64,000 nt of DNA from Candidatus Latescibacterota bacterium (lineage in GTDB: Bacteria > Latescibacterota > UBA2968 > GCA-2709665), in assembly GCA_965226795.1 (NCBI GenBank), contig CBDDDZ010000005.1, positions 2,445,257 through 2,509,256 on the forward strand. Direction: 5' to 3'. The notes beneath the pieces were generated by a model. That model worked only from the letters and a program-made list of their open reading frames with translations. It was not told the DNA's origin and did not search any database. Of this stretch, positions 1-64,000 are shown in pieces. Position 1 is the stretch's first letter. The number at the start of each line of letters is the position of its first letter. The translations under genes and the position numbers were made by a program.

Positions 1-723
1 GGTCAACCGGACGGAAATGCGCCGCAGGTTTTCCCGGTTCCCGAAGGCACCCACACGTACCCAGAACTTACCAGCCGTATCCCGACCTCTCAGGAGTTCT
101 CTGAGCACCGCCAGCCGCGCCGCGACCGGAAATGGCGGACGATTCGCCGACAGCACGTCGGCCTCCCGCTCTGCTTCCTTATTTCGTGCGGCCAGTACAA
201 GCACCTCTATACGGCCGAGGCGGGCGTGAGACGCAATATCGGAACCCGGAGACGCATCGAGTATGGTCTGAAATACGGCAAGCGCCGAGTCCGGCCGCTG
301 GGTTATCAGGTAAACGGACCCCAACCGATAGCGCGCCAGGGGCGCCAGGGGACTTCCGCGGTATTCGTTCAACAACTGCCTGTATCGGTTCTTCGCACTG
401 ACGTATCGCCCTGAGGGCCCGGCATAGTCCCCTTCCGCCAGTTCAAACAGTGCGTCGTCCGCGAGTTTGTGACCGGGATGGACTTTCAGCAACCGTACGA
501 AATATCCCCGTGATTTCGCTTCTTCCAGGGTCAGGCGCCCCAGATAATAGAGCGCCTCCGGATTGTCGGGCTCGGCGCTCAGTCGGCGGGCGAACGCCTC
601 TTTGGCCCGGTCAAACCGCCCGTCTCTGAACAGCGTGACCGGGTCCGCGGGTTCGGAATGCAACGGAATGACCGGCAAACCCAGTAAACAGAGGAAGCTT
701 ATGCGCCGGATTCGTGTCAACAT
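1..723 (-). CDS. TPR/SPOR-domain protein, partial (3' end runs off window start)
   Basis: Own translation of the minus strand from ATG at 723..721 (MLTRIRRISFLCLLGLPVIPLHS...) with no stop to position 1. N-terminal signal-peptide-like segment, TPR-like helices, C-terminal FWVRVGAFGNRENLRRISVRL resembling the SPOR peptidoglycan-binding motif. Not in the ORF track because it is truncated by the window edge. Confidence 0.55.
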   Translation of the reverse strand, partial: MLTRIRRISFLCLLGLPVIPLHSEPADPVTLFRDGRFDRAKEAFARRLSAEPDNPEALYYLGRLTLEEAKSRGYFVRLLKVHPGHKLADDALFELAEGDYAGPSGRYVSAKNRYRQLLNEYRGSPLAPLARYRLGSVYLITQRPDSALAVFQTILDASPGSDIASHARLGRIEVLVLAARNKEAEREADVLSANRPPFPVAARLAVLRELLRGRDTAGKFWVRVGAFGNRENLRRISVRLT

Positions 724-1006
724 CCGGTTGCGCCTATCAGTGCTCATACGGATTCAACGCCATCGCCGGCGTCCGGAAACGGCCTGGATGGAACGCGCCA
801 CGGGCGATTGTGATTCCACGATATGCCTTCAGCCGCGAATCCATCGTTCATCCGCCTGTGGACGGCGCAGGCCGGGCGGCCCGCTGCCGGGCTTATTGTG
901 GCTCGGGTTGGACGAATGTCGCCAGAGATTCTGGGTCGCACCAGGTACAACGGCCTGACGGACACACGATCAGGGAAACGTCTCGTACCGGCGGTTCCCA
1001 AGGTTG

Positions 1007-2311
1007 TCACACCAGCCTTCCGATGACCCGGTCGGGATGCACATCGAGCAACCGCACAGGCACGATGGTATTCTTCGCGCTTTCAGGGCCCGGGGCGAAC
1101 ACACGGATGTAGTTGTCGGTAACGCCCTGCAGATACCCCGTGCCCAGCTCGCGCCTGTCCTCGAACAATACGTGCATCGTCCGCCCCGAAAAACGACGGC
1201 AGAAGGCTTCTGTTTTCCGCGCGCCAAGACGCCTCAGGAGCGCGCCTCGCCGCTTCTTCACGGCGGGATCCACCTCACCGCCCATTCGCGCGGCCGCTGT
1301 GCCGCTCCGCGGTGAATAGGGAAACACGTGCAGGAACGCCAGTGGGCCCTTGTCGATCAGGTCAAACGTGTTGGCGAACGCCTCGTCGGTCTCACCCGGG
1401 AATCCGACCATTACATCCGCGCCCAGGCCGATTTCTGGAACCCGGTCCGCCAGCGTCTCGATCAGCGAGAGATATCGCGCCCGGGTATACGGCCTGCGCA
1501 TCGATCTCAGAATCCCATCGTCTCCGCTCTGCAACGGAATATGCAGATGCCTGGAGAACCTGGACGAGGTTGAGAAGAAATCGACCATTGCATCGCTTAT
1601 AAACGACGCTTCGATCGAACTCACTCTAAACCGCCGAAGTTCCTTTATCTGCTCGATTGCCTCAAACAAGTCGAGCAGAGCGAGGCCATCCAGATCCCCG
1701 CCGTAGTCGCCAATATGAACACCTGCAAGTACGACCTCCTGGTAACCCACGTCAACCAACCGCCGCACCTGATCGAGACAGCTCTGCAGACCGCGGCTCC
1801 GGCTCCGGCCTCTCGCAAACGGAATGATGCAGAAAGAGCAGAACTCGTTGCATCCCTCCTGAATCTTAACGAACGCCCGCGCCCTGCCGCCGAAATTAAA
1901 GATATCCATTTCCTGAAATTCGGCGGTTCGACGTCGGGTCACGTAACTTCGACCGATGGAGCAGGTATCGTTGATCAGATCCAGCAGCCGGGTCTTCTCC
2001 GCCGTGCCGACAACCAGATCGACTTCCGGCATATCGATCAGTACATCGGGATCGGTCTGCGCATAGCACCCCATGGCCACCACCGTGCCTTCGGGCGATA
2101 TCCGATGCGCCCGACGCAGCATCTGCCTGGACTGTGCGGCGCCCTGTCCCGTCACCGTGCAGGTATTCACCACCGTCACATCGGCTGGCCGGCCAAACGC
2201 CACCTCCCGGTACCCCGCCTGTCTGAATTGCTCGCGGTACCATTCCGTATCGTAGGTATTCAACTTGCACCCCAGTGTATAAAACGACACGGTTTTGTCG
2301 TTCCCGTTCAT
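1007..2311 (-). CDS. mtaB: tRNA methylthiotransferase, MtaB-like radical SAM MTTase
   Basis: N-terminal VSFYTLGCKLN (MTTase domain), radical SAM CNEFCSFC, C-terminal TRAM-like region; start set to internal Met (MNGNDKTVSFYTLGC). Confidence 0.85.
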   Translation of the reverse strand: MNGNDKTVSFYTLGCKLNTYDTEWYREQFRQAGYREVAFGRPADVTVVNTCTVTGQGAAQSRQMLRRAHRISPEGTVVAMGCYAQTDPDVLIDMPEVDLVVGTAEKTRLLDLINDTCSIGRSYVTRRRTAEFQEMDIFNFGGRARAFVKIQEGCNEFCSFCIIPFARGRSRSRGLQSCLDQVRRLVDVGYQEVVLAGVHIGDYGGDLDGLALLDLFEAIEQIKELRRFRVSSIEASFISDAMVDFFSTSSRFSRHLHIPLQSGDDGILRSMRRPYTRARYLSLIETLADRVPEIGLGADVMVGFPGETDEAFANTFDLIDKGPLAFLHVFPYSPRSGTAAARMGGEVDPAVKKRRGALLRRLGARKTEAFCRRFSGRTMHVLFEDRRELGTGYLQGVTDNYIRVFAPGPESAKNTIVPVRLLDVHPDRVIGRLV

Positions 2312-2578
2312 CCGTCCGTTTCCTCGTATTCGCCGCGTTGCTTGCACTGCTTGCGCTGAGCTTGTCGAAATGCCCGCGTTTCGCTACCCTTCGACAGGAT
2401 CTGTGGGCACCGTTTGGCGCTCTTCACTGCCCTTCGCCGACCCTTCGACAAGCTCAAGGCGACGGCTCAGGATTCAGGCCCAATGTCGTTAGTTTCGGGC
2501 GTTGCTTGCGTTGGCCTGTCAAAACGCGCTCGCCGGTCTTGCACACCGAACTCCATGTTGCCGGTTGGGACCATAAGA

Positions 2579-2635
2579 CAAAGAGTTGAGGACAACTCCC
2601 CAACTCTTTGTTTCGAACGAACCGGTTGTTCGAAA
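2579..2635 (-). terminator. Two adjacent hairpins immediately downstream of rpsA stop
   Basis: Inverted repeats caaagagttg...caactctttg (2579-2610) and tttcgaac...gttcgaaa (2611-2635) directly after the rpsA stop codon on the minus strand; the U-tract is weak. Confidence 0.4.
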
Positions 2636-2638
2636 TTC

Positions 2639-4615
2639 CTAAACATCCGATTTCGACGCGTCCCCCGTCTCATCGGTCGTATCGGAAGTCTCCGCCGAAG
2701 GCGGGCTGTCTTCGCCGGCAACGTCTTCCGTAGACTCGGTTTCCGCCTCGTCCGTGGGCTCTCCGGCGAGGGCTCCGGGATCCACAGACTCGGTTTCCGC
2801 CCCGTCCGCGGGCTCTCCGGCGGGGGCTCCGGGATCCACGGCCGAATCTGCATCCCCAGCCGATTCTTCTGAACCGGCGGCAGCGCCCACCACCTCGCCC
2901 ACCGTGACGGGTTTCGGCCCGTGGCTTTCAATATAGGCATCGATCTCGGCCTGTTCGACGTCGCGTAGATATTCCTTCACGCTCAACACGATCTTGCGTT
3001 GCTCTTCATCGAATTCAACGACCTTGATCGGCAACTCGTCCTGTTCCGAGAAGTGGGTCTGAGGGGTCTGTAGATCCGACAGGCCCAACTGCGAAACCGG
3101 AATGAAACCTTCGACGTCGCCTTCCAGGTCGACCACGACCCCGCGTTCCAACAACCGGGTTATTCTACCGGCTGCAGTCTTGCCTACCGCGTACTGAACG
3201 GCCAGTTCGGGCCAGGGGTTTTCGATGGTCTGCTTGTGGCCCAGTGAGATACGACGACGTCTTTTGTCGATATTGAGGACGACCACGTCGACCTGCTCTC
3301 CCTTCTTGACGACGTCGCTGGGATGACGCACACGGCGGGTCCATGACATATCGGAAATATGAACCAGGCCGTCGATGCCCTCTTCGATTTCCACAAACGC
3401 GCCGAAGTTGACCAGGTTCCGCACCAGGCCCGTCAAGCGTGTACCCACGGGATATTTCTCGTCCAGCGAAAGCCAGGGGTCATCGGCTGTCTGCTTCAGG
3501 CCAAGCGAAATTTTCTGACCCTCTTTGTCCACGTTTAGAATTACGACCTTCAACTGGTCGCCTATGGAAACAAGCTTGGACGGATGGCGGATATGCTGTG
3601 TCCAGGACATCTCCGAAATGTGGACCAGGCCCTCCACGCCCTGCTCCAATTCCACAAACGCTCCGTAGTCTGTGATGCTCACCACTTTGCCGTCCACCCT
3701 GGTGCTAACCGGATATTTGTCTTCGACATTCTCCCAGGGATGCGGCGTAAGTTGCTTCATACCCAGAGAGATCCGCTCGCGCTCCTCGTCGTAGTTGAGA
3801 ACCTTAACCTGAATATTGTCGCCAATGGACAACACTTCCGAAGGATGTCCGATCCGGCCCCAGGAAATATCGGTAATGTGCAACAAACCGTCCAGCCCCC
3901 CCAGGTCGATAAACCCACCGAAATCAGTGATGTTCTTCACCGCGCCTTCTCGAACCTGGCCGACTTCCAGCGTTTCAAGAATCTGTTTGCGCAGGCGCTC
4001 CCGCTCAGCTTCCAGCACGACACGCCTGGAAACGACGATATTACGCCGGTTCTTGTTGAGTTTGATGATGCGAAAGGGGAAAACCTCGCCAATGAACTGA
4101 TCGAAATTCTTCACCTGCTTGATATCGATCTGGGATCCGGGCAGGAAAGCGTCGACTCCGAACAGATCCACCACAATACCGCCCTTGATACGGCGAGCCA
4201 GCCGGCCCTCAACGATCTGATCGCTGTCGAAGGCGTCTTTTATACGGTCCCACACCCGCATAAAGTCGGCCTTCTGTTTGGACAGCACAATCTGGCCTTC
4301 CTGGTCTTCCACATCTTCGAGATAGACCTCGATTTCCTGCCCCACCTCGACTTCCGACGGGTCGGCAAACTCGGAAAGCGGTATGGCGCCTTCGGATTTG
4401 AATCCGATATCGACGACAACCGAGTTCTCCACGACCGCCAGAACGGTCCCGGAGACAATCTCACCCTGGGTGATATTGCTCATCGTATCTTCATACAGAC
4501 TCATCATCGAGGCGAATTCCTCTTCCGAGTATTCGCGCTCGTCCAACGCGTCCAGGGCTTCCTCGCTCGAAAGTTGCGAAACGGTCTGGCGTGCGGTGTT
4601 GTTTTCTTCCGACAT
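2639..4615 (-). CDS. rpsA: 30S ribosomal protein S1 with acidic C-terminal extension
   Basis: Multiple S1 domains (GEIVSGTVLAVVENSVVVDIGFKSEGAIPLSEF; repeated ...G..V.G.V......GAFVE...G..GL.HIS motifs), 658 aa. Confidence 0.95.
   Translation of the reverse strand: MSEENNTARQTVSQLSSEEALDALDEREYSEEEFASMMSLYEDTMSNITQGEIVSGTVLAVVENSVVVDIGFKSEGAIPLSEFADPSEVEVGQEIEVYLEDVEDQEGQIVLSKQKADFMRVWDRIKDAFDSDQIVEGRLARRIKGGIVVDLFGVDAFLPGSQIDIKQVKNFDQFIGEVFPFRIIKLNKNRRNIVVSRRVVLEAERERLRKQILETLEVGQVREGAVKNITDFGGFIDLGGLDGLLHITDISWGRIGHPSEVLSIGDNIQVKVLNYDEERERISLGMKQLTPHPWENVEDKYPVSTRVDGKVVSITDYGAFVELEQGVEGLVHISEMSWTQHIRHPSKLVSIGDQLKVVILNVDKEGQKISLGLKQTADDPWLSLDEKYPVGTRLTGLVRNLVNFGAFVEIEEGIDGLVHISDMSWTRRVRHPSDVVKKGEQVDVVVLNIDKRRRRISLGHKQTIENPWPELAVQYAVGKTAAGRITRLLERGVVVDLEGDVEGFIPVSQLGLSDLQTPQTHFSEQDELPIKVVEFDEEQRKIVLSVKEYLRDVEQAEIDAYIESHGPKPVTVGEVVGAAAGSEESAGDADSAVDPGAPAGEPADGAETESVDPGALAGEPTDEAETESTEDVAGEDSPPSAETSDTTDETGDASKSDV
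2733..2840. repeat. 54-bp in-frame tandem duplication (2 copies) inside the rpsA 3' acidic tail
   Basis: gactcggtttccgcc[t/c]cgtccg[t/c]gggctctccggcg[a/g]gggctccgggatccac[a/g] repeated head-to-tail with period 54; encodes the repeated peptide GAETESVDPGA(P/L)AGEP. Confidence 0.8.
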
Positions 4616-4729
4616 GAAACAGCGACCTCCTTGACCGTTCCGCTAGAGGCTGTTGCCCCGGACTTGCGGTTCGGCGTAAAAATACCGGGAAAAGACGGAG
4701 ACCGGATCTCCGCAGGGACCTTACCGACG

Positions 4730-5404
4730 CTAAAGCATGGAACCCATCGCAGGCGGGCCGGTATTGCGCCTGCGCGGCCTCAGGTTACCTATTCTGTGCA
4801 TCACCTCGCTACTGATGGAATGATACGCGGCCCGCCGCCTGGCGGGCAACCCGGTTGGAGATACGCAAACCGGTTTACCGAACCGCACCGTCACGCGGTT
4901 AAGACCGATCAGACTCGTCCAGATGTTGACCGTACCGGAAATGTAGACCGGAACCACGGGAACCCGCGCCCGGTAAGCCAACATACCGACGCCGTCCTTG
5001 GGCGGCCTCAGTCTGGATGTCTTGTTACGCGTGCCCTCCGGCGAAATAAACATCGCACCGCCGGCCCTGAGACACTGTTCGATACACCGCAATGCGCCCC
5101 GGTCCCCACGAGACCGGTCGATTGGCATCGCGTTCAGCTTCCGAATCAGCCAGCCGAGAATCGGAACGGGAAACGCTTCCTGCTTGGTAACATACGAAAG
5201 TTCACGGCCCGCCGCAACTCCGATAAATACGGCATCCGCAAAGGAAGCATGGTTACTCGCCAGAATGACGCCGCCCCGGCGCGGCACAAAATGACCGCCG
5301 GCGACACGGAGCCGAAACAGGCAGATGCATGCTCCGGCGCCAAGCGCCCAGATGAACCGATAGAAGAGATTGCCCGGTCGCCCGGTGTAAATGTCTGTCC
5401 GCAT
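4730..5404 (-). CDS. plsC: 1-acyl-sn-glycerol-3-phosphate acyltransferase (lysophospholipid acyltransferase)
   Basis: NHASFAD (HX4D acyltransferase motif) and FPEG-like PEGTR motif; start chosen at internal Met to avoid overlap with cmk, start uncertain. Confidence 0.8.
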   Translation of the reverse strand: MRTDIYTGRPGNLFYRFIWALGAGACICLFRLRVAGGHFVPRRGGVILASNHASFADAVFIGVAAGRELSYVTKQEAFPVPILGWLIRKLNAMPIDRSRGDRGALRCIEQCLRAGGAMFISPEGTRNKTSRLRPPKDGVGMLAYRARVPVVPVYISGTVNIWTSLIGLNRVTVRFGKPVCVSPTGLPARRRAAYHSISSEVMHRIGNLRPRRRNTGPPAMGSML

Positions 5405-5423
5405 CGTGAGCCCGTGGATCTCC

Positions 5424-6104
5424 TTAAAGGCCGCGTTCGCGCGCAAGCTCCACCACGCGGGCGACCTGTGCATCGATACTCAGGCCGGTGGTATCCACCT
5501 CTATTGCATCCGAAGCCGGCCACGATCCGGAACGCCGCTGCGTGGCCCTGTCACGCGCGTCACGCGCGTGAATCTGAGCCGTCAACACATCCAGAGGCGT
5601 CCGTTCGCCTCGATCAAGCAAAGCCCGTTGCTGCCGCAGCGCCCGTTCAGCGACATCCGCGACGAGAAACACTTTCAGATCCGCGCCAGGAAAAACCGCC
5701 GTTCCCGTATCCCGGCCTTCAAGCACGATACCTCCGTCGGCGCCCATCTCCTTCTGGCGCGCCACGAGGATCTCTCGAACCGCGGTGTGCACGGCCACCC
5801 GGGAGGCGGCATCGGCAACTTCCGGAGTACGGATCCTGCCGGTCACGTCCTCGCCGTCGATCAGAACCCGCTGGCCGCCGTCCTCCAGCCGAAAATCAAA
5901 TTTCAACGATGCGGCCGTCTCGGACGACGCGGTCGCATCGTCCGGGCTGACACCCTTACAAATCAGGGTCCATCCCAGCGCGCGGTACATGGCGCCGGTA
6001 TCCAGATAAAGATATCCCAGCCTGTTGGCGACACACTGAGCCGTTGTACTCTTGCCCGACCCCGCAGGACCGTCGATGGCAATCACGATTCCCCTTTTGC
6101 CCAT
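5424..6104 (-). CDS. cmk: Cytidylate kinase
   Basis: IVIAIDGPAGSGKSTTAQCVANRLGYLYLDTGAMYRA P-loop and Cmk signature; start at MGKRGIV. Confidence 0.9.
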   Translation of the reverse strand: MGKRGIVIAIDGPAGSGKSTTAQCVANRLGYLYLDTGAMYRALGWTLICKGVSPDDATASSETAASLKFDFRLEDGGQRVLIDGEDVTGRIRTPEVADAASRVAVHTAVREILVARQKEMGADGGIVLEGRDTGTAVFPGADLKVFLVADVAERALRQQRALLDRGERTPLDVLTAQIHARDARDRATQRRSGSWPASDAIEVDTTGLSIDAQVARVVELARERGL

Positions 6105-6126
6105 CACAACCCTCCGCCCTCGATTG

Positions 6127-6876
6127 CTACGGAATCGGTTTCCCTCCATCCGCGCCGACACGTCGCGCATCCGGCGCTACGCCCGCCCCGCGGGGGTCGG
6201 AGACCGTTCCAGACCCGTCTTCGGCGCCGGCACCCGGATTCCCCGCCTCCCCCTCCGGGCGGACCATCGGTTCCAGGAGACCGCCTGGAGAAGACGCCGC
6301 GGCTGCCTTGTCGGTCAGCAACTCATCCAATTCCCGGACCTTTGGCAGATCCGACAACGTCTTCAGTCCGAAGTGCTTTAAAAAGTCCCGCGTCGTTCCA
6401 TAAAGCAGCGGCCTTCCGGGGGCGTCCGACCGGCCGGCGATGCGGATCAATCCCCTCTCGAGCAGGTGCCGCACCACCCCGTCCACCGACACCCCGCGAA
6501 TGTGTTCCACCTCGGCCTTCATAACCGGCTGCTTGAATACGATGATGGCAAGCGTTTCCAGGGCTGCCGACGACAGACGGACGGGCGCCTTTTCTTTCAG
6601 AAGTCGCCGTATCCATGCGCCGTATTCCGAATGCACCATGAACTGGAATCCGCCGGCGATTTCCGAGATTTTAAAGCTGCGCCCGGTCCGGCCGTACTGC
6701 TCGTTCAGGTCTTCCACGTACGCACGCACGTCTCCAGGCCGCAGCCCATCCAGTATCGAAGCTATCTGGCTGGCGCCCAGCGGTCTGTCCGACGCCATCA
6801 ACAACGCCTCCAGAATACCCTGATTGCGCGCGTCTTCATCCGACGCGACCGGGTTTATGCCATACGATTCGCGCAT
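6127..6876 (-). CDS. scpB: Segregation and condensation protein B
   Basis: ScpB winged-helix repeats (ILEALLMASDRPL..., ALETLAIIVFKQPVMKAEVEHIRGV), low-complexity Gly/Ala/Pro C-terminal tail; located downstream of scpA. Confidence 0.9.
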   Translation of the reverse strand: MRESYGINPVASDEDARNQGILEALLMASDRPLGASQIASILDGLRPGDVRAYVEDLNEQYGRTGRSFKISEIAGGFQFMVHSEYGAWIRRLLKEKAPVRLSSAALETLAIIVFKQPVMKAEVEHIRGVSVDGVVRHLLERGLIRIAGRSDAPGRPLLYGTTRDFLKHFGLKTLSDLPKVRELDELLTDKAAAASSPGGLLEPMVRPEGEAGNPGAGAEDGSGTVSDPRGAGVAPDARRVGADGGKPIP

Positions 6877-6960
6877 AGAAAGGATACGAGATTGGATTGA
6901 ATTCCCAATCGACTGAAGCAGCTTCGGGCCCGTGACGCGCGGCCGATGGACGTATCACGG

Positions 6961-7764
6961 TCAGTGTTCGGACGCCGATTCCGAACCAGGCTCTGATTTA
7001 TCCTCATCACGTCCGTAAACCCAGATTTCGCCTTCCGATTCGCTCTGTCTGGCAAGGGCCCGCCCGGTCTTGATCAGTTCGAGCAGGGCGATGAATGTGA
7101 CAATGAGGACTATTCGCGGTAGACCGGAGACCAGATCCGAGAACTGAACCCGATGCTTTTTTTCCAGTATGTCCAGGACGACCTCCATTCGTTCTTCGGT
7201 CGTCACTTCCAGCTGATGAACGTCGTGGTAATCTGCTTTCGGCGCAGCGATGAGGGCCATTCTGAACGACGCCATCAGATCGAACAGACTCACCGAGCCG
7301 CAGGTTGCCAACGGATCCTGTTCGACCTCGTCGATTTCTCCGGTATCCAGTGCGGCCCCCCGGTAAAAGCAATCCCGATGCAAATCCTGCTTATCTTCGA
7401 GCCAGTTGGCCACTTCTTTGAATTGCTGGTATTCCAGCAGGCGCCGAACCAGTTCTTCTCTGGGATCCTCTTCCTCCTCGTCCGCATCGGGATCTGCAGG
7501 CAGCAACATGCGTGACTTGATCTTCATCAGGGTGGCCGCCATGACCAGAAAATCTCCGGCAGGTTCCAGATTGAGCGTCTGCATCACTTCGACAAACTCC
7601 AGAAACTGCCGTGTGACATCGGCGATGGGGATATCGTAAACGTCGATCTCATTCTTGCGAATCAGAAAAAGCAGCAGATCCAGCGGTCCTTCGAAAACAT
7701 CCAGCTTCACCCCGTAGGCGTCGCCCCCGGCGTTTCCCTGAATTGCCAGCGATTCGGCACTCAT
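6961..7764 (-). CDS. scpA: Segregation and condensation protein A
   Basis: LDVFEGPLDLLLFLIRKNEIDVYDIPIADVTRQFLEFVE kleisin N-terminal signature. Confidence 0.9.
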   Translation of the reverse strand: MSAESLAIQGNAGGDAYGVKLDVFEGPLDLLLFLIRKNEIDVYDIPIADVTRQFLEFVEVMQTLNLEPAGDFLVMAATLMKIKSRMLLPADPDADEEEEDPREELVRRLLEYQQFKEVANWLEDKQDLHRDCFYRGAALDTGEIDEVEQDPLATCGSVSLFDLMASFRMALIAAPKADYHDVHQLEVTTEERMEVVLDILEKKHRVQFSDLVSGLPRIVLIVTFIALLELIKTGRALARQSESEGEIWVYGRDEDKSEPGSESASEH

Positions 7765-7868
7765 TGGAGAAATCTCCCCTGACGTTTTGCCGGTTCCCCA
7801 ACCTGGTCTTTACGCGGGGCGGAGAACTGATGTATCCCCGCGCGGTTCCGGCTCCTGGAGCCCGCGCT

Positions 7869-8483
7869 TCAATCCATAAACAGATACGGCCGCCACCGAC
7901 GGTCCGGCACTCCGATCAACTGGCTGATGGAGGTGACCGTGCTGGGCTTGCGAGGTCGGCGCAACAGATTGATTCCGGCCTGTTCCGGCGTTTGATTGCC
8001 CTTGAGATTATTGCAGGGCAGACAGGCACACACCAGATTCTCCCACGTGTCCCGTCCGTTTCCGGTACGGGGAACCACATGGTCGACTGTCATTGGACCC
8101 TTCCGGGTACCGCAATACTGGCACCGATGTCCATCCCGTTTCAGGACGTTTTTTTTGGAGAGTGCGAGTTGTTTGGGGGCAACGCGAACGTAAAGCCCGA
8201 GGCGTACGACACTGGGCACCGGAAACCGTTCGGAAACCGTTCGGACATACAGATCCAACGCTTCAATGACCTCTGCCCGCCCACGAAACACGAGAACAAT
8301 AGCCCGCCGTACGCTACACACCTGGATGGGTTCGTAACTCTGATTCAGAACCAGAACCGGCCGGTTTAGCAATGGCACACACCCCCTTTTGCAGCAGCCC
8401 GGGGCGAAATAGACTGAACGCCGCTGAAGCCGTCGGCCTGCACTACAGATGATCCGTTCCGTCGCCGTCACCAGACCGGCCAT
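7869..8483 (-). CDS. HNH endonuclease (COG1403/McrA-like), standalone
   Basis: HRCQYCG...TVDHVVP...NLVCACLPCNNLKGN HNH motif with Cys4; N-terminal VLVLNQSYEP segment typical of this small HNH family; AT-rich promoter-like leader upstream of ATG at 8483. Confidence 0.75.
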   Translation of the reverse strand: MAGLVTATERIICSAGRRLQRRSVYFAPGCCKRGCVPLLNRPVLVLNQSYEPIQVCSVRRAIVLVFRGRAEVIEALDLYVRTVSERFPVPSVVRLGLYVRVAPKQLALSKKNVLKRDGHRCQYCGTRKGPMTVDHVVPRTGNGRDTWENLVCACLPCNNLKGNQTPEQAGINLLRRPRKPSTVTSISQLIGVPDRRWRPYLFMD

Positions 8484-8669
8484 GCCCGCAGGATTTCACT
8501 TAAAAGAAGAAAAATAAAGCCTTTATAATACCATGTCAAGCGTTTACGACGCACCGGAAATTAAGACCGCCTGGGCACGTCTGCCCCGGATCGGCGACCC
8601 GTGGGGCGATCTTGAACACTCGGGTCGTCGAGCCCCCGTCGGTGATGGATCGGAGGGCTTAATTGGCTG

Positions 8670-9056
8670 CTATCGCTCTTCGATAAGTTCGCCATAGGCC
8701 TGCGGGCTGAGAAGCGATTCGAGTTCGTCACCGTTGGTTATCCGAACCACGATCATCCAGCCCTCACCGTATGGATCCGAGTTGATCGGAGCCGCATCCT
8801 CGCCGAGTTCCTCGTGAACCTCGAGCACTTCGCCCGACACGGGCGCGAAAAGGTCTTCCACCGTCTTCACCGCCTCGATCGTCCCAAAGGCCTCGCCCTG
8901 CTCGATCTGATCTCCCGGTTCCGGCAATTCGGCAAAGACGATATCGCCCAACTCACCCTGCGCATAGTCTGTGATGCCAATCGTGCACCGTTCACCCTCG
9001 ATACGTATCCATTCGTGCTCTGCAGTGTACAGGAGGCCTTCCGGAATCTCCGACAT
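8670..9056 (-). CDS. gcvH: Glycine cleavage system H protein
   Basis: YTAEHEWIRIEGERCTIGITDYAQ...EAVKTVEDLFAPVSGEV with lipoyl-lysine motif. Confidence 0.95.
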   Translation of the reverse strand: MSEIPEGLLYTAEHEWIRIEGERCTIGITDYAQGELGDIVFAELPEPGDQIEQGEAFGTIEAVKTVEDLFAPVSGEVLEVHEELGEDAAPINSDPYGEGWMIVVRITNGDELESLLSPQAYGELIEER

Positions 9057-9157
9057 GATTCTTGACTCCCGATAATAAAGAATACTGAAAATGTTCCGCG
9101 TGGGTCGCTCGCCGTCCCGACTGTTGTTACCTTAATTGTCCGGGGTCCCCCCGAAGC

Positions 9158-10516
9158 TCAACCTCCATACCCCAACCTGGCCACGAATTCCGTGTCGATC
9201 CGACCCTGACGAAAATCGGAATGCCGCATCGCTCTGAGATGAAATGGAATGGTTGTAGGGATTCCCTCGATCACGAATTCCTCGAGCGCACGGACCATGC
9301 GCACCGTTGCTTCCTCACGGGTGTCTCCATACGCCAGCAACTTGGCAAGGAGCGAATCATAGTGGGAGGGGACACGATAGCCGGCATATGCATGTGAATC
9401 GATCCGGATGCCCGGCCCGCCCGGCGCATGGAAAGTGCTGATTTCCCCCGCGAACGGTCGGAAGTTGTGGTCGGGATCCTCCGCGTTAATGCGGCATTCG
9501 ATGGCGTGCCCCGACGGCTGTACGTCTACCTGGGCAAACGGAAGCGGCTCTCCCGCGGCCACCCGGATCTGGGTCTTCACCAGATCGATTCCCGTTACCA
9601 TCTCCGTGACCGGATGCTCGACCTGAATGCGGGTATTCATTTCCATAAAATAAAAGCGCCCCGAAGCATCCAGCAGGAATTCCACGGTTCCGGCGCCCGA
9701 ATATCCCACCGCCCTGGCCCCCGCAACGGCTTCTCTTCCCATCCGCCCGCGCAGGTCCTCGTCGACCACGGGCGAAGGAGACTCCTCGATCAGCTTCTGA
9801 TGACGCCGCTGGATGGAACACTCACGCTCACCCAGATGAACGATGTTGCCGGCCTGGTCGCCCATAACCTGAATTTCTATGTGTCGGGGCGCCACGATTT
9901 CCTTTTCCAGATAAAGCGTGCCCGACGTAAACGCGGCGGACGCCTCGGCCTGCGCCGCATTCCAGGCCCGCTCGAGGCCCTCCGCCGAGTTCACGGTGCG
10001 CATGCCCCTTCCGCCACCCCCGGCAACTGCTTTCACGCGAATCGGGTAACCGATCTCTTCGGCGGACCGCTCCGCCTCGTTAAGTGTGTGCAATACCCCC
10101 GTGCCGGGCGCTACCGGCACGTCCGCGGCCAGCATCGTTTCCCGCGCGACGGCTTTGTCACCCATCCTGCGAATGGCCTCCGGCGACGGTCCAATGAACA
10201 CAAAGCCGCACGAAGCGCACATCTCGGCAAAATCCGCGTTCTCGGCCAACGGACCGTACCCGGGGTGAATCGCATCGGCGTTGGTCACTTCCGCGGCGCT
10301 CAGAATACGCGGGATGTTCCGATAGCTCTGGTCTCCGGGAGGCGGCCCGATGCAGACATCCTCGTCGGCAACACCGATATGCAGTGAATTGGCATCGGCC
10401 TCGGAATGCACCGCGATTGTCCGGATGCCGAGTTCCTTGCATGCCCGGATGACACGCACGGCGATTTCGCCCCGGTCGGCAATAAGGATTTTATCGAATA
10501 AGGGAGTGGATGACAC
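9158..10516 (-). CDS. accC: Acetyl-CoA carboxylase biotin carboxylase subunit
   Basis: [40 protein letters not shown]; ATP-grasp; 452 aa; directly downstream of accB. Confidence 0.95.
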
Positions 10517-10569
10517 GATTGGTTCGGTGGGAAGGCGGCCGGAACCGCCGCAGGGGTGAAAGAAGCGCT

Positions 10570-11022
10570 TTATAGCGGTTCTATTAGGAAAAGAGGTGTA
10601 TTGTACTCGACGGGATTGCCATTCTCAACAAGGACTCGAACCACCCGACCTTTTGCGTCGGCTTCGATTTCGTTCATTATTTTCATGGCTTCGATTATGC
10701 AGATGGTCTGTCCGACCGACACGACATCCCCCTCCTCCACAAAGGCCGGCGAGTCCGGATTGGGAGCACGATAGAACATGCCTACCATGGGCGAACTAAT
10801 GCTGTGCAACCCTTCAGTCTCGTCCGGTTCGGCGGAAGCGGACTCATGGTCGGCATCGGCCGGCTGCGAAGCGGTATGAACCTGAGCGACCGGCTGAAAC
10901 GCGGCTGCATCGATGCCGGCGGCAACGCGTATTTTTCGAAGCCCCAGAATCCCACGTTCGATTTCAATCTCCCGGACCTTGTCTTCTCCGACCAGTTCGA
11001 TCAACTGCTGAAGGGTCTCCAT
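10570..11022 (-). CDS. accB: Acetyl-CoA carboxylase biotin carboxyl carrier protein
   Basis: C-terminal biotinyl domain [38 protein letters not shown]; start set at internal Met (METLQQ). Confidence 0.9.
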
Positions 11023-11135
11023 GATGTTTTTGGAGAGTTTCACGCGTGCTCCTTCGAAAAAACAACAGCCGGCAGTATAGGGATCGGGGCGTGCCGGCCG
11101 AAGTGCCACCCATCCCGATTCCCGACGTTTCCGTA

Positions 11136-11693
11136 TCAGATTCGTTCTACGTACGTTTCCGTTCGGGTATCTATTTTCAAAACGTCGCCCCGTTCCACGA
11201 AAAGGGGCACCTGGACCGAAGCCCCTGTTTCCAGTACGGCCGGTTTACTTCCGCCGCTGGCGGTGTCTCCCCGCAGCCCGGGGTCCGTTTCCGTCACCGC
11301 CAGTTCGACAAAAATCGGCAACGCCACACTCACAGCGTTTTGCTCAGCGACCAGAATCTCCAGAATCTCGTTCTCTTTCAAATACTTGACTGCGTTTCCC
11401 ATCACCTCTGGAGGCAGTTCATACTGATCGTACGTCTCATTATCCATAAAACAGTAAAGATCGCCGGGCTTGTAGAGGAATTGCATCTTCCGCCGTTCCA
11501 GCCGAACATCGTCCACCTTGTCGCCGGAACGAAACGTCCGGTCAATCATTGCGCCCGTCTTCACACTCTTGAGACGGGTGCGTACGACGGCCGCGCCCTT
11601 GCCGGGTTTAAAGTGTTCGAATTCGACCATAAAATAGAGAACGCCGTCCAGGCGCAAGACCATACCATTTCTGAACTCAGACGTTGTGACCAT
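11136..11693 (-). CDS. efp: Elongation factor P
   Basis: MVTTSEFRNGMVLRLDGVLYFMVEFEHFKPGKGAAVVRTRLKSVKTGAMIDRTFRSGDKVDDV; 185 aa; efp-accB-accC arrangement. Confidence 0.95.
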   Translation of the reverse strand: MVTTSEFRNGMVLRLDGVLYFMVEFEHFKPGKGAAVVRTRLKSVKTGAMIDRTFRSGDKVDDVRLERRKMQFLYKPGDLYCFMDNETYDQYELPPEVMGNAVKYLKENEILEILVAEQNAVSVALPIFVELAVTETDPGLRGDTASGGSKPAVLETGASVQVPLFVERGDVLKIDTRTETYVERI

Positions 11694-11702
11694 TTTTCGA
11701 AA

Positions 11703-12455
11703 TTATCCTCCCGCGCACATTCCATTCATCTGCTGAAGTTCCTTCAGCCGTTTCTTTATCGGCTCATTCTCGGGTTCACGCTCACAGACTTGCGCCAGGA
11801 CAGCTACAGCTTCTTCTATCAGTCCTTGCGCCACGTACAGCTCGGCAAGGGTCGAGGTTGCAATCGGCGCAATTCCAGCGTCGGATTCGGAAGTCGCGGC
11901 CGCATCCTTACCCGGGCCGCGTTGGTCCGGAAGGTCCCGCAACAGGAGGGGAAAATTCTCGCGTTCCGCCCGGGAATCGTTTTTCGCGGCGGTTTCATCT
12001 GACGCCAGGCGACCCGGCTCATCGCCGGGCCCGGATTCGGAGGCCGGTTCGTCTTCTCCCCGGGCAACGGCACCGATCTCGGAAACCAGCACGCGGCTTA
12101 ACGGATCGACCGTCAGGGCATACCTGAAATACTGAAGCGCCTGTTCCTCGAAGCCCATCCTTCTTTCGATCTTGCCGAGCAGCCAGTAGGCCGCCGGATT
12201 GTCCCGATCCAGCACGAGCGTGTCGTGAAATGCCTGCCGGGCTTCTACCAACCGTCCGGCCGCCATGTGGCATCTGCCCATGACGAGATGGCCGGTTGGA
12301 TAAAACGGGCGGTATCTGAGGCCCTTCCGACAGATCTCCGTTGCCAGGTCCACGTTGCCCGATCGCAGCATCTCATCGGCGAGGCGCGCAAACAGGATAG
12401 ACGCAGGATTCCTGCTGCAGATTCTCTCGAGCCTTGCAACAGATGTGGCCGTCAT
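11703..12455 (-). CDS. Tetratricopeptide repeat protein
   Basis: TPR-like helices (ATEICRKGLRYRPFYPTGHLVMGRCHMAAGRLVEARQAF..., AYWLLGKIERRMGFEEQALQYFRYALTVDP); start set to internal Met preceded by ggggtggtgag RBS-like sequence. The N-terminal 133 codons of the ORF-track ORF look non-coding. Confidence 0.6.
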   Translation of the reverse strand: MTATSVARLERICSRNPASILFARLADEMLRSGNVDLATEICRKGLRYRPFYPTGHLVMGRCHMAAGRLVEARQAFHDTLVLDRDNPAAYWLLGKIERRMGFEEQALQYFRYALTVDPLSRVLVSEIGAVARGEDEPASESGPGDEPGRLASDETAAKNDSRAERENFPLLLRDLPDQRGPGKDAAATSESDAGIAPIATSTLAELYVAQGLIEEAVAVLAQVCEREPENEPIKKRLKELQQMNGMCAGG

Positions 12456-13096
12456 CGTCTCACCACCCCGTCCAGTGTCCCATCCCAGAAATATGTTACC
12501 ATTCGGCCGCCGATTCATCCCGTCTCGCTGCGTTCCCAGCCGGGCGACTCGGCGGCCGAATTTCGGCAATCTATTTCCGGGACAGAACACTAAACCGGAG
12601 GGAAGTATAGGAAAAAGCCCAACGCTTGTCAAGGCCGCCACATAGCGCCCGTTCGCCGCGTTCCGCGCCGGTCCAATGCCGTCAAATGGTCCCACGTTGG
12701 CATTCGTCCGATTCGAACTCCGGAGCCGTTGTACGTAATGTAAAAAACTCTGCGAAAAATATGCTACGAAATCCTCGCTGCCGCCGGCCGCATTCCATAC
12801 TCTCCCGAATCGAACGAGTCTCGGATCACATTCGCGGGCAAACCGGTCTTCCACCCAGCGACACAGGCTTGTTTTCCGGCGCGTCGAGCCTGAAGCCTGC
12901 CGGAATCGCCGTCGATACGGCGTTCAGAGTGGTGCTTTCAATCCCGACACGGATACGTATTCCGCTGCAATCCGTTTCGATTCGACGCCTGACCGCCGGG
13001 TCGGAATTTCCCTGGAATTGCCTTGTGCGAATATGGGTGATATGCTATATTCTATGCCGTTTCAGGCTCATGCCCAATCCGCTCAGGGAGGCGGTT

Positions 13097-13618
13097 ATGG
13101 AACTCGTCAAGTTATTTGTGTCGTTCACAAAGGTCGGTATTTTCGCTTACGGGGGCGGGCCATCCATGATCCCGCTGGTACAGGAGGAAGTCGTCGACGT
13201 ACACGGCTGGATGACCATTGAGGAGTTTACCGACGCTCTCGCTATGGGATATGCGCTTCCCGGTCCCATTGCCACGAAAATGGCCGCCTATATCGGTTAC
13301 CAGGTCGCACAGACCCCGGGTCTGATCGTGGCCCTTCTGGGCACGGTCTTTCCCTCCCTCATCCTGATGATGACTTTGGGCCTGTTCTTCATGGCGTATA
13401 AGGGCGCGCCAGCCGTCCAGGCAATGCTCAAAGCCGTCCGGCCGGCGGTTGTCGGCCTCCTTCTCGTGGTGGTCTGGCAAATGGCGCCCAAGTCAGTGAC
13501 TTCATGGCACACGGGCCTGATCGCCCTGGCGGCTTTTGTCGCCATCCATTTCCTGAACCTTCATCCGGCCGTCGCGATCGTCAGCACGGCGGTTCTGGGC
13601 CTGGCAATCTACCGTTAA
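13097..13618 (+). CDS. Chromate transporter ChrA family, short (half-size) form
   Basis: FTKVGIFAYGGGPSMIPLVQEEVVDVHGWMTIEEFTDALAMGYALPGPIATKMAAY matches the ChrA short-chain family; hydrophobic segments; 173 aa from MELVKLF. Confidence 0.75.
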   Translation: MELVKLFVSFTKVGIFAYGGGPSMIPLVQEEVVDVHGWMTIEEFTDALAMGYALPGPIATKMAAYIGYQVAQTPGLIVALLGTVFPSLILMMTLGLFFMAYKGAPAVQAMLKAVRPAVVGLLLVVVWQMAPKSVTSWHTGLIALAAFVAIHFLNLHPAVAIVSTAVLGLAIYR

Positions 13619-13660
13619 TGTGGTGACACCGGCATCACCCTCTCGGGAGCTTGAGTTCGA

Positions 13661-14674
13661 ATGAAGGACTACTTGATACTTGAACGCAAAGCGCTGAAAA
13701 ACAATCCCTTAACAACGCTGGAGATGCTGGCGGTGCTCAATACGCCAAACGAAGACCTGCTCCGGCTGATCCACGCGGCATATAGGGTCCGCCATCGTTA
13801 TTTTGGAAACAGAGTGCGCCTGCACGTTTTACAGAACGCCAAGAGCGGACTGTGTCCGGAAGACTGCGCCTACTGTTCCCAATCTTCAGTGTCGACCGCG
13901 GACATCAGTAAATATCCGCTGTTGCCACGAGAACGAATCCTCGACGGCGCCAGAAAGGCCAAGGCGGGAAGGGCCCTCCGCTATTGCATCGTCACCAGCG
14001 GAAGAGGCCCCAACCGCAGAGAGGTGGAAACCGTTGCCGACATCGTACGTGAAGTCAAACAAACCGTCGATATCGACATCTGCTGCTGTATGGGGCTGCT
14101 GGACGAAGCACAGGCCAGAACGTTGAAAGCAGCCGGTGTCGACCGGATCAATCACAACCTGAACACCAGTGCCCGGCACCATCCCAAGATCTGTACCACC
14201 CACACCTACACGGACCGGCTGAATACGCTTCAGGCGGTCAAGGCTGCCGGTCTCGAGACCTGTTGCGGGGGAATCATCGGGATGGGAGAGTCCCGGCAGG
14301 ATATCGTCGACCTGGCCATGGCCGTCCGGAAACTGGACATCGATTCGATCCCTGTCAACTTTCTGCACCCCGTAGAAGGCACGCCCCTCGCCGGGTGTGA
14401 ACCGACGACGCCGCAGGATGGCCTGAAGGCCCTTTGCCTGTTCCGCTTTGTCAACCCGAACAAAGAAATCCGGATTGCCGGCGGGCGGGAACACACGCTC
14501 CGATCCCTCCAGGGCCTGGCCCTCTATCCGGCGAACTCCGTCTTTATGGAAGGCTATCTGACTACCGGGGGACAGTCCACTTCGGAAACCCATCGTCTGA
14601 TCGAGGATATGGGATTCGAAGTCGAAGAGAAGCGGAAGACAGAGGGCAAATCAAATGTGCTGGTTTGCGATTAA
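13661..14674 (+). CDS. bioB: Biotin synthase
   Basis: Radical [14 protein letters not shown] plus conserved BioB Cys residues ([14 protein letters not shown]). Confidence 0.92.
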
Positions 14675-14703
14675 AAGCGCACTCGCGACACCTACGTCAA
14701 CTT

Positions 14704-16584
14704 ATGTGGACCTACGATAAACACTACGATATCATTGTTGTGGGCGCTGGACACGCTGGAGCCGAAGCCGCCCTGGCAGGCGCCCGCATGGGGTGCAAGA
14801 CCCTGCTGCTGACGATGAATCTGGACACGGTCGCCCAGATGTCCTGCAATCCCGCGGTGGGAGGCATTGCCAAAGGCCACATGGTGCGCGAAATCGATGC
14901 GTTGGGCGGCGAAATGGCGCAGAACATCGATGTGACGGGACTGCAATTCCGCCTGCTCAACCGGAGTAAGGGGCCGGCAGTGCAGGCCCCTCGGGCACAG
15001 GCCGACAAAAAAGCGTATCAATTTCGCATGAAATATGTTGTGGAAAGCCAGACGAACCTGGATCTCAAGCAGGGCCTGATCGAAGATCTGCTGGTTGACG
15101 ACGGGCGAATCAGGGGCATCGTCACCAAGTCCCGCACGATCTTCCTGGGTCAGACGGTCATCCTGACAACCGGCACTTTTCTCAGGGGCCTCGTCCACGT
15201 GGGCAACCGATCTTACAGTGCCGGGCGCGCCGGCGAGCAATCCGCCGAACGGGCATCCGGCGACCTGCGGCGGTTGGGCTTTGAACTGGGGAGGTTGAAA
15301 ACGGGGACGCCACCGCGGATCAATTCCCGCAGCGTCGATTACAGTGTGATGGAAATCCAGCCCGGTGACGAGCAGCCGTGCCCCTTCTCCTACCGCACCG
15401 AGACCATCACACAGGAACAACTAAACTGCCACATCACCTACACCACGCCAGAAACCCACGATCTCATACGTCGGAACCTGGATCGTTCGGCAATGTACAG
15501 CGGCCGTATCCAGTCCGTGGGTCCACGGTACTGTCCTTCGATCGAAGACAAAGTCGTCAAATTTGCAGATAGGCAAAAGCATCAGTTGTTTGTGGAGCCG
15601 GAAGGCTACAACACGTTCGAAGTCTACCTCAACGGTCTGTCAATGAGCCTGCCTGAAGACGTGCAGGTCGAGGTCGTCCGCAGCGTTCCCGGCCTTGAAA
15701 ACGCCGAAATCATGCGGCCGGGTTACGCCATTGAATACGACTATGTCCCTCCGACCCAGATCCTTCCCACGCTGGAAACCAAACCGGTCCGCGGCCTGTT
15801 TTTCGCGGGGCAAATCAACGGCACCACGGGCTACGAAGAAGCGGCCGGACAGGGCCTGATGGCGGGCATCAATGCCGCATTGCAGGTCCGGAACGAAGAC
15901 GCGTTAATTCTGGACCGCGCCCAGGCTTATATCGGCGTACTGATCGACGATCTCACAACGAAAGGTACGGAAGAGCCTTACCGCATGTTTACCGCATTGG
16001 CGGAATACCGTCTGTTGTTGCGGCACGACAACGCCGACCTGCGCCTGACCGAAATCGGTCGCAGGATCGGGCTGGTTTCAGACAGCGCCTACGAATGTTT
16101 TCAGCGTCGGACGGCAGCAATTGCCGCCGAACAACGCCGTCTGAGAAAGATAAAAGTCACGCCCTCAGACCGGGTTCAGCAGTACCTTCGCACAGCGGGC
16201 ACCTCCCCTCTCGCACAGTCCGCACCTCTGATCGATCTGTTGCGCAGGCCCCAACTCGACTACCGCTTTGTACAGGAAGTCGCGCCACCTCCGGAACCGC
16301 TGCGTCCAGATGTATGCCAATCCGTTGAGGTCGAACTCAAATACGAAGGTTATATCCAGCGCCAGAAAGCGCAGGTGGCCAGGTTTCAGGATCTGGAGAC
16401 AAAGCGCCTTCCGGACAACATCGACTACATGGAACTTCCCGCCATCTCCCGCGAGGCCGCCGAGAAGCTCTCGCAGGTACGCCCTCGCTCACTGGGCCAG
16501 GCTTCCCGAATTCCAGGCGTTTCACCCGCGGACATCTCGGCCCTAATGGTCCTCCTGAGAGCCCGTGGCCGGGGTACGGCATGA
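14704..16584 (+). CDS. mnmG: tRNA uridine 5-carboxymethylaminomethyl modification enzyme MnmG/GidA
   Basis: [67 protein letters not shown]-binding N-terminus; start at MWTYDKHYD. Confidence 0.95.
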
Positions 16585-17441
16585 ATGTTAGCGCGAAACA
16601 GATACAGGCCATTGTCTCGCTCCTGGACGACCGTAACGCCGATATCTTAGACATCGTGCGGGGCAAGCTGTTCACAATGGGCGAGCCGGTCGTCCGCAAG
16701 ATCCAGGATGCCGCGTCCGGGGGGTCGCCAGCGCAACGGGAGGCCGGCCGGATCCTGTTGTGCCTCAAGGAACCCCCGCTGGAAACGCAGTTCCAAAAAC
16801 TACAGGAGAACCCCACCGGCGACATCGACCTGGAAACAGCGTCGTTTACCCTGGCCAAGCTCGAATATCCGACCCTCAACATTCATCGTTACAGAAGTCA
16901 GCTCAACAGGATGGCCGGGGACCTGGCCCCCTCCATTGCTCCAGACGACCATCCGCTCAGAATAATCCAGACCCTGAACCACTACCTTTTCGATACACAG
17001 GGTTTCCGGGGGCAAAGAAACGACCCGATCGTTCCGGCCGCCAGCTATATGAACCGGGTTCTGGATTGCAAGACAGGTCTGCCCATTTCGATTTCAGCGC
17101 TTTTCATTTTTCTGGGCCGCCGGCTCGATCTGCCCATTCTCGGCGTCGGGATGCCCTTTCACTTTATTACCAAGTACAAGACAACGGACGGCATGGAGTT
17201 CCTTTTCGACCCCTTTAACAGGGGCCAACTCTTGACAGCGAATGAATGCCGGGAATATCTCTCCCGGTTCGACATGGAGTTTGAGCCGTCCATGCTGCGC
17301 CAATCATCCGACCGGCAAATACTCACCCGCATGATGTTCAACCTTTGTGCCGCCTACCGTAATCAGAAGGGTGCGCGAAAGGTCGACACCCTCGATCGTC
17401 TGCTTAGGATCCTACTCAAGCACTCACCGTTACAGGAGTAA
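16581..17441 (+). CDS. SirB1/YchA-like transglutaminase-like domain protein (UPF0162)
   Basis: Similarity pattern to SirB1 N-terminal/transglutaminase-like family ([34 protein letters not shown]); start ATGA overlaps the mnmG stop. Confidence 0.7.
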
Positions 17442-17662
17442 CCGGTACGTTTCGTTCTGAGAACCTCGGCCAGGGGTCGGCGCTTGCCTTCCGGCGCGCT
17501 GCATGACCGCCGCAACTTCAGAATCCGGCACCGGCCACATTCCGCATCCCGTTCCGGGTCGGCGCAATGAACTGTGTTTCCGTGCACGCAGGATCACCGA
17601 CTGCCAGGCTTCCCCGCGTTCTCCAAGCCAGGTAAGCCCTCGTCTGTCGCCGTGCTCAAGCC

Positions 17663-18136
17663 ATGGCTGATAACATCAAAATCGTAGTGCAGAACCGAAA
17701 AGCCCGGCGGGACTTTTTTCTTGTCGACGCCTACGAAGCCGGCCTCGAACTCAAAGGCACGGAGGTGAAATCACTACGCCTTGGCAACGCAAATATGGCA
17801 GACTGCTATGCCCGCGTGGAAAACAACGAAGTCTTCCTGCATAACCTCCACATTGGTGAATACACCGAGGCCAACCGCTTCAATCATGATCCGGTTCGCA
17901 AACGCCGGCTGTTGCTACACAGAAACGAAATCGATCGGCTAAGGGTACGTACGGAAGAAAAGGGACTCACGCTCGTTGCTCTGAAGCTCTATTTCAAACG
18001 CGGCAGAGCCAAGGTCGAACTGGCCGTCGCCCGGGGTAAACGCGAATACGACCGGCGCCACGACATCGCCAAACGTGACGCTCAACGTGAAATGCAGCGG
18101 GAACTCAAGGTGCGGGGAACGAGATCTGGTATCTAG
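17663..18136 (+). CDS. smpB: SsrA-binding protein
   Basis: IVVQNRKARRDFFLVDAYEAGLELKGTEVKSLR...GRAKVELAVARGKREYDRRHDIAKRDAQRE, 157 aa. Confidence 0.95.
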   Translation: MADNIKIVVQNRKARRDFFLVDAYEAGLELKGTEVKSLRLGNANMADCYARVENNEVFLHNLHIGEYTEANRFNHDPVRKRRLLLHRNEIDRLRVRTEEKGLTLVALKLYFKRGRAKVELAVARGKREYDRRHDIAKRDAQREMQRELKVRGTRSGI

Positions 18137-18195
18137 TGTCCGCGGCGACTCGAATCCGATCCCGATTCACCATCTCCATCCTGTCGAGAAGGTCC

Positions 18196-19407
18196 ATGGA
18201 AAATGAGAAAAGGCGCCAGGCCTTTTTCCCGGCCTGCGTACTGGGTGCCTTTATCGTGCTGTCGCTGTTTTGTTCTTCCGCGAACGCAGGAAAAGCCGGC
18301 GCGCCCGTTCTCATTCCCACGTCGAGAATCGGCGAGGGCGCCTACGTGTCTCTGGATGACCTGGCCAGGATTCTGGGCGGCCGACTCCATCCCTATCCAT
18401 CGAAGGGAAAAATCGCCTTGCGGAAGGGTGGAAATTCGATTGTCTTTACCCCGTTTTCCTCCGTTGTTACCGTAAACGACGTCGGATACAGGCTGCCGCT
18501 GGAAACGCGATACCACGACAGCGAGGCCTTATGGGTTCCGTCTGATGCGATCCTGTCGTTGCTGGCTCGAACCCTTGCCGGTTATCCCCGGATGACAGCG
18601 GTTGAAACACCCGTCGATGCTGCCCGCGCGTCCGTTCGGGAAACCCGGCAGCCTGCTGGACGAACACCGGTACCGCGGGCGAAAGTCGACCCCAAACGCT
18701 GGACGATCGACACCATCATCATAGACCCCGGGCACGGCGGCAGGGATCCGGGCGCCATGGGAAAACGCGGCACGAGGGAGAAGGACATTGTATTAAAGGT
18801 TTCCATACGCCTGAAAAAGCTGCTCGAAGAGCGGCTTCGCGTAAGAGCCGTGTTAACGCGCAGTACGGACACGTTCGTTACGCTCGGACAACGCGCCCGC
18901 AATGCCAGGAAGAATCAGGGCAAACTTTTTGTGAGCCTTCACTGCAACGCGAGCAGAAATCGCCGTGCGCGCGGCTTAGAGGTCTACTTTCTTTCCGAGG
19001 CCAAGACGGACGAAGCCGCCGAAGTGGCACGGCGGGAAAACGCCGTCCTCCGCCTGGAAGAACAGGATGATGCGGTGACCATGGATGAAGTCGAAGGTAT
19101 ACAGTTCGGCCTTCTCTCTACTCAGTTTCTGAAAGAAAGCCAGGATCTGGCGGCCGATATTCGCGCCGAGGTCATAGAAAACCTGAGGCCAATGCCCGAC
19201 CGCGGCGTACGGCAGGCCAACTTCTACGTGATGAGAGGTACGATGGGGCACATGCCTTCGGTTCTTGTGGAAATGGGCTTTATCTCCAACCCCGGAGAAG
19301 AAAGTCAGATGCGAAAGTGGACGTTTCAACGTGAAATGGCCGAAGCCATCTTCAGCGGTATCCGAAATTTCAAACAACGATATGAACGACAACTCACCCA
19401 AAACTGA
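18196..19407 (+). CDS. N-acetylmuramoyl-L-alanine amidase, AmiC-like with N-terminal targeting domain
   Basis: IIIDPGHGGRDPGAMG...SLHCNAS...EMGFISNPGEE amidase_3 motifs; signal peptide after MENEKRRQAFFPACVLGAFIVL. Confidence 0.88.
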   Translation: MENEKRRQAFFPACVLGAFIVLSLFCSSANAGKAGAPVLIPTSRIGEGAYVSLDDLARILGGRLHPYPSKGKIALRKGGNSIVFTPFSSVVTVNDVGYRLPLETRYHDSEALWVPSDAILSLLARTLAGYPRMTAVETPVDAARASVRETRQPAGRTPVPRAKVDPKRWTIDTIIIDPGHGGRDPGAMGKRGTREKDIVLKVSIRLKKLLEERLRVRAVLTRSTDTFVTLGQRARNARKNQGKLFVSLHCNASRNRRARGLEVYFLSEAKTDEAAEVARRENAVLRLEEQDDAVTMDEVEGIQFGLLSTQFLKESQDLAADIRAEVIENLRPMPDRGVRQANFYVMRGTMGHMPSVLVEMGFISNPGEESQMRKWTFQREMAEAIFSGIRNFKQRYERQLTQN

Positions 19408-20275
19408 TCGTCCGTTGCGGATCGACCTTCCCGGCGGCGATCCGGGATACTATTACGATCCCCGGGTTACGGCCGGTCTGCATGGCGAAATCAGACTCTC
19501 ACCCAGGGTCGAAAGATATTGCCGATGCGGCGGCAAGCCGCCTTATCAGATTTTCCAACGGTCGGATGCCGAACCGGCCTGGTGCCCGTGTCGACGCTAC
19601 CGGCTGAAGACACACGAGATCCACCGGCTCATCAGAAACTCCGGCATCCCCGGTCCGTTTCGATACAAATTCCTGGACGATTTCTACGAAAAATACGAAG
19701 GAAAACCAATCGGCGGCGCAGACCAGCTCAAACGCCATCTCGGCAACCTGATCGAAAAAGCCCGCAAGCTGAACGCCTCGCACGGGCCCGGCGCAAAAGC
19801 AGCCGCTCCCCTCACGATTAGAGGATACTTTCTGTCGGGCAAACCCGGTGTGGGCAAGACCTACTTCTCCTACGTCGCGCTCAACGAACTCATCTTCCAC
19901 TCGGGGCGTCCCGGAAAATTCATCAGCCTGTCAAAGGCATTCTTCCAGACACTGCGATTCGCGTTTGACGAAAACAGTCCGATGCATGGTAAATCCGAGG
20001 CCTTTTTGCGCGACCTCGGCAACGTCCCGTACCTTGTCATCGACGACTTTGGCGTGCAGCGGAATACGGAATGGGAGCTGGAAATGCTTTACAACCTGGT
20101 GGATACAAGATACGCCAGCCGGCGTTTCACGATTTTCACCACCAACCAGGACATTGAAAACGTGAAAGACCTGGCGGAGGGCAGGCTCTATTCGAGGTTT
20201 ATTGAAATGTGTTATATCATCCGCATCCGGGCATCGGACTTCCGGGAACACGCCAGGAAGGAATATGAAATATGA
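19382..20275 (+). CDS. DnaI/DnaC/IstB-like AAA+ ATPase with N-terminal Cys4 zinc ribbon
   Basis: CRCGG...CPC zinc-ribbon-like segment followed by Walker A GKPGVGKTY and Walker B LVIDDFG, TTNQ sensor-like motif; start overlaps amidase stop by 26 nt; no transposase neighbour. Confidence 0.65.
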   Translation: MNDNSPKTDRPLRIDLPGGDPGYYYDPRVTAGLHGEIRLSPRVERYCRCGGKPPYQIFQRSDAEPAWCPCRRYRLKTHEIHRLIRNSGIPGPFRYKFLDDFYEKYEGKPIGGADQLKRHLGNLIEKARKLNASHGPGAKAAAPLTIRGYFLSGKPGVGKTYFSYVALNELIFHSGRPGKFISLSKAFFQTLRFAFDENSPMHGKSEAFLRDLGNVPYLVIDDFGVQRNTEWELEMLYNLVDTRYASRRFTIFTTNQDIENVKDLAEGRLYSRFIEMCYIIRIRASDFREHARKEYEI

Positions 20276-20360
20276 GATCCGGGTTCAGATGAGGGCGAGT
20301 TCCACTATTCCAATTCGCTTCTTCGGTTCTAAACGATTCACCGCCATTTGCAGGTTTCCC

Positions 20361-20951
20361 ATGTCGTCTCTTGTGGCAGCCACGAAAAATCCCGGCAAGC
20401 TCAGAGAGATCCGGGAAATACTGGGTTCGGAAGTCAGGGTCCGTTCTCTGGCCGACTTCCCCAACATCGGGGATATAGTGGAGGACGGCAGGACGTTCGA
20501 GGCCAACGCCATCAAAAAAGCGCTTTCCGTATCCTTCCATACCGGCCACGTGTCCCTGGCCGATGACTCCGGCCTGGAGGTGGACGCGCTCGACGGAGCG
20601 CCGGGTGTTTGTTCGGCGCGATTCGCGGGCGAAAACGCCACCGACGAACAGAACAACCGCAAGCTTCTCCGGCTCCTCGAAGATATCCCTGGCGCAGAAC
20701 GGACGGCCCGATTTCGCTGCGTGATTGCCATCGGCGCACCCGACGGCTCGGTACAGACGGCCGAGGGCAGAGCGGAGGGCCTGATCCTGTGCAGCCCGCG
20801 GGGAACGGGCGGGTTCGGCTACGACCCCCTATTTCTGGTGCCCGGCATCCGGTGTACGTTTGCCGAACTCTCGCCCCGGGAAAAAAACAGACTCAGCCAT
20901 CGGGGTAAAGCCCTGCGCTCCATGTTCCCACTGCTGCGCAAGTTTCTTTGA
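20361..20951 (+). CDS. rdgB: Non-canonical purine NTP pyrophosphatase (RdgB/Ham1 family)
   Basis: ATKNPGKLREIREIL...DDSGLEVDALDGAPGVCSARFAG...GGFGYDPLF Ham1 family motifs. Confidence 0.9.
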   Translation: MSSLVAATKNPGKLREIREILGSEVRVRSLADFPNIGDIVEDGRTFEANAIKKALSVSFHTGHVSLADDSGLEVDALDGAPGVCSARFAGENATDEQNNRKLLRLLEDIPGAERTARFRCVIAIGAPDGSVQTAEGRAEGLILCSPRGTGGFGYDPLFLVPGIRCTFAELSPREKNRLSHRGKALRSMFPLLRKFL

Positions 20952-21004
20952 TCCGTGTGTTACGCCGCCCAGGCATTACCTGCACCCGGTGCCTTTCCGG
21001 CTGC

Positions 21005-21220
21005 TCAATCCGTCTTGGAATCGCCCGCGTCCGCACGGCGTTGATACCGCCTCATCCGCCTCGCAAAGATCCAGATCAATCCCGCCACCGCCAGGTATTT
21101 CAACACCTCCCACACCCACCCCTCCCATCCCAGAATCACTGGCCAAAGCGCAAATAGCGACAGCAGGATGAACAAATCCTCCAACGCAACCCAGATGCGG
21201 CGTTCATTGCCTTTTGACAT
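21005..21220 (-). CDS. Hypothetical small membrane protein
   Basis: 71-aa ORF with one or two hydrophobic helices (LFILLSLFALWPVILGWEGWVWEVLKYLAVAGLIWIF); no family recognised; could be spurious. Confidence 0.3.
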   Translation of the reverse strand: MSKGNERRIWVALEDLFILLSLFALWPVILGWEGWVWEVLKYLAVAGLIWIFARRMRRYQRRADAGDSKTD

Positions 21221-21435
21221 GGATCTATCCTCTCCCCTCGGGCCTGCCTGGTTTTACGACCGTTCCGGAACTGCCTGCGGATTCCGATTCCCGGATGGGC
21301 TGATTGAAATCTCCGCCCCGGAAGCATAGGCAGAATGCCTGAATGCAATTCGCGACCACCCGCTGCAAAAACACCTGGCCTCCGGTCGTTTCTACACGGG
21401 CGCACGGCGTCAGGGTTGGCAACGTCGCCAGTGGT

Positions 21436-23616
21436 TCATCTCCCCGAGTCCGTCTCCTGCTGCAGATACGAATACACCTGATAATTCCGATACACGAGCT
21501 TCACGTAATTGCGCGTCTCCCGATACGGTATGCTCTCTACGAACTCATCCACGTCGTGCGCCGGGAGCCGACTCGACCATTTCCGCGCCACATCCAACCC
21601 TGCGTTGTAGGCCGATAATGCCAGGCCGAGCCGTCTGTCTTTACTGCTCCTGAAATACCGGAAATGATCGGCCAGATGCCTGGCGCCCAGCCGAATGGAC
21701 GTCTGTGGATTCCACAGATCTTCCGTAGAGATACCTCTGAGACGCAGTTTGCGCGCCATCTGGCGTCCCGTGGCCGGCATCACCTGCATTAATCCGCGTG
21801 CGCCCGCCCGGGACAATGCCATTTCATCAAACGCACTTTCCTGGCGGATAATTGCAAGTACCAGATTGGGGTCGAGCCCGAAATCCTGAGCGGTCCGGCT
21901 GATCTCGCCCAAGTAATAGGTAGGGTACAGTCTGCGAAACGATGTGAGCGTAACCGGCATCCCCCGTTCGCGTTCCAGATTGACGATCAGGCCGGCTATC
22001 CGGAGCGCCTGGTTCATCGCTCCAATGCGTTCAAATCGCCGCTGCAATTCACTCAGGGCGTAGATCTCACTTCTATGCGCCCATCCTGCGTGTCTGTATT
22101 CCTGTTCCGCTTCATCGTAAAGTCCCAGGTCCGCCAACCTGTCTCCTTTCAACAGGTAGGGCGACGGTTCATATGGCGGATGACGTCCGTTGACCCCCTG
22201 AGATGTCGGCGCTGGAGGGCAGGCCCTGTCCTTCAATGCCAGAATCGCCCGCGCCCGGGCAGCATAGTACGAGGTTGGAAATCCGGCTGCGGCCCGACGA
22301 ATCCAATTGGCGCCCAACTCCTTACGGCCTGCCCGCTGATAGGACTTGCCAGCCCAGTAGTAGCCCTGGTCTCTCATGTAATTCTCGGTCGTCCGGTCCG
22401 CCAGCTTCAGAAAGACCCGCGCGGCCTCCTCGAACCGGTCCATTACGTAGAGTGCATAACCCGCACGCCACCTGGCGCGGTCGGCCAGTTGACTTCCGGG
22501 ATAACGAGCGGCCAGATTCAAAAACACTTCGCGTGCCTTTGCGCGCCTTCCCCGCCTCTCATACGCCATTGCGGCCTGCCAGAGCGCCTCGGCAGCCCCC
22601 GGCGTTGCAGGATACTTACGCGCGAACGATTGAAACCGCCCGGCCGCCTTTAAATCGTGCCCCAATTTCACAGAACAGCGGCCCAGATGAAATAATGCCT
22701 TCGGTACCCGGTACCGGCGATGGGCCTCCTGGAACGCGCGTTCCGCCGTACGGTAGTCCTTTCGTTTGTAGTGGGTCAGCCCCAGTTCCTGTTGCGCCCG
22801 ACCCTGCCAGGCGATATCACCGGACTCCTTTACGATCTGTCGAAACATCCGAACCGCTTCTCGAAACCGCCGGTGGCTTGAATAAGCGACCGCCCCGTAA
22901 AACCGTTCCTGTACCGTTCGCAATTGGCCCAGCGAACCCAACGCGTCAAATGCCTCCGGCGACTCCGGATGATCCCGCACGAGGCGTAGCCGAATTCGCT
23001 GCGCCTCCGTGGAATCCCCCGAGACCTCCAACGCACCTGAAAGGCCCGCCAGCGCCTGGACCTCCTGCTGGCTCCCATCGGACAGCCGCCGGTACATCAG
23101 GGCAGCCTCCCGTGCCCGTCCCGCCCGCATCTGGTGCTCGGCCGCCTGGAGTGCCGCGTCCTCCAACAGCCTGCCCGATGGCCGCGTGTCCACAACCCGC
23201 GCAAAATACACCAACGCGCTGTCCGCCCGCCCAAGCCCCTCGTGACATTCCGCCTGCCAGAAATCCATGTAATCGCTAATTCCCGCAGACGCCTTCTCCA
23301 AAGCGCGGAATCCGTTCAATGCGTCTTCAAAGCGCCCGAGCGCCTTCAAACACAGCGCCTGCTGAAGCCGTGCCCTGCGAATCGCCCAATCATCCAACCC
23401 GGTCAAATCCATTCGAGTCAGCATGTGCAACGCGTTCCGGTACGCGGCACGAGCAATCAGCGTCTCTGCCCGGGACAGCGGGTCCAGGCGCTCGCCTCTC
23501 CCCAACCTCCCCGGGACCGTCAGAACAGCCGCCGTCACAAGCGCCAGGGTAATTCCGGCAAGCCAGACCTCCCCTAACCTGACGCCGACAAGGACATTCA
23601 CGGAATGGGATTTCAT
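21436..23616 (-). CDS. Lytic transglycosylase (Slt-like) with long TPR/superhelical N-terminal region
   Basis: C-terminal SLT domain ESAFDEMALSRAGARGLMQVMPATG...SAYNAG; N-terminal signal/TM and TPR-like repeats; 726 aa. Confidence 0.88.
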   Translation of the reverse strand: MKSHSVNVLVGVRLGEVWLAGITLALVTAAVLTVPGRLGRGERLDPLSRAETLIARAAYRNALHMLTRMDLTGLDDWAIRRARLQQALCLKALGRFEDALNGFRALEKASAGISDYMDFWQAECHEGLGRADSALVYFARVVDTRPSGRLLEDAALQAAEHQMRAGRAREAALMYRRLSDGSQQEVQALAGLSGALEVSGDSTEAQRIRLRLVRDHPESPEAFDALGSLGQLRTVQERFYGAVAYSSHRRFREAVRMFRQIVKESGDIAWQGRAQQELGLTHYKRKDYRTAERAFQEAHRRYRVPKALFHLGRCSVKLGHDLKAAGRFQSFARKYPATPGAAEALWQAAMAYERRGRRAKAREVFLNLAARYPGSQLADRARWRAGYALYVMDRFEEAARVFLKLADRTTENYMRDQGYYWAGKSYQRAGRKELGANWIRRAAAGFPTSYYAARARAILALKDRACPPAPTSQGVNGRHPPYEPSPYLLKGDRLADLGLYDEAEQEYRHAGWAHRSEIYALSELQRRFERIGAMNQALRIAGLIVNLERERGMPVTLTSFRRLYPTYYLGEISRTAQDFGLDPNLVLAIIRQESAFDEMALSRAGARGLMQVMPATGRQMARKLRLRGISTEDLWNPQTSIRLGARHLADHFRYFRSSKDRRLGLALSAYNAGLDVARKWSSRLPAHDVDEFVESIPYRETRNYVKLVYRNYQVYSYLQQETDSGR

Positions 23617-23787
23617 GGCTGGTAGACAATCGATGGCATCTGAAGTTCGGGCACGGGTGTCGATGTGTCGGGTACAGGTGTCGAGTATAATCGCGGGGGG
23701 ATGGGATACGAAACGTCAAGGCCGGTCAGAACCTGGCTTATCCGTCGTCCGAGGGACAATTCACGCCGACACTTCGCGTTGCCGTCG

Positions 23788-24018
23788 CTATTGGAATAGC
23801 GGCTCTAAATCCTCAATGACGGCCAGTACGCCAAGGCAGGTGAACACCAGTCCGCAAACGATATTCAGCGTGACGAGGAAAGAACCCATCCTGAACGGTC
23901 TGGGCAGATATTTGCGATCGGTCCATACCATGGCAAAGCACCAGGGTCCGGCCAACAGAACCCCTGTAATATGCAGCGGAATCATCATCATTGAAATCGG
24001 GTTCCAACCCACGCCCAC
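23788..24018 (-). CDS. Hypothetical small membrane protein (2 predicted TM helices)
   Basis: 76 aa, hydrophobic segments; no family recognised. Confidence 0.3.
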   Translation of the reverse strand: MGVGWNPISMMMIPLHITGVLLAGPWCFAMVWTDRKYLPRPFRMGSFLVTLNIVCGLVFTCLGVLAVIEDLEPLFQ

Positions 24019-24251
24019 ACCGTTTCTCCGCTTCCAGTCGTTACCGACGCGATGACGGCCCCGGGTCCGAAGAACTTCAGGAAGTCCAGGGCTCGCCGGG
24101 AGCGCAACTCCGGCGCCAATTCCGGAAAACGCTGCTTCTCTTCCTCAGGATTCACAATAGGCCCCTGCAGGTCTATGCTCTCGCGCTCGATATTGACCCG
24201 GCTTCTATTCCCGGCGCGAACGCCGGAGTCCGTGGTCGGTTCGGGAGTGTA

Positions 24252-25217
24252 CTACCTGATTGCGAACGGATTTCCCGGCGATCCGGTGGCGCCCTTGAGC
24301 CTCAGCGGCGCAAAGACGAACGCGAACTCAAACACGCCGTCTGCCGCCAGTTCGTCCAGGTCGAGATTCTCCAGAATATATACGCCGTTACGCTGGATCA
24401 GCAACTCGTGGACCTCGAACGCCCCGTCCGGATCTTCTCCGGGCACGGCCTCGACCGCCCACGTATCGGCGCCGACCATGACGATTTTCTTTTTCAGCAG
24501 CCACCGCGCGGCTTCCAGCCCGATACCCGGCTGACCCGAGTTGTAAGTCTCGTTGTCCACTTTCCATAAACTTCCATGGCCGGTACGAAACAGTACGACA
24601 TCCCCTTCCGTGACCTCTACACCCTGTTTTTTCAAGGCCCTTTCAATGTCAGCTGCGGTAATCACATAACCCACATCCAACCGCGCCAGCCCCTTGTGGC
24701 CCACCACGTCGACCAGAACGCCCCGGGTGAAAAACACACCCACGTTTTCAACGCCCAGTTTCTCCAGTCCGTAGGCGGTGCCAATCTCCGAACGCCTGAA
24801 TCCATTGTAAAAGATGTCCTCATTGCCCTTGCGCGTACCGATGTGCCCCAATCCATCGAATTGGGTTCCCACCTGTCCGATCTCGCCGCTGAACATTTCG
24901 TCGTGCCAGATCAGCTGGTTCTCTCCGACAGGTCCTCCGGTTGGCGAACCGGGAATGGTCAGACTGTAATGCCGGTTGCCGAAGAGCGGAATTCCCGGCT
25001 CATAAACCCGTCCAAGCTGGTATGTCTTGCCCGCCTGGATCAATCTCGCGGCCCCCAATACCTTCTGCGGGGTCAGCCGGTTCATTGCCCCTCTCTGATC
25101 TCCCGCCCCCCACTCGGACGGCCACCATTTATCGCCGCCGGCCCCTTCCTGTCCGAGGGCTGGAGTCATCACGATCAGGCATCCTGCAAACAACGCACAT
25201 GCAAATCGATTTCGCAT
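24252..25217 (-). CDS. Putative cyclase family protein (kynurenine formamidase-like fold), secreted
   Basis: Signal peptide MRNRFACALFAGCLIVMTPALG; central GTQFDGLGH region resembling the cyclase-family metal-binding motif. Confidence 0.7.
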   Translation of the reverse strand: MRNRFACALFAGCLIVMTPALGQEGAGGDKWWPSEWGAGDQRGAMNRLTPQKVLGAARLIQAGKTYQLGRVYEPGIPLFGNRHYSLTIPGSPTGGPVGENQLIWHDEMFSGEIGQVGTQFDGLGHIGTRKGNEDIFYNGFRRSEIGTAYGLEKLGVENVGVFFTRGVLVDVVGHKGLARLDVGYVITAADIERALKKQGVEVTEGDVVLFRTGHGSLWKVDNETYNSGQPGIGLEAARWLLKKKIVMVGADTWAVEAVPGEDPDGAFEVHELLIQRNGVYILENLDLDELAADGVFEFAFVFAPLRLKGATGSPGNPFAIR

Positions 25218-25428
25218 TCCGGCCTCCTCTCGGGGTTTGGGTCGACACTGTATCGGAACGCACCGGGATTATGATAATACCTCCAAAGTTCAAAGGCAAG
25301 CGCGGAATGCCCATATATCCCCAACGTACAGAAGGGTATTGCGCCTGGACCATGCACATGCTATTTTAGAAGCCGCCCGCCTGGCGGGGTACCGTTTCCG
25401 CACTCTGCATCTTTTTCGAGGCCCTCCA

Positions 25429-26452
25429 ATGAAGACCAAAACGCTAGGGAGGACCGGCCTGGAGATCCCCATTGTGGGTCTGGGTACCGGCTTTATCGGA
25501 ATCGCGGATCCCAACCGCGCGGCATCGGAATACGAGTTCATGGATGCGTGGACCACGGGTCGGCCGAGACCTTCCGGCGAAGGTGCCGGGCAGTCCAGCC
25601 ATATGGATATCGAATTGGGAGTTGCAACGGTGCACGCGGCGATCGAAGCGGGCTCTACGCTGATCGATACCGCGCCGCTGTACGGTTCGGGCAACAGCGA
25701 ATCCATTATTGGCCGGGCCCTCAGGCGACGTCCCGACCTCGCAAAACGATGCGCGGTTACCACAAAGGTCGGGCAGACGGCCGACGGACGGAACTATTCC
25801 TACGACGCCGTTATGCGGCAGGTAGAGGGAAGCCAGGACCGGCTGGGCATCGACGCCTTCGAAGTTCTCTACATCCGTGGACGACGCCATGGACATACCC
25901 GTAAAAGACGTTATGGGAAAGAATCGCGCCCTCGGCGCCCTTCGAAAACTGCAGGACACGGGCGTCACACGTTGTGTCGGCACCGCCGCCAACGACCCCC
26001 GCACCAACGCCTGGTACATCGAAACGGGGGAATTCGATGCCGCCGTCGTTCCGGAAGCGCTCAGCCTCATCAATCAGCTTGCCGCCGATCGAATCCTGCC
26101 GGCGGCGGTCAGACACAACGTGGGCCTCCTGATCGCCACACCCGTAGAACGGGGGCTGCTTGCCACCGGTCCTGTAGACGGCATCAACTACCTCGCCCGG
26201 AAATTCAGCCAGACCTGCCTGGACCACGTGGCGAGAATCCAGGACCTTTGCACGAGCCACGGCGTCCCCATGGTTGCGGCAGCCCTTCAATGGTGCACAC
26301 GACATCCACAGGTTGCCGCCACCATCCCCGGCGCCCGTGTTCCGTCCGAGGCCCGTGCCAATGCCAACGCCGGAGCCGTTGATATACCTGAAGCATTCTG
26401 GATAGATCTCGGCCACCTCATCCGCCACTTTGAAGTCGACGTGGACCGGTAG
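25429..26452 (+). pseudogene. Aldo/keto reductase interrupted by a +1 frameshift near 25872-25878
   Basis: N-terminal AKR sequence (MKTKTLGRTGLEIPIVGLGTG...LIDTAPLYGSGNSE) in frame 1 up to ...AFEVLYI; the family continues in another frame from 25877 (DDAMDIPVKDVMG...LIATPVERGLLATG...IPGARVPSEARANA). Frame 1 then runs on through Arg-rich nonsense. Confidence 0.75.
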
Positions 26453-26506
26453 GCCCGAATCGCGCCGGGCACCGCACGCAATTGAAGTATCAGGGCTCTC
26501 CATCTT

Positions 26507-27397
26507 ATGTCTTTAAAACTGACCCTCCTGGGCACCGGAACTCCCACCCCTCTTTTCCACCGCGCAGGTTCCGGCTACCTCGTCACCTTCGACGAGGAAG
26601 TCCTGCTGTTCGACTGCGGCCCGGGTGTCGCACGACGCCTCCTCGAAGCGGCGGTCCCTCCCCAGGCGTTGACGCGCCTCTTCCTTACCCACCTCCACTA
26701 CGACCACTGCGTGGACTACGCATGTATCGTACTCACCCGCTGGGATCAGGGTGCGGGAAAGATCCCGGAGCTTGAGGTATTCGGTCCGGCTCCTTTGAAA
26801 CGCATGACCGAACGGCTCCTCGGATCCGACGGCGCCTTCGGTCCCGACCTCGACGCCCGGACACGGCACCCCGGCAGCGAGTTCGTTTACGAACGGCGGG
26901 GCGGAATTCTGCCCCGGAAACGCCCCGACCCCCTCGTCACCGAAGTTGCGGACGGCTCATGCATTCAGGGTGGTAACTGGCGAGTCGAAACCGCCGAAGT
27001 CATCCATGTCCAACCGCAGCTCACTTGCCTGGCCTTCCGGCTGGACACACCCTACGGGACGATTGTTTTCGGAGGAGACACGGCGCCGACCCGCCGCCTG
27101 ACGGACCTGGCGCGGGATGCGGACGTCCTCATCCACATGTGCCACTTGATCAACGACGTTGAACTCGACCCGCGAATCACAGGTTGCTGTTCCGGACACC
27201 TCGACGCCGCCCGGACCGCCTCGGAAGCGGACGTCGGCACCCTTGTCCTGACTCACGTCACCGAACAACTGGAACCACCCGGCGTCCGTGAACGCCTCGT
27301 GGCCGAAGCCGCGCGCATTTTCGGCGGCCACATCGTCTTCGCGGAAGATCTCATGGAAGTGCCCGTGGGTCCCATCGATCCGAAGCCCATTCAGTAG
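26507..27397 (+). CDS. MBL-fold metallo-hydrolase
   Basis: LFLTHLHYDH (HxHxDH) plus downstream His/Asp ligands; 296 aa. Confidence 0.85.
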   Translation: MSLKLTLLGTGTPTPLFHRAGSGYLVTFDEEVLLFDCGPGVARRLLEAAVPPQALTRLFLTHLHYDHCVDYACIVLTRWDQGAGKIPELEVFGPAPLKRMTERLLGSDGAFGPDLDARTRHPGSEFVYERRGGILPRKRPDPLVTEVADGSCIQGGNWRVETAEVIHVQPQLTCLAFRLDTPYGTIVFGGDTAPTRRLTDLARDADVLIHMCHLINDVELDPRITGCCSGHLDAARTASEADVGTLVLTHVTEQLEPPGVRERLVAEAARIFGGHIVFAEDLMEVPVGPIDPKPIQ

Positions 27398-27478
27398 CCT
27401 GTATGGGGCGCACTGCGTCCGCCCTGTTTCGCGATTTCCTTTTTTCAATCCCACGACTCATATGTCAGGAGTTTCCAG

Positions 27479-28843
27479 ATGAGGGCCCTCATCCTGGCCG
27501 CCGGAAAAGGCGACCGATTCTATCCCTTCAACCACTATCGTCCCAAGCCCATGTTTCCCGTATGCAACCGGCCCCTGCTGGAGTGGATCGTCGAACGCAT
27601 CGTTGGCGCGGGCATCACGGACGTGGGCATCGTCGTCGGCCATCGACAGGGTCGCATACGAAACCATTTTTCCGACGGCGACAGGTTCGGATGCAGGATT
27701 ACCTTTATTGAACAGGGGGAACAACTCGGCACGGCCCACGCCGTCTGCGCCGCGGCAGGCTTCATCGGCAACGACGACTTTCTGGTCGTCTACGGCGACG
27801 TCTTCTTCGAGCCGATCATCCTTTCGCAACTCCTTGATGCATTCTCCGACCGTTCCGTTGCCGCGGTACACCATAGCGAGCAGCTCAACCGGCGCATTCG
27901 CGTGGAAACCGATACCCGTGAAAACATCGTCAACTACACCTGGAAGCCCCGGTCATCCACCGGCACCGCGCTGTCGGGCCTTTTCATATTCAGGAACGGC
28001 GCGCTTCAGGATCTTGCCAGTACGTCGGATTTTGTATCGAATGTACAAAACGGCGTCACGCCGCCCGAGGGCCACGAAATCGCCGATGCCCTGCCGCTCA
28101 TGTTCCGGGAAGGCCGGCCCGCCGCCGCCGTCCGCACGGAAGGTACGTGCTTCGACATGGACATGCCGTGGGAACCCCTGGCCGTCTGTCGTCTGGCCTT
28201 GCGTGAAATGGCCAGGGACCTGCAGGACTCTCAGACAGCGGCAACGGCGCGGATCGATCCCGGCGCGCACATCGACGGCCCGGTGTTTGTCGACGATGGC
28301 GCGACAATCTCAGCCGGCGCACGTATCAGCGGACCGGCCTGGATCGGCAGAAACACGCATGTTTTCGAAGGTTCCCAGATTGCGTCGGGCACCGTTATCG
28401 GAGACGACTGCCGGATAGGGCCCTTCGCGAAGGTCTCTGGTTTTGTTGACCGCAACAACCACATCACCTTTCTCGGCGAGTTCAGTGGCGTCATTCTGGC
28501 CGGCGGTCGAATCACCCACCAGATGCAAATTGCCGGTATCTATGGCGAAGGCGCGGAATTCGGCGCCGGCACCCAGGTGGGTACGCTCCGATTCGACGAT
28601 GGACCCACGCAGGTTGAAGTGAAAGGAATCCGTCGTCCCGCGCCAGGATTCTCCGGCGCCCTCTTCGGCGACTACGCGCGCACCGGCGTGGGAACCATCC
28701 TCATGCCCGGCCGCATTGCCGGCCCCGGCGCCATGGTCGGTCCCGGCGTCGTTCTGATGAAAAACGCGCCAGCTCACAAGGCCGTTATTCTGAAGCAGGA
28801 GCATCAGGAAATAGACTGGGGGCCGGAAATCTACGATCGTTAA
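27479..28843 (+). CDS. Sugar-phosphate nucleotidyltransferase with C-terminal left-handed beta-helix (GlmU/RmlA-like)
   Basis: N-terminal MRALILAAGKGDRFYPF...KPMFPV NTP-transferase signature (variant GKGDRF); C-terminal hexapeptide repeats (IGDDCRIGPFAKVSGFV...). Confidence 0.8.
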   Translation: MRALILAAGKGDRFYPFNHYRPKPMFPVCNRPLLEWIVERIVGAGITDVGIVVGHRQGRIRNHFSDGDRFGCRITFIEQGEQLGTAHAVCAAAGFIGNDDFLVVYGDVFFEPIILSQLLDAFSDRSVAAVHHSEQLNRRIRVETDTRENIVNYTWKPRSSTGTALSGLFIFRNGALQDLASTSDFVSNVQNGVTPPEGHEIADALPLMFREGRPAAAVRTEGTCFDMDMPWEPLAVCRLALREMARDLQDSQTAATARIDPGAHIDGPVFVDDGATISAGARISGPAWIGRNTHVFEGSQIASGTVIGDDCRIGPFAKVSGFVDRNNHITFLGEFSGVILAGGRITHQMQIAGIYGEGAEFGAGTQVGTLRFDDGPTQVEVKGIRRPAPGFSGALFGDYARTGVGTILMPGRIAGPGAMVGPGVVLMKNAPAHKAVILKQEHQEIDWGPEIYDR

Positions 28844-28962
28844 GATTCTACTCTAAATCCCCGGTGCGTTCCCGAGCACGAGCGAAAACGTATCGGTCGA
28901 CGCCTTTCCAGCCGCGCGAAGACCGCTGGGGGTGTTAAGACAGCTTCCAAGACGGAGGGTCG

Positions 28963-30714
28963 ATGCAACGCGACCATATCGTAACCGAGATTCGCCGGCG
29001 CGCCGATCGCTACAGACCCCAGACCCATCTGATTGCCGACTATTACAGGATTCGGCGGAAAATCGCTTACCCCCTTCCGATCCGCAGGATTGATCTGCCC
29101 GGTCTGCCGGTACCCGGCATCAATGCGTATCCCTGGGCCATATGGATGACCTGGAGCCTGGAAGAGCGAGTCCTCAGCCTCGGGTGGGCGGGGTCCTGGT
29201 TCCGCGACGAACAGGCGCGCCGGTTGGCCGTCGCCGACTTGGACGCTCTGGCCGAATGGCCGTGCTACCGCCAGTTTCCGATGCCCGACCTGAGTTCGGG
29301 TCATGCGCTGCGCATCCTCTGGCTGGCCTACACCCGGTGGGACTGGCTGCCCGGGAGCCTGTCGGGAAAGATCGAACGGGCGTTTCACCGCCACATTGAA
29401 GACACGCTCCCGTTGTCCGACGCCAGACACGGTGCGTTTCAGAGCAAGGACGATATCCTCGCCCTGGACGAACCCCACACCGTGCTGCACAACATCCCGT
29501 TCATCGGCACGGTCGGCCTCGCCCTGGCCGCCAACTGCATTGCGCATCCCGCCGCAGACACATTGAACCGCAGGCTGGAGGCGCTCCTTGGCGCGATCCT
29601 GGATCTGCGCAAGACCGGTCATTCGGAGGGGATCGGTTACGACGGGTACATCCTGGACTTCGCCGCCGATTGGCTAGGGACACTCTCCAGGACCAGACGC
29701 ACGGCCCTGCTGGACCATCCGCGCTTTGGCGACGTCCTGGATGAGTCCATCGCGCTCGGGGCGCCCGGCAACATCGCGAATATTGCCCAGTTAAGCGATG
29801 CGGAACCCCGGGAGATGCCGTTCCACGTATCCTGCCACGCCAAACTCTACCAGTACCGGCCCTCGCCGCGTACGGGCTGGTACCTGAAACGCTGCCCCCT
29901 GCGCTGGTTGCGCGCCGACGCCCTGGGTGCGCTCCACGAGGTAGCCGAGGATCTTAAATGTGAGCCGCCCGAAGCCGGGGCTATCGATGCGCACTATGCG
30001 GTCGTGCTCAGGAGCGGATGGGAATCTGACGACCTGGCGGTGGCCATTGCGGCGAGCAACTCGAAGATGAGCCACATCCACAACGACAACGGCTCCATCG
30101 TCGTCGGCGCCGGAGGCCGCTGGCCGATATCCGACCCCGGCTATCAACAATATATGAAGAAAAGAGAACGTGAATTCACCCTGGGGCTCACGGCACACAA
30201 TGCGCCTGTCATCAACGGTATGGCGCAGACGGTGAAGCCGGAAATCCGCCGGGTCGCCCTGCGGCGGCGCGATGAAACGACGTATATGGCCGAATTGGAC
30301 CTGACGGCATGTTATCCCGCCGGACTGGCGTTGAAACGGGTCGTTCGAACGCTCTGGCTTTCGCAAAAGAACCTGGTTGTCCTCGCCGACCGCGTTCGCG
30401 GCGCCGCTGTCGAAACCATCACCTATCACTGGCACGGGCACCCCGACGCGGCCTGGTGGGTACAGGACGACATGGCCCGGATCTACGCGCCCGACCTAAC
30501 GCTATGGATTGGCTCGCCCCAGGCACGGATCACAGACGGGAACGTAGACCGGCTTCTCGGTTCCAGAGGCCACCTTACACTCAGCGCGAGTGCAGATTCA
30601 TCAGCGCCGTTCGTCTGGTGGATATTCGCGAAAGGCGATGCGCGGCCCGCCGTGACTGTACACGAACGGGGGTACGGGATACGCGTCGACGGTCGCAGTT
30701 TTCGGATTCAATGA
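28963..30714 (+). CDS. Heparinase II/III-like (alginate-lyase-superfamily) protein, no signal peptide
   Basis: C-terminal SHIHNDNGSIVVG motif characteristic of the Hepar_II_III domain; N-terminal alpha/alpha-toroid-like region; 583 aa. Confidence 0.75.
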   Translation: MQRDHIVTEIRRRADRYRPQTHLIADYYRIRRKIAYPLPIRRIDLPGLPVPGINAYPWAIWMTWSLEERVLSLGWAGSWFRDEQARRLAVADLDALAEWPCYRQFPMPDLSSGHALRILWLAYTRWDWLPGSLSGKIERAFHRHIEDTLPLSDARHGAFQSKDDILALDEPHTVLHNIPFIGTVGLALAANCIAHPAADTLNRRLEALLGAILDLRKTGHSEGIGYDGYILDFAADWLGTLSRTRRTALLDHPRFGDVLDESIALGAPGNIANIAQLSDAEPREMPFHVSCHAKLYQYRPSPRTGWYLKRCPLRWLRADALGALHEVAEDLKCEPPEAGAIDAHYAVVLRSGWESDDLAVAIAASNSKMSHIHNDNGSIVVGAGGRWPISDPGYQQYMKKREREFTLGLTAHNAPVINGMAQTVKPEIRRVALRRRDETTYMAELDLTACYPAGLALKRVVRTLWLSQKNLVVLADRVRGAAVETITYHWHGHPDAAWWVQDDMARIYAPDLTLWIGSPQARITDGNVDRLLGSRGHLTLSASADSSAPFVWWIFAKGDARPAVTVHERGYGIRVDGRSFRIQ

Positions 30715-30775
30715 ACCTACACATCGGACGGACATCCATGGCCGCCGTCAGCGATCGAAGAGCAGGAACTTCCGA

Positions 30776-32707
30776 ATGAAAGCTTCCAAAATCTGCGACG
30801 TCCCTTTCCTGGCGCCCTCCAATTCCCCGGGGGAACTCATATTCGACCCCAAACTCGGCCGCCGGGTGCTCTACCAGTCCATGTTCTCCGCGGTTCCGGG
30901 GCGTCCACCCGCCCTGGTACGCACCGACTTCGAACGCCACGAATATGCGTCCTTTGCCCAGCCGGACGGCCGCGGGACCTGGAAGGTCCGACTCCTGTCC
31001 GATAATAAAATCTGGTTCGGCATGAACGGCCCGGGGCAACTCGCCTGTTTCAACCCGATCACCGAGTCCTACGAAGACATCCCGCCCCATAGCCCGACAA
31101 CGAAAAACTCTCACCTCACGGATGTCGTCGAAGGATCGGACGGACGGCTGTACATGCCAGGCTTCCCCTCCGGCGACTGTGTGGCCTACGACCGGGATAC
31201 CGGCGAATACAGAGAAGTCGCGGTCGAGGAGAGAAACCACCAGCTCTTCGCCGCATGTCTCACCGACGGTGGGCACATCGGCATTCTCAACGGCCTTCAG
31301 CACGGGGTCTACGCCCTCGACCCGCGCAGCGACGAAGTTAACGTGGTGTCGCCGCCCCACCTTACCGGTCGGCCGGACGCCTACAGCGGCTTCCTGCGCC
31401 TCGGGGACCAGTTCCTGGTCACGCTCGGCCACCCCGACGGCGGTATTGAAATCTGTCGTTTCTCCGCGCTCGACCTCAGCTTTCTCGGTTCCTTCGTTGT
31501 CACGACCGCGGTTACCTCCGGACGAAACCTGATGGCCTCGCCGGACGGCCGCGTTTTTATGAGCGTGGACGACGGCTACATTTACGCCATTGACCTGGAA
31601 ATGGAAACCGCCGAACTGGCCTGCCGTATCCGTGGCGTTCCCAGCCGGGGCCACTACCACTTTCTGGACGAGAATCGGGTTATCTTCGCCGGCCATTCAC
31701 AGTATTACGGCATTTGCGACATCCGAACCGCCGAACTAGACCTCCGCCGGACCGAGATCGAAAACCCCCGTATCGGCATCTTTTCCATCCTTCCGGTCTC
31801 GTCCGGAAATATGTACTGCTCGGCCCATCTGGGCCTTTCCCTCTCACGCGTGGATCCGAAGTCGGGACGGGCAGATATATTGGGCCTGACGTACAATGGC
31901 TCCGGCGAAATCTACGGCAGCGCCGAAGCCCACGGCAATATCTACAGCATCGCCTACACCCACAACGTCCTTACCGTATACGACCCGAATCGACCCTGGC
32001 GGCCCGGCCCCGCGGAGGGCGACAACCCCCGGAATCTGGGCCCGATGGGAGAAGAGCAGTACCGCCCTGTAACCGGCATTATCAATGGGCCAGGAGACAG
32101 ACTCTACATCGGATCCATGCCGGACTATGGGGCCCGGGGTGGCGCACTTACCGTCATCGATCCTGCAGATAACAGTCACAAATCCTACCGCCACCTGATC
32201 CCCGACCATTCCATTTTGGGCCTGACCGTCGGCCCCGAACACGTGTATCTCGGCACCAGCATCATCGCGGACGGCTATATCCGGCCTTCCGAAGGCGACG
32301 CCTGTTTTCTGATTTTCGATCCCGATCGTGAAAACGTCCTGTTCGAACAGGAAATCGAGGGCGCCCGCAGCCTTATAACCATGGGATGTGGCGCCGACAG
32401 TGTCTTTTTCTGGACCGACGACCACGCGGGCGGCAACCGCTTTTTCGTCTGCCGCCTTGCTGACCGCGCCTTCCACACCCTCAGCACCTCGCTCACCAGC
32501 GGCAGACCTCACAACCGGCCCATGGTCACCGGCGCGGACGGCAACCTCTACTTCACCCACGGTAACCGCATTGTTCGACTCGATCCCCGAACCGAAGAAC
32601 TCGCCATTGCCCACACCGCGGACTCTCGCGAGACGCCGATTCTGGCCGCCACAGGCAACGGTATCCTGTTCTCCCAACGCCACGAACTCTGGCTTGGTAC
32701 TATATAG
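30776..32707 (+). CDS. Hypothetical large beta-propeller protein (NHL/SGL/Vgb-lyase-like repeats)
   Basis: Repeated ~45-aa units with DG(R/N)LY/ DGxIY / GNLYFT signatures across 643 aa; no signal peptide. Confidence 0.6.
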   Translation: MKASKICDVPFLAPSNSPGELIFDPKLGRRVLYQSMFSAVPGRPPALVRTDFERHEYASFAQPDGRGTWKVRLLSDNKIWFGMNGPGQLACFNPITESYEDIPPHSPTTKNSHLTDVVEGSDGRLYMPGFPSGDCVAYDRDTGEYREVAVEERNHQLFAACLTDGGHIGILNGLQHGVYALDPRSDEVNVVSPPHLTGRPDAYSGFLRLGDQFLVTLGHPDGGIEICRFSALDLSFLGSFVVTTAVTSGRNLMASPDGRVFMSVDDGYIYAIDLEMETAELACRIRGVPSRGHYHFLDENRVIFAGHSQYYGICDIRTAELDLRRTEIENPRIGIFSILPVSSGNMYCSAHLGLSLSRVDPKSGRADILGLTYNGSGEIYGSAEAHGNIYSIAYTHNVLTVYDPNRPWRPGPAEGDNPRNLGPMGEEQYRPVTGIINGPGDRLYIGSMPDYGARGGALTVIDPADNSHKSYRHLIPDHSILGLTVGPEHVYLGTSIIADGYIRPSEGDACFLIFDPDRENVLFEQEIEGARSLITMGCGADSVFFWTDDHAGGNRFFVCRLADRAFHTLSTSLTSGRPHNRPMVTGADGNLYFTHGNRIVRLDPRTEELAIAHTADSRETPILAATGNGILFSQRHELWLGTI

Positions 32708-32748
32708 GTTGGGTCACACGCACCGTACTCTCAATAACGGAACCCGAC

Positions 32749-34875
32749 GTGAAAGTCAATCCCCATTGGAAAAACCGGATACGCCCCGACCACCCCCGGC
32801 TGTTCCTCAACCGCGACACGCTGCCGGCAATCCGCGCCCGCGCGTTGAGGGTCTGCAACGACCACTACCTCAAGGTCAAGTCGTTCGCCGAGGCGTCTCC
32901 ACCCGACCTCGAATGGGCCGTTGTCAACCGTCCTCCGCCGCTGCCGGACGGCACCGAAGTGCGCGATTGGGGCCACCGGATAATGGGCTCGGCCATCGTT
33001 TATCTCGTGGAACCCACCGTGGAACGTCTCGTCCGACTCGTGTCCGAACTGCGCGCAAGCGCGGAATACTACCACGCCTGTTACGCCGAAAACGAATCCG
33101 TCAATTGGTACGCCGCCAGTCGCGCCGCCTGCCTGGTTGCCCTGGACTGGGTCTGGAACGACCTATCCGTCGAAGTCCGCCGCGAGATCGGCCTGCGCCT
33201 CCTCGACCACGTGGACGAAGCCCTTCATAAGCCCGGCATCCGTCGCCGCAACGGTTCCGACCACCGCAGCGGATTCTACGGCGCGCCCAGCCTGGCCTGG
33301 TTCGCGGGGCTCCTGCTCCACGGGGAAGGTATCGACGATATGAGGGCGGCTCGTTTTCTCGAACGGGGCTACGACGACCACGTAAAGCTGCTGGTTCACC
33401 GGGCGTCCACGTGCGGGGACGACGGCGGCGAAGCCTCTCCCACGCTCGGGTACGCGTTCGGCGAATACCCGCTGGCGCAATGGAACTTCATCCACACCCT
33501 TCGATCGTCAACCGGTCAAGACATTTCCGGGAATTGGCCGCACATCCGGATGTTCCCAAACTACGTTATCTGGAACTGGCTGCCGGGCGACCTTGAGTTC
33601 GGTTACGGCGACAACGCACACGTCGACAACAGGATGCGGACAAACTGGATGTACACCCATATGTCCCACATCATGCACTTTTTCGGTCAAACCCATCCCG
33701 AGTGGGCCGGACTCGCGCGTTTTATCCGCGGCATGGCCGGCGGCGCCTTTCCGCGGGACAAATGGCCCATCTACCCGTTTCTGCTTGACGGGATCGACAA
33801 CACGCCACCGGCTCGTGGCCCCGGCATCCTGCCGCCTGCCCGTCATTTCGAAGACCTGGGTCAGATCTTCATGCGCTCCGGCTCCGGAGACGACGACACG
33901 TATGCCCTTTTTTGCGGTGGCGGCAGCCTTAAAAGCCACCGCCATTACGACGCCACCCACTTTACCATCTTCAAGAAGGGTTTCCTTGCCCTCGACAGCG
34001 GCACCCGGCAGGGAAACACCGACAACCTGCAGAACTACTACGCGCAGACCGTCGCCCACAACTGCGTCCTGATCAAGATGCCCGGCGAAGCACCTTCACC
34101 ATACTGGAACGGCGACGTCTTCGGGCAGGCCGGCGGCCAGAACAAGACGATCGGCTCCGAAATTACCGCCTTCGAAACCAACCCCCATTTCACCTACATC
34201 GCCGCCGACGCCACCCCGGTCTACAACCGCGAAAAATGCGCGCTCATGGTTCGCCAGTTTATCTTCCTGCCGCCGGACCATTTTGTCGTGTTCGACCGGG
34301 TCACGTCCACCCGCGCCGGGTACGCCAAAACCTGGCTCCTGCACCATGCCAACGAGCCCCTCGTTGAGGGCAACACCTGGCGGTCGGATCAGGGCAAGGG
34401 GCGCATATTTGCCCGCACGCTCCTACCCGAAGATGCTGTTCTCGACAAGGTCGGCGGTCCCGGCAAAGAGTTCCTTGCCGACGGGGTCAACTATGGGATC
34501 GACGCCGGTCCTTCCCGGCTTATCATAGAGAACAAATATCCCATAGGGAGAATTCAATACGACGATATCCCCGAGCTGATGGGACGATGGCGAATGGAAG
34601 TGAGACCGGCGACGGCCCGGAAGGAAGACCTCTTCCTGCATCTCATACAGGTCGTGGATCAATCCCTATGTGGGATGAGCGACGCCAGCGTTACCGTGAC
34701 CGGGGCCAACGTTGAACTCAGCTTCAGCGGAACCGATGAAGCTGTCTTCGTTTCGTTCGCAGCCGTGGGAGAGATAGGCGGTCACATCACCCGCATCCGG
34801 AACGGAAAACGGATCGTCGAAAAGGATCTCGCCCGGGATGTCCAGGCCCAGGCCGGTCTCGCCATACCCGCATAG
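32749..34875 (+). CDS. Heparinase II/III-like protein, second paralog-like member, no signal peptide
   Basis: SHRHYDATHFTIFKKG Hepar_II_III motif; large N-terminal helical domain; 708 aa. Confidence 0.75.
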   Translation: MKVNPHWKNRIRPDHPRLFLNRDTLPAIRARALRVCNDHYLKVKSFAEASPPDLEWAVVNRPPPLPDGTEVRDWGHRIMGSAIVYLVEPTVERLVRLVSELRASAEYYHACYAENESVNWYAASRAACLVALDWVWNDLSVEVRREIGLRLLDHVDEALHKPGIRRRNGSDHRSGFYGAPSLAWFAGLLLHGEGIDDMRAARFLERGYDDHVKLLVHRASTCGDDGGEASPTLGYAFGEYPLAQWNFIHTLRSSTGQDISGNWPHIRMFPNYVIWNWLPGDLEFGYGDNAHVDNRMRTNWMYTHMSHIMHFFGQTHPEWAGLARFIRGMAGGAFPRDKWPIYPFLLDGIDNTPPARGPGILPPARHFEDLGQIFMRSGSGDDDTYALFCGGGSLKSHRHYDATHFTIFKKGFLALDSGTRQGNTDNLQNYYAQTVAHNCVLIKMPGEAPSPYWNGDVFGQAGGQNKTIGSEITAFETNPHFTYIAADATPVYNREKCALMVRQFIFLPPDHFVVFDRVTSTRAGYAKTWLLHHANEPLVEGNTWRSDQGKGRIFARTLLPEDAVLDKVGGPGKEFLADGVNYGIDAGPSRLIIENKYPIGRIQYDDIPELMGRWRMEVRPATARKEDLFLHLIQVVDQSLCGMSDASVTVTGANVELSFSGTDEAVFVSFAAVGEIGGHITRIRNGKRIVEKDLARDVQAQAGLAIPA

Positions 34876-34935
34876 GTTCCTTCACGCGTGTGACGGACGG
34901 ATTCCCGTTTTTTTATTCTAACGGAGAGACATCAA

Positions 34936-35838
34936 ATGAACGAATTCCGCGGCATCTATCCCGCGTTGATCACACCGATGACACCTGAAGGAGACTTTAA
35001 CGAAGAGGCCTTCCGTCGGCTTGTGGAATACAATGTAAGATCGGGCGCCCACGGTTTCTGGGTTGCGGGCGGCGCCGGTGAAAGCGTCCTCCTGGAAGAC
35101 GAAGAAAATGCCCGCATCGCCGAAGCCGCCGCCGAACAGGCCGCCGGCCGCGCGAAAATCATCATGCACGTGGGGGCGGCCACCACCGTACGTGCCGCCA
35201 GGATGGCCGAGAACGCCGCAAAGGCCGGGGTTGAAGCCATCTGCGCCGTACCTCCCTTCTTTTACCGGACCGGACCGGACGAAATCGCCGAACACTACCG
35301 GGTCGTGGGCGCGGCGGCAAACCTTCCCCTATTCATCTATAATCTTCCAAATGCCACCGGTGTGGAAATCACCCTCGAACTGGCGGAGAAAATCCGGGGG
35401 CGCGTTCCGCAACTCACCGGCCTGAAACATTCGGCGCCCGCATTCGCAAACACACGTCATTTCGCCAAAATGGGCCTCTCGTGCCTCATCGGCAGCGCCG
35501 CGCTTCTTCTTCCCGCGCTCACCATCGGTGCTTCAGGCTGCGTGGACGGGCCGCTTTCGTTGTCACCGGACGTGTGGGTCAACATTTGGACAGCGTACCA
35601 CAGCGGAAATATCGAGGTTGCGGAAGCCGAACAGGACCGCGCCGCCGAACTCTATACGATCTTCCGCCGCGTCGGTTACATCGCGTCCCTGAAGGCCCTG
35701 CTCTCCGAGAAACTCGGCATCGACTGCGGCGACCCCCGCCCCCCGCAACGTCCGCTCACCGGCGAGGAGAGAGCCTTTGTCATCCGGACGGCGACGGCAC
35801 TGGGGATGATGGAGATCGAAAGTCAGGGTGGCCGCTGA
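34936..35838 (+). CDS. Dihydrodipicolinate synthase/N-acetylneuraminate lyase (DapA/NanA) family class I aldolase
   Basis: GIYPALITPMT...GFWVAGGAGESVLL...IIMHVGA...PPFFY family pattern; 300 aa. Confidence 0.88.
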   Translation: MNEFRGIYPALITPMTPEGDFNEEAFRRLVEYNVRSGAHGFWVAGGAGESVLLEDEENARIAEAAAEQAAGRAKIIMHVGAATTVRAARMAENAAKAGVEAICAVPPFFYRTGPDEIAEHYRVVGAAANLPLFIYNLPNATGVEITLELAEKIRGRVPQLTGLKHSAPAFANTRHFAKMGLSCLIGSAALLLPALTIGASGCVDGPLSLSPDVWVNIWTAYHSGNIEVAEAEQDRAAELYTIFRRVGYIASLKALLSEKLGIDCGDPRPPQRPLTGEERAFVIRTATALGMMEIESQGGR

Positions 35839-35915
35839 CCGTTCCGGTCCATGCCGATATCCTTTGCCCGCGCTTTGCGCGGCTACTTTAAACCCTTTTA
35901 ACGGAGAACGCCCGT

Positions 35916-36845
35916 ATGATCCCCCTGCTCAGCAGCCTTTGCTACGGACCGCTTGAAGTCTGTCAACTCCCCCGGACCTGGTGGAAAGTCCTGCTTCGAA
36001 ACGCGGGCCTGCTCGATGAAGAATACCCCGACGTCAGCGAAGGCCTGGATAAATCCGTCCTTGAAGTGCTGAACCTGGACAGAGAAACAACCCTGGCGTA
36101 CTTGCGGGAGAACATGCCCGACTACCTCCAGTTTGAAGCCTGGGTCCTCGAACAAAACGACGGAAAGTTCGAACGAAAAGCAATCGAAAGCTGGAATGAA
36201 TCCGTGCGTACCCGGGTTCACACCCGGCCCGATAAGCTGCAGGAAACCACGAGTGACATCGGCATTCCCAACGACGGCGCGATCACGTCAGCCGTGATCC
36301 TCAACAGCCTCCAGGACGGGTCGCTTTTCTTCAGACGGGACCTGACGGAGGGATTTTCGGCCCTGGGCGGTCGCGTCGTGCCCCTCGTCTCCAGCCTGGA
36401 CTACGGACCGCTCAACGTCTGCCAACTCCCGCGTACCTGGCTGAAAATACTGCTCAGATCCCGGAACCTGCTTCATCCCGACTATCCCGACATGACCGAA
36501 AACGGCCTGGACCCCCGTGTTCTGCGCGCCGTGAACATCCAGCCGAACGACGCCGTTTGTTTCATCCGGGACAACGCGCCTATGTATCTTGACTTCGAAG
36601 CCTGGATTCTGCGACAAAACGACGGAACCGTCGACCCCGGCGCCGTCGACGAATGGAACAAATTCGTGCGAACCCGAATCCATTCAAATGAGAAAATCGC
36701 GGACATTCACAATACCCTCGGCCTGGAAAACGACGGCAGCCTGACCTCCGCCGTCGTCCTGAACCACGTTGAAGACTGGCACTTCGCGCACGCGGACCTG
36801 ACGGGCACGGGCGACCGTTCGTCGCGACCGGCAGAGGCCGTCTGA
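35916..36845 (+). CDS. Protein of unknown function built from two tandem copies of a ~150-aa domain
   Basis: Halves share SL(C/D)YGPL(E/N)VCQLPRTW(W/L)K(V/I)LLR, PDYPD, P(D/M)YL(Q/D)FEAW(V/I)L(E/R)QNDG, EWN(E/K)(S/F)VRTR(V/I)H and NDG(A/S)(I/L)TSAV(I/V)LN in the same order; no signal peptide. Confidence 0.7.
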   Translation: MIPLLSSLCYGPLEVCQLPRTWWKVLLRNAGLLDEEYPDVSEGLDKSVLEVLNLDRETTLAYLRENMPDYLQFEAWVLEQNDGKFERKAIESWNESVRTRVHTRPDKLQETTSDIGIPNDGAITSAVILNSLQDGSLFFRRDLTEGFSALGGRVVPLVSSLDYGPLNVCQLPRTWLKILLRSRNLLHPDYPDMTENGLDPRVLRAVNIQPNDAVCFIRDNAPMYLDFEAWILRQNDGTVDPGAVDEWNKFVRTRIHSNEKIADIHNTLGLENDGSLTSAVVLNHVEDWHFAHADLTGTGDRSSRPAEAV

Positions 36846-37349
36846 AAATCCTGAAGCTGCCCCGCGCGCCGCAACAAACCGGAACCCACCCGTATCGGCT
36901 GGGTTTTTTGGCATGATAATGGAGATTATCGACGGACGTCTATGTCGCCATCTCATCAATCCTCCATTTTGGCCTTCAAGTCATTGTTGACTTCACTCGT
37001 ACTACGGATTAAATTACTACTAAATTTACGTATTAGTCTACTTTACCCGTAAATAGAACCGGCAGGGCAGATCTTCCATGTGGAGCCAGGAGCCCCAACG
37101 CCACCCGGGGTCACGGGAAGTCGCCTCGCTTTGAATAAGCCGCAGGCGATAATCGGCTGTACAAGTAGCTAACGCCGTTCAAAGATCTGTTCGCGTTCGG
37201 AAAGGAGGTGATACTGGAATCCACGTCGCTAAACGTTTCGCTGCTGTACATCTACGTGAGAAACTGTAGTTCGAGGCAAGTGCTGAAATGACACGTTTCG
37301 CTGTGTGAGTGATCGAGCGATGCCGCCGAAAAATGCACACCAGGTCTCT

Positions 37350-37610
37350 TCATTTCGCTATCACACCCTCCAGGTCAATCCCTAACCGTCCGTTGATAAT
37401 GTCGCTCTGCAGGCGAGGCCCAGTGTCCCGTCCCGGAAATAGATTGCCATTGTGAACGACGACAAGGCGCGCGACCGAGTCGAATAGGTGGATTCGGGGA
37501 GGGCGCGCAACGCAGTAATTCGGCCACAAGAGCCGGCCGCAGCCCGGATGGACTTTTTCAACGGCCTGCCAAGTTCCATCAAGCACAGTCTCTTCATACG
37601 GTTCATTCAC
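37350..37610 (-). CDS. Hypothetical 86-aa protein (GTG start) inside low-GC non-coding island
   Basis: Complete small ORF; weak and unconvincing resemblance to HicB/UPF0150-type antitoxins around VHPGCG; may be non-coding. Confidence 0.25.
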   Translation of the reverse strand: MNEPYEETVLDGTWQAVEKVHPGCGRLLWPNYCVARPPRIHLFDSVARLVVVHNGNLFPGRDTGPRLQSDIINGRLGIDLEGVIAK

Positions 37611-37612
37611 AG

Positions 37613-37913
37613 TTAATCACCCCGTAATCGCGTGAATCACAGTCCGTGGTACGGCTGGGTGGCGCTCCCTGCGCCTTAGTCTCAGTCAGTCACGGTAATC
37701 ACGCAAGCCGCAGTCCGGGGTGTGGTTGAGCGACGTGCCTTCCGCTTTAATTTCCCAGTTAATCACCGCAATCATATGAATCACAGTCCGGGTGTGGTTG
37801 GCCGGCGGGCTTTGCCGTTTAATCACAGTCCCGGGGTGTGGTTTGGCGACGTGCCTTCCGATTTAATCGCAGTTTATCCGTCTAATCACAGTTAATCATA
37901 GTCTGGGGGTGTA
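37613..37913. repeat. Array of degenerate direct repeats with ~11 copies of a (T/G)TAATC(A/G)C motif
   Basis: Three good ~41-45 bp copies: 37711-37751, 37784-37823 and 37826-37866 (cagtccgggg tgtggtt...gtgccttccg.tttaat), with partial copies at 37639-37660 and 37896-37910. aatcac/aatcgc motifs recur at irregular spacing; no unique regular spacers. Confidence 0.6.
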
Positions 37914-37916
37914 CAG

Positions 37917-38827
37917 ATGAAAAAGTTAACAATTTTGAGCCTCATTCTTCTTTTGACGGCTGTTTTGTTCGCACAGGATTACACTCGCTGGGGACTTCCC
38001 GAAGGGGCCCTCTTGCGGATGGGCAAAGGAGACGTGCGCGCCGTGGCCTGGTCGCCGGACGGCACGCGTCTGGCCGTGGGGGCACCGCCGGGATCTGGCT
38101 CTACGATGCCCGCACCGGGGCGGAAGTTTCCCTGATCACAGGCCATACGAGGAGAGTCAATTCGATGGTGTATTCGCCGGATGGGATGACCCTGGCAAGC
38201 CGCAGTTTCGACAATACGGTGCGGGTGTGGGACGTGGAAACGGGGCAGGAGAAAAGCACCCTCACCCTCACAGGGCATACCCGTGAAGTATTTTCGGTGG
38301 CGTATTCGCCGGATGGGACGATGCTGGCAAGCGCCAGTCGGGACAGTACCGTGCGGCTGTGGGACCTGGCCACAGGACAGGAAATACACACCCTCACGCG
38401 GGCGGCTACCGGCGGGTCCAGTATAGCGTTTTCGCCGGATGGGACGATGCTGACAAGCACCAAGTGGGACCATACGGTGCGGTTGTGGGACGTGGAGACT
38501 GGACAGCAAAAATACAGCCTGACAGGACATACGGACAACGTCACTTCGATGGTGTTTTCTCCGGATGGGACGATGCTTGCAAGCGGAAGTCACGACGGCA
38601 CGATTCTGCTGTGGGATGTGGCGCCGTATGTCGCACCTCAACCCCTAGCTGCCGACTTCGACGGCGACGGGACCGTGGATTTTCCCGACTTTCTGCAGTT
38701 CGCGGCGCAGGTCGGGCTGAGCCAGGGCGAGGCAGGGTATGAAGCGCGCTTCGACCTGGACGGCGACGGCACCGTCGGGTTCAGCGATTTTGTAATCTTT
38801 GCACGCAACTTCGGCCAGGGCGGGTGA
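37917..38827 (+). pseudogene. Secreted WD40 beta-propeller protein with C-terminal dockerin-like repeats; -1 frameshift in a G5 run (38078-38082)
   Basis: Signal peptide MKKLTILSLILLLTAVLFAQ; first WD repeat in frame 1 stops at 38135 while the WD repeats (SPDGT.LAS.S.D.TVRLWD) continue in another frame from ~38084 to 38827. A sixth G would restore LAVGGTAGIWLYDARTG. C-terminus has two DxDGDGTV(D/G)F calcium-binding dockerin-type loops. Confidence 0.75.
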
Positions 38828-38932
38828 GGCGCCGGCGCCGTGCTGCGCCAGCAACCCTCACCGGGTATACCCTCACAAAAAAGGCGCCCGAGATTCCGGG
38901 CGCCTTTGACGTCTTTTCCTTTTTCGGCACGT

Positions 38933-39706
38933 TCAATCGTGATGTCCGCTCCGATGAAACGCAACGAAGAAGTCGGACACCCCGCGTATGATAATATCCA
39001 ACATGGACCGCCCTTCCTCGGCGGTGGCATCCGCCGGATTGTCCGTGTAACCCACGCCCGACTGCCATTCACCGTGAACCTGGACCACGGCGCCCGAGAG
39101 GCCCACGTCCAGGCCCGCATCGTCGTGCACCTGACCGCTCATTGCGTCCAACGCCTCCCTGTTCACCAGGTCCGGTCGAACCGCCATTATCAGCGCGGCC
39201 TCGAATCGCCCGGCATGGCCCGGTATAAGCTTGGACGGCATGACATCGGTGAGTGCCTCGCGCGCAATATTCCAGTAATCGCCTGTAGCCACGGCGGCCG
39301 GATTGCCCAGGCGGTTCACGAAATCCTGCCCCGCGAGTCCGTTCGGGTTGGAATTTCCCCCGTGGCCGTTCAACACCACGAGCCGCTTGAATCCGCTTCG
39401 CACAAGGCCTTCGAGAACGTCAGTCACGGCGCCAACGAAAGTGGTGGTCTTGAGAGACAATACGCCTGGAAACGGATAGTGATGATGGGAATTGCCGAAT
39501 TGCAGTGTGGGGGCCACGACCACACGCGCGTGTTCGTTCGCTCGGGCCGCGGCCTGGCGCGCAACCGTCTCGCAAAGAACGGTATCCGTACACACCGGCA
39601 GGTGGGGACCGTGCTGCTCAATGGCCGCTGTGGGCAGGACCGCCGTGGCCGAGGGCGCAACCTGTCGAATCTCCTCCCGGGTCATTTCTGCAAATAGAAA
39701 AGACAC
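38933..39706 (-). CDS. Creatininase (creatinine amidohydrolase) family protein
   Basis: AIEQHGPHLPVCTD, LNGHGGN metal-binding motifs of the creatininase fold. Confidence 0.88.
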   Translation of the reverse strand: MSFLFAEMTREEIRQVAPSATAVLPTAAIEQHGPHLPVCTDTVLCETVARQAAARANEHARVVVAPTLQFGNSHHHYPFPGVLSLKTTTFVGAVTDVLEGLVRSGFKRLVVLNGHGGNSNPNGLAGQDFVNRLGNPAAVATGDYWNIAREALTDVMPSKLIPGHAGRFEAALIMAVRPDLVNREALDAMSGQVHDDAGLDVGLSGAVVQVHGEWQSGVGYTDNPADATAEEGRSMLDIIIRGVSDFFVAFHRSGHHD

Positions 39707-39762
39707 GGACTATCCTCCTGACGTCGCGGTAGTCGATCGGAACCGAACTCTGGGACTGGGAA

Positions 39763-41244
39763 CTAATTCTCCTGGATCTCTTCGAACGGATACAAGGGCC
39801 GCCTGCGATGGCGGAACTCGAACTTGCGCATGTCCGCCGCCGTTGCGCCGGGCGTATCCACGCGTATCAGGCGCTTGCACACGGGCGCGTAGGCCGCCAC
39901 CGGCGCATGCACCCCCTTGGCGACAATGACGTCGAACGCGTCCGGACGCAAATCGCAACTGGTCATCAGACCCAGACTCACCGGTACGACCCGCCGGGAC
40001 GTGAGGCTGACTGTCAGGCCCGTATCCGTGTCCACAACCACCGTCCGGCCCATGTCGAACGCCGTCCGCCCGCCATGCCGAATCTCGGGCTCCCGAAATC
40101 GACCGCTGTAAATGCCCCGAACCCTGACCATAGCCTCAAGAGGCGGGCCGTGCGATTCGTCGGTCTTTCCACCCATACGGAGCGTCACACTGTTGCCCAC
40201 CCCCACCGTAGCCGCTTTCGATACGGATTCGCTGTCGTACAGACACACGAATGCCCGCGCATTGCGACGCCGATGCAATTCGTGCGCAAGCATCGTCCCA
40301 TCCGCGGCAGACCCGCCTCCCACATTGTCCCCCATGTCCAGCAGGCAGACCGGGCCCTGTGTGGCCAGTGCCATGTCCACCGCCGCGTCGATGCCGATAA
40401 ACTCACCCCTGAAGTCTCTCCGAAAGGTGTGGAGATGATCCGCGAGTTCTCCGGCAACGGCTTCCGCGAGGCCCGGATTTCCATCCGTCACCGCAATCAT
40501 CGCAGTACCCATCTCCGGAACATCGGCGTAGGGGAATCCAAGCACGATGCTATTCGACAACATGCCCGGCCGGTTCAGGAGGTCATCGGCCAGCTCGTAC
40601 AGTTCCCTGCACGGTGACGATTCGGTCGATTGCCGTTCAATATTGATGGCAATCGGCGGAAACACGGCTGCCTGCGTGGGCTTGACTTCGCCTCGAAGCG
40701 TCCGCGCCATCAACCGCGACGCCTGCAGACCCACCTCCTTTTGATCCAGGTGCGGGTTGCTGCGATAGGCAATGGTCGCATTACAGGCCGCAACCATTCT
40801 TTCCGACAGATTCGCGTGCGGATCGATCGTACAGATTATGGGCGTCTCTTCTCCAACCAGGCGACGCAGGCGGGACAGCCAGTATCCATCCAGGTCCCAA
40901 TAATCGTCTCCCGCACCCACGTTCGCTCCGTGGGGCGCCACAAGCCATCCATCCAGTTTCCCGGCGTGTGCGACCTGTTCAAACATCATCCGCATGAGCG
41001 CGTCGCACGTCTCGTTCGTAATCCGGCCGGACGGCTCGGTGCTGGCGCAAAATAGCGGTACCGCTTCGATACCCGACTCGGCCAGACCGGCGAGGAAACC
41101 GCTGACCTCGTTCAACCCGTCCTTGAATGCCACCGCCACCTCATCTCCGATCAGGATCCGACCTGACCTGAACATCTCCAGTGTGGTGGGGGTACAGATA
41201 AACGTATTGGACTCGTGTATCAAAGAAAGAATGCCGACGCGCAT
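39763..41244 (-). CDS. M81-family metallopeptidase (MlrC/microcystinase C-like, DUF1485 + MlrC_C)
   Basis: MRVGILSLIHESNTF N-terminus and overall MlrC-like architecture; start at internal Met. Confidence 0.8.
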   Translation of the reverse strand: MRVGILSLIHESNTFICTPTTLEMFRSGRILIGDEVAVAFKDGLNEVSGFLAGLAESGIEAVPLFCASTEPSGRITNETCDALMRMMFEQVAHAGKLDGWLVAPHGANVGAGDDYWDLDGYWLSRLRRLVGEETPIICTIDPHANLSERMVAACNATIAYRSNPHLDQKEVGLQASRLMARTLRGEVKPTQAAVFPPIAINIERQSTESSPCRELYELADDLLNRPGMLSNSIVLGFPYADVPEMGTAMIAVTDGNPGLAEAVAGELADHLHTFRRDFRGEFIGIDAAVDMALATQGPVCLLDMGDNVGGGSAADGTMLAHELHRRRNARAFVCLYDSESVSKAATVGVGNSVTLRMGGKTDESHGPPLEAMVRVRGIYSGRFREPEIRHGGRTAFDMGRTVVVDTDTGLTVSLTSRRVVPVSLGLMTSCDLRPDAFDVIVAKGVHAPVAAYAPVCKRLIRVDTPGATAADMRKFEFRHRRRPLYPFEEIQEN

Positions 41245-41576
41245 TTCGAATTTCCCCGGCCGTGCCAGATGGCGAAACATCGGATATCGATAGCCGACAG
41301 CGGCTTGCCACGATCAGGTCGGGTTCCGCCGGAACGTTCGATTCATCCTTGCAAAAATCGACGGCGCCAGTACCTGGAATTCCCACTGCAATATAGAAGC
41401 AAATTCGCCAGGAATCAAATGGTTCTTGATCCGCACTCGACGCATCGCGGAGGCACTTATCCAATCTATCCTAACCAGGTGATTCAGATCTCCTTATGGA
41501 TCTGCATCCTAAACGTTACTTTAAACAAGTATATAGTATTGAGGCGACTTAAACAAAAATAGCTAAAGTATTCGTC

Positions 41577-41632
41577 TTGCCATTGCAACCCGAATGCTTT
41601 ATATTAAACCCAAATAAGATAAGCCCGGCTTA
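41577..41632 (+). promoter_or_regulatory. Sigma70-like promoter (TTGCCA-17-TATATT) followed by palindrome ATAAGCccggGCTTAT
   Basis: -35 at 41577-41582, -10 at 41600-41605 in an AT-rich intergenic region upstream of the CBS-korAB genes; perfect 6-bp-arm palindrome at 41617-41632. Confidence 0.4.
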
Positions 41633-41749
41633 TTGTTGAGCGCGGGATCCGGAAACGACTGCCGAGCGGGAACAACGCATCCTGCGTACCGGAAGCTGGC
41701 CGCAAAACCGGACGACCTGGTGGGGCGTATCGATTCCGGGAGGAGCCAG

Positions 41750-42217
41750 ATGGAACTGAAAGTGAATATTCGGACCGCTCTGATAACCCAGGTCGACCTT
41801 TCGTATTACGTCGAGACCGAAAAAGGCACGCGAGCCGGAGATGTACTCGAAAAGATGAAGGCCAGTCATCGGAAATGCGCCCTGGTGATGGACCACGGCC
41901 GGCTGGTCGGCATCTTCACTGAGCGAGATATCATGAAAAAGATGGCAGGTAACCCGCAGAGCAGCGATGCGCCGATCGACAACCTGATGACGCCCAACCC
42001 TGAAACAATCGACGCGGACACGAACATCCTGGATGCCACCAGGGTGATCGCCTCGAACCGCTACCGGTACATGCCGGTTACCAATGAGACGGGCAAGGTC
42101 CTGGGTACATTGACCTATTATGCCATTATCAAATACATCTGCGACTATTTTCCGCAGGAAATTTACAACCAGCCGCCCGTGCCGGACGTGTTTGCCAAAG
42201 CCCGTGCCGGCGCTTAA
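41750..42217 (+). CDS. CBS-domain pair protein
   Basis: Two CBS motifs (LVGIFTERDIMKKM..., YRYMPVTNETGKVLGTLTYYAIIKY); 155 aa; immediately upstream of korA. Confidence 0.8.
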   Translation: MELKVNIRTALITQVDLSYYVETEKGTRAGDVLEKMKASHRKCALVMDHGRLVGIFTERDIMKKMAGNPQSSDAPIDNLMTPNPETIDADTNILDATRVIASNRYRYMPVTNETGKVLGTLTYYAIIKYICDYFPQEIYNQPPVPDVFAKARAGA

Positions 42218-42273
42218 CCGGTAAATACTTTTTCTCCAGAGCCGTAGCATAAAAAACCGGGAGGTTGATCCAG

Positions 42274-44148
42274 ATGGCCGAAACAGCCGTCGAAGAGATT
42301 GACGCAGAGGGTGATTTACTGGACGAATTGACCGAGGTCGAGTCCATTGCGGTCCGATTTGCCGGCGACTCCGGCGATGGCAGCCAGTTTATTGGCGGGG
42401 AATTTGCAAACACATCCGCCATAGTGGGCAACGACATCAGCACCATGCCGGACTTCCCCGCCGAAATCCGCGCTCCCGCAGGCACATTGCCGGGAATCAG
42501 CGGGTTCCAGGTCCGCATTTCCAGCGAAGACATTTTCACTCCCGGAGACGAGCCGCAGGTGCTTGTTGCCATGAACCCGGCCGCATTGAAGTCCAACCTC
42601 CCGGATCTGCCGCGCGGGGGAGTGGTCATCACCAATACGAATAGCTTTACACGAAACAACCTGCGCAAGGCCGGCTACCAGACCGACCCGCTGGAAGACG
42701 GATCGCTGCAGGATTATCGCGTTTGCAAGGTGCCTTTAACAGCCCTGCACAAGAGAGCTGTAGCCAACATTGATGGCCTGTCCAACCGGCAGATCGGTAT
42801 GATGAAAAACTGCTTCGCACTCGGCCTTGCCTATTGGATCTTCGACCGTCCGCTGGAACCAACGGTCCGCATGCTGGAAGAGAAATTCGCCAGCCGTCCC
42901 AATGTCGTCGAAGGCAACGTAACGACCTTGAAGGCCGGATACAACTACGGTGAAACGACCGAACAATTCCAGTTCAGGTACAAGGTGTCCAAGGCCGTGG
43001 TCGAACCCGGCACCTATCGGACCGTTACCGGCGCACAGGCCACGGCAATGGGTTTCGTCACCGCGGCCCATAAGGCCGGCAAGACCCTCTTTTACGGCAG
43101 CTACCCCATCACCCCCGCCAGTGCCCTGCTCGAAGCGTTGGCCGCCTTGAAGAACTTCGACGTGCGCACCTTTCAGGCCGAAGACGAAATTGCAGCCATC
43201 GGTTCCGTCATCGGCGCCGCATTCGGGGGCGCTTTTGCCGCAACCGGCACCAGCGGACCCGGCGTCGCACTCAAGAGCGAGGCCATCAACCTGGCCCTGG
43301 TCCTGGAATTGCCCCTGGTGATCGCCAACTTTCAACGGGGCGGGCCCAGCACGGGGCTTCCCACGAAAACGGAACAGTCCGACCTGCTCCAATGTATGTT
43401 CGGCCGTAACGGCGAAAGCCCGGTCCCCATTGTCGCGCCGGCCACATCCTCCGACTGCTTCTACCTGGGCATCGAGGCCTTTCGTATCGCGGTTGAAAGC
43501 ATGTCGCCGGTCTTCTTTCTTTCCGACGGCTATCTCAACAACAGTTCCGAACCCTGGAAATTGCCGAACCCGGACGACATTGACACCATCGTCGTCGAAC
43601 ATCGAACGGATCCAGAGAATTTCCAGCCATATATGAGGAATGCGCAGACCCTCGCACGTCCCTGGGCCCTCCCGGGCACACCCGGCCTGGAACACCGCAT
43701 CGGCGGGCTCGGTAAACAGGACGGCACCGGAAACGTGTCATACGATCCGAAAGACCATGAATACATGGTGAAGATCCGCGCCGAAAAGGTCGCGCGTATC
43801 GCCAATCGGATTCCGAAGCAGGATGTTTACGGCCCTCTCGCAGGCGACCTGCTTGTTATCGGCTGGGGCAGCACGTACGGCGCCATCAGGTCCGCGGTTC
43901 GCAAGGCGGTTTCCAACGGCCGATCTGTCGCCCACGCCCACGTGCGATATCTGAACCCGTTTCCGGCTAACCTGGGCAACCTGCTTCTGCGCTATCGCAA
44001 AATCCTGGTTCCCGAAATTAACGGTGGGCAGCTATCAATGTTGCTCAATGCCAAGTACCCTCTGCGTGTCATCAGCTATCCCAAAGTTCAGGGACAGCCC
44101 TTTAAGATTTCTGAAATCCTTAACAAAATCCACGAGTTGCTCGATTAG
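42274..44148 (+). CDS. korA: 2-oxoglutarate/2-oxoacid:ferredoxin oxidoreductase alpha subunit
   Basis: Fused PFOR domain III/I architecture of KorA/OorA, ~625 aa. Confidence 0.9.
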   Translation: MAETAVEEIDAEGDLLDELTEVESIAVRFAGDSGDGSQFIGGEFANTSAIVGNDISTMPDFPAEIRAPAGTLPGISGFQVRISSEDIFTPGDEPQVLVAMNPAALKSNLPDLPRGGVVITNTNSFTRNNLRKAGYQTDPLEDGSLQDYRVCKVPLTALHKRAVANIDGLSNRQIGMMKNCFALGLAYWIFDRPLEPTVRMLEEKFASRPNVVEGNVTTLKAGYNYGETTEQFQFRYKVSKAVVEPGTYRTVTGAQATAMGFVTAAHKAGKTLFYGSYPITPASALLEALAALKNFDVRTFQAEDEIAAIGSVIGAAFGGAFAATGTSGPGVALKSEAINLALVLELPLVIANFQRGGPSTGLPTKTEQSDLLQCMFGRNGESPVPIVAPATSSDCFYLGIEAFRIAVESMSPVFFLSDGYLNNSSEPWKLPNPDDIDTIVVEHRTDPENFQPYMRNAQTLARPWALPGTPGLEHRIGGLGKQDGTGNVSYDPKDHEYMVKIRAEKVARIANRIPKQDVYGPLAGDLLVIGWGSTYGAIRSAVRKAVSNGRSVAHAHVRYLNPFPANLGNLLLRYRKILVPEINGGQLSMLLNAKYPLRVISYPKVQGQPFKISEILNKIHELLD

Positions 44149-44176
44149 CCCTACGCCTGAATCGGGAGATACTTCC

Positions 44177-45736
44177 ATGGCCGAAGCCATATTGGAATCC
44201 CAACAATTGACCCGCAAAGACTTTGTATCGGACCAGGAAGTCCGCTGGTGTCCAGGCTGCGGGGACTACGCCATTCTGGCACAGATGCAAAGGGTGCTTC
44301 CCGAACTCGGCATTCCCAGGGAACAGATCGTCTTCATCTCCGGGATCGGTTGTTCCAGCCGTTTTCCGTATTATATGAACACCTATGGCGTGCACTCGAT
44401 CCACGGGCGTGCGCCAACCCTCGCCTCGGGCCTGAAGGTAGCCAACCCGGACCTGCATGTGTGGGTCATCACCGGTGACGGGGATGGGCTCTCCATCGGC
44501 GGCAACCATCTGCTGCATATTCTGCGCAGAAACGTGAACGTGAACATTATCCTCTTCAACAATCGCATCTATGGGCTCACCAAGGGGCAGTACTCCCCAA
44601 CGTCGTTGCCTGGACACAAGACCTACTCGTCGCCCATGGGCTCCATCGAACAGTCCTTCAATCCCATCTCCGTAGCCATCGGCGCCGAGGCCACCTTCGT
44701 CGCGCGTTCGGTAGACAGGAACACCAAGCACCTTGCCGAAATGCTCCGCCGGGCGGCCGCGCACAAGGGCACCTCGTTTGTCGAAATCTATCAGAACTGC
44801 AATATTTACAACGATGGCGCATGGTTCCACATCACCGAAGCGGACGTGAAAGACAACAATACGTTAATTGTCGAACACGGTCAGCCGATGATATTCGGCA
44901 AGGACCACGACAAAGGCATCCGGTTGAACGGTCTGTGTCCGGAAGTCGTGACGCTTGGCAATGGCACATCCGAAAACGCCCTGCTGGTACACGACGAAAC
45001 CGTGGATCCGCCCGCGCTGGCTTACATGTTGAGCCGCATGGAACATCCCGATTTTCCAGTTCCGTTGGGCGTTCTCCGCTGTGTGGAACGACCCGTTTAC
45101 GAAGATCAGATTCTCGCCCAAGGGCGTGAGGCCGTCGAACTGCTTGGGGACGCCGATTTGTCCACACTCTATCAGGCCGCGGATACATGGATTGTATCTG
45201 AAGAGGACAGCGTACCTACAGAACGGGACGTCGTCGAGGAGGAAATCAAGACAGATATCCCCGAAATCATACCGGGAATCGGCGACGAGGATCCGCTGGC
45301 GCCAAAGTCCGAATTCCAACATCTCGTTATCGATCCGATTTCGACCGTAAAACTCCATATCCCGGAATTCATCGCGCCGGGAGCCTCAATGCTGGAAGCC
45401 ATGGCGCTGATGGAGGAGAAAGACGCCGGCTGTCTACTGGTTTCCGAAGACGGCGCCACCCTTAAGGGCATTCTGGCCGAAGGCGACTTTTTTGTAAAAG
45501 TCGTGGGTAACAACATAGATCTGGCTTCTACGCCCGTCGAAGATGTGATGACACCCAATCCCATAACCATGAGGTTGTCAGACCCGATCGGATACGCATT
45601 GCATCTGATGGACCTGCACGGCTACCGACATATCCCGGTTGTCGACCACGCCGGACGGGCCGTGAAGGTGGTTTCGTTCCGGGCGGCTCTGGAGTTCTTC
45701 ACTCAACTCTACGACAACGGCACATCCGGAAACTGA
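44177..45736 (+). CDS. korB: 2-oxoacid:ferredoxin oxidoreductase beta subunit with C-terminal CBS-domain pair fusion
   Basis: TPP-binding KorB core (WCPGCGDYAIL...GDGD.LSIGGNH...) followed by a ~130-aa CBS pair (APGASMLEAMALMEEKDAGCLLVSEDGATLKGILAEGDF..., GYRHIPVVDHAGRAVKVVSFRAALE). Confidence 0.9.
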   Translation: MAEAILESQQLTRKDFVSDQEVRWCPGCGDYAILAQMQRVLPELGIPREQIVFISGIGCSSRFPYYMNTYGVHSIHGRAPTLASGLKVANPDLHVWVITGDGDGLSIGGNHLLHILRRNVNVNIILFNNRIYGLTKGQYSPTSLPGHKTYSSPMGSIEQSFNPISVAIGAEATFVARSVDRNTKHLAEMLRRAAAHKGTSFVEIYQNCNIYNDGAWFHITEADVKDNNTLIVEHGQPMIFGKDHDKGIRLNGLCPEVVTLGNGTSENALLVHDETVDPPALAYMLSRMEHPDFPVPLGVLRCVERPVYEDQILAQGREAVELLGDADLSTLYQAADTWIVSEEDSVPTERDVVEEEIKTDIPEIIPGIGDEDPLAPKSEFQHLVIDPISTVKLHIPEFIAPGASMLEAMALMEEKDAGCLLVSEDGATLKGILAEGDFFVKVVGNNIDLASTPVEDVMTPNPITMRLSDPIGYALHLMDLHGYRHIPVVDHAGRAVKVVSFRAALEFFTQLYDNGTSGN

Positions 45737-45749
45737 TTCAAACCGAGCG

Positions 45750-45790
45750 AAAAAAAGCCCCGGACGTACATGTCCGGGGCTTTTTTTTAT
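45750..45790. terminator. Bidirectional rho-independent terminator
   Basis: aaaaaaa-GCCCCGGAC-gtacat-GTCCGGGGC-tttttttt between convergent korB (+) and the DUF309 gene (-). Confidence 0.8.
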
Positions 45791-45830
45791 TGGAATGGGA
45801 CTCGGTTGACCGGCAGAACCACGAATATGT

Positions 45831-46340
45831 CTATCGATTGGCCGCACACAGTCCGCCGACACCCCTTGCGCGTCCCTCAGCCCTCGGCGGCCGCACGAAT
45901 ATCACCTCCGCCACCAGATCCTGTGGAAATTCATCCATCCTTTCCGGCCCCAGCCGCTCCACCTCCGCCAGCCCATGCTCGATTTTCTGTTTGAGGACGC
46001 CTACATCCACACCCAGAAACCGGCGGGGAAACTGTTTCAGCTTGAAATATGAGTTGTTGTAGTGCTTTACCGTCCCGTGATAGATCCCTCGTTGAAGTTG
46101 ATGATACGCCGCGGCGAGTTGGATCAGGCCCTGAAAGAATATCCGGCTCGGCTCGGTATGTCGCCGCCACACCTGCTCCCAGGCCTCGTGGCTCTCCCAG
46201 TGCTCCCGGCTGTTGAAGAGCCTCACGCCTTTCTCAAAGTCCATCCAATCCTCGACCGACATCGCTGGCTCTACAACATCCGCCGTGCTGATGCGGTAAG
46301 CCCGCTTCATCCGCGCCGATTTCAGGTCGGGTTTTCCCAC
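45831..46340 (-). CDS. DUF309-domain protein
   Basis: HWESHEAWEQVWRRH...IFFQGLIQLAAAYHQLQRG matches the DUF309 helical motif. Confidence 0.7.
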   Translation of the reverse strand: MGKPDLKSARMKRAYRISTADVVEPAMSVEDWMDFEKGVRLFNSREHWESHEAWEQVWRRHTEPSRIFFQGLIQLAAAYHQLQRGIYHGTVKHYNNSYFKLKQFPRRFLGVDVGVLKQKIEHGLAEVERLGPERMDEFPQDLVAEVIFVRPPRAEGRARGVGGLCAANR

Positions 46341-46343
46341 GCG

Positions 46344-47081
46344 CTATCCTCCGGCGTGAACTTCAAGCATCGACTCCAGCGCGACAAGATGCGCACGAAC
46401 TCGCACGTCCATCGCCATCGCCGACGGCGTCTCAGACGTAATCAGACGATCCGTATATGCAAGCTTGAAAAGCGCAATCGGCACGCCTCCGCCAAGACGC
46501 CGCTTTTCCACCTGCAGGTCCGGAAATATCACGCCGTTTACCGCAGTTTCACCCTCGATCTCCGATTGTGTATTCAGCGGACAGACCCCGGACACCTGCT
46601 GAGCAATCGGAGGTCCCGCGGGCGTCAATCCGCGAACCTGCTCGTAAAGATAGTACCCCGGGCTCTCCCAATCTTCATGCAGATCCATTATGGCTGCAAA
46701 CTTTCTCCCGCGAATAAACCGCTTGATAACGTCGATCTCCGGCACGTCGTTCCGCAAAAACGCCCAGTTGATGTCCACTTCCCGGGCGTTCAACCGGGTG
46801 TTACGGGCGTAACCGTATGGATTCAGGCAGGGTATTACGTGGAATTGGAACCGATCCAGCCACTTCTCCGGCGGCGCCTCGAGGAATGCCAGCGCCCCTT
46901 CCGTCCCGGCCGGTTCGTCGCCATGTGTTCCGCCGTTGATGTATATCGCCGGTAGCGACGGATCAGCGCAAAGGGATGCACAATAAACAGGATACCCGCT
47001 TATCCGCTCCAGCACGTCGACACAGGCACCCCGGCGCGTAAGCGCCTCGGTGCGTTTAACCACCTCATTGTAGTCGCGCAT
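46344..47081 (-). CDS. M14/AstE-AspA superfamily zinc carboxypeptidase-like protein
   Basis: INGGTHGDEPAG zinc-binding HxxE motif and downstream His; 245 aa. Confidence 0.7.
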   Translation of the reverse strand: MRDYNEVVKRTEALTRRGACVDVLERISGYPVYCASLCADPSLPAIYINGGTHGDEPAGTEGALAFLEAPPEKWLDRFQFHVIPCLNPYGYARNTRLNAREVDINWAFLRNDVPEIDVIKRFIRGRKFAAIMDLHEDWESPGYYLYEQVRGLTPAGPPIAQQVSGVCPLNTQSEIEGETAVNGVIFPDLQVEKRRLGGGVPIALFKLAYTDRLITSETPSAMAMDVRVRAHLVALESMLEVHAGG

Positions 47082-47183
47082 GAAGACTTATCCTGTGCCC
47101 TGTTTCCCCTTCGCGCCTGCCCTATTTCATATTTTTTCCGAAAACTCCGGCTGTATTGCCTGCCAGCCGAACCATTGCGCGAC

Positions 47184-48503
47184 TCAAGCAAACATCTCCT
47201 TACCGAGTGTAATGCCGTGCGCTACTACCGGGTCTTCGGTTCGTCCGCCTCGCGCCAACCGGCGGGATAACTCCGAGGCCAGCATTTCACCCATTTCCCG
47301 TGTTATCTCCGGCATCTCCCGCGCCAGGTTGTGCCGCTCTCCGGGATCGCCGTTCAAGTCATACAGTTCCCGCATAGGATTACCGTAAAAATCCGGCTCC
47401 CGGGCGACAATCAGCTTCCATCCCCCTTCACAAACAGCCCATTTGGCCATCCACGTACACTCCTGTGTGAGCAGCAGTTCCCCGTCCCCCTTGTCCGGCT
47501 CCCCGCGAATGAAGGGAAGCATCGAACGCCCATCCATCTTGTGAGGGACCGGCAGACCGGCGCCCTCGAGAACAGTCGGCGCCAGATCCGTGTGTTGAAC
47601 CAGTGACCGGACGCGGGTTCCATTGAAGTCGACGCCCGGCCAGCGCACAATTAACGGCACGTGGATGTCACTCTCGTACAATCCATGGTGATCGAAGTAG
47701 ATGCCATGCTCACCCAATTCCTCACCGTGGTCGCCAAAAATGAACACCGCTGTCTCTTCCGCGATACCCAACTCATCAAGCACCCCCAGCAACTCCTGAA
47801 TTCCATCGTCCACGCACCTCACTTCGGCATCGTATTGACTGCGCACAAATTCGATATCGGTTATCTGTGCGCCTGCTGCATCCGGCCACTCGGACGCCAT
47901 CTGCCCGAGCCATCCGGACGTCCACCACTTTCTAAGGGGCCGCCGGTAAAAGCCGTCCAGGCTGCCCCTGTTTTCAACCGTCGGGTCGCCGGAATAAAAG
48001 AGGTCTCTATACCGGCGGGGAGGCATATAGGGCGTGTGGGGATCCCAATAATGCACGAAGAGAAAAAACGGCTCGCGGCCGCGGGCTTTCAGCCACTCGA
48101 TGGCAAGTTCGTTAAACCGAAAACAATCGGGATACGTTCCCGACTCCCGCGGATTCAGACAGACATCGAATCCTCTGGAAAACCAGGGTTTGTGATGCAC
48201 TGCCAGATTGTCCACCGCCGCGGTGGCGTACCCGGCCCGTTGCAGAAATTCCGGCAGGAACGGCGCGTTCCCTCCTAAAGACCAGCGGCCCCGGTGCGCC
48301 ACAATCCCATGCGAGGTCGGCCACTGTCCGGTGAACATGGTCGTAAACGAGGGCTGCGTTGGAATCGAAGGCGCATAACAGTTCTCGAACACCGCCGAGT
48401 GCCCTGCAAAGGTATCGATAAACGGGGTGGTTGGCCGGGCGTACCCATAGCATCCGAGGCGATCGGCCCGCAGGCTGTCGACGGCAATCATCAAGAATTT
48501 CAT
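47184..48503 (-). CDS. Sulfatase-like hydrolase/transferase (alkaline phosphatase superfamily) with Thr at the formylglycine position
   Basis: N-terminal LMIAVDSLRADRLGCYG sulfatase-type metal-binding region; the CxPxR position reads T-Q-P-S-F (Cys to Thr, Arg to Phe); no signal peptide. Confidence 0.8.
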   Translation of the reverse strand: MKFLMIAVDSLRADRLGCYGYARPTTPFIDTFAGHSAVFENCYAPSIPTQPSFTTMFTGQWPTSHGIVAHRGRWSLGGNAPFLPEFLQRAGYATAAVDNLAVHHKPWFSRGFDVCLNPRESGTYPDCFRFNELAIEWLKARGREPFFLFVHYWDPHTPYMPPRRYRDLFYSGDPTVENRGSLDGFYRRPLRKWWTSGWLGQMASEWPDAAGAQITDIEFVRSQYDAEVRCVDDGIQELLGVLDELGIAEETAVFIFGDHGEELGEHGIYFDHHGLYESDIHVPLIVRWPGVDFNGTRVRSLVQHTDLAPTVLEGAGLPVPHKMDGRSMLPFIRGEPDKGDGELLLTQECTWMAKWAVCEGGWKLIVAREPDFYGNPMRELYDLNGDPGERHNLAREMPEITREMGEMLASELSRRLARGGRTEDPVVAHGITLGKEMFA

Positions 48504-48546
48504 CCGCACACCTTCACTATGCATCCACACGGCCGGTGTCGCCAAC

Positions 48547-49440
48547 TCATTCCGCCGCGGTTTCTCCCGCCCGATCCACCCAATCCTCGAATTTCAACCC
48601 TTCGGACAGACGCCAGGCCGTGAAGTAAAGCGATGCCGTAAACTTCGCCGCCTCCCGCGCACGTTCCAAACCAAAGGCCGCCACACCGGGAACCGGGGTC
48701 CACGCGCCGTCACCCGCCGACGGCAGTCGATCCTCCAGGCCGTACACGGCATCGATTAAAGACCTGCTGTTCTCGATCTGCGCAACAATACCAGCCATCA
48801 GGCTATCCAACACCACCGGCTTCTGTCCCCGAGCCAGGTCGCCGGGTGTCGGGTTAAGCCTGCGGATCAGGTCGTCCACTCTGGCATGTATGCCGGTCGG
48901 TTGCAAGGAGCCATCCGGGCCGGGCCGACCGTCATAGTACATCGTTACATGCAGCGGCTGGCACAGATCCTGGGCGTAATGCGCAATAAAACCCGCATAC
49001 ATCAGACACTTCGCCCTGATGAAGGGATTGTCCGGCCAGCGCCGGTGCTCTGCGAATGCCACCGCCAGCCTCTGCGTCCATTCAGCTACCGAAAAAGGGA
49101 GAAAACCCACCTTGTCCGGCGCGATGCCCTGGCTTGCGCATAACTTCATAAACCCGTTCCGATCGCCCGGAAGCGACGGGTCCTTCAACCGTTCCGGATT
49201 GAAATAGTGCTCCGGACCCTCCGCATGGCGCACAATCGGCGTGCCGCGATTCCTCGCCAGGTCGGGGTCCCACGCGTAGTGCGCGATAGCGTCTCTGCCA
49301 GCCCGAAAGAAGCCCGGCATCTGCTCCGGCAGCGAGGCTACGGCCGCTTTGCTGACAATACTGTGCCCGCGGACCCACCAGCCACGGGCCTCGCCGTTTT
49401 GTAAAACGACCAGCATCAGGACACCAAGCCATCTTGCCAT
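48547..49440 (-). CDS. S1/P1 nuclease family protein, secreted
   Basis: Signal peptide then W-W-x-x-G-H N-terminus and HYAQDLCQPLH zinc-ligand motif typical of S1/P1 nucleases. Confidence 0.75.
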   Translation of the reverse strand: MARWLGVLMLVVLQNGEARGWWVRGHSIVSKAAVASLPEQMPGFFRAGRDAIAHYAWDPDLARNRGTPIVRHAEGPEHYFNPERLKDPSLPGDRNGFMKLCASQGIAPDKVGFLPFSVAEWTQRLAVAFAEHRRWPDNPFIRAKCLMYAGFIAHYAQDLCQPLHVTMYYDGRPGPDGSLQPTGIHARVDDLIRRLNPTPGDLARGQKPVVLDSLMAGIVAQIENSRSLIDAVYGLEDRLPSAGDGAWTPVPGVAAFGLERAREAAKFTASLYFTAWRLSEGLKFEDWVDRAGETAAE

Positions 49441-49554
49441 ATAGAACCCCTTGTAGCTGCATCAACTCTTTGCAGGCTGTCGGGAACACGCCTATTCGGA
49501 ATTCCGGATCCGAAGTTACATCGGAGCGTCTTTTTTGTCAACGACTCGTTAACA

Positions 49555-49586
49555 GAAGCGGAGGCCCCGTGTGAGACCTCCGCTTC
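49555..49586 (-). terminator. Perfect 10-bp hairpin immediately 3' of tRNA-Sec
   Basis: gaagcggagg-N12-cctccgcttc; on the minus strand it follows the tRNA CCA end by 6 nt, then UUCUGUU. Confidence 0.4.
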
Positions 49587-49592
49587 CGATAA

Positions 49593-49690
49593 TGGCGGGA
49601 ATGTGTGGGAATCGAACCCACCCAGCGCGTGATTAGCACGCCGCAACGGGTTTGAAGCCCGCGAGGGCCACCAGTGCCCCATCCACTCCC
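49593..49690 (-). tRNA. selC: tRNA-Sec (selC), anticodon UCA, 98 nt with encoded CCA
   Basis: Reverse complement GGGAGTGGAT GGGGCACTGG TGGCCCTCGC GGGCTTCAAA CCCGTTGCGG CGTGCTAATC ACGCGCTGGG TGGGTTCGAT TCCCACACAT TCCCGCCA. Anticodon loop CUUCAAA (UCA), long variable arm (GCG-G-CGTG/CACGCGC), T-arm GTGGG-TTCGATT-CCCAC, 8-nt acceptor with one mismatch. Located 129 nt downstream of selB. Confidence 0.75.
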
Positions 49691-49819
49691 GCACAAAGTG
49701 CAGGCTGCCGGCGATCATGGCATCCTGTCTGATGTACGGCAGAGACATCTACAGCGACCGAAATCCTGCCGGAATCCAAAATGCGGCAAGCGATTCGATT
49801 CCTGAATCGACCCACGCAT

Positions 49820-51718
49820 CTATCCGGCAAGCACCCTGACGTCCCCCTTCCTCATTGTGACGCCCTTATTGTCGAAATAGTTCAACAACGGAACGGCATA
49901 TTTGCGCGTAGTGCCGACCAGATCGCGGAAGGCCGAAACACTCATTTCTCGGTTTCGCTGCAGATAACCCACGAGCCCCTGCTCAATCTCCTCCAGCGTG
50001 CGTGGAGGAAACATCAGGTTCTCGTCGAGCCTCACAATCTCCCCCATGGACTGCATGGCGGCTGCGACAGCCTGAACTTCGGCAGATTTTTCCGCCAAGT
50101 GTGTGCCAATTTCATTCAAATCGGGAGGCGCCGCCCGGCCTGCCTGCAGATGCACCAGAATTTTCTCTCTGATCCGGTCCTGTTCCCCTGAAAACTGGAT
50201 CCGATGATCGGCCATACGCAACAGAGGACCCGCGGGCATCAACACCTTCTGCGAGAGCAGACAGTCGATTGCATACTCAAATAGACCAGCCGGCGGCTTT
50301 CCGACCACCTGCAGGCGAAGTTCGCTGTGTGAAACCCCCGCCTTGAGGGGGTTGGCCCGATGGTAGGTCGACAACGCGTCCTTTATAAGCTGCAGTAGCG
50401 ACTGCCACGAGTCCGTATGGACGTAGTTGGCCTCTCCCGCGTGGCGAAAGCCGAATGCCTCTCCATCCGCCAGCAGACCCTTCAGCCGATCGTTTGTCTC
50501 GGACAGAGACAGGCCCAACGCCGCCGAAAGGTCTCTGGCAGAAAGGGCGCGAAATCCCGCCGCCTTCAGCCGAAGGCTCAATACCCGGGTCGGATCCTCG
50601 ACCTCGAACCCACGCAGCCTTTCCAGTGTTTCCTCTCGGAAACGGCGATGCTTCACCGGCTGTACATCCAGCACCACCCCGCCCCCCAGCGTCTGTACGG
50701 GAGAATAACGTCGGATCACATAACGGTCTCCCCGGGCGGCCACCCCGCGCACCTCAAGGCGGAACTGCACCAACTGAGACTCCCCGGGCCGCAACTCGTC
50801 GGCCTCCAGAAGAATCACACGCGCCAGCACTTCTCGAGGACCGAGGTGCAGATGCACACGCGCCCGGTTCTTAAGCGACACCGGCGCATCCTTCAGCAAC
50901 CATAAACGGGCGTCAAGCATATAGGTGGAACTGAAATAGCCCTGCTGCGCCAGAAGATCGCCCCGAGTGACCTGATCCACTTCCGCGTCGGCCAGATTGA
51001 TCGCCGCTCGATGACCGACGTAGGCCGCATCCACGTCCCTGCCATGCACCTGCACGCCGCGCACCCGTACAGCCCGGTCCGCGGGCTGAAGCATCACCAC
51101 GTCCTTCACCCGAACCTGGCCGGACAGTACGGTGCCGGTCACGACCGTACCGAATCCCCGGATCGTGAACACCCGATCCACGGGCAGACGGAACACACCG
51201 CCATCCGGACGCGCCTCCACCTTCTCGATTTCCTCTTCCAGCAATGTGCGGAGCGTCTGAATCCCCTCGCCGGTCACTGCAGACACCGGCACGATCGGCG
51301 CGCCATCCAAAAACGTGCCTTCAAAAAGATCGCGTAAATCCTCCGCCACCAGGTCCGTCCAATCCGGCTCCACCAGGTCCACCTTATTCAGCGCCACAAC
51401 GCCCCGCCGCACACCCAGAAGACTCAGAATACCCAGATGCTCACGTGTCTGGGGCATGGCCCCGTCATCCGCCGCGACCACAAACAACGCGAGATCCACC
51501 GTGCACACGCCCGTCACCATATTCTTCACAAACCGTTCGTGACCGGGCACGTCGATTATTGTGACATGGTCCTTCCAGTATGCAAATCCGATATCGATCG
51601 TCACCCCCCGGTCCTTCTCCTGCGGGAGCGTATCCGTATCGATACCCGTCAGCGCCTTGATCAGTGCGGTCTTGCCATGATCGATATGACCGGCCGTACC
51701 GATGATCACGTGTGACAT
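49820..51718 (-). CDS. selB: Selenocysteine-specific translation elongation factor
   Basis: [26 protein letters not shown]-domain, [12 protein letters not shown]; 632 aa with C-terminal winged-helix extension; start overlaps selA stop by 13 nt. Confidence 0.92.
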
Positions 51719-53139
51719 GAGACTGACTCCACACCAACCCCCACCGCCCGGAGCAGCGCGGCCTCGACGTGGCGCAACTCGCCTGCAGCCACCGTCCGCA
51801 AATCCAGAAACAGTCGATCGTCCCGCACATATCCGAGTACCGGCGGGTCGTCCGCGCGCAGTCGGGCCGCAAGGTCGGTCACGGATGCACCCTTTAAAGA
51901 CACACTTAGCGCCACGCTGGCGATTTCCTCCAGCGGCATGGCACCGCTCCCCGTCTGGGCGATTGAATCCACCAGTTCAACCCGCAGCCCTTTTTCCTGC
52001 AGCCCGCTCAGCCGCGACAGGCTCCGTCGGCCCCGTCGCTTCAGGTTCGAGACAGGCTCCGTCAACATCCCAAGCGTGGGATGCCCGCGCATCAATTCCT
52101 CCCGGTTCAGGAAAAGCCGCAACGTTGCCGAAAGCGCGGCGTAGGTCAGTTTGCCGCACCGCAGCGCCCGCATAAGCGGATTCAACCGGATCCTCTCAAT
52201 GGCGTCTCTCCTCCCCACCACAATGCCCGCCTGGGGGCCGCCCAACACCTTGTCGGCGCTGAACGTTACCACGTCGGCGCCAGCCGCCACGCTGTCCGAT
52301 ACCAGGGGCTCGTGCGGCAGCCCGAACTCGCGCATGTCCACCAGAGCACCGCCACCCAGGTCGTGGACCACGGCCACACCGCGACGATTGCCCAGCGCAA
52401 CCAGATCCGCCAGCGAAACCGCGGCCGTAAAGCCCATCACCTTGTAGTTGCTGGGGTGTACCGCCAGCATCAGGCCGGCGCGCCGGGTAAGGGCCGCCTC
52501 GTAATCCCGCAAATGGGTCCGGTTGGTTGTGCCTACCTCAACCATAACGGCGCCGCTGCGCTCCATGATTTCGGGGATGCGGAAGGATCCTCCGATTTCG
52601 ATCAATTCGCCTCGTGACACCAACGCCTCTTTACCCAGACACAAGGAATTCAGAGACAACAATACGGCGGCCGCGTTGTTGTTGACCACGGCTGCCGATT
52701 CCGCGCCCGTTAACGCGCACAGCAACTCCTCAACCAGCGCCGCACGGGATCCGCGCCGGCCGGTTTCAAGATCCACCTCCAGATTGCTGTACCCCGTGGC
52801 GACTCTGGCGACCGCCTGGGCCGCCGCATCGGCCAGCGGCGCGCGTCCGAGGTTTGTGTGCAACACGATTCCGGTGGCGTTTACCACCCGCTTGAGCCCG
52901 GGATCGGTTATGCGCGCCACCCGCAGACAGGCCTGGCGCACCACCCGCACCACGAGCGCATCCCTGGATTCACCGTTCGCATCACCGCCGAGCATGGCCT
53001 GTCGGACGGCGTCGATACCCTCGCGCACGAAACGCGTGACCAGCGGCTGATCGCAACGCTCGAGCAACGCCTGGACCTCGGGCTCGGCCAGCACAGCGTC
53101 AACCGACGGAATCAATGACAAGTTGGCATGTCCTGCCAT
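51706..53139 (-). CDS. selA: L-seryl-tRNA(Sec) selenium transferase
   Basis: FSADKVLGGPQAG PLP-lysine motif and overall SelA pattern; start at internal Met. Confidence 0.92.
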   Translation of the reverse strand: MAGHANLSLIPSVDAVLAEPEVQALLERCDQPLVTRFVREGIDAVRQAMLGGDANGESRDALVVRVVRQACLRVARITDPGLKRVVNATGIVLHTNLGRAPLADAAAQAVARVATGYSNLEVDLETGRRGSRAALVEELLCALTGAESAAVVNNNAAAVLLSLNSLCLGKEALVSRGELIEIGGSFRIPEIMERSGAVMVEVGTTNRTHLRDYEAALTRRAGLMLAVHPSNYKVMGFTAAVSLADLVALGNRRGVAVVHDLGGGALVDMREFGLPHEPLVSDSVAAGADVVTFSADKVLGGPQAGIVVGRRDAIERIRLNPLMRALRCGKLTYAALSATLRLFLNREELMRGHPTLGMLTEPVSNLKRRGRRSLSRLSGLQEKGLRVELVDSIAQTGSGAMPLEEIASVALSVSLKGASVTDLAARLRADDPPVLGYVRDDRLFLDLRTVAAGELRHVEAALLRAVGVGVESVSCHT

Positions 53140-53229
53140 ATTTCTCCCGATATTGGACACGACTTACGATGCACGGCGAAGGCAAATACGTGGACGGGAT
53201 TGTGTCCGGCACACCCGAACGTCCTGTCT

Positions 53230-55452
53230 TCAGGGTACAATCCTGAACGAAATCTCCTTTGAAGCCCGATCATCTGACAACAAATCCGTGACCGCCACCT
53301 TGACCTGCTGCCCGCCCTCCTCCGTTTCGGTCAGGTCCAGTTCGACGTAGGCAACTTCATCCGGCCGGTTGCCGGCCTGGTCGTAAGCAATTACGATTTC
53401 CTGATCCTTTTCGGACAGCCGGAACACCCGACCCAGTCCGTGCAGAATCTTTGCAGGGAGCGCCCTTTTTCGTCGCGACCGCAACGTATATTCCACTCGA
53501 TAACGCGTTTGACCGAATGCATCCTGCTTCAAATTGTAAATTTCGAAATACACGAACGCATTCTGATGGCTCCGGAACGCCAGGGACGACATCGGAATGA
53601 CCTTAAGGCCGTACTTAACATACTCTCCCGAGGGCTCGTCGGTCGGCTCCGTCGCAAAGGCCAGTTCGATATCGCTGACCAGCAGCCTGGATGGTTTGTG
53701 ATAGTCCTCCAGAACAACCGCCTGCTGGTACACCTGAGATTTACCGGAAACCACGTCCCTTACCTGTAGTGCCATATGGTATGTCCCCGCCGGCAAATGC
53801 ACGGGCATAACGCCCGGAATGAATGCGCCGTCTGCAACTTGCTGGTCCGTGGGCGCCCTGAAGGCCATCTGATTCACCTCCCGATGAACTTCATTCCACA
53901 AACTGTCGTAGAAGGCCACGCCCCTGTCCAGCAAGATCAGATCCGTCTTCTCGTCCACGTTCAACCGAACCACCTCGGATGCCGGCAGCCCGTAGTAGAC
54001 CTCCAGGCGCGTTTTGGACTCCGGACCCTTGAAGTCGGCCGGATAGTAGTAGAAATCGATTGGCAGATCGGCAAAATCGGGCGAATAGAGTGACGGCCGC
54101 CTGGCCACGACATTCTGCATCACCACCCCGCCCTGAAAATCGGCCAGGTGGACACCGAGATGGGGCGCGATCTGTAGCGGAAACGGGGCGTAATCGTAAC
54201 GTCTGCCCTCAAAGACCTCCGCGAAAGTGATCTCTATTCCGCCGTCCAGCTGCGCATAAATCCAATATTCCCACTTGGCATTCGCAGCAACCGGAAAGAT
54301 TGGGAGCCCCGGTGAAATGGCCAGCGCGATACGAGACCGGTTCACGAAATTCACGCGCGCTTCCTGTAGCTCCCGATTCCGTTCGGCCTTAACATCGTCC
54401 CATCTGCTGACGTGGTCCGGATTTCCCAGCCGGATGAAAACCTCGCCCCGCTTATCCCAGCCGCCATCCGGCCTCGCGAAGTGTTCCAGCGCGTAGGCTA
54501 CCCGGCGATAGTTCTCCAGAAGACGCTCGTTTTCAGGGGTGAGCGGCGTCGGATCGCGCCGGTTCCAGAACTGCATGGCGAGCGCATCCTTTTCCTCCGG
54601 TGACGCCGCCTCGTAACGCGCGAGATCCTTGTCGGCCGCCACCAGAGAAATGTCTCGATATCTGCGCCGTTCGGCTTCGGTAAGAAAGGAGAAATAGTCC
54701 TCGAACAGTTCGTTCGCGCGCTCGAAATCCCGATTTATCAGGCCGATGATCGCAAGGTCGCGACCGGCGAGAATCCCGGCATCGCCGCCGGCCTTGAGCA
54801 GCCCTGAGAGCGTATTGACTGCCTCGTTGCCTTCCCCTAGCAAGAGCCATAAATTGGCCAGCCGAATTCCCGCGTGCGGGTGTGACGGATTTACGTCCAT
54901 CTCCCGCTGGTAGGCGGAAATCGCCTCGTGTCGCTTGCCGTCGTTTTCCAGCAACAGCCCCACCTGGTAATGCGCGTCTGGGTAGTCCGCATCGATTTCA
55001 ATCACTTTCTCAAACGCATCCCGAGCCCGGTGCCGCCGTGTTTCCAGGTAGACCCCCGCCAGGTGATACTGCGCCTCGGCCATTTCCGGATCGGCCTTGA
55101 GGGCTCGCCTGAAATTAGTCTCAGCGCGTCTGAATCCCTGCTTTGAAGCCACATAAGCCAATCCCAGCCCGTTGTACCCGGCCGCTTTCGCGCCTTTTTT
55201 CACGGCCTTTCTGAACGCCTTTTTGGCCGCCTTCCGGTTGCCGGCACCCAGATACGCATGTCCAAGAAGAACGTGATCCTGCGCCGTTTCGTTGCCCGTG
55301 TTGATTACCTGCTTCAGCACGGCAATAGCCCGCTCCGGCCGGCCCCGCTTTACGGCCGCTTCTGCCTCGACCCGAAGAGAATCCACCGGCGCCGCTGTCA
55401 CCCCGGACCCGAACGGAACAATCGAGACAAAAAGAGCAATAATCCACGTCAT
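53230..55452 (-). CDS. TPR-repeat plus GWxTD-domain protein, secreted
   Basis: Signal peptide MTWIIALFVSIVPFGSGVTAAP; N-terminal TPR repeats; GGWDKRGEVFIRLGNPDHV matching the GWxTD (TIGR04514) signature. Confidence 0.8.
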   Translation of the reverse strand: MTWIIALFVSIVPFGSGVTAAPVDSLRVEAEAAVKRGRPERAIAVLKQVINTGNETAQDHVLLGHAYLGAGNRKAAKKAFRKAVKKGAKAAGYNGLGLAYVASKQGFRRAETNFRRALKADPEMAEAQYHLAGVYLETRRHRARDAFEKVIEIDADYPDAHYQVGLLLENDGKRHEAISAYQREMDVNPSHPHAGIRLANLWLLLGEGNEAVNTLSGLLKAGGDAGILAGRDLAIIGLINRDFERANELFEDYFSFLTEAERRRYRDISLVAADKDLARYEAASPEEKDALAMQFWNRRDPTPLTPENERLLENYRRVAYALEHFARPDGGWDKRGEVFIRLGNPDHVSRWDDVKAERNRELQEARVNFVNRSRIALAISPGLPIFPVAANAKWEYWIYAQLDGGIEITFAEVFEGRRYDYAPFPLQIAPHLGVHLADFQGGVVMQNVVARRPSLYSPDFADLPIDFYYYPADFKGPESKTRLEVYYGLPASEVVRLNVDEKTDLILLDRGVAFYDSLWNEVHREVNQMAFRAPTDQQVADGAFIPGVMPVHLPAGTYHMALQVRDVVSGKSQVYQQAVVLEDYHKPSRLLVSDIELAFATEPTDEPSGEYVKYGLKVIPMSSLAFRSHQNAFVYFEIYNLKQDAFGQTRYRVEYTLRSRRKRALPAKILHGLGRVFRLSEKDQEIVIAYDQAGNRPDEVAYVELDLTETEEGGQQVKVAVTDLLSDDRASKEISFRIVP

Positions 55453-55654
55453 GGTCGGACCTTCCGGGAAAGAACACACAATAGGGTCATTAAGAAAATC
55501 TATCGAATCTGTTCCCCGTGCGCAAAGGATTTCTATGCATGGCGCACGGGCGAAGGGGTTGTTTGAAGTCCCTGGAAATCAGGACGCTTCGGCATTGACA
55601 ACGCACGAGGCAGGGTTTATCTTTCTGGCCGGTATATCTTCGGAAGGATCTAAA

Positions 55655-56581
55655 ATGTGCGTCCGAAAAGTCGTCATTCCGGTTGCCGGGCTCGGCACCC
55701 GCTTATTGCCCACGACGAGAGCCCTGCCAAAAGAGATGCTGCCAGTAGGCAAATATCCCGCCATACAGCATGTCGTCGAGGAGTTGGTGCATGCCAATCT
55801 GAAGAAATGTCTCTTCATTACCTCTCACAACAAGACCATAATTGAAAACCAGTTCGATAATAATGTAGACCTCGCCTCCCAGTCGGAACAAAACCACGGC
55901 TGGAATGACCCGAGTAACTTCGACTACAGCCAGCGCGGTATCGAGTTTTTTTATACCCGGCAACAGGCGTTGTCCCCTACTATCAAGCTTCGGGGTACGG
56001 GTGCGGCGATACTCGCGGCCGAGAGTTTCGTGGACAAAGAGCATTTCGCGGTTGCCTACGGCGATACCATCATCAACACCAGACAAAAGCCAAACTTTAT
56101 GGCTCGAATGATCGAATGTCATCTCAGATACAATTCCGCCTGTACCGTGGGCATCCGCCCCGTCACGTCCGATATGGTCGGACGCTACGGCATTGTCAAA
56201 CCAGATTCGGAAGATGATCTGAACGCCGACAGCTTCTCCATAGATGACCTTGTGGAAAAACCCGGCGCGGACGAAGCGCCCAGCCTTATGGCGGTGAGCG
56301 CCCGTTATGTCTTCAGCCCTGAAATCTTCGACGAAATCCGCAGGCTGACGCCGGTCAGAGGCGGCGAACTAGGTGTTACTGACGCCATTCGGGGCCTGAT
56401 AAGACGGGGAAAGCCGGTCAGATGCGTGCGTTTGCTGCCCGACGAAACGAGGTACGATATCGGAAGCCACGTAAGTTACTACAAAGCGTTTATCGACTTT
56501 GCCCTTCAGGATCCCGAATGTGGAGAAAAAATTCAGGAATACCTTGAAGCCTGCGTAAAGCATATCGCAAAGAGGCCCTGA
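55655..56581 (+). CDS. galU: UTP--glucose-1-phosphate uridylyltransferase
   Basis: KVVIPVAGLGTRLLPTTRALPKEMLPV signature, VEKP motif; 308 aa. Confidence 0.9.
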   Translation: MCVRKVVIPVAGLGTRLLPTTRALPKEMLPVGKYPAIQHVVEELVHANLKKCLFITSHNKTIIENQFDNNVDLASQSEQNHGWNDPSNFDYSQRGIEFFYTRQQALSPTIKLRGTGAAILAAESFVDKEHFAVAYGDTIINTRQKPNFMARMIECHLRYNSACTVGIRPVTSDMVGRYGIVKPDSEDDLNADSFSIDDLVEKPGADEAPSLMAVSARYVFSPEIFDEIRRLTPVRGGELGVTDAIRGLIRRGKPVRCVRLLPDETRYDIGSHVSYYKAFIDFALQDPECGEKIQEYLEACVKHIAKRP

Positions 56582-56818
56582 TCCGACAGCCCGCAGGAAA
56601 AGCACCCTCGCCGACTCCATAAAAAGAAGCCCTCCGGAGCACAGAGATCCGAAGGGATTAACTAAACGCAACATTAGACAGAAATATCGTCCGGGACGGG
56701 TATACACGACTGCCGGGTGTCTATCGATCGTATCGGCGTTTAACCCCGCATTTACGTTGGTACGGGGTTCGACTTCTGTCGACAGATGTTCCCGTTATCC
56801 CCGGGTTCATTCGACCGT

Positions 56819-57274
56819 TCATCGCCTTACCTCATCGTCGCTCACCAGTTTCTCGCCGTCGAAAATCATCTTATCCTTTTCGTAAATGCAGCCGGTCTCC
56901 TCTTCCAGTGCGTATTTCATCAACTGTCCGAGCGACATGTGGTTGAATACCTCTTTCGGGTCGTTGTATTTTTCAATCAGTTTTTCGATTGGACCCTCGA
57001 ACTGGATCGCCCTGCGAACGGGTCGTTTCTTTTCGCGACGTTCCCGTTCCTCCTTGGTGAGGATGGGAAGGCGCTCCGCCGCCGGTCCAAGCCGGCTGGT
57101 ATACTCCTGCCGCTGGCGAAACCGATCGTGCCGCTTCTCGAGTTCCGACTTATCCCCCACGTTGTCGTAATACGCCGAAACTTCGTCCGCCTTCTGCCTG
57201 AATCGCTCCTGTTCCTGATCCTTCAGTTCATCGTTTCCCACTTGCCGCATAATGTCCTTAACCGACTTGTTCAT
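56819..57274 (-). CDS. Hypothetical highly charged protein
   Basis: 151 aa, ~45% charged residues, no recognised family; lower-GC gene flanked by ~230-280 bp non-coding DNA. Confidence 0.5.
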   Translation of the reverse strand: MNKSVKDIMRQVGNDELKDQEQERFRQKADEVSAYYDNVGDKSELEKRHDRFRQRQEYTSRLGPAAERLPILTKEERERREKKRPVRRAIQFEGPIEKLIEKYNDPKEVFNHMSLGQLMKYALEEETGCIYEKDKMIFDGEKLVSDDEVRR

Positions 57275-57436
57275 TCATACCCCTCCAGATCGTTGGAACA
57301 CCCGGGCACGCAAATGCATTAATTGCGGGGCGACAATATTTTCCGATGCAGATCCACGATAAAAAACATACACCGCGCCCCGGCTTTTGTCAACGGCTAA
57401 TTTCCCGTCGTTACGCGGTCGCGATCCCGAAAACCG

Positions 57437-57465
57437 TTGACTCCGGCCGCCCTCCGGCGTAGTTT
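57437..57465 (+). promoter_or_regulatory. Candidate sigma70-like promoter TTGACT-17-TAGTTT upstream of mazG
   Basis: Hexamers at 57437-57442 and 57460-57465; GC-rich spacer; ~90 nt upstream of the mazG ATG. Confidence 0.3.
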
Positions 57466-57558
57466 GTCGTCGGGCGAATACCCGGTCCGGTGCCCGGGAC
57501 TCGCGAACCCCGTTTTCCTGCGCGCGGCCTTTCCCCAACCCATTCTAAGGAATTCAGG

Positions 57559-58365
57559 ATGTCCGAACTCGATCGCCTCGTCAATCTCATGGCCCGGCTT
57601 CGCGGCCCGGACGGATGCCCCTGGGACCGCGAGCAGACGCACCAGAGCCTCAAACCCTATCTGATTGAAGAGACCTACGAAGCCCTGGACGCCATCGACA
57701 GGGATGACGCCGATGGTCTGCGGGACGAACTGGGTGACGTTCTCCTTCAAGTCGTCTTCCACGCGCAACTCGCCCGGGAGGACGCCCGGTTCACCCTCGA
57801 TGACGTCGCGGACGCCACGTCTGAAAAACTCATTCGCCGGCATCCTCACGTATTCGGGAACGCCACCGCGGACACCCCGGGGCAGGTGGTTGACAACTGG
57901 GAAGCCATCAAATCGCGGGAAAAGACGAGAAAAGGACTGAATCCATCCATCCTCGACGGCATACCCGTGCAACTTCCCGCATTGCTAAGAGCGCGACGCG
58001 TCCAGGAGCGGGCAGCCAAGTCGGGCTTCGACTGGACAAACACCGACGAGGTTGTAGACAAGGTACGCGAGGAAGTGGACGAGTTTCTGGAAGCGTGGCG
58101 GGGCGCCGACCAAACGGGTGTGGAAGAAGAGCTTGGCGACCTCCTCTTCTCCCTGGTCAACCTCGCCAGGTTTCTGAAAGTCTGCCCTGAAAACGCGCTT
58201 CGGAAGACCGTTGGGAAATTCGAGAACCGTTTTCGATATATAGAACGGGAACTCGGAAAACAGGGCAAGAGCCCCCAGAACGCCAGTCTGGATGAAATGG
58301 ACCGGCTATGGGAAGCGTCCAAGAAACCGCGGGCGGAAAGGATCACAGTCGATCCCGATTCATGA
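57559..58365 (+). CDS. mazG: Nucleoside triphosphate pyrophosphohydrolase
   Basis: Tandem MazG domains (EETYEALDAI...ELGDVLLQVVFHA; EEVDEFLEA...ELGDLLFSLVNLAR). Confidence 0.92.
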   Translation: MSELDRLVNLMARLRGPDGCPWDREQTHQSLKPYLIEETYEALDAIDRDDADGLRDELGDVLLQVVFHAQLAREDARFTLDDVADATSEKLIRRHPHVFGNATADTPGQVVDNWEAIKSREKTRKGLNPSILDGIPVQLPALLRARRVQERAAKSGFDWTNTDEVVDKVREEVDEFLEAWRGADQTGVEEELGDLLFSLVNLARFLKVCPENALRKTVGKFENRFRYIERELGKQGKSPQNASLDEMDRLWEASKKPRAERITVDPDS

Positions 58366-58535
58366 GTCGGCCTTCCGGAGACCGCGGGATCTCAATTTGG
58401 TCGGTGGCAGCCAGGGTCCAAAGCAGTATGAGACGCAACCGCCGTGTGGCGACGAATCCACGTTGGAACCCGCTGCCATTGAGCGAATTCACCGATTGCA
58501 CGGTCGTTTTTATCCCTGTCCGACTCGCCTATCCT

Positions 58536-59507
58536 TCATTTCAACACCGTGCGTTCATACACCTGTACCGCAGCCATCAGATCCTGAATCGCCATTCCCG
58601 TGAAATAGGAAATGGCGCCCTGGCCGCGCCGGTCTTCCAGACGGCCCAGCGCAGCGTCTCCAATGGTCAGGACGTTTCCTTCTCCGTCCGCCGCGAACCT
58701 GTCCCCGCCCAACCCGGCCGACAGGAAATCTCCCGACTTCAGCGCCTGTTCAGGATGGTCGGCAACCACCTCCCGGCTGCTCAGCAGCCCAGGTTCGAGT
58801 TGAGCGGTCCTCGGGTCGCCCGCGATCACGGACAGATGCACCGTGTCCGCAATGTCCGATGGTCCCAGAATCGGGCAGGGCGTTGGAACCGCCGTCAGCA
58901 CGGCATCCGCGCCATCCAGACAGTCGCCAATCGAGTTGACGACCCGCACCCTGGCGTTCACTTTCGGTTCCACGAACGCTGCGAAGGCCTCGAGGTTTGC
59001 GGCGCTTCTGCTGGTCGCCCTGATCTCGCGCGGTCCGAGGGCAGCGTCGGCGCACAGGGCGAGCGCACGTGAAATTCGTCCGGTGCCCACAATCGCCAGC
59101 ACAACCGCACCGCTGCCCAGGTAGCGGACACCCAGCGCGCCCGCCGCGCCCGTGCGCATATTGGTCAGATATTCCGCCTCCAGCACGGCCCTCCGGCCCG
59201 TCGTCAGATCATCCAGTTCGATCACGGCGGTGCGCCCTGCAAGCCGCCCCGTGGAGACGTCCGATCGCTCCTCTATAATCTTCCTCGCGCGGTACCGTCC
59301 CGGCCACTGTGCGGGCATTTCCAGTCGAAACAGATCCTCGCCTTCAGTCCTGCGTACAGTTTCCCGGCGCGGCGGATTCGACACCTGTCCCAACCCATAG
59401 AGGCGGAACGCCCGGTCACAGCCAGCAAGGACATCCTCAACCGAGAGTATTTCCTCGATTTCCGCATCTGAGATCTTCAATGTGCCGTCCAACGGTCCGC
59501 CCTCCAT
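58536..59507 (-). CDS. Ornithine cyclodeaminase/mu-crystallin family protein
   Basis: VLAIVGTGRISRA Rossmann motif and overall OCD-family pattern; 323 aa. Confidence 0.88.
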   Translation of the reverse strand: MEGGPLDGTLKISDAEIEEILSVEDVLAGCDRAFRLYGLGQVSNPPRRETVRRTEGEDLFRLEMPAQWPGRYRARKIIEERSDVSTGRLAGRTAVIELDDLTTGRRAVLEAEYLTNMRTGAAGALGVRYLGSGAVVLAIVGTGRISRALALCADAALGPREIRATSRSAANLEAFAAFVEPKVNARVRVVNSIGDCLDGADAVLTAVPTPCPILGPSDIADTVHLSVIAGDPRTAQLEPGLLSSREVVADHPEQALKSGDFLSAGLGGDRFAADGEGNVLTIGDAALGRLEDRRGQGAISYFTGMAIQDLMAAVQVYERTVLK

Positions 59508-59856
59508 TGTGTCAATAGGGACATCCCTGAAAATAACGTCGTGCGGCGGGTGATGTCATTGGTCGGGGCCCATCGGTTTTTCGTGGGTTCCGATTTCAGA
59601 CCGGTACAACCGATGCCGGCGGGAGACACGGTCGCTCAGTCGTCGGCGCAAATGGAGAACCGGTTCCATCCGAACTTACGCGACCGTTGCCACATTGTGA
59701 AGAGAAAAGTTGAAGGGCGCCGCGAGATCCCCATCCGCGCACGACCTGCCCCGCGCCCGGCACGGAAATTCGACTTGACGGGGCGGGACTCAGGATCAAT
59801 ATTGTTGTTCCGTTTCCATAAAATTCGGACCTTCGGGACCTTTTGCGAGGCATTTC

Positions 59857-61023
59857 ATGAAAATCACGGAAGTCGAAACGTTCATTGCCGGCAACCCCTG
59901 GAAAAACTGGCTCTTCACCCGCGTCCAAACGGACGAGGGCGTATACGGTATCGGTGAAGGCACGGTCAACTTCATGGCCAGGACCGTTGAATCCGCCATA
60001 CACGAACTCAGGCCAATGTGGGAAGGACAGGATCCGTTCCAGCCCGAACGCATTCTCCAGCGGATGTACCGCGACGTCTACACCGACGGCGGTCAGATTC
60101 ATAAACACGCGGTTGCGGCCATCGAAGTTGCGTGCTGGGACATTATGGGCAAGTGCCTGAACAAACCCGTCTACCAGCTTCTGGGCGGCCAGATGCGCGA
60201 CAGAATCAGAGCCTATGCCAACGGCTGGTATCGCGGCCCCCGGACGCCCGAAAACTTTCACGAAAAGGCGCAGGACGTGGTTCGCCGGGGATACACGGCC
60301 CTCAAATTCGACCCCTTCGGCTCCGCCTACCAGATTACGGACCTGGACGACGAGGCGCTCGCCATCGACATCATCGCGGCAGTTCGCGACGCCGTGGGAC
60401 CCAGCGTAGACGTTCTCGTGGAAGGGCATTGCCGCTTCAGTTCGTCCACCGCCCTCAAGTTCGCCCGCAAAATGGAACCCTACAACCCCACCTGGTTTGA
60501 AGAACCGACGCCCCACCACAAGATTGACGCCCTCACCCGGGTCGCGAGAGAGTCGCCGGTGCCCATTGCAACGGGGGAGAGCCTTCATACGAAATATCAA
60601 TTCGCAGAACTGCTGAAGCACGACGTCGTACACATCCTGCAGCCGGAACCCCTGGCCTGCGGAGGGCTCTGGGCCACCCGCATGATATGCGATATGGTCG
60701 ACGCGCACTATGGCGTTGTCGCGCCACACGACGCCCAGGGTCCCGTATGTACAGCCATCTGCCTGCAGCTGGCGGCCTGTACGCCCAACCACTTCATCCA
60801 GGAAACCTTCGACGAATTCAACGTGGCGTGGGAACGGGACCTGGTTACCGGCGAAAGGTTCGACGTCGTCGACGGCTACTTCAGGGTGCCTGCCGCACCC
60901 GGCCTGGGCATCGATCTCAACGTGGACGAGATCCGCAAACACCCCTATTCCGTGAACAATCACCTGCCGCTCTTCCGAGACGGTTGGGAACGCCGAGTTT
61001 CCCAGGAGGAAGTGACGTCATGA
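59857..61023 (+). CDS. Enolase-superfamily sugar-acid dehydratase (D-galactonate dehydratase / MR-MLE family)
   Basis: MKITEVETFIAGNPWKNWLFTRVQTDEGVYGIGEGT capping domain; KFDPFG, metal-binding D/E in barrel domain; 388 aa. Confidence 0.88.
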   Translation: MKITEVETFIAGNPWKNWLFTRVQTDEGVYGIGEGTVNFMARTVESAIHELRPMWEGQDPFQPERILQRMYRDVYTDGGQIHKHAVAAIEVACWDIMGKCLNKPVYQLLGGQMRDRIRAYANGWYRGPRTPENFHEKAQDVVRRGYTALKFDPFGSAYQITDLDDEALAIDIIAAVRDAVGPSVDVLVEGHCRFSSSTALKFARKMEPYNPTWFEEPTPHHKIDALTRVARESPVPIATGESLHTKYQFAELLKHDVVHILQPEPLACGGLWATRMICDMVDAHYGVVAPHDAQGPVCTAICLQLAACTPNHFIQETFDEFNVAWERDLVTGERFDVVDGYFRVPAAPGLGIDLNVDEIRKHPYSVNNHLPLFRDGWERRVSQEEVTS

Positions 61024-62390
61024 ACGTTGTCTTTATCGTGCTCGATAGTTTCCGGCAGGATCACGTGAGCCTGTACAACCGTGGGGCCGCGCCCTTTGCC
61101 GGCATCGACGCGTGCCAGACGCCCAATATCGACGCATTCGCCGAGGAGGCTGTCGTATTCGACAATGCCTACCCCGAAGCCCTGCCGACCATTCCCATTC
61201 GCTGCCAGCTGATGACCGGCCAGCGCACGCTTCACAGCCGCGGCTGGCAACCCCTCACCCGGGAAGACGTACACGTCGCCCAGATACTCTCCGAAGAGGA
61301 TTACGTCTGCGGCCTCGTTTCGGATACGTACCACTATCGCGCTCCCGGGATGAACTACCACCGGGACTTCGCTTCGTACGACTGGATCCGCGGCCAGGAA
61401 TACGATCCCTGGATCTCGGCGCCGACCAGACGCAATATCGAGGACTACGTCAACAGGAACTATCCCGATACCTGGCGCCGGCGCATCTCTCAATTCCTGG
61501 CCAACACAGATGGCTTCGACTCGGCCGAAGACGGATTTGCGTGGAAAGTGGTCGACAGCGCCACTGACTGGCTGGAATCGAACCGCGCGCATGAAAACGT
61601 CATGCTCTGGGTGGATTCGTTCGATCCTCACGAACCCTGGGATCCCATTCCGGATTTCGACGCCTACACCGATCCCGGTTACCGCGGCCCCCGCCTCATT
61701 ATGCCGGTGGGAGGGCCGTCGGAAGATTGGGCCTCGCCCGACGAGATCTCCCATATCCAGGGTCTCTACGCAGGAGAATGCGCCTTTGTGGACCACTGTC
61801 TCGGGCGGCTCTTCGAAGCCCTGAGAAACCTGGGATATTACGACGACAGCGTTATTTTTTTGCTGGCCGACCACGGACATCCACTGAACGACCACGGGAA
61901 ATTCCTCAAGGGCGCGGACCGGATGTACAACGAACTGCTCAAGGTTCCGTTCATCGTCCGACTGCCGGGAGGGAAACACGGTGGTCGGCGGACTTCCGCG
62001 ATCGTACAGTTTCAGGACGTGCTGCCCACCCTCCTCGATGCACTCGACCTGCGCGGCAACACCGACGCAATGGCGGGTCGCAGCTTTATGCCCGTGCTCA
62101 CCGGAGATGCGGATGAACACCGGCGGCAGATCATCACCGGTTACCACAGCGGAATCGACCGCTGCACCCGAGACAACACCTGGAGTTATATCCAGCGCCC
62201 GCCGGGGGAGCCCGATGAGCTGTACCATCTTCCGGACGATCCCGGGGAACGAGTCAACCTCGTCGACGATCACCCCGACGAGGCCCTGCGCCTGACCGCC
62301 GCGTTCGGCAGGGTATTCAAGCGCCGATCCTCGAATACGGTCAAAGGGGTCCAGGGGGAATATGAAATGGCCTCATCGAGCATCGAGTAA
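61020..62390 (+). CDS. Sulfatase-like hydrolase/transferase with Thr at the formylglycine position
   Basis: MNVVFIVLDSFRQDH metal-binding start; CxPxR position reads T-I-P-I-R followed by CQLMTGQ; ATGA start overlap with the upstream dehydratase; no signal peptide. Confidence 0.85.
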   Translation: MNVVFIVLDSFRQDHVSLYNRGAAPFAGIDACQTPNIDAFAEEAVVFDNAYPEALPTIPIRCQLMTGQRTLHSRGWQPLTREDVHVAQILSEEDYVCGLVSDTYHYRAPGMNYHRDFASYDWIRGQEYDPWISAPTRRNIEDYVNRNYPDTWRRRISQFLANTDGFDSAEDGFAWKVVDSATDWLESNRAHENVMLWVDSFDPHEPWDPIPDFDAYTDPGYRGPRLIMPVGGPSEDWASPDEISHIQGLYAGECAFVDHCLGRLFEALRNLGYYDDSVIFLLADHGHPLNDHGKFLKGADRMYNELLKVPFIVRLPGGKHGGRRTSAIVQFQDVLPTLLDALDLRGNTDAMAGRSFMPVLTGDADEHRRQIITGYHSGIDRCTRDNTWSYIQRPPGEPDELYHLPDDPGERVNLVDDHPDEALRLTAAFGRVFKRRSSNTVKGVQGEYEMASSSIE

Positions 62391-62481
62391 CCCAACGCAC
62401 CCCTGGCGCCCGCAAGCGCGGCGGCGGCCTTTCCCGCACTCGATCCATCGCTGCTATGTTCACACTAAAGAAGGAGACCCT

Positions 62482-63222
62482 GTGGAAAATCCCGTGAAAG
62501 CGAAACTCTCGAAGGGCGAACTGTCCCTTGGAGGCTGGTTGAACCTCGGTTCCCCGCTGGCCGCCGAACTCATGGCCGCCGCCGGCTACGAGTGGCTGGC
62601 CGTAGACGCGGAACACTCGCCGTTTGACATCCCCCTGATCGCGGACACGTTCCGGGCGATCGAGGCCCGAGGCGCCGTACCCTTCGTCCGCGCGTGGGAC
62701 CACGATCCAGTCTCGCTTGCCCGCATCCTGGACGCCGGCGCGTACGGCATCATCGTGCCGCACGTGAGCACGCCGCGACAGGCCGAAGCACTGGTACAGG
62801 CCATGCGCTATCCTCCTAAGGGCGCCCGCTCCGCCGGTACTGGTCGGGTCGCCGTCTACGGCGACGAATATCGCCAGGGCGCCAACGATGCGGTGATGGT
62901 CGTGCCTCAGATCGAAGACATGGAAGGGATCAACAACACGGAAGCCATCATGTCCGTCGAGGGAATCGACGTCGGATTCCTCGGACCCGGCGACCTGGCC
63001 CTCTCAATGGGTGTGAACCGGGGCCACCCCGACCACGAAAATGCCATACAGACATTCGTATCCGGCTGCAGGAACGCGGGTAAACCCTACGGGATGCCCG
63101 AACGAGGTCCGGACATTGTCAGGAAACGCATCCGGGAGGGATTTACGTTCTTAGACATCGCCAGCGACCTGCGCACCCTCGAAGCCGGAGTGCAGAAGGC
63201 ACTGGCCGACATCAGAACCTGA
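62482..63222 (+). CDS. HpcH/HpaI family 2-keto-3-deoxy-acid aldolase (GTG start)
   Basis: AAGGAGA RBS 5 nt upstream of GTG; ENPVKAKLSKGELSLGGWLNLGSPLAAELMAAAGYEWLAVDAEHSP aligns with HpcH-family N-termini; 246 aa. Confidence 0.85.
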   Translation: MENPVKAKLSKGELSLGGWLNLGSPLAAELMAAAGYEWLAVDAEHSPFDIPLIADTFRAIEARGAVPFVRAWDHDPVSLARILDAGAYGIIVPHVSTPRQAEALVQAMRYPPKGARSAGTGRVAVYGDEYRQGANDAVMVVPQIEDMEGINNTEAIMSVEGIDVGFLGPGDLALSMGVNRGHPDHENAIQTFVSGCRNAGKPYGMPERGPDIVRKRIREGFTFLDIASDLRTLEAGVQKALADIRT

Positions 63223-63274
63223 AAGAAACCGGCTAGGGGCTCCCTCCCGCCTCGTGTCGCGCATTAAACATGAA

Positions 63275-63305
63275 GCCCGGCAAACCGGCCGGGCCTTTCT
63301 TTTTC
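63275..63305 (+). terminator. Rho-independent terminator after the aldolase gene
   Basis: CCCGGC-aaaccg-GCCGGG hairpin followed by cctttctttttc. Confidence 0.6.
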
Positions 63306-63337
63306 AGTACCTGAATGAAGTAATGTTAAATACTATA

Positions 63338-63366
63338 TTGATAAAATAGATATTATTTTTTATATT
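63338..63366 (+). promoter_or_regulatory. Sigma70-like promoter TTGATA-17-TATATT in an AT-rich tract
   Basis: -35 at 63338-63343, -10 at 63361-63366; 100-bp region of <25% GC in a 62% GC genome, ~40 nt upstream of the DUF2089 gene. Confidence 0.45.
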
Positions 63367-63406
63367 ATCTATAACTTATTAAATAATCATAAATGTGGAA
63401 TACACA

Positions 63407-63691
63407 ATGTCAAATAGATCCCTTCCCATTCGGTGCCCCAGTTGTGCCCATGAATTGCACGTTGTCCGGCTCGGTTGCGACCATTGCGGTACGGTCGTGC
63501 AGGGCTGTTTTGCTCTCCCGATCCTGACGCGCCTGTGTCCCGGAGACCGTTCGCTAATACTGAACCTGGTTAAATCCAGCGGGAACCTCAAAGATCTCGC
63601 CAGGCTTTATGGCGTCTCCTATCCGACCGTTCGCAACCGTCTCGACGCACTGATCGAAAAGATCGGTGAGATAGAAGCAGGCGCAGGATAG
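63407..63691 (+). CDS. DUF2089-family protein (zinc ribbon plus HTH)
   Basis: CPSCAHELHVVRLGCDHCGT Cys4 ribbon followed by helix-turn-helix-like LARLYGVSYPTVRNRLDALIEKI. Confidence 0.75.
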   Translation: MSNRSLPIRCPSCAHELHVVRLGCDHCGTVVQGCFALPILTRLCPGDRSLILNLVKSSGNLKDLARLYGVSYPTVRNRLDALIEKIGEIEAGAG

Positions 63692-63751
63692 GCCCCGATT
63701 CGCCGTCAACGGCCCGCGGGGTACCTATTGAATGTCTCCAGGGAGGTCAAA

Positions 63752-64000
63752 ATGGAAATGTCGGAAAGCGCACCCTCGAACGAATTGAAGACGTGGCTCT
63801 TCAACCCGTTTCATTACATCGCCGGGGGCAGGGCCCTCGGCATCGGGCTAATCGTCATGCTCATCGCCAGCCTCGCTGGCGCAGCCACGAAATTCCACTT
63901 CGACGGTGTCATCGACCTTCATTCGGGTACGCAAGCGCCGAAATGGGTGTTTGTTTCAGAGAACCTGATCAACTGGCTTGTCATGGGGGTTCTGCTTTCC
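63752..64000 (+). CDS. Hypothetical membrane protein, partial (runs off window end)
   Basis: ATG at 63752 preceded by gggaggt RBS; hydrophobic segments (GIGLIVMLIASLAGAA, LINWLVMGVLLS); typical partner position after DUF2089. Confidence 0.5.
   Translation, partial: MEMSESAPSNELKTWLFNPFHYIAGGRALGIGLIVMLIASLAGAATKFHFDGVIDLHSGTQAPKWVFVSENLINWLVMGVLLS

Follow-up and report, generated by a model that had tools for sequence, protein, structure and literature searches.

The oligo-uronide pathways offer the closest described parallel to the locus analysed here. In these pathways, lyases such as Atu3025 (PL15) and Alg17c (PL17) act inside the cell, ahead of a DEH reductase and KDG metabolism. The enzymes join an alpha/alpha toroid to a beta-sandwich and rely on Tyr/His catalysis, and cytoplasmic exolytic lyases of this heparinase-type fold are well established, PL15 Atu3025 being one example. 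The catalytic residues of the fold are common to lyases and C5-epimerases. Heparinase II (HepB, PL21) of Pedobacter heparinus and the PL35 and PL33 lyases provide further points of comparison. Latescibacteria are enriched in PL12, PL15, PL17, PL21 and PL22 genes (PMC4454575).

A 64 kb stretch of a Latescibacterota genome (hereafter the window) carries a co-directional run of genes that includes two heparinase-fold proteins. The run and its boundaries are as follows:

24252..25217, minus strand: divergent putative cyclase/formamidase gene (PF04199), upstream boundary of the run
25429..26452, plus strand: aldo/keto reductase (AKR), first gene of the co-directional run, frameshifted in the window
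26507..27397, plus strand: MBL-fold hydrolase (RNase Z-like, Lactamase_B), with Pfam and NCBIfam matches and an intact ORF
27479..28843, plus strand: g1, predicted NTP-transferase/LbH protein, 454 aa (NTP_transferase and Hexapep)
28963..30714, plus strand: g2, heparinase-fold protein, 583 aa (Hepar_II_III_C)
30776..32707, plus strand: g3, double propeller, 643 aa (AlphaFold model)
32749..34875, plus strand: g4, heparinase II relative, 708 aa, GTG start (Hepar_II_III_C; PDB heparinase II)
34936..35838, plus strand: g5, predicted DapA/NanA-type aldolase, 300 aa (DHDPS)
35916..36845, plus strand: g6, tandem DUF5069-like protein, 309 aa, internally duplicated, last gene of the run
36888..36910, plus strand: terminator-like hairpin with a trailing T run, 43 nt beyond the stop of g6 (consensus scan and sequence)

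All six co-directional ORFs of the original prediction, g1 to g6, are present. The gaps between them are 119, 61, 41, 60 and 77 bp, a range of 41–119 bp where 42–120 bp had first been proposed, and 81 bp separate g1 from the MBL gene. The hairpin after g6 is the probable 3′ end of the transcription unit, although the terminator scan is weak evidence, returning 22 such sites in comparison with 16 expected from shuffles. Within the run, terminator-like sites occur only after g6 and, weakly, after g4. At the other end, the exact PF04199 protein is a called gene in three assemblies. Plus-strand ORFs at 23423-25274 overlap this gene and were rejected as spurious, with no Pfam match and an Arg/Ser/Pro-rich composition.

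The co-directional AKR and MBL genes suggested as upstream members of the unit were both recovered. By tblastn, the AKR reads in two frames here but in a single frame in nine relatives, and its product is an intact 339 aa in L043 and L045. Comparison with a sibling short-read assembly traces the frameshift to a 4-nt insertion, GTGG, at about 25877-25880; Pfam Aldo_ket_red matched the 5′ part. The Pfam and NCBIfam matches of the MBL gene all fall far under equivalog cut-offs, and this gene adjoins the core described below only in the close clade.

The g2 product is an alpha/alpha toroid plus beta-sandwich protein from an uncharacterised, widespread family. It carries Hepar_II_III_C (Pfam, 2e-11) and an HNDNGS motif. 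Foldseek searches with its structure model (pLDDT 94.4) return PL35, DS-epimerase 1, PL33, PL15, PL17 and PL12 proteins at 10–16% identity, which is also its identity to any characterised lyase. Atu3025 and Alg17c are among these matches, human DS-epimerase 1 ranks fourth, and the best structural and profile matches are the broad-spectrum PL35 glycosaminoglycan lyases (GAGase II/VII) and PL33 (BT4410). In the profile alignment, Y226 and H371 of g2 fall on Tyr246 and His401 of GAGase II, whose catalytic role was proven by mutagenesis, and an invariant Asn has the expected spacing (PMC12088678). All 32 sequences examined share N177, Y226 and H371, the candidate catalytic residues. Because the profile E-values are weak (1e-7 to 1e-4) and identity is 12–16%, g2 belongs to a different family from PL35 and PL33; unlike those families, most g2 homologues have Gln in place of the second His in the H-x-H motif.

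The g4 product is a distant relative of heparinase II that retains its catalytic His and Zn ligands. Hepar_II_III_C is matched at 3e-9 (Pfam) and an HRHYDATHF motif is present. The C-terminal half of heparinase II (PDB 2fuq) aligns with g4 at 3e-23 from the single sequence and 4e-30 with a profile, placing H397, H399, D416 and H437 on heparinase II His406, His408, Asp425 and His451. However, the N-terminal toroid of heparinase II (Tyr257, His202) is not alignable to g4 by sequence, and the NCBIfam HepB model (NF045571) gives g4 112.6 bits, its cut-off being 600. PL15 Atu3025 is also a profile match of g4. Both large proteins thus have the fold or domain originally assigned to them, with catalytic residues kept in each. 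For g2 and g4, the most plausible activity is uronate-type C5 proton abstraction, by a lyase or an epimerase as first proposed.

The all-intracellular arrangement claimed for the six proteins also held. The ORFs are the longest possible, with an in-frame stop 21–183 nt upstream of each start, and none of the six encodes a signal peptide: over the first 45 residues of g1 to g6, the Kyte-Doolittle mean of 12-residue stretches peaks at 1.31 or less. With 19-residue windows the values stay under 2.0, the maximum being 1.94, in g5. Heparinase II is an exported enzyme, in contrast to g4. Many g2 homologues carry a Tat leader, including most of those with an N-terminal extension, whereas the window g2 has none and is predicted to be cytoplasmic. 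Likewise, the g4 homologues in L040 and L041 (51% identity) have Sec leaders that the window g4 lacks. Because these relatives on other contigs, at ~50% identity, carry Tat or Sec leaders, the cytoplasmic location of g2 and g4 looks lineage-specific.

The third core protein, g3, has no Pfam match. In its AlphaFold model (pLDDT 88.9) the protein is all-beta, and its structural matches are propellers of seven blades and tandem ones. The beta-propeller of the original prediction thus becomes two seven-bladed propellers in tandem, outside any defined family. The nearest named propellers are virginiamycin B lyase (Vgb) and the double-propeller glycan sensor domain of BT4663, from a Bacteroides hybrid two-component system. 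Yet the Pfam Vgb_lyase score of 12.5 bits falls short of the cut-off of 50, the BT4663 TM-score is about 0.33, and both exceed generic WD40 and other propellers by small margins. Unlike hybrid two-component systems, g3 lacks transmembrane and signalling domains, and mapping of catalytic residues onto it gave none. The orthologue group to which g3 belongs is narrow and serves as the anchor of the core; the protein itself may be a lyase or hydrolase, or a partner that binds oligosaccharides.

From its sequence, g5 is predicted to be a class I (Schiff-base) aldolase or dehydratase of the DapA/NanA superfamily, in line with the initial assignment. The DHDPS domain (Pfam, 7e-53) is that of NanA, its best PDB match, and of archaeal/YagE-type KDG aldolases, with which it has the TIM barrel, Schiff-base Lys and catalytic Tyr in common (K165 and Y137 when aligned to E. 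coli NAL). Every curated NCBIfam equivalog cut-off is missed by a wide margin. D191/E192 are replaced by A/A and S208 by G; with these sialic-acid-binding residues of NanA gone, a canonical sialate lyase was ruled out. S47/T48, which bind the pyruvate carboxylate in NAL and DHDPS alike, are A/G in g5, so even its predicted activity is not assured.

Conservation of gene order separates a core from its surroundings. In close relatives (79–91% identity), the whole stretch from an SLT lytic transglycosylase gene to g6 is syntenic, and these loci are therefore uninformative on coupling. In a distant Latescibacterota clade, only g2-g3-g4-g5 recur together, at 56–69% identity and with different flanks. 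The order there is g2-g3-g4-(amidohydrolase)-g5 (L017, L036-L038 and L039), and menaquinone genes precede it in place of AKR-MBL-g1. A third context, behind fliG, holds g3-amidohydrolase-g4 (L014), and a short contig holds g2-g3-g4 (L018). Hence, within this one phylum-level group of MAGs, co-conservation extends to g2-g3-g4-g5, in two genomic contexts, and not to g1 and g6, which accompany the core only in close relatives with the whole neighbourhood in common. The functional core would be g2-g3-g4-g5, and the MBL hydrolase, g1 and g6 are probably lineage-specific neighbours or accessories.

Gene order could also be mere inheritance within one MAG lineage, the proteins being independent and acting on different substrates. 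The synteny from SLT to g6 is compatible with this, as are the highly variable contexts of g2 and g6 orthologues elsewhere. In other phyla, g2 orthologues are solitary, near a GT4 and a Kdo-kinase-like gene, an NRPS-like gene or an AKR. One close relative (L005) has no g4 at all, and g3 occurs without g2, g4 or g5 in L015, L016, L020, L034 and L035. The neighbours of these solitary g3 homologues are nevertheless carbohydrate-active, in favour of a breakdown role: DUF4838 plus CBM9 in L020; a fucosidase, an FGE-sulfatase/CBM9 protein and a protein with Hepar_II_III_C in L034; and an ABC sugar transporter, a Gfo gene and a large protein with just faint matches to glucuronoyl- and acetyl-xylan-esterase families in L035. 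Nonetheless, the four core genes stay adjacent and in order between entirely different flanks, g3-g4 recur in the third context, and the run is tightly spaced on one strand with the few terminator-like sites noted above. We consider independence unlikely.

The distant core keeps company with a PRK09237/EF_0837-type amidohydrolase/deacetylase, two GFO_IDH_MocA plus Glyco_hydro_109_C proteins, an extra Gfo/Idh/MocA protein and a 2-hydroxyacid dehydrogenase. All of these lack leaders, and no glycosyltransferase or exporter was found among them. The amidohydrolase/deacetylase, the aldolase and the GH109-like oxidoreductases therefore point to a catabolic rather than a biosynthetic set. We give about an even chance to a module for the cytoplasmic breakdown of an imported uronate-containing oligosaccharide, glycosaminoglycan-, ulvan- or alginate-like. 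Here g2 and g4, from unrelated subfamilies of one lyase fold, would take the uronate C5 proton with a Tyr/His pair and cut the 4-O-glycosidic bond of short oligomers by beta-elimination. The resulting unsaturated uronate would open to 4-deoxy-5-hexosulose uronate, for reduction to a 2-keto-3-deoxy sugar acid by the upstream AKR in the window's clade, or by Gfo/Idh/MocA or 2-hydroxyacid dehydrogenases in the distant clade. As the proposed 2-keto-3-deoxy sugar-acid aldolase, g5 would split this acid into pyruvate and an aldehyde. The obligate partner g3 may be a third bond-cleaving enzyme or an oligosaccharide-binding subunit. We infer the substrate class, the order of steps and the roles of AKR and g5 from these assignments.

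Such a module would resemble the oligo-uronide pathways in having an oxidoreductase and a keto-deoxy-acid aldolase-type enzyme nearby. It differs in pairing two lyase-fold subfamilies with an obligate double propeller, and in an aldolase of DapA/NanA (class I) rather than KDPG-aldolase type. No transporter, GH88/GH105, KduI/KduD or KDG kinase gene was found in the run or the 64 kb window. A SusC/SusD-type layout is also absent, as expected from the earlier view that this is no standard polysaccharide-utilisation locus. Intracellular uronate breakdown by such lyases is known already, and g2-g5 most likely represent an uncharacterised version of it.

The original prediction had instead favoured making or remodelling an acidic sugar, a view that sits poorly with the degradative partners of the distant core. 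In that scheme, g1 would make an NDP-(amino)sugar for an envelope or exopolysaccharide product, and g2 and/or g4 would be cytoplasmic uronyl C5-epimerases or would trim a nascent acidic glycan. The assignment of g1 as an NTP-transferase/LbH protein was sound: by its matches to NTP_transferase (2e-26), Hexapep (2e-14), TIGR03992 (234.8 bits, cut-off 292) and, best in the PDB, ST0452 (2ggo, 3e-37), it is predicted to be a bifunctional-type sugar-1-phosphate nucleotidylyltransferase of the archaeal GlmU/ST0452 type, with a left-handed beta-helix acetyltransferase-type domain. It lies directly upstream of g2, only 15 bp away in close relatives. Dermatan-sulfate epimerase 1, which uses similar His/Tyr residues, ranks high among the structural matches of g2; the GT4 glycosyltransferase and Kdo-kinase-like genes lie downstream of one Planctomycetes g2 orthologue, and no importer was seen nearby. 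However, g1 is missing from every distant core occurrence, and the run and window hold no glycosyltransferase, flippase, polymerase or exporter. Moreover, the Tat and Sec leaders of g2 and g4 homologues imply extracytoplasmic action, as is usual for degradative lyases. This is the least probable of the readings weighed here, and a doubtful one.

Recycling of a peptide-bearing glycan (cell-wall fragments, proteoglycan, glycopeptide or amino-acid-amidated uronates) would assign the sugar to g2, g4 and the propeller, and the peptide or amide to metallopeptidases and amidohydrolases. Peptidase_M14 genes do recur near the core: with an MR_MLE-family enzyme directly after g3 (L015 and L016), closing the cluster region (L017, L036 and L039) and directly after the 51%-identical g4-like gene in L041. 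Yet the M14 proteins match MpaA weakly (30 bits, cut-off 157), the MR_MLE protein gets a higher score for sugar-acid dehydratase than for Ala-Glu epimerase, and no M14 gene was found among the scanned window ORFs. An amidohydrolase lies inside the cluster in L014, L017 and L036. The window itself has SLT lytic transglycosylase and Amidase_3 genes upstream and an MlrC/M81 peptidase, a habitual neighbour of g6 homologues, downstream; the first two, however, are ordinary housekeeping genes beyond the divergent gene. To our knowledge, lyases of the heparinase-type fold need a C5-carboxylate (uronate), which peptidoglycan does not offer. Peptide-glycan recycling is accordingly improbable, and breakdown of an acidic oligosaccharide remains our preferred reading.

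Two further observations concern the remaining genes. The window also carries a pair of SGSH_C-domain sulfatase genes, one of which has no room for a leader, and these count in favour of the breakdown reading. The tandem-domain character ascribed to g6 was evident, its halves being 50% identical (E 2e-50), and the first half scores 23.1 bits with DUF5069, under the cut-off of 27. Its 263 homologues, many with PF16798, neighbour not g2-g5 but MlrC/M81 peptidase, RraA-like, Gfo/Idh/MocA and PL22-like propeller genes.

Six plus-strand open reading frames lie exactly where the original prediction placed them. Each is the longest possible, since an in-frame stop occurs 21-183 nt 5′ of every start, and the successive spacers are 119, 61, 41, 60 and 77 bp.

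27479-28843, plus strand: g1, NTP-transferase/beta-helix protein, 454 aa
28963-30714, plus strand: g2, heparinase-fold protein, 583 aa
30776-32707, plus strand: g3, double propeller, 643 aa
32749-34875, plus strand: g4, heparinase-fold protein, 708 aa
34936-35838, plus strand: g5, DapA/NanA-type aldolase, 300 aa
35916-36845, plus strand: g6, DUF5069-like protein, 309 aa
36888-36910, 3′ of g6: terminator-like hairpin with a T run (scan and sequence)
24252-25217, minus strand: putative cyclase (PF04199), a gene called in three other assemblies

A shared strand, short spacers, a terminator-like site at the end and no strong terminator inside (the sole internal site noted, at 34892-34910, is weak) are the marks of an operon, and the run is predicted to form a single transcription unit. 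The gene upstream of the run, the putative cyclase, has the divergent orientation. A plus-strand run beginning at 23.4 kb was rejected, because the ORFs at 23423-25274 overlap the minus-strand cyclase gene and are spurious. With these artefacts removed, the co-directional run comprises eight genes: an AKR, an MBL-fold hydrolase and g1 to g6. The discarded plus-strand ORFs are long, rich in Arg, Ser and Pro and match no family, as are those at 38840-39697 (plus strand) and 41630-42250 (minus strand). Each of the latter two is overlapped by an opposite-strand ORF and is probably spurious too; where tblastn suggests ‘conservation’ of an ORF of this kind in relatives, the signal comes solely from the gene opposite. 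The run does not have the make-up of a Bacteroidota-type polysaccharide utilisation locus: no SusC/SusD pair, secreted enzymes or sensor-regulator occurs among the window genes scanned, and signal peptides are lacking throughout the run.

The six genes had been proposed to act as one functional unit. In close relatives (79-91% identity), everything from the SLT gene to g6 is kept. Because this whole region is conserved, synteny in these loci (L002-L013, L019 and L021; L numbers denote loci in other assemblies compared with the window) is uninformative on coupling and was rejected as evidence. More distant loci have the following gene orders.

L017, L036-L038 and L039, a distant Latescibacterota clade (56-69% identity): MqnE/C/D, then g2-g3-g4-amidohydrolase-g5-GH109-like-GH109-like, Gfo/Idh/MocA, 2-hydroxyacid dehydrogenase and Peptidase_M14
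L014: FliG, then g3-amidohydrolase-g4, an aminoglycoside-acetyltransferase-like gene, DUF2961, Laminin_G_3 and AKR
L018, a short contig: g2-g3-g4

The association of g2, g3, g4 and g5 thus holds in distant loci with different flanks, but that of g1 and g6 does not, both being absent from every distant core locus examined. Homologues of g6 elsewhere adjoin MlrC/M81, RraA-like, Gfo/Idh/MocA and PL22-like propeller genes and sit close to the CBS/PFOR backbone genes that the window also has. From these contexts, g6 looks like part of a conserved chromosomal backbone beside which the cluster is inserted. The variable accessories of the core are reductases, a deacetylase-type amidohydrolase and GH109-like enzymes.

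The core also occurs in reduced forms. In one close relative (L005 10001-12885, 83% identity), g4 is cleanly absent and g5 directly follows g3. In two further Latescibacterota loci (L015 498-5011 and L016 10001-14519), g3 stands alone and is followed directly by Peptidase_M14 and an MR_MLE (enolase-superfamily) enzyme; this site, behind mqnC/mqnD, is the chromosomal position of the full g2-g5 cluster in the other clade. Elsewhere (L020, L034 and L035), a lone g3 has carbohydrate-active neighbours.

Both heparinase-like proteins carry the Hepar_II_III_C domain (PF07940), with scores of 44.2 bits for g2 and 37.4 bits for g4 against a gathering score of 24. In the model of g2 (pLDDT 94.4), helices at about 58-325 form an alpha/alpha toroid and strands at about 339-581 an antiparallel beta-sandwich. 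The model matches PL35, PL33, PL15, PL17, PL12 and PL21 structures at E values of 1e-12 to 1e-19. The best matches are PL35 GAGases, human dermatan-sulfate epimerase 1 (6hzn), PL33, PL15, PL17 and PL12, all at 10-16% identity. In a profile-to-PDB alignment, Y226 and H371 of g2 take the positions of GAGase II Tyr246 and His401, the catalytic pair identified by mutagenesis (PMC12088678). N177, Y226 and H371 are invariant in 32 homologues.

For g4, the PDB match to heparinase II has an E value of 3e-23 from the sequence by itself and 4e-30 from a profile. H397 aligns with the catalytic His406 of HepII, and H399, D416 and H437 with the zinc ligands His408, Asp425 and His451; all four are invariant in nine homologues. 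The candidate catalytic Tyr, Y235, comes from a weak hhalign profile-profile alignment alone (probability 33%). Alignment to HepB covers residues of about 350-660 only, the toroid half not being alignable by sequence, and the HepB model NF045571 gives 112.6 bits (cut-off 600). Judged by these alignments, g4 is related only distantly to heparinase II (PL21), short of family-level, full-length similarity to HepB. The predicted heparinase fold and catalytic residues are therefore borne out by the domain in both proteins, by the toroid and sandwich modelled for g2 and by the residues kept.

The two proteins were rejected as recent paralogues, since they share 24% identity in the C-terminal domain only. 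Orthologues of g2 (at least 50% identity) occur widely across Planctomycetes, Verrucomicrobia and Acidobacteria, and their gene neighbourhoods differ greatly. A metagenome scan with g4 returned four loci only. A Planctomycetes-like contig (L041 6333-15885) has, in this order, genes for a GntR regulator, a DUF1559 protein, a g4-like protein that is exported, Peptidase_M14, an unknown protein of 359 aa and a glycyl-radical enzyme with its activase. Dermatan-sulfate epimerase 1 shares its His/Tyr machinery with lyases of the g2 fold. By sequence, g2 and g4 could each be a lyase or a C5-epimerase, two activities that cannot be separated at this level.

Between these two enzymes, g3 is modelled as two seven-bladed propellers in tandem (pLDDT 88.9). 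It matches no Pfam family. Against Vgb_lyase (PF24684), it scores 12.5 bits with a cut-off of 50, too low for a virginiamycin B lyase, and neither a Vgb-type lyase nor a PL22-type propeller has sequence-level support. Its orthologues are very few: at 50% identity they reduce to a single cluster and some fragments, and the full-length relative that comes next reaches 246 bits against 1259. Around this group lies a broad superfamily of about 1000 clusters with no more than weak matches to generic repeats. When a genome collection was scanned for the g3 family, 20 loci came up, almost all bearing the label Candidatus Latescibacterota and a few Gemmatimonadota; the best, at 91% identity, lies on a 5.8-Mb chromosome (OZ244744.1).

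The fourth core protein, g5, is a class I aldolase of the DHDPS fold. Alignment to E. coli NanA (1nal and 3lci) shows that Tyr137 and the Schiff-base Lys165 are kept, with Ser47/Thr48 replaced by A/G, Asp191/Glu192 by A/A and Ser208 by G. It misses every curated cut-off (NF003164, 150.6 against 281; TIGR00683, 128.6 against 382). Lacking the sialic-acid-binding residues of NanA and lying below all cut-offs, g5 is therefore assigned to the DapA/NanA superfamily only, and a role as sialate lyase was rejected.

Two further genes, g1 and g6, flank the core. An N-terminal NTP_transferase domain and a C-terminal left-handed beta-helix give g1 the architecture of an archaeal-type bifunctional GlmU/ST0452-like sugar-1-phosphate nucleotidylyltransferase/acetyltransferase. 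It is placed there as a putative member below the curated subfamily and equivalog cut-offs: residues 1-425 align with positions 1-392 of the 393 in TIGR03992 at 234.8 bits (cut-off 292.1), and NF041173 scores 165.8 (cut-off 600). Its best PDB match is ST0452 itself (2ggo, 3e-37, aligned over 1-428). In g6, a divergent DUF5069 domain is present twice, by internal duplication (50% identity, E 2e-50). Its first half scores 23.1 bits (E 9e-5) against PF16798, with a cut-off of 27, and the whole protein has no match. Many homologues, 55-96% identical, carry precomputed PF16798 matches; these are ‘faint’ in three of the four neighbourhood loci viewed (L022, L023 and L027), and none is on record for the fourth (L026). 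Literature searches on DUF5069, and on gene clusters combining heparinase II with dihydrodipicolinate synthase, found nothing useful.

The claim that none of the six proteins has a signal peptide was upheld. Within their first 45 residues, the highest 12-residue Kyte-Doolittle mean is at most 1.31; no 19-residue window reaches 2.0, the maximum being 1.94 in g5. The N-termini therefore have no hydrophobic core, and the ORFs are already maximal. In the distant clade, the core genes and all accessory enzymes checked (all except the M14 gene) likewise have no leaders. The all-cytoplasmic state is real. Among 107 g2 homologues with a conserved N-terminal motif, 62 have an N-terminal extension, which in 53 contains a twin-arginine motif. 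The g4-like proteins of L040 and L041 (51% identity) have classical Sec leaders. Latescibacterota copies start exactly at the mature N-terminus. Cytoplasmic location thus looks like a relocation particular to this lineage, not like a trait of the g2 and g4 families.

The folds, the retained residues, the compartment and the four-gene association are established by the analysis. The core most likely encodes a short cytoplasmic route for the degradation of an acidic oligosaccharide. We propose this because it accounts for two lyase-fold enzymes with intact catalytic residues, the lack of export signals, an aldolase of keto-deoxy-acid type and the accessories. The template is provided by the established pathways of alginate and glycosaminoglycan disaccharide catabolism, from which we infer the substrate, the order of reactions and the roles of the AKR and g5. 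An acidic oligosaccharide would be imported, and g2 and g4 would remove its uronate units by beta-elimination. The unsaturated uronate would then rearrange, and a reductase, in the window's clade the AKR, would turn it into a 2-keto-3-deoxy acid, which g5 would split into pyruvate and an aldehyde. Peptidase_M14 and amidohydrolase genes turn up repeatedly near the core, a hint that the substrate may bear peptide or amide substituents. Genes for a transporter, GH88/GH105, KduI/KduD and KDG kinase are absent from the 64-kb window. Of the original prediction, intracellular uronate chemistry is retained in this proposal, but a biosynthetic role is not. The route also fits the reported richness of Latescibacteria in PL12, PL15, PL17, PL21 and PL22 (PMC4454575).

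The AKR is frameshifted in the window by a 4-nt insertion (GTGG, about 25877-25880) and is intact, at 339 aa, in sibling assemblies. Frameshifts occur elsewhere among sibling and related long-read assemblies, in g2 and the MBL gene of L043 and L044 and in g2 of L004 and L010. Because siblings with an intact AKR have lesions in other genes, this scatter suggests assembly indel errors or strain noise over real pseudogenes, and the case for the AKR as a true pseudogene, in what are assemblies of the same population, is weakened. In L044, an IS (DDE transposase) is inserted between the cyclase gene and the AKR.

The proposed degradative core would work like known cytoplasmic oligo-uronide pathways, such as those of PL15/PL17 oligoalginate lyases and PL22 oligogalacturonide lyase. 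It differs from them in four respects: g2 belongs to an uncharacterised lyase-fold family, g4 is a distant PL21 relative, the double propeller g3 is obligate and the aldolase g5 is of the class I DapA type. Two bolder readings are, taken together, unlikely. In one, g3 would found a new carbohydrate-active family, as a lyase/hydrolase or an obligate substrate-presenting subunit, working only with the two ‘internalised’ heparinase-fold enzymes in a so far undescribed, wholly cytoplasmic route by which Latescibacterota would process a uronate oligosaccharide that is sulfated, aminated or decorated with peptide. In the other, g2, g4 or both would be cytoplasmic bacterial uronyl C5-epimerases, which would be rare bacterial tools for glycosaminoglycan engineering. 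Latescibacterota are uncultured and regarded as specialists in breaking down acidic glycans from algae and animals, and the core offers four specific proteins to test, including two families without a characterised member (the widespread g2 and the narrow g3). Characterising g2 and g3 could establish a polysaccharide-lyase family and a substrate that are both new. In addition, the cytoplasmic copies and their Tat/Sec-exported relatives (about 50% identity) present a clean case of enzyme relocation between compartments.

The remainder of the window holds ordinary bacterial housekeeping genes together with two sulfatases, an MlrC/M81 peptidase and a PFOR-like gene.

47184-48545, minus strand: sulfatase with SGSH_C, an N-sulfoglucosamine sulfohydrolase-type domain
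49593-49690, minus strand: tRNA-Sec (ARAGORN; Rfam 73.6 bits)
49820-51718, minus strand: SelB
51706-53160, minus strand: SelA
60687-62390, plus strand: sulfatase with SGSH_C, an N-sulfoglucosamine sulfohydrolase-type domain

The tRNA-Sec is the sole match of the Rfam search, and with SelB and SelA it makes up a complete selenocysteine insertion set in one minus-strand block (49593-53160). In the protein of the minus-strand gene, the sulfatase domain begins at residue 17, leaving no room for a signal peptide, and this protein may be cytoplasmic. A similar sulfatase lies close to the g6/MlrC genes in L022, a distant Latescibacteria contig. The non-coding stretch of 1.0 kb that separates g6 from a WD40-repeat gene is richer in AT and contains about four direct repeats, degenerate and each roughly 72 nt long (37600-37910; motif AATCACAGTCCGGGGTGTGG...). 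Finally, the codons after an ATG at about 37917 resemble a signal peptide in our reading of the DNA; because this ATG is out of frame with ORF 38165-38827, the WD40 gene may be frameshifted.
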